NCBI GenBank assembly: GCA_051647685.1 | Contig: JBOFEG010000021.1 | Location: 1,949-65,948, forward strand | Direction of reading: 5' to 3' | DNA from: Chlamydiales bacterium | Lineage (GTDB): Bacteria; Chlamydiota; Chlamydiia; Chlamydiales; CALTSX01 | Length of the DNA: 64,000 nt | Notes under the pieces: generated by a model | The model's database searches: none | The model's input: only the letters and a program-made list of their open reading frames with translations | Told to the model about the DNA's origin: nothing | In this document: positions 1-64,000 of the stretch, piece by piece | Layout of the letters: each line of letters begins with the position of its first letter | How positions within the stretch are numbered: position 1 is the stretch's first letter | Made by a program: the position numbers and the translations under genes

Positions 1-383
1 TTAAGAGCACCATTTAAAATAATTTTTTTGCTCCATCGAAAACATTTTTTAGGTAGAACTGTTGTATAAACCTTATACTCTGCTTTACCGTCTTTTGCTA
101 TATATTCATGAAGAGCAATCGGCTTTTGACTAAGCTTTGGAAGTAATTGCTCACGACAAGAATAAGAGGGGGAAGATGGGAATGCAATTTCAAATTTTTT
201 AGTAGGTACAAAAGTATTGAGATTTGTGTCGTCTATTTTAGGTATTTCAGTTCTTGTAGAAATGGATTCTGTAACTGGACATTTCTGGAAATTAGGTAAA
301 TAAGGAATTATACTTACAAATAATGAAAAAACAAAAATTAATAAAATTATTTTTTTATTTTTATGCAAACAATTTAATTTCAT
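1..383 (-). CDS. hypothetical exported/membrane protein, 3' end outside window
   Basis: Absent from the ORF track because it runs off the left edge. My reverse-strand translation from ATG (381-383) gives MKLNCLHKNKKIILLIFVFSLFVSIIPYLPNFQKCPVTES..., a signal-peptide-like hydrophobic N-terminus. The frame stays open to position 1. Confidence 0.4.
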   Translation of the reverse strand, partial: MKLNCLHKNKKIILLIFVFSLFVSIIPYLPNFQKCPVTESISTRTEIPKIDDTNLNTFVPTKKFEIAFPSSPSYSCREQLLPKLSQKPIALHEYIAKDGKAEYKVYTTVLPKKCFRWSKKIILNGAL

Positions 384-456
384 ATTAATATGATAAATAT
401 GTTTTATAATTAATTTCAATATTAATTAAATAGTTTAAATAAACTTAATAACATTA

Positions 457-1566
457 TTAGATAGAATGAATAGTATCTAAGTTAAGTGACTCTTGTCGGC
501 CATAGTAAGATAAACCTGAGGATTGAATAATTGCACCCCCAAGGCATATATTCCCGGAGTAGAAAACGATCGCTTGTCCTGGGGTGATAGCGCGTTGTGG
601 CCTTTTAAAGGTAACTTTCAAAGAGTTAGTAGATTCAAGAGTAACTGTACAAGCCTGCTGAAGTTGTCGATAGCGAATTTTAGCTGTGCAATGAAGAGGA
701 AAAAGAGAGGAGACTAGCGTTGATCGAATGGCTATTAAAGAGTCGGCATATAAGGCCGGATGATCCCTACCTTGTGCTACAAAAATTGTATTAGTATCTA
801 TTTCCTTTTTTACTACGAACCAAGCTTCGCCAGGTCCTCCAATACCTAGATTTTTTCTCTGCCCGAGTGTATAAAAATAAGCGCCTGTATGAGTTCCGAG
901 TCTCTGGCCTTCAATCGAATAAATAGCACCACTTTTTATTGGAATATACTGTTGTACAAAATGATAGAAATTCCTCTTTCCAATAAAACAGATTCCAGTG
1001 CTGTCTTTTTTAGAGTGAACTGGCAAGCCATGATCTTTCGCAATTTTTCTTACAGATTCTTTAGTGTATTTCCCTAGTGGAAATAACACAGATTGCATTT
1101 GATTCTTTTGTAATGGATATAGGAAATAGGTTTGATCTTTATTAGCGTCCACTGCTCGGCATAGCTGTAGGTTTGTAATTTGTGCATAGTGACCTGTCGC
1201 TAAGTGGCTCGCTCCTGTTCGCAAAACTTTCTGAAGAAAAATGTTAAATTTAATTTTTTCATTACATAAAATGTCTGGATTAGGCGTGAGGCCAAGCTTC
1301 AGATCCCGAATGAACAATGTGAAGACTTCCTCAAAATATTCTTTTGTAAAATTTGTAGTATAATAGGAAATATTAAGGTGATCGCAAACCCGGATGACAT
1401 CATCCATATCTCTTTGAGAGTGACATTTGCCATTTATATCTGTCTCTTCCCAGTTTTTCATATACATGCCGGTAACACTATAGCCCTGTTGTTTCAAAAG
1501 AAGAGCCGTAACCGATGAATCGACACCTCCGGACATACCAACAATAATAGAAGGGGAATATGACAT
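457..1566 (-). CDS. mnmA: tRNA-specific 2-thiouridylase MnmA
   Basis: 369-aa ORF with an N-terminal PP-loop (MSGGVDSSV). Length and layout are typical of MnmA, including the GICFIG segment. Confidence 0.93.
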   Translation of the reverse strand: MSYSPSIIVGMSGGVDSSVTALLLKQQGYSVTGMYMKNWEETDINGKCHSQRDMDDVIRVCDHLNISYYTTNFTKEYFEEVFTLFIRDLKLGLTPNPDILCNEKIKFNIFLQKVLRTGASHLATGHYAQITNLQLCRAVDANKDQTYFLYPLQKNQMQSVLFPLGKYTKESVRKIAKDHGLPVHSKKDSTGICFIGKRNFYHFVQQYIPIKSGAIYSIEGQRLGTHTGAYFYTLGQRKNLGIGGPGEAWFVVKKEIDTNTIFVAQGRDHPALYADSLIAIRSTLVSSLFPLHCTAKIRYRQLQQACTVTLESTNSLKVTFKRPQRAITPGQAIVFYSGNICLGGAIIQSSGLSYYGRQESLNLDTIHSI

Positions 1567-1643
1567 AATTAATGGTTAGTAAATTTTATCTTATTAATTA
1601 TATCCATATTCTATAAATATTACAATTAGGAATCCCAATATAA

Positions 1644-2279
1644 ATGTATCAAATAATAGATAGAGATCTAAACGCAGTAGGGAGTCTAATGAATCCTGTC
1701 ATAAAATTTGTTACAAAAATGCATTTGAGACATTCTATAGATAATATTCTAATAAATAGATTTTTTTTATCGACAATCCAGAATTTTATAGATGAGAAAG
1801 ATGCAAGATATCGATATGTAGAACAAATACCTCATACAATAGCGGCTTTAATTTATTACGTGGGTCTCTTTTGTTTTTCCTCTATGATCGCTATTTTTAA
1901 ATTAGAAGGTCGGAACTCGTATAAAAAGCTCTCTGTTACCTTTGCAACACAAGTAACTTTTGCTATTTCTTCCTTATACTTATCAATAATTGGGAGTCTT
2001 TCTCCTGATCTTGCTATGAATATTACTTTATTCTGCGGGAAAAAAATTATAGAAATTTTTGATAGAGATGAAGAAGAAACAAAAAAAATATGTGATTTTA
2101 TTAAAAATTTTTGGTCATCCTATCGGATTCGTATACAAAATTGGATGTTATCCACTCAAAAGCTAACGCCTCAAAACGGATTCAATTATCAAATGCGTGT
2201 AATGGATATACATAGAAGAGTAGAAAATCTATCAGATATAAAAAATTTATTCCAGTATGCTCTGCAGTTAAATGGCTAA
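1644..2279 (+). CDS. hypothetical membrane protein (two adjacent hydrophobic segments)
   Basis: 211-aa ORF. Hydrophobic stretches TIAALIYYVGLFCFSSMIAIF and VTFATQVTFAISSLYLSIIGSL are separated by a short polar loop. I recognise no enzymatic motif. Confidence 0.5.
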   Translation: MYQIIDRDLNAVGSLMNPVIKFVTKMHLRHSIDNILINRFFLSTIQNFIDEKDARYRYVEQIPHTIAALIYYVGLFCFSSMIAIFKLEGRNSYKKLSVTFATQVTFAISSLYLSIIGSLSPDLAMNITLFCGKKIIEIFDRDEEETKKICDFIKNFWSSYRIRIQNWMLSTQKLTPQNGFNYQMRVMDIHRRVENLSDIKNLFQYALQLNG

Positions 2280-3092
2280 TGAAAGAATTTCGGTTAATTT
2301 ATTTTGATATACAGATTCTTTAATGATAAGATGATGCGCAGCATTTTCCAGCAGAATTAATGTGAGTTGATTTGGTAGAGCTAATTTCTGGAGCGTTACG
2401 CTTGCTTTGTATGGAATTAATGCGTCTGCTTTACTGTGAAATACATAGATAGGGCATAAGACCTTTTGAATCCATAAGTCGGTACGAAGCTGGTATTTTA
2501 ATAGAAAAGTAATCAGGAATTTTGGGAAGTAGGGTTTCAATCCACTCGCTACTTCAGAGAACCGACAATAAGGCGACTCTAAAATTAGCATTTTAGGGGA
2601 GTGTTTACTAGCAAGATATGTAGCAATGCCAGTTCCAAGTGATGTCCCATAAAAAATCGTATCTTTTAAAAGATAGCGTTCTGAGAGAAATTCATACACT
2701 TTTTCTGCATCGTCAAGTATAACTTGTTCGTTATTGATAGTTCCCATGCTTTTTCCAAATCCTCGGTAATCAAATATTAAGCAGTCATAGCCTCTCTCTG
2801 TAAAATCTTTTATTACGCTACCCCATGGTTTAGCAAGATTTCCCCCTCTTCCATGAAAATAAAGTACAACGCCTTTCTTACCTTCGGAAAAAAATAACAT
2901 GGAATGTAAATGTACATTGGGTGCTACTGGAATGAAATGCTCTTCAAAAGCAGTCTCTGAAGAAAAAACATAATCTTTAGAAAGGGGAATTGATTGAAAA
3001 ATTTCTCTCTCTTGAAATAAATATAAGTAACTTGGGAAAACAATTAAATAAGTAATTAAAAATGAACTGAAAAGTTTTTTTATAGAACGCAT
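2268..3092 (-). CDS. alpha/beta-fold hydrolase
   Basis: 274-aa ORF with an N-terminal hydrophobic segment, an HGRGGN oxyanion-type motif and a GTSLGTG nucleophile elbow (GxSxG). Confidence 0.75.
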   Translation of the reverse strand: MRSIKKLFSSFLITYLIVFPSYLYLFQEREIFQSIPLSKDYVFSSETAFEEHFIPVAPNVHLHSMLFFSEGKKGVVLYFHGRGGNLAKPWGSVIKDFTERGYDCLIFDYRGFGKSMGTINNEQVILDDAEKVYEFLSERYLLKDTIFYGTSLGTGIATYLASKHSPKMLILESPYCRFSEVASGLKPYFPKFLITFLLKYQLRTDLWIQKVLCPIYVFHSKADALIPYKASVTLQKLALPNQLTLILLENAAHHLIIKESVYQNKLTEILSLAI

Positions 3093-3179
3093 ATACTATT
3101 TTACCGAATATTTCTCTCTATAAAATAAGTGTTTCTTTTTATAATGTTTAATTCAATCTTTTTTAAAAAATAATTTCAT

Positions 3180-3818
3180 ATGATATTGATAATCGATAAT
3201 TATGATAGTTTTACATTTAACTTGTATCAGATCTGCGCTACGATTTATCCCAATATTAAAATTGTACGAAATGATTGTATAGACTTATATACAATCAATC
3301 CAAATCGATATAGAGGGATTATAATTTCTCCAGGACCTGGATCGCCGGAACAATCTGGATTGTGCATCCCTATAGTACAAAAGTTTTCAGGGAGTATTCC
3401 TATTTTAGGTATATGTCTTGGACATCAAATTATCGCAAAAGCATTCGGTGGCACTGTACAGGCCGCACATACGATTATGCATGGTAAAAGATCTATACTA
3501 TGGCACAGTCAGATAGAGTTATTTGCTGGTGTAATAAATCCTTTGCATGTTGGAAGGTATCATTCTTTAATGGTATCTTTAGAAGATCTTCCTCCCATTT
3601 TTAGGATAGATGCTATGTATTCGAATCACTCAATTATGGCCATTCGACATAAGATACATCTAACATATGGACTGCAATTTCATCCAGAATCCTATTTATC
3701 AGAAGATGGGAGTGTAATTATTCGTAACTTCTTAAATATTTGCGGTGTATCGAATTTTCCCAGTAATATTTTTGATATCGATAGATTGATTGAATATAAG
3801 TGCATCGACCAAAACTAA
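3180..3818 (+). CDS. glutamine amidotransferase, anthranilate/aminodeoxychorismate synthase component II (TrpG/PabA type)
   Basis: MILIIDNYDSFTFNLYQ N-terminus, catalytic Cys in GICLGHQ, and His/Glu in QFHPES. The roughly 25-aa C-terminal tail overlaps the 3' end of the convergent aroC by 87 nt. Confidence 0.85.
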   Translation: MILIIDNYDSFTFNLYQICATIYPNIKIVRNDCIDLYTINPNRYRGIIISPGPGSPEQSGLCIPIVQKFSGSIPILGICLGHQIIAKAFGGTVQAAHTIMHGKRSILWHSQIELFAGVINPLHVGRYHSLMVSLEDLPPIFRIDAMYSNHSIMAIRHKIHLTYGLQFHPESYLSEDGSVIIRNFLNICGVSNFPSNIFDIDRLIEYKCIDQN

Positions 3819-4871
3819 AGCTGCCATAGCCTCTACGACGGGTACTGCTCGAATGGCAACGCAAGGATCATGACGAGCAGTAGCTGTGTATTGTAAAACA
3901 CTGGGAATTTTTTCAATAAAGTCTACTGTACGTTGAGGCTTTTGAATGCTAGAAGTAGGTTTGAAGGGCATTCTGCAATAGATAGGCATACCATTTGCTA
4001 TTCCACCAAGTGTACCGCCACTATGGTTTGTTATGAAGGAAATATTTTCTGAATCATCAATGTAAAATTCATCATTACTTTGAGAACCTAATTTTTGTGC
4101 AGAGAGAAATCCATCTCCAATTTCAAATCCTTTGCATGCTGGAATAGACAACATAGCTTTTGCTAAATTTGCTTCTAACTTTTCATATACTGGATCTCCA
4201 AGTCCAATGGGTAGAGGAGTAGTAAATAATTCGACTATGCCCCCTATAGAGTCTCCCAATGACTTTACGGAATGTAGTAACTTAATAATCATTTGCTCTG
4301 TATTTGGGCATGCACAAAAAATGGGACTATCTATTATTTGCTGACGTACATCAGTAATGTTATGGTCGACATAAGATGGAGATGCTATATCACCGACAGA
4401 TCGGATATATGCTATCAGATCAATACCGCATAAATGCAAAATTTTTTTTGCAATGGCTCCGGCAGCAACTCTACAAACAGTTTCTCTGGCTGATGCTCTT
4501 CCACCGCCATAGGGATCAAAAATAGTATATTTTCTCCAATAGGTAAAACTTGCGTGTCCAGGACGTAAAAGTTTTCGTATAGGGGTATAATCATCTGCAT
4601 TATTATCTCTGTTAAAGATAATAATAGAGATAGGTGCTCCTGTTGTTTTTCCTTCAAATACTCCTGAGTAAATATGAGCAATATCTAGTTCTTGTCTAGA
4701 CGTAGTATGTATATTTCTACCCGGCTTTCTATAAGATAGAACATCGGTGATTTCTTTTTCAGATAACTCCAGTCCTGCTGGACAACCATCAATGACTACT
4801 CCATAAGCTTTTCCATGAGACTCACCCCATGTCGTTATGCGAAAATGAATTCCAAAACTATTGGTGGCCAT
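3732..4871 (-). CDS. aroC: chorismate synthase
   Basis: 379 aa with the N-terminus FRITTWGESHGKAYGVVIDGCPAG and GGRASARET-type motifs. Confidence 0.95.
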   Translation of the reverse strand: MATNSFGIHFRITTWGESHGKAYGVVIDGCPAGLELSEKEITDVLSYRKPGRNIHTTSRQELDIAHIYSGVFEGKTTGAPISIIIFNRDNNADDYTPIRKLLRPGHASFTYWRKYTIFDPYGGGRASARETVCRVAAGAIAKKILHLCGIDLIAYIRSVGDIASPSYVDHNITDVRQQIIDSPIFCACPNTEQMIIKLLHSVKSLGDSIGGIVELFTTPLPIGLGDPVYEKLEANLAKAMLSIPACKGFEIGDGFLSAQKLGSQSNDEFYIDDSENISFITNHSGGTLGGIANGMPIYCRMPFKPTSSIQKPQRTVDFIEKIPSVLQYTATARHDPCVAIRAVPVVEAMAALVLVDALIFNQSIDIKNITGKIRYTANI

Positions 4872-5402
4872 AATACCCAGGATTTATATCAGCATAAAAA
4901 CTACTAAGAATATCAAGAATTTCCTCAAAGGTCTTGTCGTCTACGACTATTGTACGAGATGGGATCTTTTTCATGTATTTCAAACGATCTTCATAAAAAT
5001 GATTACAATGAGAAATATCTTTTAATTTGGACAAAAAAGCAGGTGGATCCAAGAGAAGGCGTGAGTAGAGTGTTTTTTTTGCAATTTCAAGATAGATAAA
5101 CTCTCCTAGCTTCTGTAAGAAACTGACAACTTTTGCATTACAAATAGCCCCCCCCCTAGAGCAATAACTGTATTCGATTGATTCTGTAGAGAGAAAATTG
5201 CTTCAGATTCTAATATTCTAAATTTTTTTTCTCCAAACTTTTGGTAAATCTCTCGACAAGAATAGGGTGATTTGAATCGTTTTTGATATAATTTTTCTAT
5301 TATCCTATCCGTATCGATAAAGGAAAGGGACAAATTAACAGCAAGTTTTTGTCCAATAGTAGTTTTTCCACTTCTCGGCAATCCAAATAAAATAATATTC
5401 AT
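4858..5402 (-). pseudogene. aroK: shikimate kinase interrupted by a frameshift inside a G9 (C9 on + strand) tract
   Basis: ORF 5106..5402 carries Walker A (GLPRSGKTTIG) and ends shortly after ...VIALGGG. The adjacent frame reads on from the same tract as (GG)AICNAKVVSFLQKLGEFIYLEIAKKTLYSRL...DPPAFL... and joins track ORF 4858..5052. The two pieces together give about 181 aa, the normal size for a shikimate kinase. Confidence 0.85.
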
Positions 5403-6682
5403 GGCAAAATTCTCAAATCAGCTCCTAAGTTCTGCAAATCTTGCACAAAACTACTATATGTTTTCTTGATGGGATCTATTTCATGTATGATAGATGACCC
5501 AGCAGCACCGAGCGCTGCAACAGCCAGCGATAATATAACTCGATGATCTTTATGTCCGTATAACTCCGATGATCCTTGAAGATTAGATGATTCAATAATC
5601 ATTCCATCATCAGTTTCCCAAATTATCGCTCCCATTTTGCGCAGCTCCTTTGTCATTGTAGAGATGCGATTAGATTCTTTATGTTTTGCTATACTGCCAT
5701 TCATAAGACGTGTAGTTCCTTTTGCAAAACAACCCACTACTGCCAAAATAGTAATAGCATCAATACAATCATTGACATGAATATCCATGCCCTGCAGAAA
5801 GGAAGTTTTTTTAACTCGAATAGAGTTGTTTCTAAGTTCTAAATTAGCGCCCATTCTTTGTAGAATAGTAACTACTTCTTTATCGCCTTGTACATCACTA
5901 AAATCCACATTATATAAAGTTATTTCAGAGCCTGTGATTAAAGCTGCTACTAGTGGATAAGCTGCGGAACTAAAATCACCAGGGATATTTATATGAAAAC
6001 CTGGATAGGAAATCTTGCCTCTTATTTTATAATGGGAATAACCCGTTCGAAGATATGGAATCTTTAGCTTTTGTAGCCAATATAGAGTCATATCAATCCA
6101 AGGGCGTTCCCCGGGATTCTTTACAAATATATCTGTTATACCTTCTATGAAAGCAGCAGCAATAAGTAGAGCAGAGACAGGTTGAGAATCTTCTCCACAT
6201 ACGTGGATTGTACCTGAAACGGGAGGGCCTTTAATAATAATAGGTGCTCCTCCATGGGCCTGCGTTGCGTAGGCTAAAACTCTTAATTGCCGTAATCCAT
6301 CAATTAGAGGTCTTATGGGACGACTATTGCGAATGGAATAATCACCAGTAATAATAGTATGACCATTCGATAATCCAGCTATTGCCCCGATTAACCGAAA
6401 TACAAGACCGGAATTACCAGAATCAATGATATTTTCTGCGATTGGTAGATTACCGTCATTGCCCTCTATCATTAAATAATTGCAATGCTTCTTAATCCGA
6501 GTATGAAATTGGCGTGCTGCTGAAATCATAGCCTCTGTGTCGGGAGAATGCAAATAGTTTACAATCACCGATGTTCCTCTACCCATCATACCAAATATAA
6601 TGGCCCGAAGTGTATGGGATTTAGAGGGAGGTACGGTAATATTTCCGTTAAGAATACTTGGATTAATTAGTAGTTTTTTCAT
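5399..6682 (-). CDS. aroA: 3-phosphoshikimate 1-carboxyvinyltransferase (EPSP synthase)
   Basis: 427 aa with the PPSKSHTLRAIIFG motif. It overlaps aroK by 4 nt and aroB by about 20 nt, consistent with operon coupling. Confidence 0.95.
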   Translation of the reverse strand: MKKLLINPSILNGNITVPPSKSHTLRAIIFGMMGRGTSVIVNYLHSPDTEAMISAARQFHTRIKKHCNYLMIEGNDGNLPIAENIIDSGNSGLVFRLIGAIAGLSNGHTIITGDYSIRNSRPIRPLIDGLRQLRVLAYATQAHGGAPIIIKGPPVSGTIHVCGEDSQPVSALLIAAAFIEGITDIFVKNPGERPWIDMTLYWLQKLKIPYLRTGYSHYKIRGKISYPGFHINIPGDFSSAAYPLVAALITGSEITLYNVDFSDVQGDKEVVTILQRMGANLELRNNSIRVKKTSFLQGMDIHVNDCIDAITILAVVGCFAKGTTRLMNGSIAKHKESNRISTMTKELRKMGAIIWETDDGMIIESSNLQGSSELYGHKDHRVILSLAVAALGAAGSSIIHEIDPIKKTYSSFVQDLQNLGADLRILP

Positions 6683-7799
6683 GGGTTCTATCGGAAAAGT
6701 TGCTGATAAGCCAATGAATTACTTGGCTCCAATAAACCTCATCTACTAAATGTAGGTAACTTGGATGGTTGGATACTGTACCAATAGCTGTGAGTAAAAC
6801 ACAATGAGGAACTGAAGAAATAGTTTTTTTATCTCGCAAAGTAGCGGCAAGTATATCTGAAGAACTTATATGAGATGAAATTCTAAGATCGAAGGAATAA
6901 TTTTTTATAAGAGAATAAATTCGCATAAAATCTGAGTAGGATAGTCTTTTCATATGATAGCTGAGATAAGCCTCACCCAGAATTCCGATTGCTACCGCTT
7001 GACCGTGAGAAATAGTATATTTCTCACACACTTCAATCGCATGTGCAAGGGTATGCCCAAAGTTGAGTATATGGCGAATGCCTTGATCATAGAGATCTAG
7101 CTGTACAATGTTCTGTTTTATCTCTACACTACGTTTAATAATAAGAAGGAGAGAGTCTATGGATTCTTCTTCCCAATTCGGAATGTTTTTTTCTAATAAT
7201 TCAAATAGCGTAGCATCATAGATACATCCATATTTGATAATTTCTGCAAATCCGGAAATTAGTTCTTGAGATGACAAAGTCTTTAAAAACCAGATGTCTA
7301 TGTAAACTGTTTTCGGGAAATAAAAAGTTCCAAGGAGATTTTTCCCAAGCGATGTATTAATAGCTGTTTTCCCGCCAATGCTAGCATCAATCATAGAGAG
7401 CAATGAAGTTGGAATGAGATGTAGCTGTACGCCCCGAAGATAGGTAGATGCAAGGAAACCTGCTAAATCTGTTATAGTACCACCGCCAAACGCCACAATG
7501 GAAGTATACCGATCAATATGCCTTTGGAACAGTTCATCTTCCAATTTCTCTTTGACGTGTCTAGATTTTAGTGATTCTCCGGATGGGAGAATGTATACAA
7601 AAATGTGAGAAGTCACTTGAACCAGTTTATGAATAAAATTTGTATAGCATCGATACACATTACTATCGGTAATTAGGACAATAGAAGATGAATTGTCTAT
7701 AATTTGCTGCCATAAACTACTATTTGCAAATAGATTTTTTCCAATATAGAGATGTGTTGTATGTTGTTTTTCTATAACCTGTAGAGTAATATGTTCCAT
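6663..7799 (-). CDS. aroB: 3-dehydroquinate synthase
   Basis: GGGTITDLAGF nucleotide-binding motif and GHTLAHAIE metal-binding motif. The track ORF starts at 7859, but the internal ATG at 7799 (MEHITLQVIEK...) fits the family N-terminus and leaves a 58-bp divergent intergenic region. Confidence 0.9.
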   Translation of the reverse strand: MEHITLQVIEKQHTTHLYIGKNLFANSSLWQQIIDNSSSIVLITDSNVYRCYTNFIHKLVQVTSHIFVYILPSGESLKSRHVKEKLEDELFQRHIDRYTSIVAFGGGTITDLAGFLASTYLRGVQLHLIPTSLLSMIDASIGGKTAINTSLGKNLLGTFYFPKTVYIDIWFLKTLSSQELISGFAEIIKYGCIYDATLFELLEKNIPNWEEESIDSLLLIIKRSVEIKQNIVQLDLYDQGIRHILNFGHTLAHAIEVCEKYTISHGQAVAIGILGEAYLSYHMKRLSYSDFMRIYSLIKNYSFDLRISSHISSSDILAATLRDKKTISSVPHCVLLTAIGTVSNHPSYLHLVDEVYWSQVIHWLISNFSDRTHEKTTN

Positions 7800-7857
7800 A
7801 TATAGCAAATATAAATGGCAATATAATAAGTTCTCGAAGTGAATTTGTTCTAGTCTC

Positions 7858-9339
7858 ATGTTAATTTTAGTATTAAATAGATCCAGTTATTCTGAAAATA
7901 TAGCTTTAATCGAACAAACAAAAGCAAAAGTAGAAGGTTATGAATTATGCATAGATCTGCTTGAAGAAATTTCTATTTTACAAATAAAAAAGATCCGAAA
8001 TATAGCGCAACTGCCAATAATTTTTACTTGGAAGAATTCTGTATATAATCAATCCATAATTCATGGTTTAGCGACATTACAACCCGATTTTTTTGATTTT
8101 GATTACACCGCTCCGATTTCCATAATTGAAGATGTGCTATCAGTGTCTCCCAATACAAAAATAATTGTATCAATACACGATTATATTCAAACTCCCAATG
8201 ACTTAACCTACCTTCTCAACCGAGTAAGATGTCTTCCTGCCCATATATATAAAATCGCCACTTTTGCAAGAAGTGTAACTGATGGACTCCGCATGATGCA
8301 GTTTATGATAGAATATGGGGGTCGATATAGATTGATCGGTATCTGTATGGGGAATTTAGGACAATTAACTCGTATAGCAGCTCCGATTATTGGGAGTGTC
8401 ATGCACTATTGTTATAGTGGAAGAGCAAGCGCTCCTGGGCAATTTTCTATAGAGGAATTACTAGAAGTATATTTTTATAAAAGAATAAATCGTAATACGC
8501 AAATTCTTGCTTTACTTGGCAATCCAGTTTGCTATAGTCCATCGCATTATACGCATAATTCGATCTTTTTTACCTTCCAATTGCCAGTGGTATATATAAA
8601 ATTACAATTAGAATTAGAAGAACTGGCTACTTTTTGCACATCGATTAGAAGTCTTCCCTTTTTAGGATGTAGCGTTACTATGCCTTTCAAAAAAGCTATC
8701 ATTCCCTTTTTGGGTAGCATTTCTGATATGGTGAAAATCACTCAGTCTGTGAATACAATCCACATTAAAAGTAATAGGTTACTTGGGTATAATTTTGATG
8801 CTTCAGGTGCTCTAGATGCTATAGAAGAAACCATTTCTATATCTAATCGACATATAGTAATTCTGGGAGGGGGCGGAACAGCAAAGTCTATTGCTGTTGA
8901 GGCTAAAAACCGAGGAGCGACGGTTACCATCCTGAATCGATCTTTAGAAAAGATCACTAATTTTGCCAGTGAATTACATATTAGATGTGGAACTTTAGAT
9001 GATTTTGAAGAAATAGCACAGGAGGGATATGATATTGTTTGCAATGCTACTTGTCTTGGAATGGGGGGAAGAGTAGAAACACCTATTCCATCCCATAAAT
9101 TACTACCTGAAAGATATGTCATGGATGTAGTTTTCTCGGCAGGTCATACATCTTTTACTTCGGCAGCAGCGGAATTACATTGCTCTATTATATATGGAAA
9201 AAGTATGTTTGTAAAACAGGCGATCTATCAAATGCGTACCTGGATTTGCGATACACTTGATTCGATAACAGTAGAAGAAATCATGGCAAATCGTATACAG
9301 GAATACACAGATAAATCAGTTAGAGTTATCAATCTATAA
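7858..9339 (+). CDS. aroDE: bifunctional 3-dehydroquinate dehydratase / shikimate 5-dehydrogenase (fused AroD-AroE)
   Basis: 493 aa. The C-terminal half has the SVTMPFK shikimate-dehydrogenase motif and a GGGGTAKSIAVEA Rossmann loop. The N-terminal ~220 aa is the size of a type I DHQase. As I recall, this fusion is known in Chlamydia. Confidence 0.88.
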   Translation: MLILVLNRSSYSENIALIEQTKAKVEGYELCIDLLEEISILQIKKIRNIAQLPIIFTWKNSVYNQSIIHGLATLQPDFFDFDYTAPISIIEDVLSVSPNTKIIVSIHDYIQTPNDLTYLLNRVRCLPAHIYKIATFARSVTDGLRMMQFMIEYGGRYRLIGICMGNLGQLTRIAAPIIGSVMHYCYSGRASAPGQFSIEELLEVYFYKRINRNTQILALLGNPVCYSPSHYTHNSIFFTFQLPVVYIKLQLELEELATFCTSIRSLPFLGCSVTMPFKKAIIPFLGSISDMVKITQSVNTIHIKSNRLLGYNFDASGALDAIEETISISNRHIVILGGGGTAKSIAVEAKNRGATVTILNRSLEKITNFASELHIRCGTLDDFEEIAQEGYDIVCNATCLGMGGRVETPIPSHKLLPERYVMDVVFSAGHTSFTSAAAELHCSIIYGKSMFVKQAIYQMRTWICDTLDSITVEEIMANRIQEYTDKSVRVINL

Positions 9340-9393
9340 ATTTGAAGTTATTGAAATTTTTTTGTGAATTACCATAAATTCTAAAATTAAAAA

Positions 9394-9801
9394 TCAACTT
9401 TCATTGTTTGCTATCTTCTTTTTCATAATCCATTTTTGACTAAAACTTCCTTTTTCCTTTATTTTGTCTTGGTGTACTATATCCATTTGTTGCAAGGATG
9501 TCCCCATCTCAATACAAAAAGCATTCAAAACTTCAACAATATCAGCCATTTCTTCAAGACATGGATTTTCTAAAAATTCGTCCACTTCCTCATGCAGTTT
9601 TTTCTTTAAAAAATATAAAAACTCTCTAGGGGTTGCTTCATGAAAGTCTGCGATAGAAGATTCTTTTTGCATTATTTCAGGAATACGATCTCGAACAAGT
9701 TTTTTTACATAATTTCTTTGGGATTTATTGTTCATATTGGAAAAACTAGAAGTAATAGGAAGAACTATCAATAACATTAAAAATGTGAAGAAAGTATTCA
9801 T
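9394..9801 (-). CDS. MazG-like all-alpha NTP pyrophosphohydrolase family protein
   Basis: KLVRDRIPEIM ... LHEEVDEFLE ... EEMADIVEVLNAF pattern typical of MazG/PRA-PH-like house-cleaning pyrophosphatases. The true start may be the internal ATG at 9735 (MNNKSQRNYVKKLVRD). Confidence 0.65.
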   Translation of the reverse strand: MNTFFTFLMLLIVLPITSSFSNMNNKSQRNYVKKLVRDRIPEIMQKESSIADFHEATPREFLYFLKKKLHEEVDEFLENPCLEEMADIVEVLNAFCIEMGTSLQQMDIVHQDKIKEKGSFSQKWIMKKKIANNES

Positions 9802-9804
9802 AAA

Positions 9805-10404
9805 TTACAAATTGATTTTTTTACGCACAATAGTGTTTAACCATCGACAAGTTGTAGAGGTGTCTAATTTCTGAGAAAGATGAATCCACTGATTTAATAT
9901 GACAAAACCTTTAAGGTGGAAAAAAAGCGTATCTTTATTCATATAAGTAAAAGTTCTATACCCGTCTTGTGATGTCCCTATTCCTTCTTTAAAAGAAAAT
10001 GCAAGAATACCTTCTGGCTTAAGGGCTTTTCGAAATTTTTCTATAACTATACTAATGGATTGAAGAGGCACATGTACTAAGGAAGCAGAAGCCCAAATAC
10101 CATCAAATTCTTCTAAAAACTCCATTTCCTCAAAAAACCCTTGTATAGCTGGGATTCTTAATTTTTCTTGAACATATTTAACCATGTTTTCTGCAGCATC
10201 AAATCCGAGAACTTCATATTGCTTCTTTTTAAATGCCAATAAATCCCGGCCTGGTCCACACCCAGCGTCAAGAATTTTAGATTTTTTAGGAAGATACTGT
10301 AAGAAATTTCTTCGAACCTGTTCCATATCTATAGAAAACGTTTTCTCAATATAATTGAAAATGTTCTTATTATAATATTCGATGGTTCTGTCATCAGTTC
10401 TCAT
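9805..10404 (-). CDS. class I SAM-dependent methyltransferase
   Basis: 199 aa with SAM-binding motif I, ILDAGCGPGRD, followed by an acidic residue at the end of strand 2 (LGFDAAE). Confidence 0.8.
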   Translation of the reverse strand: MRTDDRTIEYYNKNIFNYIEKTFSIDMEQVRRNFLQYLPKKSKILDAGCGPGRDLLAFKKKQYEVLGFDAAENMVKYVQEKLRIPAIQGFFEEMEFLEEFDGIWASASLVHVPLQSISIVIEKFRKALKPEGILAFSFKEGIGTSQDGYRTFTYMNKDTLFFHLKGFVILNQWIHLSQKLDTSTTCRWLNTIVRKKINL

Positions 10405-10759
10405 TATTAATGAACTCTTACCTAGATCTTTGTTCTTAAAGTCTCAAAGATATCGCATATGAATTTTACTAACAAGAATTGGTTATTATTTTTTTGAATG
10501 TAAAAAATTTGTCAATTTTTTGCTTCTTGCATTAGTTAAGAAGCGTAAGAAAAACATTAGTGTTTAATAATCAGAAATGGATAGCGATAATCTGATAAAT
10601 CAATATCCTTCTAAACAAAAAATAAGTTTATAAAAATTCAGCTCAATATGTAAAATATTTAATATGAATACATGGCGTTATGTACCAAGTTTATATTTTA
10701 GAAAGTTAATGCAGGTTAATTCAAAACTTTTAAAGTTGTCGATTTTTATATTCTTTCAT

Positions 10760-11444
10760 TTAGGTATCACAAATATTGTATTTGGGGTTGAACCCATAGT
10801 TATTTTTGATCCCAATATGAAGAGGAAGTGAGTTATATGTTAATGGAAATTTAATTAAGTTATCCTCAAAAATGATAAATCGGTGTTGATCTAAGTCTTC
10901 TATTTTCCTAGGCATTCCAAATTTATTAATATATTCGGATGTTGCAAATAAACTTAAACGCCAGCGCATAAGGGGAATTTATATTAAAAATGGTTCATTT
11001 TCCATATATGGTCTAATTGCGGCGTCAAATTCTCCTGCCTGTAAATCAAGTGGTGCATTGCTTCCTACAATTTCAAATTGAAGGTTTGGATAGACTTCGA
11101 TGAATTGATCTAAAAAGTGAGTAATCCAAGTAGAAATTAAAGCATGTGTTGATGTAAGGCGGAAGATACCTTTTATTTCTTCTTGGTCTTCTAAAAAAGC
11201 TTCTTCGATTGTTTTTAATTCAAAAAGAATGGGTCTAATTTTTTCTAACAAATAAGACCCAAAAGGAAGTTGGAATAAGACCTTGAGAAGATCGGATAAT
11301 AAGAGGTCTTTTTAAAAAAATTTCCAGTGATCGAAGTTGTCGACTAGCTGAGGATTTATCCATTTTTAAAAAATTAGCTGCATCGGAAAGATTTCGATAA
11401 CTAGCAATATAATAGAAAGTGTGTAACTGATCTAAGTTAATCAT
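10760..11444 (-). pseudogene. LysR-family transcriptional regulator, disrupted (one frameshift, one in-frame TAA, probable C-terminal truncation)
   Basis: Three consecutive track ORFs make up this gene. 11235..11444 is the HTH domain (LHTFYYIASYRNLSDAANFLKMDKSSASRQLRSLE). 10979..11251 and 10760..10969 are substrate-binding-domain pieces. The first junction reads through as ...GLIPTSFGSYLLEKIRPIL... if one T is removed near 11255. The second junction is an in-frame TAA at 10979..10981. Confidence 0.85.
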
Positions 11445-11479
11445 TGAAGAATGTAATCCATGTAGCTAACATAATAATA

Positions 11480-12643
11480 TTATAAATAATTTGTCATTCT
11501 TTTTAACGCATTTATTAAATTGTATATGTCTTCTTCCGTATTTTGATGTCCAATACTTAAACGAACTGTTCCATTAGGCAATGTCTTTAAAAATTTATGG
11601 ATTAGAGGAGCACAATGAATACCAGCTCGTGAACAAATATTATATTTTTTATCCAATTCGAACGCAACCTGACTTGAAATCATACCTTTAATATTAAAAG
11701 AGATAATGGGAACCTTACAAGCTATTATATTTGACCCATATAATGTAACATTATCTAACAGGGATAATTCCTGCCATATTTTTTCTGTATGTTTCAAAGC
11801 TTTTTTTTAATCTTGAGGAAAGTTTTTTCAATAATGTAATTTAATGACCCAAGAAGTCCTATGATACCGAGTGCATTAACTGTTCCTGCTTCAAATTTAA
11901 AAGGCATTAATTTGGGGTGCTCAAGTGAGATAGAGTTATTTCCTGGACTTCCTCCTTCTACATAAGAGCTAAGAATAGATGGATCCTTAATATAAAGAAA
12001 ACCTACACCAGTGGGGCCCAATAAAGTTTTATGACCTGTTCCTGCTAAAAAATCAACAGGATAATTTTTCCAGTCAATTTCTTCATACCCAAGAGTTTGG
12101 GTGGAATCAAAGAGAATTTTTATTTTATGAGTTTGGCAATAAGCAAAAGCTTCTCTAAAATCTGCTTTTACCCCTATAACATTTGAGGCACCAGTTGCAA
12201 TAAATAGAGATGTATTATCTTGAGCTCTTTTTTTGTATAAATTCTAAATCTACTATTCCTTGTTCATTAATGGGAATAACATCATATTTTATTCTTTTTT
12301 CTTGCTTCAATCGATCTAAAGGCCGCAATATAGCATTATGACTGTAACGACAAATAAGAACATGGTCATTTGGTTTCAGAAAATTTTTGATAACAATATT
12401 TAAACTATGCGTAGCATTCATTGTAAAGGAAATATGTGTAGTTTCTTGGATTTTTAGTAATTTTGCAAGTTTTTCGCGTGTTTCTTCAACCCACTGTTCA
12501 GCCTTTTGTGAGAGAAAATAGCTTCCTCTTCCTGGACTCACACCAAATTGTGTAAGGTAAGTTTTTATGCGTTCAAGAACTTCTACAGGTTTTGGAAATG
12601 AAGTAGATGCATGATCAAAATAATGCATAAGGAACCTTTCCAA
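11480..12643 (-). pseudogene. class V aminotransferase / cysteine desulfurase-like protein interrupted by two homopolymer frameshifts
   Basis: The N-terminal piece is 12215..12643 (MHYFDHASTSFPKP...). The middle frame, about 11794..12212, reads DNTSLFIATGASNVIG...FLAGTGHKTLLGPTGVGFLYIK and contains the PLP lysine in GHK. The C-terminal piece is 11480..11797 (SRAGIHCAPL, active-site Cys). The junctions fall in T7 (12228-12234) and T8 (11801-11808) on the + strand. Confidence 0.85.
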
Positions 12644-13143
12644 TCACTGCTGCAAGTTTTTCTCGACTCTGAGGAGAACGTTTCAGGTCAGTATAGGATT
12701 GCCAATCTGAAAGATCATCAATTTTAAGTTGTTCACAGATTAAGGTACGAAGGAAATGGGGAGGAACCTTATGTGGGTAAGTTGGATAATATACCATTTC
12801 ATTGGAAGAATTTTCAAAAAATAAATAAGTTCCATATTTACAATAATAATTAAAAAGACTGGCATATTCTTTTAGTCCAGTTCCTGGAAACTGTTGGGCA
12901 ATTCTAGAATGGATACAAATAGATGTGGGGAGGCAATGCAAGTGAAAATGTTCACAATGAATTTCAGTCGAAGAAGCTGCATGGCAGGATCCGGCTTTCC
13001 CATGTTCATAAAATTGGATAAGTGTCTGGTAGCAACACAAAGTTATTAGTTTCAAGTAGTACCATTCCTGCAATGGGTGAACAGAACAGGCAATTGCTGG
13101 ATGGAGTCTTCCCTTTATAAAAAGGGTCTGTATATGTTATCAC
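12615..13143 (-). pseudogene. HIT-like (histidine-triad motif) protein, apparently frameshifted
   Basis: Track ORF 12615..13073 contains HFHLHCLP (an HxHxHxx motif). Upstream in another frame I read AAGGAGG-N7-GTG (start at 13143), then ITYTDPFYKGKTPSSNCLFCSPIAGMVLLETNNFVLLPDTYPIL and a stop. That is a HIT/GalT-type CxxC N-terminus. The frames switch near 13005-13020. Confidence 0.45.
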
Positions 13144-13317
13144 AAATAACCTCCTTTAATTAGTAAATAAGAACAAAAAGTTATAATCAGAAAAAAAGTT
13201 GTTGTTACTTCGGATATTCCCGTTTTCTCCTTTAAAAAATAGTGAGCAGCATAACAATTAAGAAGAGCGACTGCATTTAGAATTGGCCATGCAATAAAGC
13301 TCATATCGCGAGTAATA

Positions 13318-13938
13318 CTAAAAAAAAGCTGATTGAGAAAAAAATGCTAAGCTCCCACGTAAAAATAAACCTTCTAGGGCTCTTATATTTAGACTTTGAA
13401 AATTGATAATAGGATTTTTCCTATATGGTATTCCTATTACAATTACCATTAATACGGTTCGCCAAAAAAGGACTCCTACCATAAATTTAGAAAAATCCTG
13501 CCACGTTCGAGTATAATCAGGTACATGAAAATAAGAATTAATTAATGCTTGAAAAACAAGGCTGATCATAAGAATATATGATACTTTTTTGTATAAGCTT
13601 CCATTTCTAAATGTAACGAGAGCTATTGGAAGAAAAGATAATGTAGTTAAGCTTATGAACAAGTAATCTTGGAAACAAAACTTGTGTGTTAAAAAGAAAA
13701 GAACAACAGGAATAAATAGATCGCATGTTTTACCAGATAACATCACATTGCGTATATTCATTTCGCGAAGAGATTTAGAAGCAGCATAAGCTGCAAACTG
13801 GGCTCCTATTCCACTGAAAATAATTCCAGGTTTAGTTAAAAAATTTAAAATTGATGAATCAAAATTATAAGAAAAGACACAGTTAATGATCGAAAAAAAT
13901 AGAGGAAATAAGGAATTTAATAAGATTCCCAATAACAA
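13318..13938 (-). CDS. multi-pass membrane protein, probably a decayed DMT/EamA-type transporter
   Basis: 206-aa hydrophobic ORF with a TTG start directly after an open but ATG-less upstream frame. Downstream (13150-13317), other frames continue with hydrophobic text: SFIAWPILNAVALL and NCYAAHYFLKEKTGISEVTTTFFLIITFCSYLLIKGG. This resembles an EamA C-terminus and implies at least one frameshift. Confidence 0.5.
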   Translation of the reverse strand: MLLGILLNSLFPLFFSIINCVFSYNFDSSILNFLTKPGIIFSGIGAQFAAYAASKSLREMNIRNVMLSGKTCDLFIPVVLFFLTHKFCFQDYLFISLTTLSFLPIALVTFRNGSLYKKVSYILMISLVFQALINSYFHVPDYTRTWQDFSKFMVGVLFWRTVLMVIVIGIPYRKNPIINFQSLNIRALEGLFLRGSLAFFSQSAFF

Positions 13939-14334
13939 TCTATATTGTTTGTCCGAAAAAAATGTCGATCGAAAATATTCAATGCAATCCGAGAAATAGC
14001 ACAGAAAAGGGAAGAAGAAACTGTAATTAGTAACACGGCTTGCCCTTACTTGTTTAGTTTTCTATGATGCAACTCATGTTTCGTTTTTTTGCAACGAGAA
14101 AATGAAAAATATATTTTGACTTAAGTCACCTTGGAAAGATTTATTCAGGTTCCACAAGATCAAACTGAGGGTCAAAAGTATCTAAAAGTAGAGTTTATTT
14201 ATATCGATCAGGTTGAGATTTATGGGCATCGGAGATTCAGTGGCTCGCATGACATCTATAAAGAGATTTATATAGTAGAGTTATTTTTATTTTAGGTTTT
14301 GATAAGATTAAATTAATATTAAGGAATTATCATA

Positions 14335-15026
14335 ATGATTAAATATCTAAGATTTATACTTTTCTTTTTGCCATCTGTAATTTTTTCTGAATATTATAGT
14401 CAATATGGTCAGGACCAATTTGTAAACGAAAATTTTTTCAAAAATCGTACAAAGGGAATTTTTGTTGATATTGGTGCTCATAATGGTATTTCCTTGAGTA
14501 ATACCTATTTTTTTGAAAAAGAACTCGATTGGACAGGAATTTGCATAGAGCCCATCCCACATGTATTCAAACAATTGCAAAAAAATAGAAATTGTTTATG
14601 CATATGTAGCTGCATCACAACGGAACATAATACTATACAACATTTCTTACAGATTTCAGGTTATCCTGAAATGTTATCAGGTCTAGTTGATAAATTTGAT
14701 AAAAGACATCTAGATCGCATTACCCATGAAATCAAGGAATCTGGGGGGCTTGCAAAGTCATTGATGTTGCTTGCTATAATCTCAATAGGATTTTAGAAAA
14801 AGCTAGAATTACTCATGTGCATTTTCTCAGTATCGATACAGAAGGGGGAGAATTTGAAATTCTACAAAATTTTGATTTCTCTAAATGTCAAGTTGATGTG
14901 ATCACAGTAGAAGATAATTACCAAACGCATTCTTTTATTCCTTTTTTAGAAAGCAGAGGCTTTGCATTTGTTACAGCGCTTGGGCAAGACCTAATATTTA
15001 TTAATAAAAAATTAAATTTAGAATAA
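14335..15026 (+). pseudogene. FkbM-family methyltransferase interrupted by a frameshift in a G6 tract
   Basis: ORF 14335..14796 has FVDIGAHNGISLSNTYFF...ICIEPIP, the FkbM SAM-binding region. From the G6 run (14743-14748) the -1 frame reads ACKVIDVACYNLNRILEKARITHVHFLSIDTEGGEFEIL and joins track ORF 14817..15026. A G7 tract would give one continuous ~229-aa protein. Confidence 0.8.
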
Positions 15027-15108
15027 AATTTCAAATAAATCTTTCTATGCAATTATGAAATAATAGCTTAGCTATTTACAATAGTATTCTCATTAGACGC
15101 TAAACTAG

Positions 15109-15696
15109 CTAGGAAGTTGTATGATTTGGAAGAAAGGGTTTAATTATTTCTTCACGTAATTCCTCGGAAATTTGTTCTTCTGGAAATATTTCTAGAGCAC
15201 TGAAAGCTATATGCGAGAAAAAATCTTGCCTATCAGATATTAAATATAAATGCATTAGCTGATGTATGATTTTTCTATCGATCTCTAACATATTTTTTTC
15301 TAAAACTACTAAGTCACAAGAGGGAAGAGGAACTAAATCAGCTTTATTTTCAATCCAATCCTCAAAGGATTGAATTTGGACAGCTTTTGCTGCAATGATT
15401 TGAGACATAATAATACTCGTACAAAATTGCATATCGACACCGTCATCCAATGCCTGTAGGAGAAGTTGTTTCATTAATGTTTTCTCTTTGTCTCTTTCAT
15501 CGATGGGTAATCGATAATTCCACTTCCATTTTGCAATATCGCGAGCGATTTGTAACCGGTTGTGTAATAAAGAAAAAATTTCCTGAATACATGCTTTATC
15601 CTCTCTGGTCAAACGTGCTTCGCCATGTTCCATAACAGAGGAGAATAAAGGATAAGTACACAGTAAATAGATAAGAATTTGTCTGATGCTATGCAT
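15109..15696 (-). CDS. AroQ-class chorismate mutase-like protein with signal peptide (secreted/periplasmic type)
   Basis: The N-terminal hydrophobic leader is MHSIRQILIYLLCTYPLFSS. The sequence then reads LTRED..IQEIFSLLHNRLQIARDIAKWKWNYRLPIDERDKEKTLMKQLL. The R...R...K...D(K/R)E spacing parallels the CM_2 active-site pattern. At 195 aa it fits periplasmic *AroQ proteins. Confidence 0.55.
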   Translation of the reverse strand: MHSIRQILIYLLCTYPLFSSVMEHGEARLTREDKACIQEIFSLLHNRLQIARDIAKWKWNYRLPIDERDKEKTLMKQLLLQALDDGVDMQFCTSIIMSQIIAAKAVQIQSFEDWIENKADLVPLPSCDLVVLEKNMLEIDRKIIHQLMHLYLISDRQDFFSHIAFSALEIFPEEQISEELREEIIKPFLPNHTTS

Positions 15697-15743
15697 AATA
15701 TTTAAGAATATTTGTTGAATTCAAAAAATAGCAAAAAATATTT

Positions 15744-17441
15744 TTATAGAACAGTTTTTTTTATCTCATCGAGGAAAACGATGATTTTATTTTGACATAC
15801 ATTGATAGCATGTTCTACCGAAGTAATATAAGGCTCTTGTGCCATTACATATATCTTTACTTTTGGTTCTGTTCCTGATGGTCTTATAACAATTTTTGTT
15901 TTGTCTTTTAATCGCAGCGATAATACATCAGATGTAGGAAATCCGCTTATTTCTTTTTTATAATCAAGCCATGAAATAATAGGTATACCACATAGATTCT
16001 CTGGAAAGGAAGTTCTAACTTTGTCCATGAATTTTTCCATTTGATTACCCTCTTGTGGAAAGCAAAGAGAGAGTTGCCTTTCTTGATATATCCCAAAGCG
16101 TTCGTATATTTCGTCTAGTAGATCCACAAGTGTAAGATCTCGTAGTTTCGCGTAGAGGGCAACTTCTGCAATTAAACAACTCATGGCAACTCCATCTTTA
16201 TCACGGCAGTAATCTCCATAAAGGTATCCGCATGATTCCTCTGCTCCGAATAAAAAATGATAGGCATCTGTTTCATCCCACTTACGAATTTTTTCTGCAA
16301 TATATTTAAATCCAGTAAGAACTTCAAAACTATGAATCAAGAAATGATCTGCTATTGCTCGAAGCAACTCTGTAGTCACAATAGTAAATACAATAGCACT
16401 ATTCTTAGGAAGAGTATGTGTATCTCTTAGGGAAATACAAATATAGTATAAAAGTAACGCGGCTACTTCATTGCCATTTAAATGTATATTTTTGCCGTTA
16501 TGTTGTACAACAACTGCCATCCTATCGGCATCCGGGTCTGTTGCAATTACAATATCACTACTTAATTTTTGTAGAAGATCTATACCAAGTTCCAACGTAG
16601 TAAGTTGCTCTGGATTTGGAGAGACAATGCTTGGAAAACTCCCATCTGGTTTCATCTGCTCTTGGACAAAATGTAAATTTGAAAATCCAAGCATCTTTAA
16701 TGCCGGAGGTACAAGTGTAACTCCTGTGCCATGCAGAGGAGTATATACAATTCGAAGGTGATTTCCTTCTGTAATGATCATATTTTGCCTAAATGTAAGA
16801 TTGGTAATGGCATCTAAATAAATTTTCTCAACATCTAGATTTAAGGATTGTATATACTGATTTGGAATCTTTCTCTGCTTAACCTGTGATAGGTATTTAA
16901 TTCGATGGATCTCGGATACAATATTTTCTAGATGAGGAGATAATACTTGCGCTCCGTCACTCCAGTATAATTTATATCCATTATACTCTTTCGGATTGTG
17001 TGATGCGGTAATCATAATCGCAAAGCTGCATTTATGAAATCGGCAAGCAAAGGAAATGAAAGGAGTGGGGCAAAGAGTGGATGAAATAAAAACATGAATA
17101 TGATTTGCTGAGAGTACAGAGGCTGCCTCTTCAGCGAATTCTTTAGAATGAATTCGGCTGTCATAACCAATTACAGCCGTATGCACTTTATTTGGATATT
17201 GTTTTTGTACATAATTTGCCACGCCTTGGGTTGTTCTGCGGATCGTATAACGGTTGATGCGGTTCGGGCCGATACCCATTAATCCACGGAGTCCTCCTGT
17301 ACCAAAAGACAATTCTGTATGAAATGCATTGTGTAATTCTTGTGGATTTGTTTTTTGTAGATCTTCGATGATTTTCTTAGTCTCGGAATCGTAATCGTCT
17401 TGTAGCCAGGTATCAATCCTTTTTTGAACTTTTACATTCAT
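15744..17441 (-). CDS. phosphoglucomutase/phosphomannomutase family (alpha-D-phosphohexomutase)
   Basis: 565 aa with the active-site loop TASHNPKEYNGYK, the metal-binding loop DPDADR and the sugar-binding segment GAEESCGY. Confidence 0.9.
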   Translation of the reverse strand: MNVKVQKRIDTWLQDDYDSETKKIIEDLQKTNPQELHNAFHTELSFGTGGLRGLMGIGPNRINRYTIRRTTQGVANYVQKQYPNKVHTAVIGYDSRIHSKEFAEEAASVLSANHIHVFISSTLCPTPFISFACRFHKCSFAIMITASHNPKEYNGYKLYWSDGAQVLSPHLENIVSEIHRIKYLSQVKQRKIPNQYIQSLNLDVEKIYLDAITNLTFRQNMIITEGNHLRIVYTPLHGTGVTLVPPALKMLGFSNLHFVQEQMKPDGSFPSIVSPNPEQLTTLELGIDLLQKLSSDIVIATDPDADRMAVVVQHNGKNIHLNGNEVAALLLYYICISLRDTHTLPKNSAIVFTIVTTELLRAIADHFLIHSFEVLTGFKYIAEKIRKWDETDAYHFLFGAEESCGYLYGDYCRDKDGVAMSCLIAEVALYAKLRDLTLVDLLDEIYERFGIYQERQLSLCFPQEGNQMEKFMDKVRTSFPENLCGIPIISWLDYKKEISGFPTSDVLSLRLKDKTKIVIRPSGTEPKVKIYVMAQEPYITSVEHAINVCQNKIIVFLDEIKKTVL

Positions 17442-17494
17442 ATAAACTTATAAAATGTAGCGATATTGAAATATTTATATCTATAGAAACCATA

Positions 17495-17920
17495 TTAAAG
17501 TTTTTCTTTTTTATCGATGATTTCCTCAAATGGAACTAAACTCGCATCTGGATGATTAATTCCCTCACAATAAGTGTTTTCTATGTCCCAGTGATCTTTA
17601 GATTCTAAAATTGCAGACCAAAAGGGGTAGCTCCGGCATTGCGCAGGTCTAGAAGTATAAACACTACACTTGCGATTTTTTAAAAAAATGCAATCAAAAG
17701 AAGAAGTGTCCTCAAGAAGAGAAATGCGCAATCCTATCCGTCGGGTGTATTTTCGCAAAAATGCTTCTACAGAAATTTGAAAATGTTGACTAAACCTTTC
17801 TAGATCTTCCTGGTTAAGCCACACGAATCCGGGAGTTCCGGAACAGCAGTCGCCACATCCAGTGCATTTGAAGCGCAATCCTTCTTTATACCAGGGTAAT
17901 TTACAGTCTGAATTGTTCAT
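17495..17920 (-). CDS. YkgJ/UPF0153-family cysteine-cluster protein
   Basis: CxxCxxCC motif (FKCTGCGDCCSG). The track ORF extends to 18256, but its first 112 aa overlap the metallophosphoesterase gene. The ATG at 17920 (MNNSDCKLPWY) is the plausible start. Confidence 0.7.
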   Translation of the reverse strand: MNNSDCKLPWYKEGLRFKCTGCGDCCSGTPGFVWLNQEDLERFSQHFQISVEAFLRKYTRRIGLRISLLEDTSSFDCIFLKNRKCSVYTSRPAQCRSYPFWSAILESKDHWDIENTYCEGINHPDASLVPFEEIIDKKEKL

Positions 17921-18785
17921 GAGAGAGTAGGATAAAAGAGCCGTTTTGTTGATTAATTCCATAAATATAAATCTGTAACATTTCTGGATGTAACTCCAAA
18001 ATATGGAAAGACCCATGTCTTTGATGGGAGAAACTTCCGCTATCCATAATGATTGGATAATCTGATTCTCGCAAGTCTGCAAGACAGCGTCTATGAGTAT
18101 GTCCGTGTAAATAGCATATAATAGAGGAAAATCGCTTAATAAGTTCTTGGAAAGCCGTGGCACGGCGCATAATGCGTCTATTATGCTCTTGAGTAAACAA
18201 TGGAAAATGATTTGCGATAATAACTCGAGAATCTTTTGGAAGTTCTTGTAACACACATTCGAGAGAATTCTCTAACTCCTCGCTAAAGATACCTGTCGAA
18301 TCCAGTAGATTAGCTGCTTTGGTTGTGTCGAGGCCAATTAGGTAGAAATTATACACCAAATGTTCTACAGTAATGCGATGGTCTTCCAAATTCCACTGTG
18401 GTAGAAAATCGGAGAATTGCTTAGGGAAATATTGATAAAAAATTCTATCATTGCAAGTTTGTTTAGTGTAGTGATCGTGGTTACCTGGAATCAAATAAGT
18501 CATCATATTAGCAGATTGAAGCTCATCGACGAGTTCTTTCGCCAGCATATACTCTTTCTCGAGCGACGTTGTAGTCATATCTCCCGTAATAACAATATGA
18601 GAGACTTTTTCATTGGACAAGAATTCTGGCAATAAAAAAGCATTTTTAGGATTGTATAGATTACGTCGGAAAAAAATAAGGTTAAGATTCCCAAACCATC
18701 GCTTAGAAAAAAACATTTTCGGAGACAGAGAAATTTTCGAAAAATGCAAGTCTGAAATATGAGCGATACGTAATGGATATCCCAA
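17901..18785 (-). CDS. calcineurin-like metallophosphoesterase
   Basis: 294 aa with the motifs ISDLHF, ITGDMT, GNHD and LHGHTH. Confidence 0.85.
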   Translation of the reverse strand: MGYPLRIAHISDLHFSKISLSPKMFFSKRWFGNLNLIFFRRNLYNPKNAFLLPEFLSNEKVSHIVITGDMTTTSLEKEYMLAKELVDELQSANMMTYLIPGNHDHYTKQTCNDRIFYQYFPKQFSDFLPQWNLEDHRITVEHLVYNFYLIGLDTTKAANLLDSTGIFSEELENSLECVLQELPKDSRVIIANHFPLFTQEHNRRIMRRATAFQELIKRFSSIICYLHGHTHRRCLADLRESDYPIIMDSGSFSHQRHGSFHILELHPEMLQIYIYGINQQNGSFILLSHEQFRL

Positions 18786-18832
18786 AAAAAATACATCCTT
18801 TTTATAGATAATTATAGCATCAGATTCCGTTT

Positions 18833-19183
18833 TTACGTAAGGTCTTTATTGTGGAATTTTTTTTTGGAGAAATACTTATATAGAGATTTTGCTTTTTCTA
18901 AAGTATAATATTTATACATCCCAATTTTTCTACGATTCATTTTTGTTACAGATTCCGGTACAGTTCGATGATCAACTTCATCTGGATTCTGAAATCTAGA
19001 GCGTTTTGAATGACTTTTAGACTTTTTTTTTCTTATAGATTCCGCAATCGACTTTATGTGAGAGGATGCCTTTGCAAATATATTTTTCTTTTGATCTGAC
19101 GAATTTTTCTTATAAAAGGCTCTAGTCGTATGTCTAATTTCTTTATTTCTCTGATGGTTAATGTGATGTGGTGAATTGTGCAT
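18833..19183 (-). CDS. hypothetical highly basic (Lys/Arg/His-rich) protein
   Basis: 116-aa ORF with no overlap to neighbours. It is strongly basic and of low complexity (KKKSKSHSKRSR). I recognise no family. Confidence 0.4.
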   Translation of the reverse strand: MHNSPHHINHQRNKEIRHTTRAFYKKNSSDQKKNIFAKASSHIKSIAESIRKKKSKSHSKRSRFQNPDEVDHRTVPESVTKMNRRKIGMYKYYTLEKAKSLYKYFSKKKFHNKDLT

Positions 19184-19292
19184 TTATATATTAATTTTAC
19201 TAGTTAATCTATTTTTTTATTAACTCTTAATGATAAAAAATACAATATATAAATATATTTTTTATTCTATAGAGGTAAATTGGGAGTCAGGA

Positions 19293-19853
19293 ATGATACA
19301 ATTCAATGGAAAAAAAGTATTTTTACGAAAAGCAGAGGAGGCAGATATAGGATCTATTCTTCCTTGGATTAAGACAAACGGATCTAGTTTAGATATATTT
19401 CCTGGTCTCAGCAATGATGTAATCCAAATGATACAAAGAAGCGATGAAAACAACGGCCATGCTTTTCTGATAGAAAATACTTCCAGTGTAGTTATAGGGT
19501 ATATATTCACTTATTTCTGTGATCGAAAAAACGGTACTTTCTCTTATTATGTCTTTATTAATTCTTCACATCGATGCCAAGGTGCAGCAAAAGAGAGCAT
19601 TATGATACTCCTGCGATTTTATTTCCAAGAACTTCGTTTCCAAAAAGTTACGATCCCAATTTCTGTGTTTAATAAATCTGCATCTACTCTCCACGATATA
19701 CTTGGATTCAAGTTAGAGGGCCGTTTACGACGCATGATATACAGTCATGGACAATTTTTTGATCTTCTAACTTATGGGATTACGGGGGAAGAATTTGAGA
19801 ATATGTCAATCAATATAGAGGAAGCTTGCGAAAAAGCCATTTTTGATAATTAA
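19293..19853 (+). CDS. GNAT-family N-acetyltransferase (RimJ/RimL-like)
   Basis: The KVFLRKAEEADIGSI N-terminus is typical of RimJ/L-like GNATs. The acetyl-CoA loop is HRCQGAAKES. The track ORF starts at 19230, but the internal ATG at 19293 (MIQFNGKK) is more plausible. Confidence 0.7.
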   Translation: MIQFNGKKVFLRKAEEADIGSILPWIKTNGSSLDIFPGLSNDVIQMIQRSDENNGHAFLIENTSSVVIGYIFTYFCDRKNGTFSYYVFINSSHRCQGAAKESIMILLRFYFQELRFQKVTIPISVFNKSASTLHDILGFKLEGRLRRMIYSHGQFFDLLTYGITGEEFENMSINIEEACEKAIFDN

Positions 19854-21280
19854 TTATTATCTTTAGAAATGTCTTGGATAGAGATAGGATCCCTGAATTT
19901 CTGCATAAATATACTCTTTTTCTTCCACTTTCCAAATGCAAATCTCATGAATGACAACGATGCTGCCACTAAGCTAAAAAAGATCCAAATCCATATAGTG
20001 CACATGATGGAACAGTTATTTTTCATGAATAATAAATAGCTTGGCAAAATCATGCATACCCATACAGATAGAGCCCCAGATATCATCAGAAAAAAAGTAT
20101 CTCCAGCAGAAGTTAAAATCCCGCTCAGCAACCAACGAATATTCTCAAAAAAAATAAAAACACCAATTAGTAAAAGGCTATTCTTTATAGTTGTTTTTAA
20201 CTCTAGTATATTAAGATCTAGACTCGCATGTGTGTTGTGATTGAGAAAAGAGGGATACTGTAAAAAGCATGAAATGATTTGGTCTGGACAGCACAACAAA
20301 GGAAGTAAGCTAATGCATGAGAAAATTATACACAAAAATATTCCTGAATATAGGAGTTTTTTTACTTTATCTAACTGACCGGATCCAATTAAATTTCCAG
20401 CTATTGCAGCAGCGCCCTTTTCAATACCGAATCCGAAAAAAAGAAATAGCATAAATATGCTTTGGCAAATGCTGACTACTAGTAAATGGTTTTCACTCGT
20501 CCTCCCCATAATCCAATAAAAACAAGCCCAAGCAAATAATTCTAATGCAACGAAAACCGCAGGGGGTAGTCCTACTTTTATACAATTCCAAAATAGTTTT
20601 GAATGGTATTTCCAATTTGCAGTTTGAAAACGCGCTTTATATTGCTTTTGCAAGAATAGAATCATTAGTATAGCTACCTCAATACCTACACCAATATCAG
20701 TTGCAATGGCTGCCCCTTTGACTCCTAAAGAAGGAATAGGCCCAAATCCAAAAATCAAAACAAGATCTAAGGCTATATTGACTATGTTTCCCAATACGCC
20801 AAGCCATTGAATAATTTTTGTTTTTCCCTGTCCAATAAAAAATCCACCAACTGCTGCTTGTAGCGAAAAAATAGGTCCTCCCAGAATTAACCATTTGAAA
20901 TATTCATGTTGATAAGAGACTGCATTTGGATAAATGATGTGACTGCCCAATATCGCTAAGGGCAAGAATAAACAGATAGAAAAACACGATAACCAGATTA
21001 ATTGCCAAACAGCAGTACCTACTTTCCCAAACTGGCTATTGCCATTATACTGTGATACGAACACTTCTGAAATATTGGCAAGTGTTGTAATACCCATAAT
21101 GAATCCCCAAGCAAGGACTCCAGAGCTGGTAGTTGCACTGAGTGTACTCGTTGAATATTGCGCGAGAAAAATCCTATCCACAAATAACATCAAAGTCATG
21201 GAAAAATAGGAAATCATTAATGGGAAGGATACCTTCCACAGATCTCGCAAAGATCCTTCAAAAGCAGCTTGTGATGGCAT
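19850..21280 (-). CDS. MATE-family efflux transporter
   Basis: 476 aa with about 12 hydrophobic segments. The N-terminus LRDLWKVSFPLMISYFSMTLMLFVDRIFLAQYS is typical of the NorM/DinF family. Confidence 0.85.
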   Translation of the reverse strand: MPSQAAFEGSLRDLWKVSFPLMISYFSMTLMLFVDRIFLAQYSTSTLSATTSSGVLAWGFIMGITTLANISEVFVSQYNGNSQFGKVGTAVWQLIWLSCFSICLFLPLAILGSHIIYPNAVSYQHEYFKWLILGGPIFSLQAAVGGFFIGQGKTKIIQWLGVLGNIVNIALDLVLIFGFGPIPSLGVKGAAIATDIGVGIEVAILMILFLQKQYKARFQTANWKYHSKLFWNCIKVGLPPAVFVALELFAWACFYWIMGRTSENHLLVVSICQSIFMLFLFFGFGIEKGAAAIAGNLIGSGQLDKVKKLLYSGIFLCIIFSCISLLPLLCCPDQIISCFLQYPSFLNHNTHASLDLNILELKTTIKNSLLLIGVFIFFENIRWLLSGILTSAGDTFFLMISGALSVWVCMILPSYLLFMKNNCSIMCTIWIWIFFSLVAASLSFMRFAFGKWKKKSIFMQKFRDPISIQDISKDNN

Positions 21281-21385
21281 AAATTTAAATATATAAATTA
21301 CGAGTTTTGTAATTAAGAAATATTTTCTGTTCGATATACAGTAGAATTATTTTTTCTAAATTAAATTGTATCAATACGCTCTCTT

Positions 21386-21414
21386 TTTGTTCCAAGTAAA
21401 ATCTGGCGCTATAA
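21386..21414 (+). promoter_or_regulatory. candidate sigma-70-type promoter for the tRNA-Ala/tRNA-Ile pair
   Basis: TTGTTC (21386-21391), a 17-nt spacer, then TATAAT (21409-21414), about 50 nt upstream of tRNA-Ala. Confidence 0.4.
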
Positions 21415-21467
21415 TGAAAAGATTTGCTCGAAAAGCTATTTTTATATATCTTGTTGGGATTATTTTT

Positions 21468-21540
21468 GGGGGTTTAGCTTAGTTGGTAGAGCATCTGGTT
21501 TGCAACCAGAGGGTCAGGAGTTCGAATCTCCTAGCCTCCA
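21468..21540 (+). tRNA. tRNA-Ala (anticodon UGC)
   Basis: Cloverleaf folded by hand. The acceptor GGGGGTT pairs with AGCCTCC, including the G3:U70 Ala identity pair. The D arm is GCTT/GAGC and the anticodon stem TCTGG/CCAGA has loop TTTGCAA. The T arm is AGGAG-TTCGAAT-CTCCT and the discriminator is A. No CCA is encoded. Confidence 0.95.
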
Positions 21541-21552
21541 TATAATTCGTCT

Positions 21553-21627
21553 GCGGTTATAGCTCAGTTGGTTTAGAGCGCGACACTGATAATGTCGAGG
21601 TCCCAAGTTCAAGTCTTGGTAACCGCA
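21553..21627 (+). tRNA. tRNA-Ile (anticodon GAU)
   Basis: Acceptor GCGGTTA/TAACCGC and D arm GCTC/GAGC. The anticodon stem CGACA/TGTCG has loop CTGATAA. The T arm is CCAAG-TTCAAGT-CTTGG and the discriminator is A. No CCA is encoded. Confidence 0.95.
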
Positions 21628-21631
21628 AATG

Positions 21632-22579
21632 TTATGCAATATTTTTTTCTCCCATAGGCTTTTCCCTCATAATATATCCCAACCGAAGCTCCTCTCTATA
21701 AATAATCCATAAACCGAATGCTATCACAAAAGTCGATATGAATAATATTGGATTTAAAGCTTCACCGAGGACAATCCAACTAATAATCGATGAGAATATA
21801 GGACTAAGTAATCCAGCAAAGGAAATAAAAGTTGCGGTGAAACGTTTCAGCATGTATCCATATAAATTGTAACATATAATATTAGAAACAATTATTACTC
21901 CAAATATTCCTGGTATAAAAGCACTGAGTTTTCCTGTAGCTACAGGGATGGGATCCCAACTTTCAAAAATTCTAGAATGAGCTAATGAAAGAATTCCTCC
22001 CATTAACATGCTCATACCATTTGCAAATAACGGCGAAATAGATCCATCTTTAACAATTCTTCTGAGAAAAATCCAGCCGTATACAGAACAAAGAGTAGCC
22101 CCAACAATAGATAATTCTGGAATTGCGAATACCTTAAATGGACTATGGGCAATTGCCCCGTTTGATTGCAAAAATAAAACGGGAAAAAATCCTATAAATC
22201 CAATCAAAAGACCTAAACATTTTTTTATGGTTATTTTTTCTTTGTCGTGAGTATAGGACAAAATAGCTGTAAAAAAAGGAGATAAACTATAGATAAAACA
22301 AGTTTTTGCTGCCGGAAGATGTTGCAATCCCCAGGCTTCTAAAGCATTGGTAGCATAAATCCCTATAACGGCAAGTAGACAAATACCAATAAATTTTTTT
22401 CTATTAATGATAAAAGAGCTTTGTTTCCAAAAAAACAAATACAGTAGCAAGAGAATAGCAGCAATGGTCATCCGGCTACCTGTTAGAAATAAAGGAGAAC
22501 TCAAGGTCAGTAATAGTTTATTATAGGGGAAAACGCTAGCCCACAGCCCATATAATAGAATTAATGCAAAGACTACCAT
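21632..22579 (-). CDS. EamA/DMT-family transporter
   Basis: 315 aa with about 10 hydrophobic segments in a two-EamA-repeat layout. Confidence 0.8.
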   Translation of the reverse strand: MVVFALILLYGLWASVFPYNKLLLTLSSPLFLTGSRMTIAAILLLLYLFFWKQSSFIINRKKFIGICLLAVIGIYATNALEAWGLQHLPAAKTCFIYSLSPFFTAILSYTHDKEKITIKKCLGLLIGFIGFFPVLFLQSNGAIAHSPFKVFAIPELSIVGATLCSVYGWIFLRRIVKDGSISPLFANGMSMLMGGILSLAHSRIFESWDPIPVATGKLSAFIPGIFGVIIVSNIICYNLYGYMLKRFTATFISFAGLLSPIFSSIISWIVLGEALNPILFISTFVIAFGLWIIYREELRLGYIMREKPMGEKNIA

Positions 22580-22783
22580 AAATAAATCAACTGATTAAGA
22601 AATAATGAATGGATTCTAACGTGTCGGAATGATAATTAGCAAATTGACTTTATATAAAATTTTTAAGAGTAATTATATCTGAATAGCACTTTTTTCGCCT
22701 AAATAGGAGGTAAAGAGGCTTTGTAATTTTTAATAAATCCATAAATATTAAAAATGTCGTAACTATTTATAAAAATTTTATTT

Positions 22784-23929
22784 TTAAATCTCACCCGACA
22801 AGATTTTATTTCGATATGTATGCATGTATTCCATCATAAAAAAAAGATTATGAATTGAGGTTAATTGGAGCGCTGTGAGCTCCTTGGCTTTGAATAGATG
22901 ATGTATATAGGCTACAGAGTAATGTGTACAAGTATGGCACTGGCATCCGAGCTCTATCGGAATGAAAGATTGAGAATAGTTTGATTTAGTTATATTGAGT
23001 TGGCCCTCTTTTGTTAAAGCAATACCGTGGCGAGCAAGTTTTGTCGGATAAGAACTATCAAAAGTATCAATGCCGAGAGGTATAGCTCCACGTAGAGAGG
23101 CTAAGTCACCTATGCCTAGCAAGTGATTGGGTTTATCTTTAGGTAACCGAGGCATAGTATATTCCAAAAGATTCATCATTTCTAGTTTAGATTTTCCGAG
23201 GCTACCGCCAATAGCAAAGCCGTCAAAAGGCAGAGAAGTTAAGAATTCACAACTCCGAGCTCGTAAATTCGAATCTATACCACCATGAATGACTGCATAC
23301 ATAAACTGATTGTTTCGATTTTGTAAGTGAATATCTAAAGATCTCTTTTCCCATCGGTGGGTCCTCTCTAAAGAATCTTCCAGTTTCGCTTTTTGAATGT
23401 GATAAGGGGGTAACTCATCCAAAGGAATGATGATATCAGATCCAAAATCCTTTTGAGCTAATACAGAACTTTCGGGAGTGAGCAATACTTTCTCACCATC
23501 TCGGTACGATCGAAATAGGACACCATCTTCTGACACCTTAATTACGTGCCCGGTATTCCATTTGCTTTTTATACACTTCAATTCACCTGCAATAGATCCG
23601 TAATTTAAACTAAAGACCTGGAATCCACCGGAATCCGTAATAATTGGAAGAGACCTATTTATAAATTTATGAATGCCACCGGCTTCTCGAATAGTTTGTG
23701 CGCCCGGTTGTAATAATAAATGGTAGGTATTACAGAACATCAACTGCAGACCGATACCTGAGACCAAATGGTTATCTAAAGATTTGATAGTACCATTCGT
23801 ACCTACTGCTACAAACCCTGGCGTATCGATTATTCCATGAGACGTGTGAATTTTCCCGACTCTCGCTTGAGATCGAGTGGATTCATAGATACATTCAAAA
23901 AATGGAGGTTTCAAGTTCTTTGTGTGCAA
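22784..23929 (-). CDS. tgt: tRNA-guanine transglycosylase (queuine tRNA-ribosyltransferase)
   Basis: ARVGKIHTSHGIIDTPGFVAVGT, the catalytic region TDSGGFQVFSL and the zinc site CQCHTCTHYSVAYIHHL. Confidence 0.95.
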   Translation of the reverse strand: MHTKNLKPPFFECIYESTRSQARVGKIHTSHGIIDTPGFVAVGTNGTIKSLDNHLVSGIGLQLMFCNTYHLLLQPGAQTIREAGGIHKFINRSLPIITDSGGFQVFSLNYGSIAGELKCIKSKWNTGHVIKVSEDGVLFRSYRDGEKVLLTPESSVLAQKDFGSDIIIPLDELPPYHIQKAKLEDSLERTHRWEKRSLDIHLQNRNNQFMYAVIHGGIDSNLRARSCEFLTSLPFDGFAIGGSLGKSKLEMMNLLEYTMPRLPKDKPNHLLGIGDLASLRGAIPLGIDTFDSSYPTKLARHGIALTKEGQLNITKSNYSQSFIPIELGCQCHTCTHYSVAYIHHLFKAKELTALQLTSIHNLFFMMEYMHTYRNKILSGEI

Positions 23930-24584
23930 TGGATAACTTTTTTTTACATAGAGAAATCATCAAAATACCTACTCCAAAGGAAAGTACCTTAATAATCATG
24001 CTAAAGAGTATAACATCTCCTCTATTTTTAATCAGGTGGCCAATGGCTAAATAGGTAAATAATATGGTATCGATACTTTGTGAGATGATGAAAGAGATGG
24101 AAGATCTCTGTAGAAAAGATAATGTGGTAAATTTTCTCTTTAATAAACTAAAGAAAATAAGATCAATCCTTTGGGATAGAAAGGCAATGCCGATAGAACT
24201 GAGCACTATTCTTGGAGTAGAACTAAGAATCTCTTTGAAAGCATGCTGCGTTTGGTCAAACGCATTTGGTATATACGCCAAATGTATTTGTCCAGCTATG
24301 AAAAAATAAAGTAACATTACAGTGCTAGCATAAATGATATTACTCGCTGTTTTCTTACCAAAATATTCCTGGATGATATTTAAAGAAAGAATTCCACAAA
24401 CTGTATAAGCATCTGTTGCTGTAATATCCATATGGAATAGAGAAATTTGTTTTGTAACAAAGAAGTTTGCAAACACATTAGAAATAGCAAAAAAACAGGC
24501 GAGAGCTCCTTTACCTATTTTATAGGAAAGAAGAAGAAAAAATATAAGTACAATGATATGGAGTAAAAAAAATATTTCATTCAT
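23895..24584 (-). CDS. yhhQ: queuosine-precursor/queuine transporter, YhhQ (DUF165/VUT) family
   Basis: 229-aa membrane protein. SNVFANFFVTKQI...ATDAYTVCGILSLNIIQEYFGKKTA and QRIDLIFFSLLKRKF...SQSIDTILFTYLAIG parallel E. coli YhhQ segments (TDLTVRIFG; GQILDVHVFNRLRQ...NVSDTLAFFFIAF). It overlaps the tgt start by 35 nt. Confidence 0.75.
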   Translation of the reverse strand: MNEIFFLLHIIVLIFFLLLSYKIGKGALACFFAISNVFANFFVTKQISLFHMDITATDAYTVCGILSLNIIQEYFGKKTASNIIYASTVMLLYFFIAGQIHLAYIPNAFDQTQHAFKEILSSTPRIVLSSIGIAFLSQRIDLIFFSLLKRKFTTLSFLQRSSISFIISQSIDTILFTYLAIGHLIKNRGDVILFSMIIKVLSFGVGILMISLCKKKLSIAHKELETSIF

Positions 24585-24595
24585 AAAAAGAAGAT

Positions 24596-25078
24596 TTAAG
24601 ATGACTGTATCTTGCGTTTCACGTGAATACGCGAGGTTCTGCGCACTTCTGCATTCTCGTAACGTCGCTTTTCATCGCTTGTTTCCGGAAGTACCGCTGG
24701 AACTTTAGTTGGTTTTCCCTTGCTATCTAAAGCAACAAATACAAAATGGGCAGAGACAATATGTGTCTTGTTTGGTCTATTAATAGATTCTGCAAGAACT
24801 TTAACTCCAATTTCCATAGAACTATTCCAACTTCGAGTAACGGATGCTTTGAAAATTAGAATTTCCCCATGCTTTGCAGGAGCTAAAAAAGTAAAACTAT
24901 CCACACAAACTGTAACGCAATCTTTCCCACTATGGCGCTCTGCTACTATACTGGCAATCCGATCAAGGATAGCCATAATCATACCGCCAAAGGCTGTTCC
25001 ATGCGAATTAAGATCATTTGGAAATATGCGATAGGCATAATCATTAATCGAGCTTTTAGAAGGAGTTTTTGCTTTCAT
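24596..25078 (-). CDS. acyl-CoA thioesterase (hotdog fold, YciA/BFIT-like)
   Basis: 160 aa. FPNDLNSHGTAFGGMIMAILDRIASIVA is typical of this thioesterase family. Confidence 0.85.
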   Translation of the reverse strand: MKAKTPSKSSINDYAYRIFPNDLNSHGTAFGGMIMAILDRIASIVAERHSGKDCVTVCVDSFTFLAPAKHGEILIFKASVTRSWNSSMEIGVKVLAESINRPNKTHIVSAHFVFVALDSKGKPTKVPAVLPETSDEKRRYENAEVRRTSRIHVKRKIQSS

Positions 25079-25213
25079 ATAATAAAATTATCTCTTTTTT
25101 CTATTTAAACTGCAATGAAGCTATTTTACAATAGATAGATGCAAATTTTTATAGTATTAAAGATATAAATGGCTAAACTATTTAACTATAATAATTTCTT
25201 TGGGGATGATCAA

Positions 25214-26212
25214 ATGAATACAGTAAAACGTATTGCAGTTACTGGTGCAGCAGGCCAGATCGCATATCAACTACTATTTCGAATTGCATCTGGTGAATTA
25301 TTCGGTCCGAATCAACCTATTTCGTTACATTTGCTAGAAGTAGAAGCATGTCTAGAAAATGTGCGTGGTGTCGTTATGGAACTCGAAGATTGCAGTTATC
25401 CCTTACTAAAAAATATACAGATCGGATCTAATCCATCTACTATATTTTCTGACATAGACATAGCTATTTTAATAGGCTCTGCACCGCGAATGGCTGGAAT
25501 GGAGAGAAGAGATTTAATTCATAAAAATGCAAAAATTTTTGTTGAACAAGGGACTGCTTTGAATGCAGTAGCAAAACGAGAGGTAAAAGTCTTTGTTATA
25601 GGGAATCCTTGTAACACAAATTGTCTTGTAACCATGAGCCATGCCCCCAATCTTCCTCGGACACAATTTTATGCGATGACTCGTCTCGATTTGAATCGCG
25701 CAAAGTATTTGCTCGCAAAGAAAGCACAAGTAAATGTAAGTCAAATAAATCAAATGATCATTTGGGGAAATCATTCGAGTACGCAAGTTCCCGATTTTGA
25801 ACATGTAAAAATTTCAGGGGAGCCCATATTGGATAGGATCAAAGAGATTACTTGGCTGCAAAAGGACTTTATAACAGATATACAACAAAGAGGGGCTGCA
25901 GTTTTACGAGCTCGAGGTAAGTCATCTGCCGCTTCTGCTGCTAAAGCTATTTTGGATTTTGTCCAAGACTTGTGTCTAAAATCTAACGATATGGATTGGT
26001 TTTCAGCAGGAGTTTGTTCCGATAATAATGCCTATGGTATTGAGGAAGATATAATTTTCTCTTTTCCTTGTACTGTAAATAAATCGGGAGATTGGAAAGT
26101 AGTCAATAATCTTTCATGGAGCCCTTTTATAGAAAAAAAGATTGCAATTACTCGTAAAGAACTACTTGAAGAACGAGATTTGATTAGAAATTTACTAAAA
26201 GTAACCTATTGA
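25214..26212 (+). CDS. mdh: malate dehydrogenase (NAD-dependent, LDH-like MDH type 2)
   Basis: RIAVTGAAGQIAYQLLFRIASGELFG Rossmann N-terminus, VIGNPCNTN and WGNHSSTQ. The track ORF begins at 25169, but the ATG at 25214 (MNTVKRIAVTG) fits the family. Confidence 0.9.
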   Translation: MNTVKRIAVTGAAGQIAYQLLFRIASGELFGPNQPISLHLLEVEACLENVRGVVMELEDCSYPLLKNIQIGSNPSTIFSDIDIAILIGSAPRMAGMERRDLIHKNAKIFVEQGTALNAVAKREVKVFVIGNPCNTNCLVTMSHAPNLPRTQFYAMTRLDLNRAKYLLAKKAQVNVSQINQMIIWGNHSSTQVPDFEHVKISGEPILDRIKEITWLQKDFITDIQQRGAAVLRARGKSSAASAAKAILDFVQDLCLKSNDMDWFSAGVCSDNNAYGIEEDIIFSFPCTVNKSGDWKVVNNLSWSPFIEKKIAITRKELLEERDLIRNLLKVTY

Positions 26213-26365
26213 TAAGAATTAATTGAACAATAGAGAGATATAACTTAAGTTCACCAAACCTATATACAAAAATAATAAATATTTTTTTAATGAATGCGTA
26301 GACAATAGCTTAAGCCTTGCTATATCCTATGAATCATATATTAAATATTTTATTTTAGAGGTGGT

Positions 26366-27508
26366 ATGGATGAAATTCTTTTTCAAATTACAACCAAACA
26401 TTTAGAAAATGGTTTGCTAGGAATTCCTATTGGGTATTGTACTGTCTCACATCTTCATCCAAAAAATGGTCTTATATATCGCGAAAAACCCATAGAGTCT
26501 TTGATAGATTTGTCAATAGAAGAAGTAATTTATTTATTATATTTTGGCAGACTTCCACAACAGGAGGAAAAAAGCGGTTTCATCCGACAAATGACAAATA
26601 GATATTTTGTATCCTCTGGAGTGATTCGATTAATTAGATCATTGCCTACCTCTACTTCTCCAATGAAGTTATTTGCGACCTCTATACTCCTTTTAGGAAT
26701 GCTAGAATCTACCGGTGATTATAAGAAAGATTGCCTGAATGTGATTGGAAAACTACCGGCAATAGTAGCAGAGGTTATCAACCACCATGCCGGATGGGGG
26801 GAGACCCCGCAGGTTTTAGAAGATTACGGATATATGGATAATCTTCTATCTAGATTGCAAATTCCAAGAGGCGATAGGAAGCTTCTTCACAAAATTTTTT
26901 CACTATATACTATATTGCATTGCGATATTGGGGGCGCCGATTTAGCAACATTTGTTGGTAAATCTGTAGCCTCTGGAGGCGCCGATATGTATGAGTCTTT
27001 AAGCTCTTGTATTTATGCGATAGGTGGTGGAAAAATCAACGAAACTGGACTTGCTAGTTTAGAACATGTTAGAAATTCTCTTCAATATTGCCGTGAAGAA
27101 ATTAAAAAAGAAAGCATTTCTGAATATATACAATTGAATCCAATCGTAAAAGAGCAAGTGCAATCGCTATATTCAATACAAGAAGATAAACGAGCTACTA
27201 TTCTGTATCGAATCGCAGAAGAGCAATTTTCTGCACATCCATTTATTAAGACAGCAAGTCTTTTACGCGAAGTTATGGTTGATATCTTATATAAAGAAAA
27301 AGGAAAACAATATTATCCTTCCTCTGCTGCTATTTCTAGCATAATTTTACAGGCGAGTGGATTTCCATATTCAGAATATTACCCTATATTATTTGGATTA
27401 TCCAGATGCATTGGAGCTGCTGTGCAAATTGTATACGAACGATGTGATGCTAGAGATGGAAGAGGAATGCCTACAATGTCTCCGTTGTATCTCTATAAAA
27501 CAACTTGA
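26366..27508 (+). CDS. citrate synthase-fold protein lacking the canonical catalytic residues
   Basis: 380 aa and collinear with type I citrate synthases (LENGLLGIPIG...NGLIYREKPIESL...EEVIYLLYFGRLP ... ILHCDIGGADLATF ... LFGLSRCIG). The conserved His and Asp positions are substituted (see findings). Confidence 0.8.
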   Translation: MDEILFQITTKHLENGLLGIPIGYCTVSHLHPKNGLIYREKPIESLIDLSIEEVIYLLYFGRLPQQEEKSGFIRQMTNRYFVSSGVIRLIRSLPTSTSPMKLFATSILLLGMLESTGDYKKDCLNVIGKLPAIVAEVINHHAGWGETPQVLEDYGYMDNLLSRLQIPRGDRKLLHKIFSLYTILHCDIGGADLATFVGKSVASGGADMYESLSSCIYAIGGGKINETGLASLEHVRNSLQYCREEIKKESISEYIQLNPIVKEQVQSLYSIQEDKRATILYRIAEEQFSAHPFIKTASLLREVMVDILYKEKGKQYYPSSAAISSIILQASGFPYSEYYPILFGLSRCIGAAVQIVYERCDARDGRGMPTMSPLYLYKTT

Positions 27509-28456
27509 TACTATCTAATTCTATTCTGAATAGAATGTTATAATTGTCGTGGCTGTTGAATCGTAATTTATTATTTGGTTATAAAGATTATGAGTCGGCT
27601 ATTACAAATCATTCCGAACTGGAAAGAATACATCAAAATATAGTTTTATAGGCAGAAAAATTTTGTAAATTTTCTATTTTATTCGTAAATATTCTTTAAA
27701 CTTCCAGTCAATTGCGGAAAAAATGGGTAAAATTAACTCATATTTAAGAGTTTTAAAATCAAAAAGATTAGAGCAAGGTATAGTTTATATCTTTAAGTAT
27801 CTTTCCATAAATTCAACAAAAATAGGAGCTGATTTATATATAAAAATAATAAGAAATATGCCTGCAGAAAATCCATTCATTCCCTTATTTTTATTTTCCT
27901 TATTTAAACGCCAGAGAAAGTAACAAGTTAATAGTAAATAACCTATTGTGTAAATTCGATCATTCATTATTCTTCAGCTCCCGTGCTGTTTTCTTATATT
28001 CATATGCTTTTTTAAAATCGTTAGCGCCGTTGTTGATATTTAGAAAAAGAACTTATAAGGATAGGTATGTCACAAGCAGACTATTTAAAAAAACGTATTT
28101 TTTCTTTATATGAAAAAAATGTAAAAGATAAATAGTTTAAAAAATGATTATATTTTTTAGAGCAAATTTATTAAAAATTTACAGTTCTGTATCGTTTCCT
28201 AAATTTTTTAGTTTTAGATTTTTTCAAGTTTCAATTCAATAAATAAATATGAAGAACGGCAAAGATTACTTAAGATAATATTTTCGTAGTGTCACTTCAT
28301 ACATACAAAATGAACTCTGAATCAATTGGAATAAAGGAGAACAGGATTATTAAGCGTTTGTGTTCTCATGTAAAGCTCCTAAAAAATTTATATAAAAATA
28401 TGTACTCAATCATTGATAATTAGTGAACTATAATACAGCATTAGAGATGATCCATA

Positions 28457-29410
28457 TTGAAAGTTGCAATTATTGGGGCGGGTCTGAGTGGGCTCAGTAT
28501 TGCTTCTTATCTACTTAGGAAGAATAGTGATATTCATATAACAATATATGATCAAGAAGGAATTGGCAATGGCGCCTCACAAGCAGCCAGCTTATTGCAT
28601 CCATATCCCGGAAAAAATGGAAAGCGAAGCCTAGAGGCAGAAATAGCATTAACTACAGTACATGAATTATTCGAGTTTGCACGGCCATTTGCTAATCATC
28701 CATTTTTATCAGTAGGGGTTCTCCGCTCTGCTTATACTCTAGAACAAGAACGAAATTTTATTTCGATGGGAAAACTCTATGGCGATATTAATCTTTATAA
28801 CTCCAAATTGCCTTTTTTCCATATTTCTTCTGGATTTACTGTGAATACAAGAGAGTATTTGCTGTCATTGTGGCGATTTTGCAACTATTATAATGCAACT
28901 TTGGTCCGAGAAAAAATCACTTCTTTAGATAAATTAAATACATTTGATCATATTGTGCTAGCAATGGGAGGTGGTATTTCATCTTTCAGCATGATTCATC
29001 AACATTCTCTTGATTTTGTAAAAGGACAAATTTTATATAGCAATATAAAAAGGATTTGTCATATTCCTATGAGTTGTATCGCTAATGGTTATATAGCACA
29101 AGTGCCGAATGCAGATATTCATTTAGGTTCGACTTATGAACATTATTTTACTCATCATAAGTTTTCCTTGAACACGGCAAAAAAAATTATCCTTGGAAAA
29201 CTAATACCTCGTTTCCCCTGGGTAGAGGAATTATCTATTGAGAGTGGACATGCCGCTATTCGAGTGTGTAACAAGAAAAATTATCTACCGATTTTTGACA
29301 GAATTCGTCCGGGTCTTTGGATGATGACAGCTATGGGTTCGAGAGGACTTCTCTATCATGCAATTATGGGACTTCGAGCTGCAGAGCGAATTTTGAGTGA
29401 ACATGTATGA
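28457..29410 (+). CDS. FAD-dependent oxidoreductase (DAO/glycine-oxidase-like family)
   Basis: TTG start. The N-terminal dinucleotide fold is MKVAIIGAGLSGLSIASYL...YDQ. At 317 aa it is short for the family. Confidence 0.7.
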   Translation: MKVAIIGAGLSGLSIASYLLRKNSDIHITIYDQEGIGNGASQAASLLHPYPGKNGKRSLEAEIALTTVHELFEFARPFANHPFLSVGVLRSAYTLEQERNFISMGKLYGDINLYNSKLPFFHISSGFTVNTREYLLSLWRFCNYYNATLVREKITSLDKLNTFDHIVLAMGGGISSFSMIHQHSLDFVKGQILYSNIKRICHIPMSCIANGYIAQVPNADIHLGSTYEHYFTHHKFSLNTAKKIILGKLIPRFPWVEELSIESGHAAIRVCNKKNYLPIFDRIRPGLWMMTAMGSRGLLYHAIMGLRAAERILSEHV

Positions 29411-30204
29411 ATACTACCGGCAAATTTCTTTTTTTGGGATCTGGCAGTTCTCTCGGCGTTCCAGTTATTGGTTGCTCGTGCAAAGTTTGTTCATCTAAAT
29501 CTCCGTACAATATACGATTACGACCTTCTGGATGTATTTTATGGAAAGGTAAGAAGTTTCTGTTAGATGCATCACCTGACTTTCGCGCTCAAGCTTTGCG
29601 CTATGGAATTAATGAACTTGATGGGGTTTTATTTACACATGCTCACAATGATCATATTGGAGGTATGGATGATTTGCGAATTTACTCTTTAATGTCTCAA
29701 AAGAAAATACCCTGTTTATTATCTGAAGATACCCTCTCTGGGATTCGAAAACGTTACCATTATTTGCTACATGCGGATGCAAAAGATGGAAAAATTACCT
29801 CAAAATTTCATTTTCACACACTGCCTAAAGAGGATGGATCAATTCTATTTGAGGGAATGCATGTACATTATATAAGTTACCATCAGTCTAGTATGAAAGT
29901 GACTGGATTTAGATTTAAAAATTTTGCTTATATAACAGATATACACACCTACAGTCCTCATGTCTTTTCTTTACTGGAGGGTATCAATATACTTGTAATC
30001 AGTGCACCGAGATGGACTAAAACTAAATCCCATCTAACTATTGAAGAGGCAATTGCATTTACAAAGCACTTACATATTGAGAAAACCTATTTCACACATT
30101 TGGCTCATGATTTAGATTATGAGGAGACCAACCGAAAATTGCCGGATGGATTTGAACTTGGGTATGATGGACTTGAACTGACAATAGAAATAGAAGGAGA
30201 GTAA
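29407..30204 (+). CDS. MBL-fold metallo-hydrolase (PhnP-like)
   Basis: THAHNDHIGG (HxHxDH) motif. An N-terminal CSCKVC zinc-ribbon-like insert resembles PhnP-type proteins. There is a 4-nt overlap with the upstream gene. Confidence 0.8.
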   Translation: MNTTGKFLFLGSGSSLGVPVIGCSCKVCSSKSPYNIRLRPSGCILWKGKKFLLDASPDFRAQALRYGINELDGVLFTHAHNDHIGGMDDLRIYSLMSQKKIPCLLSEDTLSGIRKRYHYLLHADAKDGKITSKFHFHTLPKEDGSILFEGMHVHYISYHQSSMKVTGFRFKNFAYITDIHTYSPHVFSLLEGINILVISAPRWTKTKSHLTIEEAIAFTKHLHIEKTYFTHLAHDLDYEETNRKLPDGFELGYDGLELTIEIEGE

Positions 30205-30209
30205 CTTAC

Positions 30210-31511
30210 GTGCACAAAGGAAAAGGGAGAATTCAAGAGAAAAGTGTATTGCAAAAAACTGTCACAGCATTTTTAGTTGGGATTTACTTTGATCCATCTG
30301 ACAAAAAAATATGTGAAGAACACTTAGAGGAATTAAGCGAACTTTCTCGAACATGTGGATTTGAAGTTGTCGGCGCAAAACCTTGTCCATTGAAAAGAGT
30401 TTCATCAGCTACTTATCTAGGAAAGGGGAAAATTAAAGAATTGATATCTGATGTTGAGTCTACAGAAGCGGATCTCATCATTTTTGATGAAGAAATTTCT
30501 CCCAATCAAGAGAGAAATCTAGAGAAGTTATTTAATAGAGTTATCTTAGACCGAACTGGGCTTATTTTAGAAGTATTTGCAAAGAGAGCGCAGACTCGCG
30601 AGGCCAAAATTCAAATCGAACTCGCTAAAAGTAAATATGAACTTCCAAGGCTTAAAAGATTATGGACGCATTTATCTCGACAAAGCGCGAGCGGGGGTGG
30701 AATGTACTTACGTGGAGCTGGAGAAAGGCAAATAGAAATCGATCGAAGACTCGTTAAGAAACGGATTACATCTTTACAGAAAGAACTCACTGAAGTACGT
30801 ATGCGAAGACAATTACAGAGACAAGCCCGTTTACGATCTAAAATATTTACCATAGCCCTTATTGGATATACGAATGCTGGAAAATCTACACTTCTTAATG
30901 CACTAACTCACTCGGAAGTATTTGCTGAAGATAAATTATTTGCCACACTTGATACCACAACTAGAAAGGCAACATTACCAAACCACCAAGAAGTTTTATA
31001 TATCGACACAGTTGGATTTATTCGGAAATTGCCTCACGCTCTTGTGGCTGCATTTAAGAGTACACTTGAGGAAGTTTTATATACCGATTTGTTAATTCAT
31101 TTAATCGATGTGAGTCACCCAATGGCCATTGAACAAGCAGAAACTACTTATGAAGTATTGAAAGAGTTGAAAGCTCTACATCGGCCTATAATTACAGTAT
31201 TAAATAAAATAGACAAGATCACTGACCGAGGAAAGATTCAACGTTTTCGCGTTAAATATCCAAAAACCGTCGGAGTTTCTGCTTTAAAAGGGGAGGGAAT
31301 CGAGGAATTATTAAAATTAATTATAAAAGAAATCCAAAATTTATGTTATACTTGCACGCTTCGAATTTCCCAAAGAGAATATGGGATACTTAGTCGTTTA
31401 ATGCAAGAGGGGGAAATTCTAGAGCAGTATTATGAAGATAACGATATTATTGTAAAAATTACTTTGCCCAAACGAATGCAGGATCAAGTCTCTGCATATA
31501 CAATTCAATAG
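30210..31511 (+). CDS. hflX: GTPase HflX
   Basis: 433 aa with a GTG start preceded by GAAGGAGAG. G1 is GYTNAGKSTLLNAL, G3 is DTVGFI and G4 is NKID. The N-terminal HflX domain is present. Confidence 0.95.
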   Translation: MHKGKGRIQEKSVLQKTVTAFLVGIYFDPSDKKICEEHLEELSELSRTCGFEVVGAKPCPLKRVSSATYLGKGKIKELISDVESTEADLIIFDEEISPNQERNLEKLFNRVILDRTGLILEVFAKRAQTREAKIQIELAKSKYELPRLKRLWTHLSRQSASGGGMYLRGAGERQIEIDRRLVKKRITSLQKELTEVRMRRQLQRQARLRSKIFTIALIGYTNAGKSTLLNALTHSEVFAEDKLFATLDTTTRKATLPNHQEVLYIDTVGFIRKLPHALVAAFKSTLEEVLYTDLLIHLIDVSHPMAIEQAETTYEVLKELKALHRPIITVLNKIDKITDRGKIQRFRVKYPKTVGVSALKGEGIEELLKLIIKEIQNLCYTCTLRISQREYGILSRLMQEGEILEQYYEDNDIIVKITLPKRMQDQVSAYTIQ

Positions 31512-31526
31512 CGATATAATCTAGAT

Positions 31527-32213
31527 ATGATGCATGGATTGCCACTTGAAGATCGACCTCGTGAGAGATTACTTAGAAAAGGGGAAGATGCACTTTCTAT
31601 GTCGGAACTTCTCGCAATTATTATAGGGAACGGTACTCGTGGCAAAAACGCAATTCGACTAGCGGAAGAACTTTTAATTTCTTTTTCTGGGATTACCGGA
31701 CTTCTGGATGCATCTGTTGAGGAAATTACATCTATTAAAGGAATAGGTAGAGCCAAGGCTATTAAAATAAAGGCAGCACTAGCTATTTCAACGCGCATTC
31801 AAAGAGATATGTTTTTTCACTCTCCTAAAATCACTACACCTAAAGATGCTTTTATCCTCTTACAAGGACTATTTTATCAAAAAAAAAAGGAGATCATTGC
31901 AGTACTTCTTCGAGATATCAAAAAAAGAGTAATTCATATAGAAGTAGTTGCTATTGGTTCACTAGTCGAGGTAATATCTCACCCACGTGAAATTTTTTAC
32001 CCTGCAATTCGAAAAAATGCACATAGTATTATTCTCTCACATAATCACCCCAGCGGAGATGTCACCCCATCAAAAGAAGACCTTCTTTTTACAGAAAGAT
32101 TGATTCAATCCGGAAAGATCTTAGGTATTTCACTCGACGACCATTTAATCATTAGTGATAAATCCTTCACTTCTTTCTGGATGAAAAAAATTATTCTTAG
32201 AGAAATTTATTAG
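31527..32213 (+). CDS. radC: RadC-family JAB-domain protein (UPF0758)
   Basis: The N-terminal HhH region is ELLAIIIGNGTRGKNAIRLAEELL. The JAMM motif is HNHPSGDVTPSKEDL. Confidence 0.9.
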   Translation: MMHGLPLEDRPRERLLRKGEDALSMSELLAIIIGNGTRGKNAIRLAEELLISFSGITGLLDASVEEITSIKGIGRAKAIKIKAALAISTRIQRDMFFHSPKITTPKDAFILLQGLFYQKKKEIIAVLLRDIKKRVIHIEVVAIGSLVEVISHPREIFYPAIRKNAHSIILSHNHPSGDVTPSKEDLLFTERLIQSGKILGISLDDHLIISDKSFTSFWMKKIILREIY

Positions 32214-32383
32214 ATACTAATTTAGTAAATAATTTTATTTAATAAATTTATAATTTTTTTTTAATTTTCATAAAAATTCCATTAAAACCTAATTTGAATA
32301 GATTTTAAATTTATCAATTCTATAATCCGGTATTAATAATTTTACTTACATGGTTTTTTAAAATAAAATTTATAAGGATACTT

Positions 32384-33220
32384 ATGATTGATATTACTGG
32401 AACTTATAGAAACGCACGTATTATACCAATGGCTCCAACTCCTTTACATGAAGATCATTTAGAACTAACGCCACAGGGAGGATCTGGGGCTAGTTCACCT
32501 TCTACTTCAACAGATGCATCCACTAGGTCGAGAGCAGAATCTGATAGTAATACTTATATCCAAGAATCAATAAGTTCAGCGTTCCTAGAGCAAGAAGAAG
32601 AATCTCGTGAAAAATGCACAAAAGTATTGACTTTAGAATTAGCTGAGAAATTACATCCCACTACTCTCACGTACACAAAATTAGAAAGAATCTATAAAAT
32701 AGATAAGGTAGCTAGACAAAAGTTTTATCAAGCAGTTCGAAAATCAGGGGCTAAAGGGTTATATTTAGGTACTAAATTAAATCCCAAATATCAAACCAAA
32801 ACCTATTTACTAACCATTGAAGAAGACACTGGGCGATTTTTCTTGGATACACCCTTTGGAAGAAGAACTATTAAAAGTCCAAAAAATGTAATAAAACTAT
32901 TGGATAATTGTTGTATCAGTGAACAAGAGACTATACGCGCAGCTATACAAATAGCATTCTATGTCATAAAAACCATTTTTACTCCACATCGAGTCGATAA
33001 AATAGATCCTTTTATTAGACTGGAGGATTACTTAAATAAAAAATGGCACCGAGTGAAGATAGATCCTCTAAATGAAATAGATGAGCGTTTGGGCGTCCAT
33101 TATAATCCCGTCAAAAATACATCCAGTTCTAAAATATCTGAATATACCAATGCTCCCTTATTTAAAGATTTTCAAATTCAGGACATAGAGAGAACATTGC
33201 GTTATCGACAAAAATCATAA
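32384..33220 (+). CDS. hypothetical protein with Ser/Thr-rich disordered N-terminus
   Basis: 278-aa ORF flanked by an AT-rich upstream region and its own strong terminator. I recognise no motif. Confidence 0.5.
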   Translation: MIDITGTYRNARIIPMAPTPLHEDHLELTPQGGSGASSPSTSTDASTRSRAESDSNTYIQESISSAFLEQEEESREKCTKVLTLELAEKLHPTTLTYTKLERIYKIDKVARQKFYQAVRKSGAKGLYLGTKLNPKYQTKTYLLTIEEDTGRFFLDTPFGRRTIKSPKNVIKLLDNCCISEQETIRAAIQIAFYVIKTIFTPHRVDKIDPFIRLEDYLNKKWHRVKIDPLNEIDERLGVHYNPVKNTSSSKISEYTNAPLFKDFQIQDIERTLRYRQKS

Positions 33221-33236
33221 GACTCATTTGCCATTG

Positions 33237-33268
33237 CCGATTGGAAGTGATTCCAATCGGTTTTATTT
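33237..33268 (+). terminator. rho-independent terminator
   Basis: Perfect 10-bp stem CCGATTGGAA / TTCCAATCGG with loop GTGA, followed by TTTTATTT, 17 nt after the stop of the 32384..33220 ORF. Confidence 0.7.
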
Positions 33269-33376
33269 ACAGGATAAATCAATATTTTTTTTCAACTTTT
33301 TCCTTCGAAATCACTCTTGCAACCTACCAGCTGAATTGGCATAATATGGGGAAATTTCCCCCTTTTTATCATAATT

Positions 33377-34654
33377 ATGAACCAAATAAGTAAAAAATTC
33401 ACTATAGCAACTCTCGGCTGTCGAACAAATCAGTATGAGTCCCAAGCTTATTCTGACCAGTTAAAAAGCCTCGGATTTACACAGTCTGGTCAAAACGAAG
33501 CTGCAGATCTTTGCATTATTAATACATGCACAGTAACAGAAATGGCAGATAAAAAAAGTTTGAGCACTTTGCGCGGGTTAATTCGTCGTAATCCTGGTGC
33601 AAAAATAGTTGTAACTGGGTGTCTCGCTGAAAGAGAGAAAAAACGGCTACAGGATATAGAAGGCGTTTCTATGATTGTGCCCAATAGTGCCAAAGAAAAC
33701 TTACTGGCTCTTGCTCTGGATATCGAGAATTTACCCGAATTTAAAATTAACCAGTTTGAATGTCATACGCGGGCATTTGTAAAAATTCAAGATGGATGTA
33801 ATTCTTACTGTTCCTATTGTATTATTCCCTTTGTGCGAGGGCGATCGCGTTCTAAGACCATTCCAGAAATTGTTAAAGAAGTGGAAGATCTTGTTGGAAA
33901 TGGTTATAAAGAAATAGTTCTAACAGGAATTAATATTGGCGATTTTGATGGGGGAGATCGAAAAAATGGCTGTAGACTGAGTGAGCTTGTCACTATTTTA
34001 GACCAAATAGATGGCTTGGAGCGTATTCGAATCTCATCTATCGATCCGGACGAAGTAGATGATTTATTGTTGAAAGCTGTCGTTAATGGAAAAAAGACCT
34101 GCCATAGCATGCATATTGTATTGCAGGCGGGATCTAACACTATTTTAAAGCGAATGAATCGCAAATATACAAAACAAGACTTTTTACATACTATTCATCG
34201 ATTACAAGATGCCAGTCCGCACTTCACTTTTACAACAGATGTAATCGTAGGATTTCCGGGGGAGAGCGAATCTGACTTTATGGAGACTATACAAATGGTT
34301 GAGGAAGTGCGTTTTGCAAAAGTTCATATTTTCCCATATAGCGCTAGACCAAAGACTCGGTCTTCTAGATTTGTTGATCCCATTCTTCCTCAAGAAATAC
34401 AGAAAAGAAAATCCACCTTGCTTACCGTGGCAAATCGCGTAGCATTTGGTTTGCGAAACGACTTTATTGGAAAAGAACTAGAGGTATTAATCGAATCCGC
34501 GGATAGTCAAAGAACGAGTGGGTATATGCGAGGACATACAGATAATTTTTTAGAAGTCAGCGTGGAGCCGTCTGTAAGTCTTTCTCCAAATACTATCGTA
34601 CGAGTCAAAACTTTTGCTAATGAAGAGGATAGTTTACTTGCGAGGTGTGTGTGA
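33377..34654 (+). CDS. radical-SAM methylthiotransferase, MtaB-like (MiaB family)
   Basis: The N-terminal UPF0004 domain is TLGCRTNQYESQAY...INTCTVT. The radical-SAM cluster is CNSYCSYCIIPFVRG. A C-terminal TRAM-like segment is present. Confidence 0.85.
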   Translation: MNQISKKFTIATLGCRTNQYESQAYSDQLKSLGFTQSGQNEAADLCIINTCTVTEMADKKSLSTLRGLIRRNPGAKIVVTGCLAEREKKRLQDIEGVSMIVPNSAKENLLALALDIENLPEFKINQFECHTRAFVKIQDGCNSYCSYCIIPFVRGRSRSKTIPEIVKEVEDLVGNGYKEIVLTGINIGDFDGGDRKNGCRLSELVTILDQIDGLERIRISSIDPDEVDDLLLKAVVNGKKTCHSMHIVLQAGSNTILKRMNRKYTKQDFLHTIHRLQDASPHFTFTTDVIVGFPGESESDFMETIQMVEEVRFAKVHIFPYSARPKTRSSRFVDPILPQEIQKRKSTLLTVANRVAFGLRNDFIGKELEVLIESADSQRTSGYMRGHTDNFLEVSVEPSVSLSPNTIVRVKTFANEEDSLLARCV

Positions 34655-35727
34655 AAATTACTATTGATTCTCGATTTTCTCCTTTTTCGCATCGAGCGGG
34701 GACACATGCACTCATTCCAAAAACTCAGATAGTTGTAGAAGTATATCCATCGCGCGTTCGTTTCTATTGTTGTAGATCTGTTGATGTGTATGAAATGGAT
34801 ATACAAATTGGAGGTTATGTAGATGGATTTACTATTATACAAGATTTAGAGGGCCAAGTTGTTCGGGTATTTGGTACCTCTGTGAATGGCTATATGTCTT
34901 ATGAATTGCAATTATTTGGTGGATATATTGCTATAGATTTGATTCGATCTCGCAATCCATTGAACATCATTTTTGAAGGAAAAACGCATACACTTCTTCC
35001 AAAGAAGCCGTTGCAATTATTTCCGGTCAGAGAATATATAAACTGCTCTCTCCCAAGACTTGCATTCGGCATTCATAAATCACAAAATATCGATCATATT
35101 GCTCTACGAAAAGATTTAAGAGAAACTCTACCCTTTCTCTATAGAATTGGAAAGCTATCTCCGAAGCATTCCGATCCTATTCAAACTGGCACTACAGGAG
35201 AACTGTTAGAAAAGATACAGGATCGTATACATGCTGGCGATAAAATAGGCACGACCCTTGCGTTGCATGAATTTTTTGTAATTGCTATTCGAGATCTATT
35301 TGTTCCCCAGCTGTTTGATTATCGCTTGCAAGGGTTATTTACTCCTCCAGAAACATCAAAGTTGCATTATGACACAAGCCTTTTGTCTAAAGTATCTGAG
35401 CTGATTGAAAGTTTATTCCTGCAACAACAGGAAAGCTCTATACTGTTTCTCCCTTTGCTTCTACCCATTTTACATGCAGGTAGATTCCTAACAGTACGCA
35501 GTCCATATAATAATTATACATTAGACATGGAGTGGCGTAGTCATAAATTGCGCAAAGTGATTTTCTATTCTCATGACTCGCGAAAATATCATTTCCTATT
35601 ACCAAAGCCACTCCGCACATTTCGCATGAGATCTTCTAAGGCAGATCGTGGAACAGTTTGTTGCACTGGCGATCTTATTTCTGTGAAAAAAGATACTAGT
35701 TATTTTTTTGATCGCTTTCAAATATAA
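34645..35727 (+). CDS. hypothetical protein
   Basis: 360-aa ORF tightly packed between the mtaB-like gene and ligA, overlapping both. No motif recognised. Confidence 0.5.
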   Translation: MCVKITIDSRFSPFSHRAGTHALIPKTQIVVEVYPSRVRFYCCRSVDVYEMDIQIGGYVDGFTIIQDLEGQVVRVFGTSVNGYMSYELQLFGGYIAIDLIRSRNPLNIIFEGKTHTLLPKKPLQLFPVREYINCSLPRLAFGIHKSQNIDHIALRKDLRETLPFLYRIGKLSPKHSDPIQTGTTGELLEKIQDRIHAGDKIGTTLALHEFFVIAIRDLFVPQLFDYRLQGLFTPPETSKLHYDTSLLSKVSELIESLFLQQQESSILFLPLLLPILHAGRFLTVRSPYNNYTLDMEWRSHKLRKVIFYSHDSRKYHFLLPKPLRTFRMRSSKADRGTVCCTGDLISVKKDTSYFFDRFQI

Positions 35728-37768
35728 AATATTATTATCGTATAAATTTCTATTGCACGGGTCAAGCGTGGGACGTAACAATTATGAAGCGAGATCGGCT
35801 TATTTAAAACTTATTCAAGAGATAAATGAGCATAATACGAATTACTTTGTACGCAATACACCGCTCATCACGGACTATGAGTATGATCTCTTAGTTGCAA
35901 AAGCAAGCGAAATTGAAGAAGCTCATCCTGAATGGATCCCAAAAAGTGGATCCCCTATTAGTAAAGTTTCAGAACAGAGACAAAGGGGATTTCAGAGTAT
36001 AGCGCATGCTGTTCCCATGTTATCCTTAACTAATACATATTCTTATGGCGAAATAGAGGAATTTATAACGCGAGTAGAAAAGCTACTCGATAAAACAAAT
36101 CTTGCTTACTGCTGTGAATTAAAAATAGATGGGTGCGCTTTATCTCTCTGTTATATAGATGGCAAGTTTATAAGAGCTGTTACACGTGGAGATGGAAAAA
36201 AAGGAGATGATGTGACCGAAAATGTTCGGGGCATTTCTTCTCTTCCAAAAATTATTCATGGGAAAAATATTCCCCGTTTACTTGAGATTCGAGCAGAGGT
36301 ATATATGACTCGAAAAGAATTTAGAAAAGCAAATCTCGATAAGCAAGAAAGGGGCGAAGCAGTATGGGCAAATCCGAGAAATGCCGCTGCGGGATCATTA
36401 AAATTATTAGATTCGAAAATCTCTAAGAGTCGAAATTTACAAATTTTTTGTTTTGCTATTTGTCAGGGGATTCCTAGTAATCTCAATTCGCAATATCATT
36501 TGCACCGATATTTGCAATCACTCGGATTTCCTACTGTAGCTAAATCTAATGTATCTCTTGCGCATAACCTGAAAGAAATCAAAGAGTACATAGAAGAAAT
36601 CAGTGAAAAGCGTGATACACTTCCTTTTGATATCGATGGAATTGTCATTAAAGTAGATAACTTAGACGATCATGAATATCTGGGAACGACAGAAAAAAGT
36701 CCGCGTGGATCAATTGCTTATAAATTTGCTCCTGAACAAGCAGAAACAATTATTGAGGCTATTACAATACAAATTGGCAGAACAGGCGTACTTACTCCTG
36801 TCGCTGAATTAAGACCTGTTTTTTTATCAGGCAGTCGTGTCGCCCGAGCTACTCTTCATAATGGTGACGAAATTAAACGGAAGGGAATTGGAATTGGAGA
36901 TAGCGTGCTCATTGAAAAAGGTGGGGAGATTATTCCGAAAGTCGTGAGAGTCACCCATAAGAAATCGAAGGCCATTTGGCATATGCCTAGACAATGTCCA
37001 TTTTGTAATAGTATGGTTATTTATAAACAGGGAGAAGTAGCGGCTAGATGTTCCAATTCCCATTGTCAAAAGAAAAATTTCTTAAGGGTATTATTTTTTA
37101 TAAAAAATATGGATATTGATCACATAGGGGCAAAGGTTCTTGAAAAATTGGTCAATACAGGTGCTATCGTTCAAATTACTGATCTCTATAAACTCACCAA
37201 AGAAGACATGAAAAACCTTCCTGGTTTTAAGGAAAAATCAATTAGCAATATTTTGGAAAGTATAGAAAAGTCTAAGGCTACTGAACTCGATCGATTTATT
37301 TTTGCTTTAGGCATTCCTTTTGTCGGACAGCGAACGGCAGAGATTATAGTAGCAAAATTTGGCTCTCTTCTAAATATTGCAACAGCGGATATTGACGAAT
37401 ATCTATCTATTGAAGGGATAGGGGAGAAAGTAGCAAATTCATTATATCAATTTTTTAGAGAGCCACATCACATAGAAGAAATTAATGAATTCATTTCGCT
37501 TGGCGTTCATTGGAAATCTAAATCTCGATCTAAATATTCTCAACACTTATTTACAGACAAAAAATTTGTTCTTACTGGATCTCTTGAACATTATACAAGA
37601 GATCAAGCGACTGAACTCATTAAAGAACGTGGCGGCAAGATCAGCAATTCTGTGAGTAAAAAAACAGATTATATTCTAATTGGAACGAACCCAGGAAGTA
37701 AATTAGATGCTGCTAAAAGATTAGAGATCTACATCCTTACAGAAAAACAATTTGAGAATCTACTATAA
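35708..37768 (+). CDS. ligA: NAD-dependent DNA ligase
   Basis: Adenylation motif CELKIDG, a Zn finger CPFCNS...C..SHC, HhH repeats and a C-terminal BRCT domain (KKFVLTGSL). The real start may be the GTG at 35768. Confidence 0.95.
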   Translation: MIAFKYKILLSYKFLLHGSSVGRNNYEARSAYLKLIQEINEHNTNYFVRNTPLITDYEYDLLVAKASEIEEAHPEWIPKSGSPISKVSEQRQRGFQSIAHAVPMLSLTNTYSYGEIEEFITRVEKLLDKTNLAYCCELKIDGCALSLCYIDGKFIRAVTRGDGKKGDDVTENVRGISSLPKIIHGKNIPRLLEIRAEVYMTRKEFRKANLDKQERGEAVWANPRNAAAGSLKLLDSKISKSRNLQIFCFAICQGIPSNLNSQYHLHRYLQSLGFPTVAKSNVSLAHNLKEIKEYIEEISEKRDTLPFDIDGIVIKVDNLDDHEYLGTTEKSPRGSIAYKFAPEQAETIIEAITIQIGRTGVLTPVAELRPVFLSGSRVARATLHNGDEIKRKGIGIGDSVLIEKGGEIIPKVVRVTHKKSKAIWHMPRQCPFCNSMVIYKQGEVAARCSNSHCQKKNFLRVLFFIKNMDIDHIGAKVLEKLVNTGAIVQITDLYKLTKEDMKNLPGFKEKSISNILESIEKSKATELDRFIFALGIPFVGQRTAEIIVAKFGSLLNIATADIDEYLSIEGIGEKVANSLYQFFREPHHIEEINEFISLGVHWKSKSRSKYSQHLFTDKKFVLTGSLEHYTRDQATELIKERGGKISNSVSKKTDYILIGTNPGSKLDAAKRLEIYILTEKQFENLL

Positions 37769-37778
37769 CCTATAATTA

Positions 37779-39374
37779 TCAAAATTCCCAAACTATCTGT
37801 GCAGATAATCCAGATGTAATTACATGAGTATCGAACTCAGCTCTATAAGATAATTTCAAACTACTGTTTTCTCTATCAGATAGACCTACACTACCTTCTA
37901 AGAAATAGAGACCTGTGTTACCGCTGTAAGTCTCCGTTATAAAATATTTTTTGCGAAGACTATAACCAGCAATTTTAGAATTAAAATTTTTATCACTTAA
38001 CTGACGAGTATTATGCCAGCCGAATTGAAGGGAAGGTGTAATGGAACAACAAGAATGTATGATTTCTTGCTCTAGTTTTAAAGATAGTGACATATTCAAA
38101 TATCTGAAATTCTTGGATGCCGTTTTAAGACTTATATCCTCTCGTTTATTTTCTTTAATGCAACTTTGAAATACATTGACTTGTGTGAAATTAAGTTGTG
38201 GAGTGAAGGTTACATATTCTGTGCTACAAGTGTACCCACCATGTAATGCTGCTGCGAGCTCCCAACTGTGAGGAGTTGAATCCATATGTATATGATCGCC
38301 AAATTGCAGAGTTCGATTTACATTGTGATAGGTATATCCGCCGAGCACCGTGGCGTTACAAAATAAATTTTCATTGTGATAAGTGAGCGAAGGATGTAAA
38401 TAAATATTAAAAGTATTAGCTCTTCCACTTTCACCTTGCCAAGCCGTGTCGCTGCTACAATAAGTTAAACCAGCTCCTGGTGTAAAAGATGTTACGTATT
38501 GAGAAATATTGATAGAGAATCCGACTGCATTGTATTGATAATTTGGCAAAGACTTCTCTTTATCATAATGAGAAATATTATAAAAAGGTGTAACAGTAAA
38601 TGTATTTTTTTTATTAGTTATACAGGTAGGAGTTGGTAAGCTAGTGATATAGTAAATAGTTTGATTCTGAGTTACAGAAAGAGCGCCATAAATTTCTGGC
38701 GTTAATGATGCTAAGGCTTTTTCGTATTCATTGATAGGTAACGTAAACAGATTTTGTAGTAGGTCTACAAATTGTCTATTTTCAAATGGGAAATCATCGG
38801 AGAGTAAATAGTTAGCAACATGTTTTTGATTAGTCGGTAGAGCGTTATTTTCTATAGAAAGAACAATTTGTGGGGTAAGGAGTGTAAAAGTAACTCGTTC
38901 TGTTTCGAAATCGATGATTCCAGCTCTGAGGTTATTAGAAGTTATTTGTGTAAAGGTACCTTTTATAGGACTTGCCTGTATAAAGTCATAAGGATTACTG
39001 CCTGTATATATACCGGGAAGAAAATTGAGCTCGAGTCCACCATCGAGGGAAGCCCTACCCTCTACTTGAAGAATATCAGAAATTCCATTGGGGCTCAATT
39101 TAATATTTAAAGCTCCGTCGGAAGTTTGTGTATAGTTTCCATGAATAATAAGTAAGCCTAAGTTATTAAAACACGGTGTAATTAGACTGTCATTTCTAAC
39201 ATCCTCACTTATAAAATTAATCGCATTGGTTGCATCGCTACCGGAATTGATGTCTGGAATAGCTATACTAACTCTATTATCAGAGTTAGTAGTTAGAGAA
39301 CTAGTTTCAGAATAGATCAATGTATAAGGAAGTAAAAATAAAAGTAACTTTCGATTTAACTTCATGCGCCCCAT
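37779..39374 (-). CDS. Pmp-like autotransporter: signal peptide + PMP middle domain + C-terminal beta-barrel, no long passenger
   Basis: The signal-like N-terminus is MGRMKLNRKLLLFLLPYTLIYS. The middle-domain text is LLIIHGNYTQTSDGALNIKLSPNG...LDGGLELNFLPGIY. The C-terminal ~280 aa alternate in beta-strand fashion and end in a terminal aromatic (IVWEF). The track ORF starts at 39413. Confidence 0.8.
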   Translation of the reverse strand: MGRMKLNRKLLLFLLPYTLIYSETSSLTTNSDNRVSIAIPDINSGSDATNAINFISEDVRNDSLITPCFNNLGLLIIHGNYTQTSDGALNIKLSPNGISDILQVEGRASLDGGLELNFLPGIYTGSNPYDFIQASPIKGTFTQITSNNLRAGIIDFETERVTFTLLTPQIVLSIENNALPTNQKHVANYLLSDDFPFENRQFVDLLQNLFTLPINEYEKALASLTPEIYGALSVTQNQTIYYITSLPTPTCITNKKNTFTVTPFYNISHYDKEKSLPNYQYNAVGFSINISQYVTSFTPGAGLTYCSSDTAWQGESGRANTFNIYLHPSLTYHNENLFCNATVLGGYTYHNVNRTLQFGDHIHMDSTPHSWELAAALHGGYTCSTEYVTFTPQLNFTQVNVFQSCIKENKREDISLKTASKNFRYLNMSLSLKLEQEIIHSCCSITPSLQFGWHNTRQLSDKNFNSKIAGYSLRKKYFITETYSGNTGLYFLEGSVGLSDRENSSLKLSYRAEFDTHVITSGLSAQIVWEF

Positions 39375-40170
39375 ATTAAAAAAAATATTGTATATTCCTA
39401 TATGTAGTAGCACAAAGATGAAAATAAAGATATTTTTTAAACTTTTTTATATTACTGATTCAGATTTATTACTATTCTCGTGTGAAATAGGCCAGGAGTG
39501 CGCTCTGAAGAAACATAGACTTATTGTTGTATAAAATCTCCTCTATGAAATCTTTGGTGTAAAATATTGATAAAGAATTTTACCGTATTATTTTTGAAAA
39601 TCTGGCAAAGGCCTATTTTTGTTATAGCTCGAGGTGCGATAGATAAGGCATATTATTGGTTGTACAATAAGTAGGGCGCGGAAGGTCAATCGGATAGTAG
39701 ATAGTTTGTTTTTGATTTACGAGAGAAGCTCCATATATTTCTGGTCTCAACCACGTTAAAAACTTTTCATTTTCATTTCCCATAGGGAGAATAACTTCTG
39801 GGTTAATCAGAGTAAAAGTTACTTGATTTGTTTCAAAATCTATGATTCCAATGCCGGGTTTATTAGAAGTTATTTGTATAAATAAACCTACTAACGAATT
39901 TGTATTAATAAAGGTATAGGAATTGGTAGAGTCATATATACCCGGAATAAAATCTAAATGTATGGCACCATCGATGGAAGCAGTACCGTGTATTTCAAGA
40001 GTATCGTGTGTTCCATTAGGCCTTAGTTGAATATGTAACGATCCATAGGCACTTTGTGTATAATTCCCATGAATAATGAGTGAGCCCAAATCATTAAGAC
40101 ATGGTTTAACTAAACCGTCATTTATAAAATCACTGCTCGTTATAGCGCAACCTTGAAAAGTAGCATCTAA
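38589..40170 (-). repeat. diverged tandem duplication of the PMP middle-domain coding segment
   Basis: Protein text at 39622..40170 is DATFQGCAITSSDF...LIIHGNYTQSAYGSLHIQLRPNG...IDGAIHLDFIPGIY...QITSN...VTFTLINPEVIL. It parallels 38589..39236 (DATNAINFISEDV...LIIHGNYTQTSDGALNIKLSPNG...). By eye, nucleotide identity is about 70-75% in the best stretch. Confidence 0.6.
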
Positions 40171-41157
40171 GTCAACTTTTATATTTTTTGAGGAGAGTGT
40201 TTTAACGTACGCAAGATTCCTTCGGCCATATAAATATCTACAGTGTTTTCACAATTTCCATAATGATCCCAAATACCTCTCCCTGTTTTACTGATGACTC
40301 CACTTCCAGATATATTATCCGTCGTATCCAGCACAACACAATCTAAAACATCTAATTTATTGATCGCTTTAACTACAATGGGGTTTGGAAAAATTAGCGT
40401 TTCAGAAACTTGAAATGTCTCTCCCTCTAGAATCAAAGGGGAGGTAGGACATCCAACTTTATTAACTAATGACGGACATCCTCCGCCAGAACCAAAACCA
40501 CCTCCACCGCCACCACAATATCCTCCAAGGCCTGTACTTCCTTGATCAACTCCAGGTCCATCCCCGCCTCCCGTTCCTCCATTATTTCCTCCTCTAGCTC
40601 CTCCGTATCCTGTCAGAAAAGTAGAACCATCAGATGCACCACCCATACCTCCTGATTGATAGTCTAATCCTGGAAAATCTCCACCTCCACTAACATGAGT
40701 TGCATCTTTATTTTTACTTGAGAAACTAGCTCCAACTCCATTACATGGATTACCTGTTTCTACACTTCCCCCCTCGGCTTTGCAATTAATAATCTTTATA
40801 TTGGATAATGTAAGAGTTTTACCACGGTCAATATAAAAACCTGCACCAAGGCCGCTGCCGCCTCCTCTGGTTGCTTTCCCACCTATAGCAGCGCCACTAG
40901 TAAGAGTGCAATTGATAAGAGTTAAGTCAGCCATTATGGTAGCAAAGAGACGATACTTTCCATTGCCATCAATCGTCTGATGTCCAGTAGATCTAATAAC
41001 AGTGTTTTTTTAATTACAGGTAGATCGCTTCTAAGAGATAGAAGATTATTTTTGGGGATAGCAAGTTCAATCGTATTAGTAAGATCACGACTAGAATTCA
41101 CATCTATAATAGCTTGACGTAGACTGTCAGCTCCGCTATCAGAATTTATCGTTACTA
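39622..41157 (-). pseudogene. pmp-like autotransporter remnant (passenger + middle domain; no signal peptide, no barrel; at least 2 frameshifts)
   Basis: My frames read as follows. 41157 down to ~41010: KVVTINSDSGADSLRQAIIDVNSSRDLTNTIELAIPKNNLLSLRSDLPVIKK. After the T7 run (41005-41011): NTVIRSTGHQTIDGNGKYRLFATIMADLTLINCTLTSGAAIGG..., which is track ORF 40179..40934. After a shift near 40200-40203: TLSSKNIKVDLDATFQG...LIIHGNYTQ..., which is track ORF 39622..40089. That frame stops where the intact paralog continues into its barrel. Confidence 0.75.
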
Positions 41158-41222
41158 CTTTTTACATATACTACCTACTCAAAAAATCAATGTGTGTGTT
41201 TTGTATGTAAATAGTATAAAAT

Positions 41223-42128
41223 TTAAAATAAAGATATTTCTCTAAATCTTTGCAAGGTGCCGACTAAATTAGGTTGTCCAGTAAAAGCTACTTTTTTCCA
41301 ACAGCATGTACGTCCTTTTAATTTGTTTTCCTCTTGAAAGGGGAAATGAACAAATTCACAGAGTGATGGAAGATCTCGAACCGCTTGCATAAGCTCTATA
41401 CTGATATCGATAGGGTGACTAGTGAGGAATCGGATTTTTTCAATTCCTGGGATTTGATCTAAGCGATACAGAAGATCGTGGAATAAACAATTCCAACTTG
41501 GCTGATCTTTCCCATAGCTGTTGACATTTTGACCTAGCAAAGTAATTTCTTTATATCCTTGACTGACTAGTCGTCTGCACTCTTCTTCGATACTTTCAGG
41601 TGGTCTCGAAACTTCTTTCCCACGAGTGTAGGGGACTACGCAATAGGTACAAAATTTGTCGCATCCTCGAATAATCGAAATCGATGCTTTTATAGGATCT
41701 ACGCGTGATGCAATTAAATAATTTAAATTTTCTTCAAATCGATTCTCAACTCTGATGGCTTTTGTATTATTTGCGATAATTTCATCTAGAACATCTCCTA
41801 GATCACTAATGTTGTTTGTCCCTAAAATAAAATCTACACCTGGAATTTTCTTAAAAAGAGATTCTTTTTTTGCCATTGCCATACAACCCGTAACTCCAAT
41901 AATAGATCCAGGGCGTTTAGAGCGACTTAAAAGACCAAGCTTTCCCATTACTTTTCTTTCTGCGAGATCTCGAATGGAGCAGGTGTTAAAGAGAAGCAAG
42001 TCGGCTTCTTCTTCTTTTTCTACCTCAGTCATATTTCTCTGCAATAGTTAGCCAATAATGATTTCAGAATCGAGTTCATTCATCTGACAGCCATATGTTC
42101 GAATATAAAATTTTTTAATTGACTTCAT
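41223..42128 (-). pseudogene. miaB: tRNA-i6A37 methylthiotransferase MiaB, disrupted (in-frame TAA plus internal deletion)
   Basis: ATG at 42128 gives MKSIKKFYIRTYGCQMNELDSEIIIG, then TAA (42048-42050), then track ORF 41223..42044 (LLFNTCSIR..., radical-SAM CDKFCTYCVVPYTRG). After VHFPFQ the text jumps to a TRAM-like GRTCCWKKVAFTGQPNLVG and stops. The total is about 300 aa against about 440 expected. Confidence 0.85.
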
Positions 42129-42247
42129 TTTAGATTCCTTAAAATTTATAAAGGGTTATAATACTAAATCAGATGAGATTTTCTTGGCAAAAATTGAAAG
42201 AAAAAGTACCCTAGTTGGCGCAACATTTTCGAAAAAGGATAGTCAAA

Positions 42248-42697
42248 ATGGATCAGAGAAGTCAAAACAGGACAACCTTTGTTAAAAAACAAGGACAGCC
42301 CGAGCGGCGTTGGTTTATTTTTGACGCTTCAGGAAAAACTCTAGGGCGATTCGCGTCAGAAATTACAAAAGTTTTACGCGGAAAGCACACTACACGTTTC
42401 ACTCCTAATATGGATTGTGGAGATGGAGTAATCATAGTTAATGCTGAAAAAATCGAAGTAACGGGAACAAAAGAAGCTCAAAAATTATATATACACTATA
42501 CAGGTTCCATGAGCGGGCTTCGTCAGATCCCATATCGCACCATGAAAATTCGAAAACCAACTTATATCCTAAGGCATGCTGTGCAAGGTATGATGCCAAA
42601 GACTAAACTGGCTAAAGCGCAACTCAAGCGTTTACGAATCTTTACTGGTGAAAACCATAAAATGGAAGCTCAACAGCCAATTGCAGTGTCGATTTAA
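42248..42697 (+). CDS. rplM: 50S ribosomal protein L13
   Basis: RRWFIFDASGKTLGRFASEITKVLRGKH is typical of L13. The ATG at 42248 is preferred over the upstream TTG at 42215. Confidence 0.95.
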   Translation: MDQRSQNRTTFVKKQGQPERRWFIFDASGKTLGRFASEITKVLRGKHTTRFTPNMDCGDGVIIVNAEKIEVTGTKEAQKLYIHYTGSMSGLRQIPYRTMKIRKPTYILRHAVQGMMPKTKLAKAQLKRLRIFTGENHKMEAQQPIAVSI

Positions 42698-42713
42698 ATA
42701 AAAAGGGAATATC

Positions 42714-43118
42714 ATGAAAGAAAAACGAGTAATACAGGAAACTGTTTGTGTCGGCAGAAGAAAAACCGCTGTTGCATCTATTAGACTTCGAAAAGGCAGT
42801 GGAAAAATTGATGTTAACCACGTTACATTTGAGAAATATTTTTTTACAGAATTTTTGAGAAAAGTAGCTTTATCTCCCTTACATAAACTGGGTATGGATG
42901 GACAATACGATCTTATCATTCGTGTAAATGGTGGCGGAATCGATGGCCAAGCACAAGCCGTACGGTTGGCTATCTCTAGGGCTATCATTTCAGAAAATGA
43001 AAAATACAGATCTCAATTAAAAGAATGGGGATATCTCACTCGAGATCCGAGAAAACGAGAACGTGAGAAATATGGACTTGCTGGAGCAAGAAAGCGATTC
43101 CAATTCTCTAAACGGTAA
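42714..43118 (+). CDS. rpsI: 30S ribosomal protein S9
   Basis: GRRKTAVASIRL..., GGGIDGQAQAVRLAISRA and the C-terminal ARKRFQFSKR. Confidence 0.95.
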   Translation: MKEKRVIQETVCVGRRKTAVASIRLRKGSGKIDVNHVTFEKYFFTEFLRKVALSPLHKLGMDGQYDLIIRVNGGGIDGQAQAVRLAISRAIISENEKYRSQLKEWGYLTRDPRKREREKYGLAGARKRFQFSKR

Positions 43119-43878
43119 TCTTTCGATTAAATACTCTATTACATCGATAAATAATATTTTCAGCCATCTTTGTGAGAAAAAACATAGCGGGGGTGAAATA
43201 TAGCCAAGTAAGTGCAAATAATGCAATTCCAGCACTTCCAATTAAAATATCAGAAAGATAGTGAGCTCCTACCACAAGTCTCGGTAAACAGAATAGGATG
43301 CCGTAGAGTAGTCCTATAAATCCAACTCTTCTTCCCATTAAGAAAAATACAGTTGTTACAAATAATACTGCTGTAGTTCCATGATCTGCAGGAAAACAAG
43401 TCCTCGAATGATCCTTTACATATAACCAATCAACTTTTGTAGATAGACGTATTGCACCCTCATACGTCAGTGATGGACTATGTCTAGATATAGACAAATA
43501 AGTTGGAATCAATGTTTTATTGATAAGACATATAACACTAAAAAAACAGAGTATACTAATTAATAATTCAGCTATACGTTTAACGCGTAGAATCATTCCG
43601 CCTTTTTTAATGTAATACAAAAAGAAAGATGTCATGAAAATATCGTGCAACCAATCTATTCGTTTATGATTAGCGATAGCCCAAAAATTTTGCCAGAAGG
43701 TACTAGTCTGAATCCAATTATGGAGAAATATAAAACATTTTTGGTCTACATAATCCCAAATCAATCGGGTACTTGGTATATTCCAGGATAATATGATTAA
43801 ACCTAAACTAAGATGAAGAAATAATAGCGCTTTTGTATTCCAGGTATTTTTTGGGAATAAATTTTGGTGAATTGTCAT
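43108..43878 (-). CDS. PAP2-superfamily membrane phosphatase
   Basis: 256-aa membrane protein with PAP2 motifs FPADHG (PSGH-like) and RLVVGAHYLSDILIG (SRxxxxxHxxxD). Confidence 0.78.
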   Translation of the reverse strand: MTIHQNLFPKNTWNTKALLFLHLSLGLIILSWNIPSTRLIWDYVDQKCFIFLHNWIQTSTFWQNFWAIANHKRIDWLHDIFMTSFFLYYIKKGGMILRVKRIAELLISILCFFSVICLINKTLIPTYLSISRHSPSLTYEGAIRLSTKVDWLYVKDHSRTCFPADHGTTAVLFVTTVFFLMGRRVGFIGLLYGILFCLPRLVVGAHYLSDILIGSAGIALFALTWLYFTPAMFFLTKMAENIIYRCNRVFNRKITV

Positions 43879-44026
43879 GCATATAGTATGTCGATTTCAT
43901 CATTAATCAAAAAGGGTATATTACTTTGAAATTTATTTTTAGATTAGGGAATTTTGAAGGCATTCTTGTGGAAATCTAAATCTATGCCTGTTAGAACAAA
44001 ATTAATCTGATTACAATAAGCTTTAA

Positions 44027-44733
44027 GTGAGGATACAATTGGATTTAATAAAAGAATTAAACTCAAAACTAGATAAAGCCTACTTAAATACTGAATTAGG
44101 AAAAAAAGCAGATCGAACCGCTCTGAGTAGTCTACAAACAACAGTAAATACAAAAGCAGACAAAACAGAACTAGAGAATAAGGTAGATAGGTCGGAAATA
44201 GAACAAATGCAAACCCAGACTGAAATTTTGATGCGAACTTACAAAAAATTGTCCAACTCTATCTATGTAGAAGCGCACTTAGCAACTACACTAAGGCCTT
44301 GGAATGGATTAGGTCTTCAAACGCATTTTCAGTTCAATAACCTTAAAATTAAACATAATACAGATGATTTAGGAAAAAATGAAAACGGATGTTTCTCTTT
44401 TACCGCTTAATAGATGCTTCTATTAGCATGAAGTTTATGAGAGAAGAGACAGGGATAGGATTACCCACTTTTATATATAGAATACATATTTTTAAGAAGA
44501 ATAAATGGCACCTAGCTAAAACTATGCAATGGCAGTTTAATGGAGTTACCCAAAAAGTAGTTAGAAATTCGGGCGATACTTCTAGCATAGGCACTTTAAA
44601 ATCTACAGATATTATACACATGGAAAAACATGAAAAAATTCGGGTTTTATTGGAATGTAAATCTTTATTAGTTAATTCGAATGAGATTTATATCCATCCC
44701 CCAACTAGTTTTATTATCACCTCATTGAAATAG
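44027..44733 (+). pseudogene. coiled-coil (KAD-repeat) stalk plus C1q/TNF-like jelly-roll head, split into two ORFs and lacking a proper 5' end
   Basis: ORF 44027..44410 starts at a GTG directly after an in-frame TAA. Its repeats are KKADRTALSSLQTTVNTKADKTELENKVDRSEIEQ. It then reads IYVEAHLATT...THFQFNNLKIKHNTDD..NGCFSFTA, which resembles the first half of a C1q domain. ORF 44389..44733 in another frame reads GLPTFIYRIHI...STDIIHMEKHEKIRVLLE...PPTSFIITSLK, which resembles the second half. Confidence 0.4.
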
Positions 44734-44787
44734 ATTTTATATTTCATTTATTATGATTGCTCAAAAACCATAGAAGTATGTCAATAT

Positions 44788-45819
44788 TCATAATCTAATT
44801 TGTGACATGCCAAATATGATTATAATTGGTATACCTACAAGTAAATAAGCAGAAGAAACACCAGAAGTTCCCAAAATAAGTAGAAATCCAAGTAGGGCGT
44901 ACATACCGATACAAGTGCAAAGAGATAGCCAGTAAAGAGAGAAATACTTTTGGGATAAAGAATTACGAAATCTATTTGATATAGCTATAATACACAAGAT
45001 TGGCAGGATGCTCTTTATAATTTTATACAAAAAATAAGAGCGCATAGCTGGTAGTTGAGGAATATGTGGTTCTATATAAGATTGATAGAATAAATTAGAA
45101 AGAGATCTAGACTCAAGTGGTAATATATCCTTGCTGCTTAAGATCATAGTAGCTATATCATCTGGGAATATAAAGCGAGGATATGAGGCAATCCTTTCCC
45201 ATTCTTTATGATCATTTTTTCTAAATTCTGTTACAAAATAACCCTGAGAAGGGGAACATAAGATTAGTGTTTGCATATGAAATATAGTGTTTGTATTCAT
45301 TACATAGAAAACATCTCGAAGCTCGTTTTCAAGCTGAGTTGAACTTACAAGAAATTGTTCTTTTTTTAAGGGAAGATGTATTAGTGGTGTTTTTTTTATA
45401 GATGAAGAAGATTCGTATTTTTCAAGAAAAAGTGCCGATTTTGGATATAAGAATTCAAAGTTTAAGACAAACAAAACAGCTAATAAAGTACTGAAAATAT
45501 ATATAGGCTGGGCAAATTCTTTTTTACAGATGCCACTTGTTTGCAAAGCGAGCAATTCTCGATTACTATGCATTTCTGTATAGCACGTGACAGCTGCTAA
45601 TAGACAGGAAAAGCAGCATAAGAAATCTAACCGCTTTGATAGAGTACAAAGGTAATATAAAATGTTTTCTTCTAGTGAATGAATTTGATAGCTTAGTTCG
45701 TTAGAACGAATAGATATATCTATCATAAGGTATAAAAGTAAGAGAATGGCCAAAAATAAAAAAAATTTTATAAGTAAATTTTTAAATAGATTTTTTTTCC
45801 ATAACTTCATTGCGATCAA
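44788..45819 (-). CDS. LptF/LptG-family (YjgP/YjgQ) permease, second of pair
   Basis: 343 aa. The layout is an N-terminal 3-TM block, a large periplasmic domain and a C-terminal 3-TM block, typical of LptG. It lies directly downstream of a paralogous permease. Confidence 0.7.
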   Translation of the reverse strand: MIAMKLWKKNLFKNLLIKFFLFLAILLLLYLMIDISIRSNELSYQIHSLEENILYYLCTLSKRLDFLCCFSCLLAAVTCYTEMHSNRELLALQTSGICKKEFAQPIYIFSTLLAVLFVLNFEFLYPKSALFLEKYESSSSIKKTPLIHLPLKKEQFLVSSTQLENELRDVFYVMNTNTIFHMQTLILCSPSQGYFVTEFRKNDHKEWERIASYPRFIFPDDIATMILSSKDILPLESRSLSNLFYQSYIEPHIPQLPAMRSYFLYKIIKSILPILCIIAISNRFRNSLSQKYFSLYWLSLCTCIGMYALLGFLLILGTSGVSSAYLLVGIPIIIIFGMSQIRL

Positions 45820-45825
45820 TATTTT

Positions 45826-46968
45826 TTAGATATTAGTGGAAGATAGATTCTTTTTTTTATAGATATAAAACATTATAATAAATATATGAGGAACCAGATA
45901 GAAATAGTATGCACATAAGGGATATCTTTCAAAAGATTTACCAATGAGAAAACAGCAGAACATAGAACTTGTTAATAGACAACACATAATTATATTGAAG
46001 GATTTTTTAATTGAATTGGTTTGTATACCATAGGAAACTCCAATAAGCAATAAAGTAAGAGATGAAAACGAGAAAGAAAATCGCTTAATGATCTCTAGCA
46101 GCCCTCGCGCGACAAACTTTTTGTTTCCAGTAGAACTAGCAAAAATTTTTGTAAGTATCATTTTTGTAGAAAAATCTTCCTGAGCGACAGGTCCCGGATC
46201 TTTAATAAACAGGGAAGAGAATTCGGAAATACGTATAGAAGCTTTTTTTTGATTTTCTACATAGATTGTAGGAAACTCATTATCCAAGTGTCCAGAATTG
46301 CTGGTAATTGTTGTTAAATTAGACGCTTCTAAGCTCTTGCCATCCGTTGTAATAGTATCCGAAAAAATACCATAAAGCTGATTTTTTGGAGTTATTCCAA
46401 AGAAAAAAAATTGCCGTAAATCATTTGCATTGCTCCCATAATTTGACCGAAGTAAATGATTTTTTTCTCCAATATATTGTTTTTTTTGCAATATCAGAAA
46501 AGGGCTCGATTGAACAATTTGTGTGATCATCGATTTTGTTCGCGCCCTGGATAAAGGTGTCACTTCAAAATTAATAAAAAGACTAGCTAAGAAAGTCAGA
46601 ATTCCTATCCAAATAAAAGGGATATGAATAGCTTGCGTGCTAATTCCAGAGGTTTGTAGAGCGGTGACTTCTTGTAAGACACTAAGTCTATAAAATACTA
46701 GAAAGGCAGCAAGTAGGGACGATAAAGGAATAGCAAAAGGTAGGATATAGGGTACTTGATAGAGAATAAAGAGAAAAACCTCTCTAATAGAAGACCTCAT
46801 TGTGATAAAATGAGCAATATCTTGCAGTTTAAGAATAAGAATAATAGTGATAAGATAGAGAAGTATTGCAAAAAATAACTTATAAAACTCAGTGAAGATA
46901 TATTTCCATAGAGTTGGAAGTAATATATTTCTCAATTTACGCTCCTGTGAAAAGATAAAGTATGACAA
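45826..46968 (-). CDS. LptF/LptG-family (YjgP/YjgQ) permease, first of pair
   Basis: 380 aa. LWKYIFTEFYKLFFAILLYLITIILILKLQDI is a typical YjgP/YjgQ N-terminus. The TM-periplasmic-TM layout matches the family. Confidence 0.7.
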   Translation of the reverse strand: MSYFIFSQERKLRNILLPTLWKYIFTEFYKLFFAILLYLITIILILKLQDIAHFITMRSSIREVFLFILYQVPYILPFAIPLSSLLAAFLVFYRLSVLQEVTALQTSGISTQAIHIPFIWIGILTFLASLFINFEVTPLSRARTKSMITQIVQSSPFLILQKKQYIGEKNHLLRSNYGSNANDLRQFFFFGITPKNQLYGIFSDTITTDGKSLEASNLTTITSNSGHLDNEFPTIYVENQKKASIRISEFSSLFIKDPGPVAQEDFSTKMILTKIFASSTGNKKFVARGLLEIIKRFSFSFSSLTLLLIGVSYGIQTNSIKKSFNIIMCCLLTSSMFCCFLIGKSFERYPLCAYYFYLVPHIFIIMFYIYKKKNLSSTNI

Positions 46969-47954
46969 ATCAGAAAATTTTAGAGAAACCTACAAAACTG
47001 GTTACCAATACAAGTAGATTTCTAAAGAAAAAATTACTTTGTGGGAAAAAAATTTGTTTAGGGTATTCTGGAGGTGTAGATTCGACCGCATTATTACATA
47101 TTCTTCAAAAATGTCAAAGATTTGTGGATTTTTCGATCTCTCTTGCTCACGTAAATCATGGATGGCGTTTAGAATCAGATTTTGAAGCGGATCAAATCCG
47201 AAAATTCTCGGAGAAAAATGAACTGCAGTTATACTTGCATACAATTCCTAAGAATAACTGGAAAAGTAATATAGAAGATCGTTATAGACAAGAGCGAATG
47301 AGTTTCTTTCATAAACTTTACCGAGAAAATGTTTTTGATATCCTATTTTTAGCCCATCATGCACAAGATAGAGCTGAAACTGTTTTAAAAAGGGTGCTAG
47401 AGGGGGCTAGCTTACATAAAATAGGAGGACTTAAAGAAGATATATCCTACTATGGCATGCTTGTTTATAGACCTTTACTTTCTATAGATAAAAAAGACCT
47501 CATTGGATATGTCAGGTATCATAAGCTTGCACATTTTGAAGATAGCACAAATTTAGATCAAAGATACCTTCGAAACCGTATGAGGCATACACTATTTCCC
47601 CAGATAGAACAATATTTTCAAAAAGAAATCTCTAAAAATCTCTTAAAATTATCTGATAGGTGCCACGCTTTGGAGGAATATTTACAGAGGAAGACAGAAA
47701 AATTCTATTTAGGAGTCGATAGGCAAGCAGAGCTTACTACTGTTGATTTTTCTTCCTTCTCTCATTTAGAAAGGATAGAAGTTGATTTCTTCCTACGGTG
47801 TCTTTTGGCATCGATAGCAGCCACTCTGTCATCGAGTCAAATCTCAACCGTTGTGACCTGTTTAATAGAGAATAAATACAATAAGAGTACTAGAACCAAA
47901 GATTTCGCTTTACGTATTCACGGAAAAATTTTATACATAGAGCCCATACGATAA
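46962..47954 (+). CDS. tilS: tRNA(Ile)-lysidine synthetase
   Basis: PP-loop LGYSGGVDSTALLHIL, with AHHAQDRAETVL downstream. It sits upstream of ftsH, as in many bacteria. Confidence 0.9.
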   Translation: MTNQKILEKPTKLVTNTSRFLKKKLLCGKKICLGYSGGVDSTALLHILQKCQRFVDFSISLAHVNHGWRLESDFEADQIRKFSEKNELQLYLHTIPKNNWKSNIEDRYRQERMSFFHKLYRENVFDILFLAHHAQDRAETVLKRVLEGASLHKIGGLKEDISYYGMLVYRPLLSIDKKDLIGYVRYHKLAHFEDSTNLDQRYLRNRMRHTLFPQIEQYFQKEISKNLLKLSDRCHALEEYLQRKTEKFYLGVDRQAELTTVDFSSFSHLERIEVDFFLRCLLASIAATLSSSQISTVVTCLIENKYNKSTRTKDFALRIHGKILYIEPIR

Positions 47955-48171
47955 TATTACTAATATGTTGATAATTAAAAGTTTAATTTTTATAATGCAA
48001 AAAAAATTGCGAATTAAAAGACAAATTTTCCAGACTTTGCTAAAATTTGCAATGATTTCAATAGTTCGAAAATGTGTTCTTTAATTTTTTAGTTGTTTTT
48101 GTAATCAAGACATTGTAATTAGAAGTATAAACGACTATAATTTGTTTTTAAATTAAAATTATATAATTTCA

Positions 48172-57617: not shown

Positions 57618-57790
57618 GAATGGTTATTCTCCTTCAAAATTATTAAATATAAAATATAGTAAAGAAATAAAGTGATAGTGCATTTGACACTAAACTTTAC
57701 TGAAATTAGTGAAGCATATCAACTTATTATTAAGGGTTCAATAGAAAATGAAAGGCGCCAGCGTATGTAACGCCTTCAAAAATAGAGAAG

Positions 57791-58060
57791 CTACTTACGA
57801 AGGGATAGGGCGTCAATTATTTTTTTATATCTCTTAGTATTTGTTGCATTGAGATAATCTAATAATTTCCGTCGCTGTCCAGTTAACTTAATCAACTCAA
57901 GTCGTGAATGAGAATCGTTTTTTGCTGTCTGAAGATGCTCAGTTAAACGCGTAATACGTTCTGAAAGAAGTGCAATTTGTACATCTGCAGATCCCGTATC
58001 CTTTTCATGTAGTTGAAACTTTTTTGTAACCTCTTCCTTTGTACCTTTATCCAAAGACAT
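57791..58060 (-). CDS. rpsO: 30S ribosomal protein S15
   Basis: 89 aa. [23 protein letters not shown]...[20 protein letters not shown] is typical of S15. It lies upstream of pnp, as in many bacteria. Confidence 0.95.
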
Positions 58061-58214
58061 GTTAAATTTCTCCCAAAGATCTAATGAAAAAACTAAATAA
58101 TAAGACTACCCTAGTATAGCAGTATGCGAGTTAAATATTCAATCTTTAATAAGGAGGCGTGAAGAAAAATGAATTCTGCAAATAAATTTTATGGTTTCAT
58201 CTTAAGGATATACG

Positions 58215-58685
58215 ATGTTTTGTGATGATGAGAAAAACCATACTCTATATATGTCAGAGGCCTTACATGAGGCTCATCTAGCTTTCTCTGCAGAAGAAGT
58301 TCCCGTTGGTGCAGTCATTGTTTATAATGGGGTAATCATTGCAAGAGATCATAATCGAGTAGAAGAAAAAAAAGATTGTACAGCTCATGCAGAAATACTT
58401 TGTATGAGACAGGCTATGCAAGTCATTGGAGATTGGCGTTTGACTGGTGCCACACTATATACAACGCTAGAGCCCTGCAGCATGTGTGCTGGAGCTATAG
58501 TACTTGCCCGAATTCCTAGGATAGTATGGGGGGCTCCTGATATTCGATATGGCGCTAGCGGCACTCGAATCAATTTATTCTCTACTCTGGATTCTGTGCA
58601 TAAGGTCCATGTAGTAAAAGGAATATGCGGAATTGAATCCTCGAAATTATTAAAAAATTTTTTTTATAACAAAAGGATTAATTAG
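58215..58685 (+). CDS. tadA: tRNA-specific adenosine deaminase
   Basis: CDA-fold zinc motifs HAEILC and PCSMCAGA. Confidence 0.9.
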   Translation: MFCDDEKNHTLYMSEALHEAHLAFSAEEVPVGAVIVYNGVIIARDHNRVEEKKDCTAHAEILCMRQAMQVIGDWRLTGATLYTTLEPCSMCAGAIVLARIPRIVWGAPDIRYGASGTRINLFSTLDSVHKVHVVKGICGIESSKLLKNFFYNKRIN

Positions 58686-58691
58686 AAGTCT

Positions 58692-58928
58692 ATGAAAAAT
58701 TTATTAGATGAATTAATACTTCACCAAAAAGCTCGATTATTTGCCCTTGCCAGAGAAATCGTCCCATATATTACAACCGATGATTTACTCCAACCCTGTG
58801 ATTTTCCTGAGCTTGAAAACCACGCATACTTTCGATACGAAGAAGGACTACTCGCTGGATTATTGACAGTTCAGTCAGCATTTTTATCCCGAAATCGACA
58901 AGATGATTTTTCAAATCAGATTAGTTAG
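58692..58928 (+). CDS. hypothetical small protein
   Basis: 78-aa ORF starting 6 nt after tadA, so probably co-transcribed. No motif recognised. Confidence 0.45.
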   Translation: MKNLLDELILHQKARLFALAREIVPYITTDDLLQPCDFPELENHAYFRYEEGLLAGLLTVQSAFLSRNRQDDFSNQIS

Positions 58929-59022
58929 AAGATTGATATCTTAATATAAGAAAAGTACTTGAGTTTAAGAATAAAAGAGATAATAATTATAAAACTTTAT
59001 TTCGATATTAAATAGGTAGAAT

Positions 59023-59403
59023 ATGAAAAAACAAGGTCATCCAAAATATCAAGAAACAGTTTTATTTATAGATACGGCATCAGGTGCAGTATTTCCATGT
59101 GGTAGTTCTGTACATACTACAGAAACACAAATCGCTGATGGAACTATCCCCGGGACAATAAAAGGACAAGAATATCCGATATATCGGGTCCCTATATCAT
59201 CTGTTTCTCACCCTTTCTTTAATAAAAGCAAACAATTTATTGATACAGAAGGGCGCATTGATCGATTTAAAAAACGCTATACGGATAAAGCTGCTGAAAG
59301 TGCGAAGCTTGCTAGTGAGGGTAAAAATACTCTCTCCAAAAGTACTATTAAAAAGAAGCGGTCTGTTAAGCCTGTAACTAAGAAGAAACCGCCTACTAAT
59401 TAA
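59023..59403 (+). CDS. rpmE: 50S ribosomal protein L31 (type B-like) with Lys-rich C-terminal extension
   Basis: MKKQGHPKYQETVLFIDTASGAVFPCGSS...HPFFN is L31-like and lacks the CxxC zinc motif. The basic tail makes it 126 aa. Confidence 0.85.
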   Translation: MKKQGHPKYQETVLFIDTASGAVFPCGSSVHTTETQIADGTIPGTIKGQEYPIYRVPISSVSHPFFNKSKQFIDTEGRIDRFKKRYTDKAAESAKLASEGKNTLSKSTIKKKRSVKPVTKKKPPTN

Positions 59404-59414
59404 ACTATTTTTAT

Positions 59415-60476
59415 ATGCAAGAAAAAATTGAGAAACTGCTGCTGCGTCTGAATGAAATAGAGGTCCTCCTTGAGGATCCTAATTTGTTTCAAGATAAAAA
59501 AAATTATAAACAAATCATGCAAGAACATGCAGCGTTACTTAGATTGCGGGACGCATGGCTTACTTATCAACAGGTAGGGGATCAGTTAAAAAATAATAAA
59601 GATCTTTTAGCGCGAGAATTAGATGCAGAATTTGCTCAACTTATCTCAGAAGAAGTAGAGAAAAACGAAGAAAACTTGATTACTTTACAGGCTCAACTCG
59701 AAGATTTGTTGGTTCCACCAGATCCTAATGATAGTCGATCTGTTATTTTGGAGATTCGAGCTGGAACAGGGGGGAATGAGGCAGCTATATTTGTTGGAAA
59801 CCTTGCTCGAATGTATCAGAACTATGCTTCTAAAAAGGGTTGGCATATGGAAATACTTTCAGCTACTCCATCAGAGGCCGGTGGTTTTAAAGAATATATT
59901 GTTCTTGTTTCAGGATCGAATGTATATCGCATCATGAAATATGAGGGCGGGACACATAGGGTTCAGCGAGTTCCAGAGACTGAAGCGAATGGTCGTATTC
60001 ACACATCCGCAGCAACGGTGGCCATCTTGCCAGAAGTCAAAGAAGAAGAGGTGAAAATTGAAGATAAAGATTTACGCATAGAGACAACTAGGTCATCTGG
60101 AGCTGGAGGACAGCATGTCAATACAACAGATTCTGCTGTAAAGATTACACATATTCCAACGGGAATCTCTGTCGGATGTCAAGAAGAGAGATCACAACAT
60201 AAAAACAAAGAAAAAGCCAAAAAAATTCTTCTTGCTCGGATTCGTGATAAGGAAAAAAGCAAGCAACAACAGATGGTTGCAGATCTCAGATCCACACAGG
60301 TGGGCTCTGGTGATCGCTCTGAAAGAATTAGAACCTATAATTTCCCACAGAATCGAGTGACAGATCATAGAATTCATTTAACTCTGTATGATTTAGATCG
60401 AATTATGGAGGGCGATATGGATGAGCTAACGCAAAGTTTGGTACGACATTACCACCAACAAAAGGTAATCACATAA
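59415..60476 (+). CDS. prfA: peptide chain release factor 1
   Basis: GGQ motif (SSGAGGQHVNTTDSAV) and an RF1-type tripeptide region (RVQRVPETEANGRIHTS). Confidence 0.97.
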   Translation: MQEKIEKLLLRLNEIEVLLEDPNLFQDKKNYKQIMQEHAALLRLRDAWLTYQQVGDQLKNNKDLLARELDAEFAQLISEEVEKNEENLITLQAQLEDLLVPPDPNDSRSVILEIRAGTGGNEAAIFVGNLARMYQNYASKKGWHMEILSATPSEAGGFKEYIVLVSGSNVYRIMKYEGGTHRVQRVPETEANGRIHTSAATVAILPEVKEEEVKIEDKDLRIETTRSSGAGGQHVNTTDSAVKITHIPTGISVGCQEERSQHKNKEKAKKILLARIRDKEKSKQQQMVADLRSTQVGSGDRSERIRTYNFPQNRVTDHRIHLTLYDLDRIMEGDMDELTQSLVRHYHQQKVIT

Positions 60477-60490
60477 ATGAGACTATATTT

Positions 60491-61339
60491 ATGCGAACAA
60501 TTAAAAAAATGTTGTATCTCTCCACGAGATACTTAGACGAAAGAAATATATATCCTGCCCGTAAAACAGCAGAAGACATTGTAGCTTTTGTATTGAAGAT
60601 GTCTAGAGTCGATTTATATTTACAATTTGATCGCAAAGTTCTACACAAAGAATGGCATGCGTGTCTTTCCTATCTTAAAAGAAAGGGGGGAGGAGAACCG
60701 ATAGAACACATGATTCGAAATGTCGAATTTTTTCAATGTCAAATTGGAGTTACTCCAAGTGTTTTGATTCCTCGCCAAGAAACAGAAATCTTGCTCTGGA
60801 AGGCTTGCCAATACATTAAAGAGGAAATTCCTGAAGATGCAGTCGCCTGGGATCTTTGTACTGGGAGTGGGTGCCTTGGCCTTGGTCTCAAAAAAGCTTT
60901 TCCAAAATTTACGGTAACATTATCCGATATTTCCCCAGATTGCATAGATGTAGCTAAAAGAAATGCTAAAAAAAATCGACTCGATGTATTTTGTTTAGTA
61001 GGTAATTTATTAGATCCATTTAAAGGTGAAAAAGCACATGTAATTCTCTGTAATCCTCCCTATCTCTCTATAAAAGAGTTTGAGAACTTGCATTCTGGGG
61101 TTAAAGACTTTGAACCTACAACTGCATTGCTTGCTGGGGAGACTGGGCTTGAATTTTTTGAAAAACTCTCTATTATTTTGCCAGAATTTCTTTATTCGAA
61201 TGGTTGGGTCTTTTTAGAAATTGGCGCATTACAAAAATTGGACGTAGAAAGAATTTTTTCCCATAGTAAGTGGAAAAGAATTATTAGTGATAAAGATTGG
61301 TCAGGGAAAGATCGATTTATTTTTCTTCAAAAGTCATAA
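60491..61339 (+). CDS. prmC: release-factor glutamine N5-methyltransferase PrmC (HemK)
   Basis: SAM motif WDLCTGSGCLGL and catalytic NPPY (ILCNPPYL). It lies directly downstream of prfA. Confidence 0.9.
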   Translation: MRTIKKMLYLSTRYLDERNIYPARKTAEDIVAFVLKMSRVDLYLQFDRKVLHKEWHACLSYLKRKGGGEPIEHMIRNVEFFQCQIGVTPSVLIPRQETEILLWKACQYIKEEIPEDAVAWDLCTGSGCLGLGLKKAFPKFTVTLSDISPDCIDVAKRNAKKNRLDVFCLVGNLLDPFKGEKAHVILCNPPYLSIKEFENLHSGVKDFEPTTALLAGETGLEFFEKLSIILPEFLYSNGWVFLEIGALQKLDVERIFSHSKWKRIISDKDWSGKDRFIFLQKS

Positions 61340-61360
61340 CGCTTTGTTGGGGTAGGAAAT

Positions 61361-62698
61361 ATGTTTGAATCATTAACAGAAAAGTTGCAGGGAATATTTT
61401 CCTCTTTTCGGTCTAAAGAATTAACGGAAAAAAATCTAATAGATGCCACTCGAGAAATAAGGCTTATTTTATTAGAGGCAGATGTAAATTATACAGTAGC
61501 AAGTAAATTAATTCATTCTATTAAAACAAGAACGATTGGAATCAAACGAATAGCCTCTCTTTCTGTAGAAGAACAGTTTGCAACTATCGTTCACGAAGAA
61601 CTTATAAGAATCATGGGAGAGACAGAAGCTCTTATCGAAACGAATTCATTTCCCTCTGTATTTATGCTATGTGGCTTGGAAGGATCTGGAAAAACAACGA
61701 CTTCAGTCAAACTTGCAGCTTATCTAATAAAAAACAACATCCGAAAAAAACCATTATTAATAGCAGCCGATTTGCTACGGCTTGCTGCTGTCGAACAGCT
61801 AGAGTTACTCGCAAAGAGTCAATCTATACCCGTGTTTTCAGAGCGAGATGCTAAATCTCCAATCGATGTAGTTCAAAATGGGCTTGCTTATGCGGCGCAA
61901 GAAGGCTTCGATGTAGTGATTATTGATACTGCTGGTCGCCAACATGTAGATACTGCATTAATGGATGAATTGAGTCAAATTCGGCATGTTTCCCGACCGT
62001 GTGAAGTTTTTCTCGTTATCAATGCAACTCTTGGACAAGAAGCTGTGAAAATTGCTGCAGAATTTGACAAAGTTGTATCTGTAACGGGTCATATTTTGAC
62101 TATGCTAGATTCGGGAGCTAAAGCTGGTAGCGCTATTTCTATTTTATCGGTTACCAATAAACCTATTAAATTTGAAGGAACGGGAGAGCGAATTGATGAT
62201 TTTCAAATTTTTAATCCAGTCTCTATGGCAGATCGGATACTCGGAAGAGGGGATATTATTAATTTAAAGAAACAGATTGAAGCCCATATTAGTGAGGAAG
62301 AAAGCGCGAATCTCGAGAAGAAGTTAGATAAAGCTAGTTTTACCTTTGAGGACTATTTGCAACAAATGTCTTGGATTAAAAAAATGGGATCTCTCAAGAA
62401 AATATTTTCCATGCTTCCTGGAATTCCTTCGATGAAAAATATGGAATTGCCAGAAAAAGAGATGGAAAGGATCCGAGCCATAATCTATTCTATGAACCTC
62501 TCAGAGAGGAAAGGAAGCGAGGAATTAACCCCACCAAGAAGAAGACGGATTGCAAAGGGCAGTGGTACATCGATTGAAGAAGTAAATAAATTAATTAAAG
62601 GGTTTAAACAAATCAAACAATTCATGAAACAACCGCAATCTATAAAAAAATTTCTGCAAGATTCTAATATTAATACTTCCCTTTTTCCTAAGAAATAG
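61361..62698 (+). CDS. ffh: signal recognition particle protein Ffh (SRP54)
   Basis: NG domain with GLEGSGKTTT, DTAGR and a C-terminal Met-rich M domain (MGSLKKIFSMLPGIPSMKNM). Confidence 0.97.
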   Translation: MFESLTEKLQGIFSSFRSKELTEKNLIDATREIRLILLEADVNYTVASKLIHSIKTRTIGIKRIASLSVEEQFATIVHEELIRIMGETEALIETNSFPSVFMLCGLEGSGKTTTSVKLAAYLIKNNIRKKPLLIAADLLRLAAVEQLELLAKSQSIPVFSERDAKSPIDVVQNGLAYAAQEGFDVVIIDTAGRQHVDTALMDELSQIRHVSRPCEVFLVINATLGQEAVKIAAEFDKVVSVTGHILTMLDSGAKAGSAISILSVTNKPIKFEGTGERIDDFQIFNPVSMADRILGRGDIINLKKQIEAHISEEESANLEKKLDKASFTFEDYLQQMSWIKKMGSLKKIFSMLPGIPSMKNMELPEKEMERIRAIIYSMNLSERKGSEELTPPRRRRIAKGSGTSIEEVNKLIKGFKQIKQFMKQPQSIKKFLQDSNINTSLFPKK

Positions 62699-62792
62699 TA
62701 GGAAAAATGGGTTTTATCTAAAAATCATCTCGATTTTTTATTGGGAACATTTTACAATAGCCTCTTTAAAAAAAGAAATTTAGGAGATTTTT

Positions 62793-63044
62793 ATGCTCAA
62801 AATTCGCATGTGTCAAACAGGCAGACTGAATCGTAAATGTTATCGATTAGTAGTGACTGATGCCAAATCTCCTCGGGATGGTAAGTATATCGAAATGGTG
62901 GGTTCTTATAATCCACATCAAGATAATGATAATGTAAAGATCCAAGAAGATCGGTTAATTTATTGGCTTGAAAAAGGTGCTATGATGACTGAGAAAGCGA
63001 AAGCACTTGTTAAACGCACAGCTCCTCAAGTATTAAAAAAATAA
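62793..63044 (+). CDS. rpsP: 30S ribosomal protein S16
   Basis: MLKIRMCQTGRLNRKCYRLVVTDAKSPRDGKYIEMVGSYNP. AGGAG sits 7 nt upstream. Confidence 0.95.
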   Translation: MLKIRMCQTGRLNRKCYRLVVTDAKSPRDGKYIEMVGSYNPHQDNDNVKIQEDRLIYWLEKGAMMTEKAKALVKRTAPQVLKK

Positions 63045-63066
63045 TTCATCAGAGCACACGAATGCG

Positions 63067-63735
63067 ATGAATATTACAATTCTTACCCTTTTTCCTGAGT
63101 TTTTTAATGGGCCATTTAATGTAAGCATTTTAAAACGTGCACAGGAAATGGGATTATTACATATTCGAATAGAAAATATTCGAGATTATGCGCGAGATAA
63201 ACATAGTCAAGTGGATGATCGACCTTATGGTGGCGGCCCTGGAATGGTTTTAAAACCAGAACCGTTACTTAGAGCAATTCGCAAAGTTCGTACTGAGGAT
63301 TCGCGAGTTATATTTTTGTCTCCCCAAGGAAAACCTTTTCAGGCATCTATAGCCAAAGAATTTGTAAAATGTAAACATATTGTGTTGCTATGTGGCCATT
63401 ATGAAGGCATTGATCAAAGGGTACTAGACGAAGTAAATGTCGAACTGAGCGTTGGTGATTTTGTTTTAACAAGTGGTTGCCCTGCCGCAGTGTTAGTGAT
63501 TGATGCTGTTGTTCGATTTATTCCTGGAGTGCTAGGCGATCCATTATCAGCAGAGAGGGATTCTTTTGAGCAAAAGGGATATTTGGGCGCACCTAAATAT
63601 ACCAGACCTGCTGTGTTTGAAGGGAAAGAAGTTCCAAGTGTATTGCTCAGTGGCAATCATAAAAAGATTGATGAATGGAATGCAGAGCAATCGTATGAGA
63701 AAACAAAACGCGTTAGACCCGAATTATTAACTTGA
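63067..63735 (+). CDS. trmD: tRNA (guanine37-N1)-methyltransferase
   Basis: ILTLFPEFF, DDRPYGGGPGMVLKPEP and LLCGHYEGIDQRV. Confidence 0.95.
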   Translation: MNITILTLFPEFFNGPFNVSILKRAQEMGLLHIRIENIRDYARDKHSQVDDRPYGGGPGMVLKPEPLLRAIRKVRTEDSRVIFLSPQGKPFQASIAKEFVKCKHIVLLCGHYEGIDQRVLDEVNVELSVGDFVLTSGCPAAVLVIDAVVRFIPGVLGDPLSAERDSFEQKGYLGAPKYTRPAVFEGKEVPSVLLSGNHKKIDEWNAEQSYEKTKRVRPELLT

Positions 63736-63782
63736 GCGGTTAATATAATAACTGCTAAAAAAGATTAGCTAAGGAGTTAGAT

Positions 63783-64000
63783 ATGAGCACTAATGCCATA
63801 ATCAAAGAAATAGAAACACCACTCTTGAAAAAAGATATTCCGTATTTCTCTATCGGTGATGAAATTAAAGTTTCTTTTTCTATTGTTGAAGGTGAAAAAG
63901 AGAGAATACAATCATTTATTGGCACAGTGATTGCGAGAAAAGGACGTAGCATTTCAGAAACAGTTTCGCTTTATAGAATCGCGCATGGATCGGCTATGGA
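63783..64000 (+). CDS. rplS: 50S ribosomal protein L19, 3' end outside window
   Basis: My translation from ATG 63783 is MSTNAIIKEIETPLLKKDIPYFSIGDEIKVSFSIVEGEKERIQSFIGTVIARKGRSISETVSLYRIAHGSAM..., which is the L19 signature. It is not in the ORF track because it runs off the right edge. Confidence 0.9.
   Translation, partial: MSTNAIIKEIETPLLKKDIPYFSIGDEIKVSFSIVEGEKERIQSFIGTVIARKGRSISETVSLYRIAHGSAM

Follow-up and report, generated by a model that had tools for sequence, protein, structure and literature searches.

The shikimate kinase gene (aroK) of a Chlamydiales bacterium is split inside a run of nine G that encodes the shikimate-binding Gly-Gly-Gly loop, within an aro cluster whose other genes are intact. 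At odds of about one in two, we favour the view that a run of ten G genuinely contracted to nine by slipped-strand mispairing, leaving a real lesion, or a polymorphism, without adaptive role. Taken together, the data narrow the reading to this contraction of a young and hypermutable G10 or to a miscall of the same tract, while rescue of the frame by slippage and a selected switch are both unlikely. All positions refer to the window, the whole stretch of 64,000 nt that was analysed.

The split shikimate kinase gene and its cluster

On the + strand, positions 5148-5156 read directly as CCCCCCCCC, nine C, corresponding to G9 on the coding - strand. This run divides aroK into a 98-aa ORF and a 3' half free of stops in the -1 frame, as the sequence-only reading had proposed for this very run and as the sequence and the ORFs bear out. 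Frame 0 opens with MNIIL, runs from MNIILFGLPRSGKTT to SNTVIALGGG and then continues through 13 out-of-frame residues, LFVMQKLSVSYRS, to a stop. Past the tract, the -1 (equivalently +2) frame reads AICNAKVVSFLQKLGEFIYLEI and stays open down to 4858, where it ends in GYYGHQ and a stop; this 3' end overlaps the aroC start (4871) by 14 nt. The cluster comprises the following features:

5148-5156, - strand: run of nine G (C9 on the + strand) that codes for the Gly-Gly-Gly loop binding shikimate; the two closest relatives have one base more here, G10
5106-5402, - strand: aroK 5' part, a 98-aa ORF of 85 native residues, which include the Walker A motif GLPRSGKT, DTD and GGG, and 13 out-of-frame residues before the stop
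4858-5147, - strand: aroK 3' part in the -1 frame (AICNAK to GYYGHQ and stop), open throughout, its stop overlapping the aroC start
3732-4871, - strand: aroC (chorismate synthase), intact, starting 14 nt inside the aroK 3' end
5399-6682, - strand: aroA (EPSP synthase), intact, its stop overlapping the aroK start (ATGA)
6663-7859, - strand: aroB (3-dehydroquinate synthase), intact
7858-9339, + strand: aroD/aroE fusion (dehydroquinase and shikimate dehydrogenase), intact, divergent from the aroB-A-K-C operon

The neighbours of aroK score above their profile cut-offs (429 bits against 212 for aroC, 351 against 287 for aroA and 354 against 305 for aroB), and aroD/E covers positions 1-472 of a 477-position bifunctional profile. 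Stop/start overlaps are present at aroB/aroA, aroA/aroK and aroK/aroC. Profile scores and ORF coordinates are thus in agreement with the initial description of these four genes as full length with overlapping junctions. The companion claim, that aroK is the only broken step, stands within the aro cluster but fails for the window as a whole, where other genes are broken too.

As given, aroK offers no single uninterrupted shikimate kinase frame, the G9 leading to a truncated protein of 98 aa. Adding one G to the tract yields a 181-aa protein with full-length similarity to shikimate kinases (AroK/AroL, Pfam SKI PF01202; PRK00625) across both halves. In profile searches, this repaired protein aligns over residues 1-158 to PRK00625, the NCBIfam model of chlamydial-type shikimate kinases (E = 1.9e-27), and over residues 1-163 to the Aquifex shikimate kinase structure 2pt5, in both cases without a break across the tract. 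It carries the Walker A motif GLPRSGKT (GxxxxGK[TS]), the DTD motif (DxD) and the GGG loop, all common to 14 close relatives; the Gly-Gly-Gly motif is invariant in 14/14 aligned close homologues, and the two solved structures shown in alignment conserve it too.

The sequence-only reading held that a tract of either 10 or 7 would restore the 181-aa kinase, and only the first half of this proposal survives. A G10 reproduces the register and length of the orthologues found in relatives. A G7 does restore the frame, but it shortens the invariant loop by one Gly and was rejected as a repair; a G13 would add a Gly to the loop. Because G7 deletes a residue of the invariant loop, G10 is the only single-step change of length that gives back a normal enzyme. 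The 3' half, read through and aligned to relatives, has neither a stop nor a further indel downstream of the tract, which upholds the initial impression that it carries no additional inactivating mutation.

In a window of 34.9% G+C, runs of this kind would be expected less often than they occur. Shuffled versions of the window contain a mean of 0.26 G8 matches, whereas the window itself has 3 overlapping ones; apart from the tract, a C8 at 52367-52374 is its sole G or C run of at least 8 nt.

Conspecific assemblies and the origin of the tract

A protein search with the repaired AroK retrieved an intact 181-aa orthologue (P0001) at 97% identity, followed by further intact kinases, 172-181 aa long, in a graded series at 58-77% identity; every one has the Gly-Gly-Gly motif. 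The closest orthologue lies on Logan contig SRR13494436_225 (locus L002), which is 98.8% identical to window positions 903-7086 over 6185 nt; the tract, G10 in L002, is the sole gap in this alignment. Contig 13625 of ERR13998652 (locus L003), from an independent sample, is 98.1% identical over 9256 nt and likewise has G10, with an intact aroK of 182 aa. Judged by a nucleotide identity of ~98-99%, the two are independent assemblies of the same species as the window. The repaired AroK shares length and register with the intact orthologues of both, and tract states across the three genomes are therefore G10, G10 and G9. Since the contigs of L002 and L003 cross the tract without a break, those samples give no sign of strong mixing of tract lengths.

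Beyond the species the tract disappears. The kinases at 58-77% amino-acid identity (L004-L010) encode the loop with mixed codons (GGT GGA GGC, GGC GGT GGT or GGA GGA GGG), and none of them has the tract, which argues that the G10 is young and species-specific. In the window's species all three loop codons are GGG and are followed by GCT, producing the run of ten G. GGG is the rarest Gly codon, accounting for 14% of Gly codons across the genes of the window. By this codon comparison, the G10 run is a recent product of synonymous changes to the rarest Gly codon, and the window carries a one-base contraction relative to its conspecifics.

Such a tract could have arisen by chance. Pure GGG GGG GGG occurs in none of the 18 other tri-Gly motifs of the window's intact ORFs, every one of which is interrupted, and window counts put the chance of a triple GGG at ~0.3% per tri-Gly site. 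Extrapolated to the hundreds of such sites in a genome, this rate makes a single chance tract unsurprising genome-wide.

Metagenomes were scanned twice for the tract and its flanks, and no further strain came up. Neither the window's AroC nor the 98-aa AroK fragment had an exact match in the protein collection. A scan of genome contigs returned as its sole match an unrelated Lachnospiraceae kinase at 35% identity, and a text search of the literature found no paper on the three run accessions of the relatives. The closest relatives of the window were found only in assemblies of public sequencing runs. On the side of named organisms, matches of window genes to chlamydial-type profile models, together with the homologues that carry a name, assign the window to Chlamydiota; the homologues of the TGT gene belong to a Simkaniaceae MAG (72% identity) and to Protochlamydia, Parachlamydiales and Rhabdochlamydiaceae MAGs (67-68%), and those of a TPR gene described below to Chlamydiae and Rhabdochlamydiaceae MAGs (34-36%).

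Lesion or miscall at the tract

A run of ten G is a hot spot for replication slippage. The course of events that we favour would begin with synonymous drift turning the three loop codons into GGG in front of GCT, and thereby creating the young, species-specific G10. Slipped-strand mispairing would then have shortened the run to G9, recently and in a manner readily reversible at a high rate. Nine would be the prevailing tract length in the sequenced strain or population, which would be mostly OFF, or called as such, and cells with G9 and cells with G10 probably coexist. Translation would end 13 codons past the tract, and the 98-aa product, deprived of the LID and of the adenine-binding half, is predicted to be inactive. 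Ribosomes would stop ~235 nt before the translationally coupled start of aroC, and because of this distance translation of aroC and of the operon tail may weaken. The tract would then represent an incidental mutational hot spot in a gene-losing lineage and not an evolved switch.

Four explanations had been listed side by side at the outset, with none chosen. Two of them, recent inactivation and slipped-strand variation in length, are compatible with the data and are mechanistically one event; for a selected switch the three genomes and the relatives at 58-77% amino-acid identity provide no evidence, and the analogy behind the proposed rescue proves poor. The fourth, a sequencing error, competes with a real contraction, and the evidence on either side comes from selection, from the other broken genes of the window and from the accuracy of its homopolymers.

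Pairwise dN/dS of the repaired aroK against conspecifics is 0.26-0.40, close to that of aroC (0.30-0.40) and aroB (0.38). When changes are polarised with outgroups, the window branch carries 4 nonsynonymous and 2 synonymous changes in aroK, and 18 nonsynonymous and 23 synonymous changes in the 3030 codons of nine other genes; aroA, aroB and aroC together account for 3 nonsynonymous and 7 synonymous changes. The four replacements that the majority of outgroups places on the window lineage (S90A, E128K, D132H and L159F) all lie downstream of the tract, and outgroup support is unanimous for E128K only. The excess of replacements in AroK reaches a Poisson P of ~0.02-0.05, with a contrast in N:S that is not significant and six events in all, and this slight excess is a weak hint, and no proof, of a real lesion. 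A long neutral evolution of aroK finds no support in the pairwise dN/dS, which is unremarkable; the polarised counts are too small to discriminate. The lack of downstream lesions, a dN/dS like that of aroC and aroB and the low rate and synonymous excess of changes in aroA, aroB and aroC indicate that the pathway was selected until recently. With the pathway in use for most of the window branch, any inactivation of aroK must be recent or intermittent.

Gene decay is found elsewhere in the window, and three decayed genes are intact in the closest relatives. Besides aroK these are:

14335-15023, + strand: FkbM-type methyltransferase gene, split, with the break at a G6 (14743-14748)
51822-53646, + strand: TPR-like secreted or membrane protein gene, decayed, with three lesions

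The TPR-like gene suffered a +1 insertion at 51912, another +1 in the C8 run (CCTCGTC in the conspecific) and a 16-nt deletion near 52750, and six relatives are intact at all three sites. At the FkbM break, L003 has one more base and an intact gene of 224 aa. A 5.1-kb stretch (9248-14382) is absent from L003 and holds two broken genes, one for a class-V aminotransferase (three pieces) and one for LysR (two pieces); these have no close comparator. As a 16-nt deletion and +1 insertions are not under-calls of homopolymers, gene decay in the window is real. G/C runs of at least 6 nt are over-represented at frame breaks, where 3/10 of them lie. Two other candidate breaks were discarded. The ORFs 23895-24584 and 22784-23929, which meet at an A8, are according to Pfam two genes, Vut_1 and TGT, and relatives annotate 17495-18256 and 17901-18785 as two overlapping genes, Metallophos and CxxCxxCC.

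The alternative that survives best, and which we regard as possible if doubtful, is that the genome itself has G10 and an intact aroK, and that a G was lost in base-calling, consensus building or polishing. Single-base shortfalls in the longest G/C run are where consensus errors concentrate, and no other G/C homopolymer of the window is as long as the one that lacks a base. G10 is found in the two closest relatives, aroK has no other lesion, the adjoining aro genes are intact and under selection, and the FkbM break is likewise a one-base shortfall in a G run. A lone lesion in an otherwise conserved gene of a selected pathway counts against a real contraction, as it is also what an artefact would look like.

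Against a miscall stands the general quality of the assembly. In the aligned regions, A/T runs of at least 6 nt agree in length with the window in 22/22 cases in L002 and 62/63 in L003, or 84/85 in total, the sole discordant run (against L003) being intergenic, and every A/T run of 9-10 nt within an ORF keeps the frame. About 25 housekeeping genes are full length against Pfam profiles, including FtsH, PNPase, LigA, Ffh, HflX, RF1, MDH, citrate synthase, LptF/G, TilS, L13, S9 and TrmD. These observations show that the assembly is not broadly prone to homopolymer error, and the concordance of A/T runs implies that any base-calling error would have to be specific to G/C runs. Of the G6/C6 runs of the window, 7/8 are unproblematic. 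The non-homopolymer lesions of other window genes also speak against a miscall, as does the slightly raised number of lineage-specific amino-acid changes past the tract.

Switch, rescue and known homopolymer systems

Homopolymer indels are already well known as a class of mechanism, and the aroK tract matches known tracts at the DNA level. The nearest likeness is found in the same phylum, where the CT166 cytotoxin of C. trachomatis has a coding poly-G that toggles within populations between G9 'ON' and G10 'OFF' (PMC4514472). Both genes have a coding poly-G of 9-10, a frame toggled by a one-base change and slipped-strand mispairing as the presumed cause. They differ in that CT166 is a putative virulence effector with its tract at the 5' end of the gene, whereas aroK encodes a core biosynthetic enzyme and has its tract mid-gene, in a catalytic motif. 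Moreover, heterogeneity in CT166 was seen at the level of reads at 130-470x (PMC4514472), whereas aroK is known from the consensus sequences of three strains. Genes of the pmpG family in Chlamydia pneumoniae, C. abortus, C. psittaci and C. felis are frameshift hot spots at poly-G or poly-C (PMC6740158), and they share with aroK a strain-variable G/C homopolymer and frameshifted copies free of further damage. The pmp tracts, however, are 8-24 nt long and involve many paralogues, strains and independent events in surface autotransporters; aroK is one locus with one event in three genomes. Outside the phylum, inlA of Listeria monocytogenes also combines a hypermutable coding homopolymer with reversible inactivation of the gene, at a frameshift frequency ~1000-fold above that of point mutations, although there a poly(A) tract occupies the 5' end of the virulence gene, and the frameshift recurred independently in several strains (PMC2831843).

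These precedents raise the question of an evolved contingency switch, in which selection would keep the G tract as a means of turning shikimate kinase ON and OFF, and chorismate synthesis along with it. We consider this improbable. The repeat does lie inside an ORF, is long enough for hypermutability and changes the frame with the length difference seen between strains (G10 in, G9 out). That it is built from the rarest Gly codon, while all other tri-Gly motifs of the window are interrupted, would also fit selection for the run, and Chlamydia does have poly-G phase variation (PMC4514472, PMC6740158). But the tract is confined to one species, the three genomes comprise two ON and one OFF with no repeated switching among them, and the chance origin of such a tract, as extrapolated above, is unsurprising. 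The gene is also of the wrong kind: aroK encodes a cytoplasmic housekeeping enzyme within the aroB-A-K-C operon, not one of the surface, virulence or restriction-modification functions typical of contingency loci. A more specific version, in which an environmental or symbiotic chlamydia would maintain subpopulations that make or scavenge aromatic precursors according to host, with a possible added contribution of aroC polarity, is quite improbable.

Rescue by slippage, the last of the alternatives, is no more credible. The G9 would be real, and slippage of the polymerase or the ribosome would produce enough full-length kinase for the cell. From the sequence, one additional G in the transcript or a -1 shift on G_GGG_GGG would regenerate ALGGGAICN and the exact 181-aa wild type, and selection still acts on the remaining pathway. 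In Blochmannia and Buchnera, frameshifts at poly(A)/(T) are corrected by transcriptional slippage (PMC3017870), and low-level ribosomal frameshifting on the mutated G run of herpesvirus thymidine kinase yields sufficient enzyme for the virus to reactivate from latency (PMC5009743). The first of these precedents resembles aroK in showing a single homopolymer indel in an otherwise intact and apparently needed gene of an intracellular bacterium (PMC3017870; PMC5009743). Yet the endosymbiont tracts are A/T and their frameshifts conserved across populations or species, whereas the aroK tract is G/C and its frameshift is absent from the closest relatives.

The behaviour of G runs further weakens the case. 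Transcript insertions at homopolymers of E. coli and Buchnera fell 100% in A/T runs and none in G/C, and the authors of these transcriptome-wide error surveys concluded that G and C runs are not slippage-prone (PMC5574713). On the ribosome, GGN codons in the A site are poor -1 shifters; in a systematic assay in E. coli, G_GG.G_GG.N ranked among the poorest -1 shift motifs, G_GG.G_GG.U reaching 0.018% without a stimulator (PMC4066793). A run of G falls outside the classes with demonstrated slippage, which are A/T runs of at least 9 for the polymerase and X_XXZ_ZZN with Z = A or U for the ribosome. Over the 121 nt that begin at the tract, predicted folding does not surpass that of shuffled sequence (z = -0.24), and because this stretch shows no fold that would stimulate a -1 shift, programmed frameshifting is rejected. 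Nor is the frameshifted state conserved, as a maintained frameshift would be: the two closest relatives have G10 and keep the frame, and further out none has the tract. On all these points, the rescue known from insect endosymbionts, which the sequence-only reading had invoked by reference to poly(A) tracts, transfers poorly to aroK.

Herpes simplex virus thymidine kinase offers a closer parallel in one respect, being a small kinase gene with a one-G indel in a G run, where trace frameshifting could supply enzyme. Its leakiness was demonstrated with eukaryotic ribosomes and on a G7 run (PMC5009743), whereas bacterial data argue for a very low efficiency (PMC4066793). By analogy with these viral mutants, trace leakiness of the G9 allele is conceivable at most.

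The meaning of the break depends on whether the contraction is real. Should the tract be G10 after all, aroK ought to be annotated as intact and the relevance of the case would be limited to curation. If the G9 is real, the strain cannot phosphorylate shikimate while keeping, and selecting for, the rest of the pathway, and metabolic reconstructions of a little-sampled chlamydial lineage would be affected with regard to chorismate, the precursors of folate and quinones and dependence on the host. A catalytic motif would then have acquired a mutational liability through synonymous drift, and the window would capture cleanly how the loss of a pathway begins, or a reversible loss, at a recently arisen tract.

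Divergence across aroD/E and the adjoining stretch

The stretch of 5.1 kb at 9248-14382, flanked by the aroD/E fusion and an FkbM gene, is missing in the conspecific locus L003 (ERR13998652 contig 13625) and looks like an acquired island in decay. It holds the first three of the following features, the fourth being the flanking gene:

9805-10404: SAM methyltransferase, intact
10982-11465: LysR regulator, in two pieces
11483-12643: class-V aminotransferase, in three pieces that meet at A7 and A8 runs
14335-15023, + strand: FkbM-type methyltransferase (Pfam Methyltransf_21), split in two frames, with the break at a G6 run (14743-14748)

For the upstream open frames of the stretch (12618-14061), a family match was not found.

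Within the 3' part of aroD/E (8350-9247), differences from L003 climb toward the 3' end from about 0-3 to 8-13 per 150 nt, and this rise adjoins the island boundary. At the protein level, aroD/E differs from L003 by 47 amino acids, against 10 or fewer in every other gene compared. Together, the rising divergence and the 47 differences suggest a recombination or insertion boundary.

At the break site of the FkbM gene, L003 carries one base more, without a homopolymer, and its gene is intact (224 aa). Several substitutions separate the window from L003 around this site, and it is these that created the G run.

A pseudogene and other genes of the window

The window also encodes:

3180-3818, + strand: GATase/Peptidase_C26 gene, convergent with aroC (- strand)
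21468-21627, + strand: two tRNA genes side by side (Rfam RF00005, 71 and 73 bits)
37779-39413, - strand: 544-aa protein with an autotransporter beta-domain
41223-42044, - strand: 273-aa ORF, matching positions 25-98 of the 98-position UPF0004 profile and 1-111 of the 166-position Radical_SAM profile
51822-53646, + strand: TPR-like protein gene with three frame lesions and a C8 run (52367-52374)

The TPR-like gene is a pseudogene. Its product, about 610 aa when reconstructed, has a signal peptide and a transmembrane segment. The lesions are two +1 insertions, one at 51912 and one within the C8 run (where the conspecific locus L011 reads CCTCGTC), and a deletion of 16 nt near 52750; all three sites are intact in the six relatives' proteins compared (P0130-P0135).

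In Chlamydia, autotransporters are the gene class in which phase-variable poly-G tracts occur; here, the gene with the autotransporter beta-domain contains no long G/C run. The 273-aa ORF, to which both profiles match in part only, is possibly a shortened paralogue of the MiaB/RimO-like gene at 33377-34654, which is intact.

The 3' ends of aroC and the GATase/Peptidase_C26 gene overlap by 87 nt (3732-3818). As called, the overlap measures 87 nt in conspecific loci L002 and L003 and in L004 and L005, 66 nt in L006 and L007, and 57 nt in L008-L010, L004-L010 being more distant relatives. This tail-to-tail arrangement is conserved and unusually long.

Short-repeat indels

Two indels of a 3-nt repeat unit, both in-frame, distinguish the window from L003:

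window 5257, L003 10146: TCT duplication, giving an extra Ser in L003 aroK
window 9019, L003 6381: CCT unit indel in aroD/E

In this species, slippage at short repeats seems to be a frequent type of mutation.

Follow-up and report, generated by a model that had tools for sequence, protein, structure and literature searches.

A stretch of 64,000 nucleotides of chlamydial DNA, referred to here as the window, carries a complete gene for a protein with the citrate synthase (CS) fold in which all three catalytic residues have been replaced, and the replacements are common to a whole clade of relatives. Because the gene is intact and under purifying selection though these residues are gone, the protein probably has another job. 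We consider it reasonably likely that it is a folded pseudoenzyme, kept by selection for a non-catalytic role.

CS is a textbook housekeeping enzyme. In the pig enzyme, whose numbering is used here for canonical residues, citrate synthesis needs Asp375 as a base and two acids, His274 and His320, together with arginine and histidine residues that hold oxaloacetate and CoA. The chemistry of 2-methylcitrate synthase and citryl-CoA lyase uses the same His/His/Asp, or the Asp. A first-pass annotation, made by eye from the sequence, had described a full-length, uninterrupted CS-fold reading frame without the His/His/Asp triad, and this description holds: the protein matches PF00285 (E=2.7e-48) and has Ile224, Ser270 and Ala321 in place of the triad.

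A complete gene with a citrate synthase fold

The CS-like open reading frame lies at 26366-27508 on the + strand, begins with ATG and encodes 380 amino acids without interruption. A Shine-Dalgarno-like sequence, AGAGGTGG at 26357-26364, ends one base before the ATG. Its identification as the positional ortholog of gltA draws on Pfam, NCBIfam, alignments, synteny, an AlphaFold2 (AF2) model and GenBank identity. The match to PF00285 covers residues 16-361 of 380 (165.2 bits, cutoff 27). Among 18 NCBIfam models the protein scores under every cutoff, including those of all CS and 2-methylcitrate synthase models. The best of these is NF007128 (citrate (Si)-synthase), with 195.4 bits against a cutoff of 344, while TIGR01800 gives 94.6 against 421.3 and the citryl-CoA lyase models give 22-23 bits against cutoffs of 212-245. 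Judged by these curated cutoffs and by the absence of Asp375, the protein would be neither a 2-methylcitrate synthase nor a citryl-CoA lyase.

The protein is identical to GenBank MGL4348386.1, which is labelled 'MAG: citrate/2-methylcitrate synthase [Chlamydiales bacterium]'. The nearest species-representative genome is an uncultured Simkaniaceae MAG (73% identity), and the host of the gene is an uncultured chlamydia related to Simkaniaceae. An AF2 model built from an 87-sequence alignment has a pLDDT of 90.7 and a pTM of 0.90, and in Foldseek comparisons it reaches TM scores of 0.87-0.90 to eukaryotic (yeast, plant, human, pig) and reverse-TCA (roTCA) CS. The two-domain all-alpha CS fold is thus predicted by the model to be intact. 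Model confidence is lowest in the loop of residues 221-230, which holds the GGGKI block described below (pLDDT 61).

Replacement of catalytic and substrate-binding residues

Residues were mapped by HMMER to solved CS structures and by MAFFT alignment with 73 canonical chlamydial CS, and the two agreed residue for residue. Pfam and NCBIfam profiles served as a third alignment source, and all three were concordant. The positions described in this section lie on the + strand.

The former HxDHGGGN motif of the oxaloacetate site (codons 185-193, HCDIGGADL, 26918-26944; alignments and clade comparison) has changed from HYDHGGGN to HCDIGGAD, which turns His238 into Ile188 and Asn242 into Asp192. Cys186 is newly fixed here, and Cys186, Ile188 and Asp192 are invariant in 14 clade members. 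The former GPxHG loop (codons 221-225, 27026-27040; alignments and AF2 confidence) has gone from GPRHG to GGGKI, with His274 replaced by Ile224, a position that is I, M or E across the clade. At the former GFGHAVLRxEDxRA motif (codons 267-277, SLYSIQEDKRA, 27164-27196; alignments), GFGHAVLR has become SLYSI with a three-residue deletion (VLR), by which His320 is now Ser270 and Arg324 has gone. In the same motif Asp327 is retained as Asp274 and Arg329 as Arg276, the latter as the first-pass annotation had said of the arginine of its DxR motif. The former NVDAI (codons 319-323, SSAAI, 27320-27334; alignments) has changed from PNVDAIS to PSSAAIS, replacing Asp375 with Ala321; this position is A, G or N across the clade.

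Losses also extend to the arginines. The equivalent of Arg401 is retained as Arg347 (LSRCIG, codon 347, 27404-27406) and is invariant in 87 of the 87 sequences of alignment A2. Arg421', the arginine supplied by the partner subunit to the oxaloacetate site, has been lost through a change from IVRPKY to TMSPLY (Ser372, codon 372, 27479-27481; alignments), and the position is S, C or Q in the clade, whereas canonical CS always has Arg there. Leu18 stands in place of Arg46, at a position that is L, R or Q in the clade; Arg46 and Arg324 are presumed here, from pig CS structures, to be the contacts of the CoA phosphates. Of the classical oxaloacetate ligands, two of five are therefore kept (Arg329 and Arg401), and His238, His320 and Arg421' are gone.

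Five substitutions had been listed by eye, and four of them are borne out by the alignments to structures and to the 73 canonical CS. The fifth, SR..GW.AH to SRCIGAAVQ, is not a loss, since the SRxxGIxxQ pattern also occurs in intact CS, both chlamydial and eukaryote-type; the eukaryote-like NF007128 type is the proper comparator, rather than the Bacillus CitZ that had been used. The losses of Arg421' (Ser372) and Arg46 (Leu18) were absent from the earlier list.

The catalytic residues could in principle be present at displaced positions that alignments miss, in which case the protein would still be a citrate or 2-methylcitrate synthase, as its intact fold and its retention of Arg329 and Arg401 might allow. 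No conserved His or Asp that could substitute for the triad was found. The protein has nine histidines, none newly fixed at a catalytic position, and His185, beside Cys186, alternates with Tyr within the clade; the residues newly fixed in the clade are Cys186, Cys242, Lys121, Arg163, Tyr269 and Tyr316. An offset triad is excluded because there are only these nine histidines and none is newly fixed at a catalytic position, and the formal alignment upholds the losses that had been read by eye. Together with the concordance of three independent alignments (HMMER to PDB chains, Pfam and NCBIfam profiles, and MAFFT with 73 canonical orthologs) and NCBIfam scores far under every CS and 2-methylcitrate synthase cutoff, this makes displaced catalytic residues the least probable of the explanations considered here. 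As the catalytic triad and most of the substrate-contacting residues have been deleted or replaced by residues that are non-ionisable and in part variable, CS activity is judged very unlikely from the sequence.

Origin of the gene from gltA

The CS-like gene is the positional ortholog of gltA, the gene for eukaryote-like citrate (Si)-synthase, because the same gene order surrounds an intact CS in a Simkaniaceae MAG (locus L004). In this MAG and in the window, EamA-TGT-Vut1-...-4HBT lie on one strand, followed by mdh-CS-DAO-LactB-HflX-RadC on the other. The intact CS of the MAG (P0015, GAB4187648.1) has 384 amino acids and is 49% identical to the window protein, and a neighbour-joining tree places the window clade as sister to it.

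The ancestral upstream neighbour in the window is mdh, for malate dehydrogenase (25169-26212, + strand; NF003916, 468 bits against a cutoff of 271). Its true start is probably Met16 at 25214; relatives have 329-332 amino acids. Proximity to mdh had been thought notable at first, and we considered it as a sign of a new functional link. This was rejected, as the intact-CS Simkaniaceae MAG shares the gene order and the adjacency is thus inherited, not new. The two genes have moved apart: the gap between them measures 10 bp in the intact-CS MAG and 153 bp in the window, and several of the window's relatives have an LRR/NEL effector gene, encoded on the opposite strand, between mdh and the CS-like gene.

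A terminator scan from the CS-like gene to the DAO gene found none. There is no aconitase, isocitrate dehydrogenase or second CS within the 64-kb window. A search of the window with Rfam returned two tRNAs only.

Purifying selection across the clade

A search of 5.8 billion proteins returned at least 14 cluster representatives that are 70-96% identical to the window protein, all of exactly 380 amino acids and with the same replacements; it returned no relatives at 49-70% identity. The catalytic loss is found in all 14 clade members (70-96% identical) of alignment A2. The length is 380 amino acids at all nine sequenced loci and in every protein record (at least 20), without a frameshift or stop.

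The Nei-Gojobori (NG86) dN/dS of the CS-like gene has a median of 0.118 (33 pairs from the nine loci with DNA). In the deepest pairs dS is near saturation, and shallow pairs (dS 0.18-0.7) give a similar omega of 0.09-0.15. Values for neighbouring genes in the same genomes are 0.114 for mdh, 0.171 for DAO, 0.078 for LactB and 0.046 for HflX. Purifying selection on the CS-like gene is as strong as on mdh. The survey of homologs that the first-pass annotation had proposed finds the substitutions throughout the clade, in a gene subject to purifying selection.

The region upstream of the gene is also conserved (26290-26365, + strand; 71-93% identity across the clade). Approximately 90 bp before the start are 71-93% identical across the clade, though synonymous sites stand at dS 0.6-2.2. 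A promoter-like TAGACA-N18-TATCCT is predicted at 26299-26328, and a palindrome, ATAGC-N9-GCTAT, lies within the conserved region at 26305-26323. Elsewhere in the window the palindrome shows no enrichment (4 matches, 2.4 expected) and for this reason gives no evidence for a regulon.

These data bear on whether the gene is simply a non-functional, decaying remnant, left behind when the oxidative TCA branch was lost and not yet disrupted. Its catalytic residues have been lost, relative to its neighbours it evolves 2-3.5x faster than canonical CS does, and gltA has been lost outright in other chlamydiae (PMC6171736, PMC9666466). However, the omega values contradict decay, at 0.12 across divergences up to dS >2 and 0.03-0.05 in some segments. 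The uniform length of 380 amino acids at the nine loci and in the protein records, free of frameshifts and stops, also argues against it, as does the conservation of the promoter-like region and the Shine-Dalgarno sequence. We consider decay very improbable. The gene is maintained and presumably expressed, rather than a pseudogene in decay.

Where constraint now lies

No part of intact chlamydial CS is better conserved than the active-site motifs (entropy 0.25-0.39, against a mean of 1.02). The window clade differs, with entropies for the former active-site motifs at or above the mean for the protein (0.45-1.06 compared with 0.54). Their omega of 0.23 equals that of the small domain, and these two are the least constrained parts of the protein. 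The most constrained segment is codons 111-155 (26696-26830, + strand), with an omega of 0.03 and an entropy of 0.14-0.24 against the protein mean of 0.54; it includes the chlamydia-specific loop NHHAGWGETP. Codons 341-365 come second, with an omega of 0.05. Mapped to pig CS, these two segments would correspond to helices I and S, two long helices in the large domain. The two sides of the old pocket differ as well: on the side that faces oxaloacetate, all clade members have the same two replacements, Ile188 and Asp192, and the same retained residues, Asp274, Arg276 and Arg347, whereas positions on the acetyl-CoA side drift.

Compared with neighbouring genes, the CS-like protein evolves approximately 2-3.5x faster than intact CS. 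The ratio of CS to HflX distances is 2.9-3.7 inside the window clade and 0.92 between canonical genomes, and that of CS to DAO distances is 0.91-0.98 inside the clade and 0.43 between canonical genomes. Taken together, the sequence comparisons indicate that constraint has shifted, being relaxed at the acetyl-CoA side and in the small domain and strongest on two large-domain helices and the chlamydia-specific loop.

One way to read the pattern within the pocket is as a remodelled enzyme, in which the old oxaloacetate pocket binds a dicarboxylate or acyl compound and catalyses a different reaction. The invariance across the clade of Cys186, Asp187, Ile188, Asp192, Tyr269, Tyr316, Arg276 and Arg347 would fit this, as would the new fixation of Cys186 and Cys242, the retention of both carboxylate-binding arginines and the presence of purifying selection. 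We nevertheless regard new chemistry as unlikely, given the drift on the acetyl-CoA side of the cleft. The equivalent of the CoA-contacting Arg46 is variable and that of Arg324 has been deleted, and Arg421' has gone as well. Variation also affects the positions once held by base and acid (I/M/E at 224, A/G/N at 321), the residue beside Cys186 switches between His and Tyr, constraint is weakest in the former motifs and the small domain, and the 221-230 loop is the part modelled with the lowest confidence. That a pocket rebuilt from the eight invariant residues runs a new reaction on a host-derived dicarboxylate, or senses one, is similarly improbable. The first-pass annotation had offered a repurposed protein, a pseudoenzyme or a different chemistry as possibilities. 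The clade-wide losses and an omega of approximately 0.12 favour the first two, and the variability of the former base and acid positions makes the last less likely.

A pseudoenzyme could also have a more specific task, as a non-catalytic metabolite sensor or buffer that would bind oxaloacetate, malate or citrate through Arg276 and Arg347 and signal its occupancy to a partner such as MDH. Here the invariance of Asp274, Arg276, Arg347, Ile188 and Asp192 alongside drift at the acetyl-CoA-side positions is suggestive, and in the ancestral arrangement mdh and gltA share an operon, either overlapping or 10 bp apart. However, three of the five classical oxaloacetate ligands (His238, His320 and Arg421') are gone, and the clade has lost the coupling of this gene to mdh, through the 153 bp gap in the window and the insertion of the opposite-strand NEL gene in relatives. 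We consider such a sensor possible but doubtful.

A second chlamydial clade without His274

When 1.84 billion representatives were searched exhaustively with HMMER, approximately 14 further CS-like representatives came to light, of approximately 364-383 amino acids and 27-37% identical to the window protein. These are referred to here as clade B (P0136, P0138-P0140, P0145, P0146, P0148, P0150, P0153-P0155, P0159, P0169 and P0183; loci L019-L021). In clade B the His274 loop, Asn242 and usually Arg421' have been replaced, while most members have GFGHP (His320) and Asp375 is mostly retained. The two members that could be placed, P0148 (GCA_964411685.1) and P0136 (JGI metagenomes), lie within an mdh-CS-like-...-LactB-HflX cluster, in which the CS-like gene overlaps mdh or starts 12 bp after it. 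A 271-aa gene 3' of the clade B CS-like genes was considered as a degenerate DAO and rejected; it is unrelated, hydrophobic and without a Pfam match.

Clade B proteins therefore resemble the window protein in being encoded by intact positional orthologs of gltA and in having lost the His274 loop, Asn242 and usually Arg421'. They differ in that most keep His320 and Asp375, and in that their genes are still joined to mdh by an overlap or 12-bp gap. The HflX and TGT proteins put the genomes of P0136 and P0148 far from the window clade, and the sampled genome nearest to the window clade has an intact CS; for these two reasons the losses in the two clades appear, on present sequences, to be independent. 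Clade B is the older of the two. Its proteins could be related repurposings of chlamydial GltA.

Comparison with known systems

The closest known counterpart of the window protein is the chlamydial, eukaryote-like GltA (NF007128; P0015). The two share the fold, a near-equal length (380 and 384 amino acids), 49% identity, a location flanked by mdh and a DAO-family gene, the NHHAGWG loop, Arg329 and Arg401. They differ in that His238, Asn242, His274, His320, Arg324, Asp375, Arg421' and Arg46 are replaced or deleted in the window protein, and in that the window gene has its own upstream region where gltA has a 10-bp junction with mdh.

The literature searched describes no natural catalytically dead citrate synthase, and nothing specific was found in it on the host of this lineage or on the TCA content of Simkaniaceae. 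There is a precedent for a second function in CitA of Caulobacter crescentus, which has been shown experimentally, with engineered mutants, to have a cell-cycle role independent of catalysis (PMC7083601). By analogy, CitA suggests that a bacterial CS can have a selectable function without enzymatic activity. However, CitA is catalytically competent and belongs to a free-living alphaproteobacterium, whereas the window protein has lost its catalytic residues naturally.

Chlamydiaceae lack gltA and environmental chlamydiae have it (PMC6171736), as the first-pass annotation had also said. The genes gltA, acnB and icd have been lost outright in Chlamydiaceae, Ca. Parilichlamydiaceae and the sponge-associated Ca. 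Parasimkaniaceae (PMC6171736, PMC9666466). Like the window lineage, these chlamydiae depend on hosts and do without the first TCA steps. However, they deleted the gene, whereas the window lineage kept the protein and lost only its chemistry.

The folded pseudoenzyme that we favour could have arisen as follows. The ancestral chlamydial GltA may have had a second, non-catalytic role, and this role may have remained under selection once the oxidative TCA branch became dispensable in host-dependent lineages. Such a role would lie in structure or regulation and be exerted via protein contacts, and it may be coupled to dicarboxylate binding by Arg276 and Arg347 together with a sub-pocket of the fixed residues Ile188, Asp192, Tyr269 and Tyr316. 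A second GltA role that survived the loss of the need for the oxidative TCA branch is the most economical explanation.

Implications for chlamydial biology

JGI and NCBI records annotate CS-like proteins of this kind as 'citrate synthase' or 'citrate/2-methylcitrate synthase'. Because of these labels, a metabolic reconstruction would credit such MAGs in error with the first TCA step. That two chlamydial lineages carry intact, selected gltA orthologs minus catalytic residues points to a second, non-enzymatic function of GltA, for which the CS-like proteins would be natural separation-of-function variants, allowing this function to be studied directly.

Retained features of the divergent citrate synthase-like protein

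The loop NHHAGWGETP (window 26780-26809), which corresponds to codons 139-148 of the citrate synthase (CS)-like gene, is near-invariant both in the clade lacking the catalytic residues (the dead-CS clade) and in canonical, intact chlamydial CS. Eukaryotic CS, in contrast, does not have this loop, with Arabidopsis CSY4 reading YRRMYKNGD at the same place. The loop is a chlamydia-specific feature, and it is a candidate site for the retained function.

Positional orthologs of gltA also form a second chlamydial clade, itself diverse, in which the His274 loop and Asn242 are gone and Arg421' is usually gone, while His320 and Asp375 are mostly retained (proteins P0136, P0138-P0140, P0145, P0146, P0148, P0150, P0153-P0155, P0159, P0169 and P0183). 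These proteins carry the JGI label 'citrate synthase'. At the loci where their genes were located (L019 3742-4884; L020 3436-4581; L021), fusion of the CS-like gene to mdh persists, by an overlap or a 12-bp gap.

Organisation of the surrounding locus

The upstream neighbour, mdh, is called as an ORF of 347 aa in the window and in L009, the locus of the 96% relative, which is 15 codons longer than the 329-332 aa seen in relatives (the extra part being window 25169-25213); Met16 (25214) is probably the conserved start. In most relatives mdh is separated from the CS-like gene by an opposite-strand effector-like gene of 564-637 aa, with LRR and NEL (novel E3 ubiquitin ligase) domains (L007 7992-9803; L008 8097-9794; L011 2883-4796; L014 1100-2794). 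This gene is present neither in the window, where the equivalent site is ~26213-26365, nor in L009.

The conserved region upstream of the CS-like gene contains a -35-like and a -10-like hexamer, and the interval separating them holds a perfect palindrome, ATAGC-N9-GCTAT (window 26305-26323), which may be an operator. Of the nine aligned relatives, most retain both arms and a few carry single-base changes. The palindrome is not enriched in the rest of the window.

Downstream, an AT-rich spacer of 948 bp (window 27509-28456) separates the CS-like gene from the DAO-family gene; in relatives, the corresponding spacer measures 74-425 bp. Similarity to L009 is confined to 58 and 121 bp at the two ends of the window spacer, and thus ~770 bp is specific to the window genome. 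The window spacer contains no ORF of more than 66 aa, and neither an Rfam family nor a terminator was found in it.

Occurrence in human skin metagenomes

One member of the dead-CS clade, P0124, falls in a cluster whose representative is a fragment (P0014) with 73% identity to the window protein. There are records of P0124 on 50 contigs, and the collection indexes it in 61 blocks; these include several human skin metagenome assemblies (L014-L016, ENA assemblies of PRJNA46333). Its presence in these skin assemblies suggests an association of a dead-CS clade chlamydia with either human skin itself or a eukaryote that dwells there.
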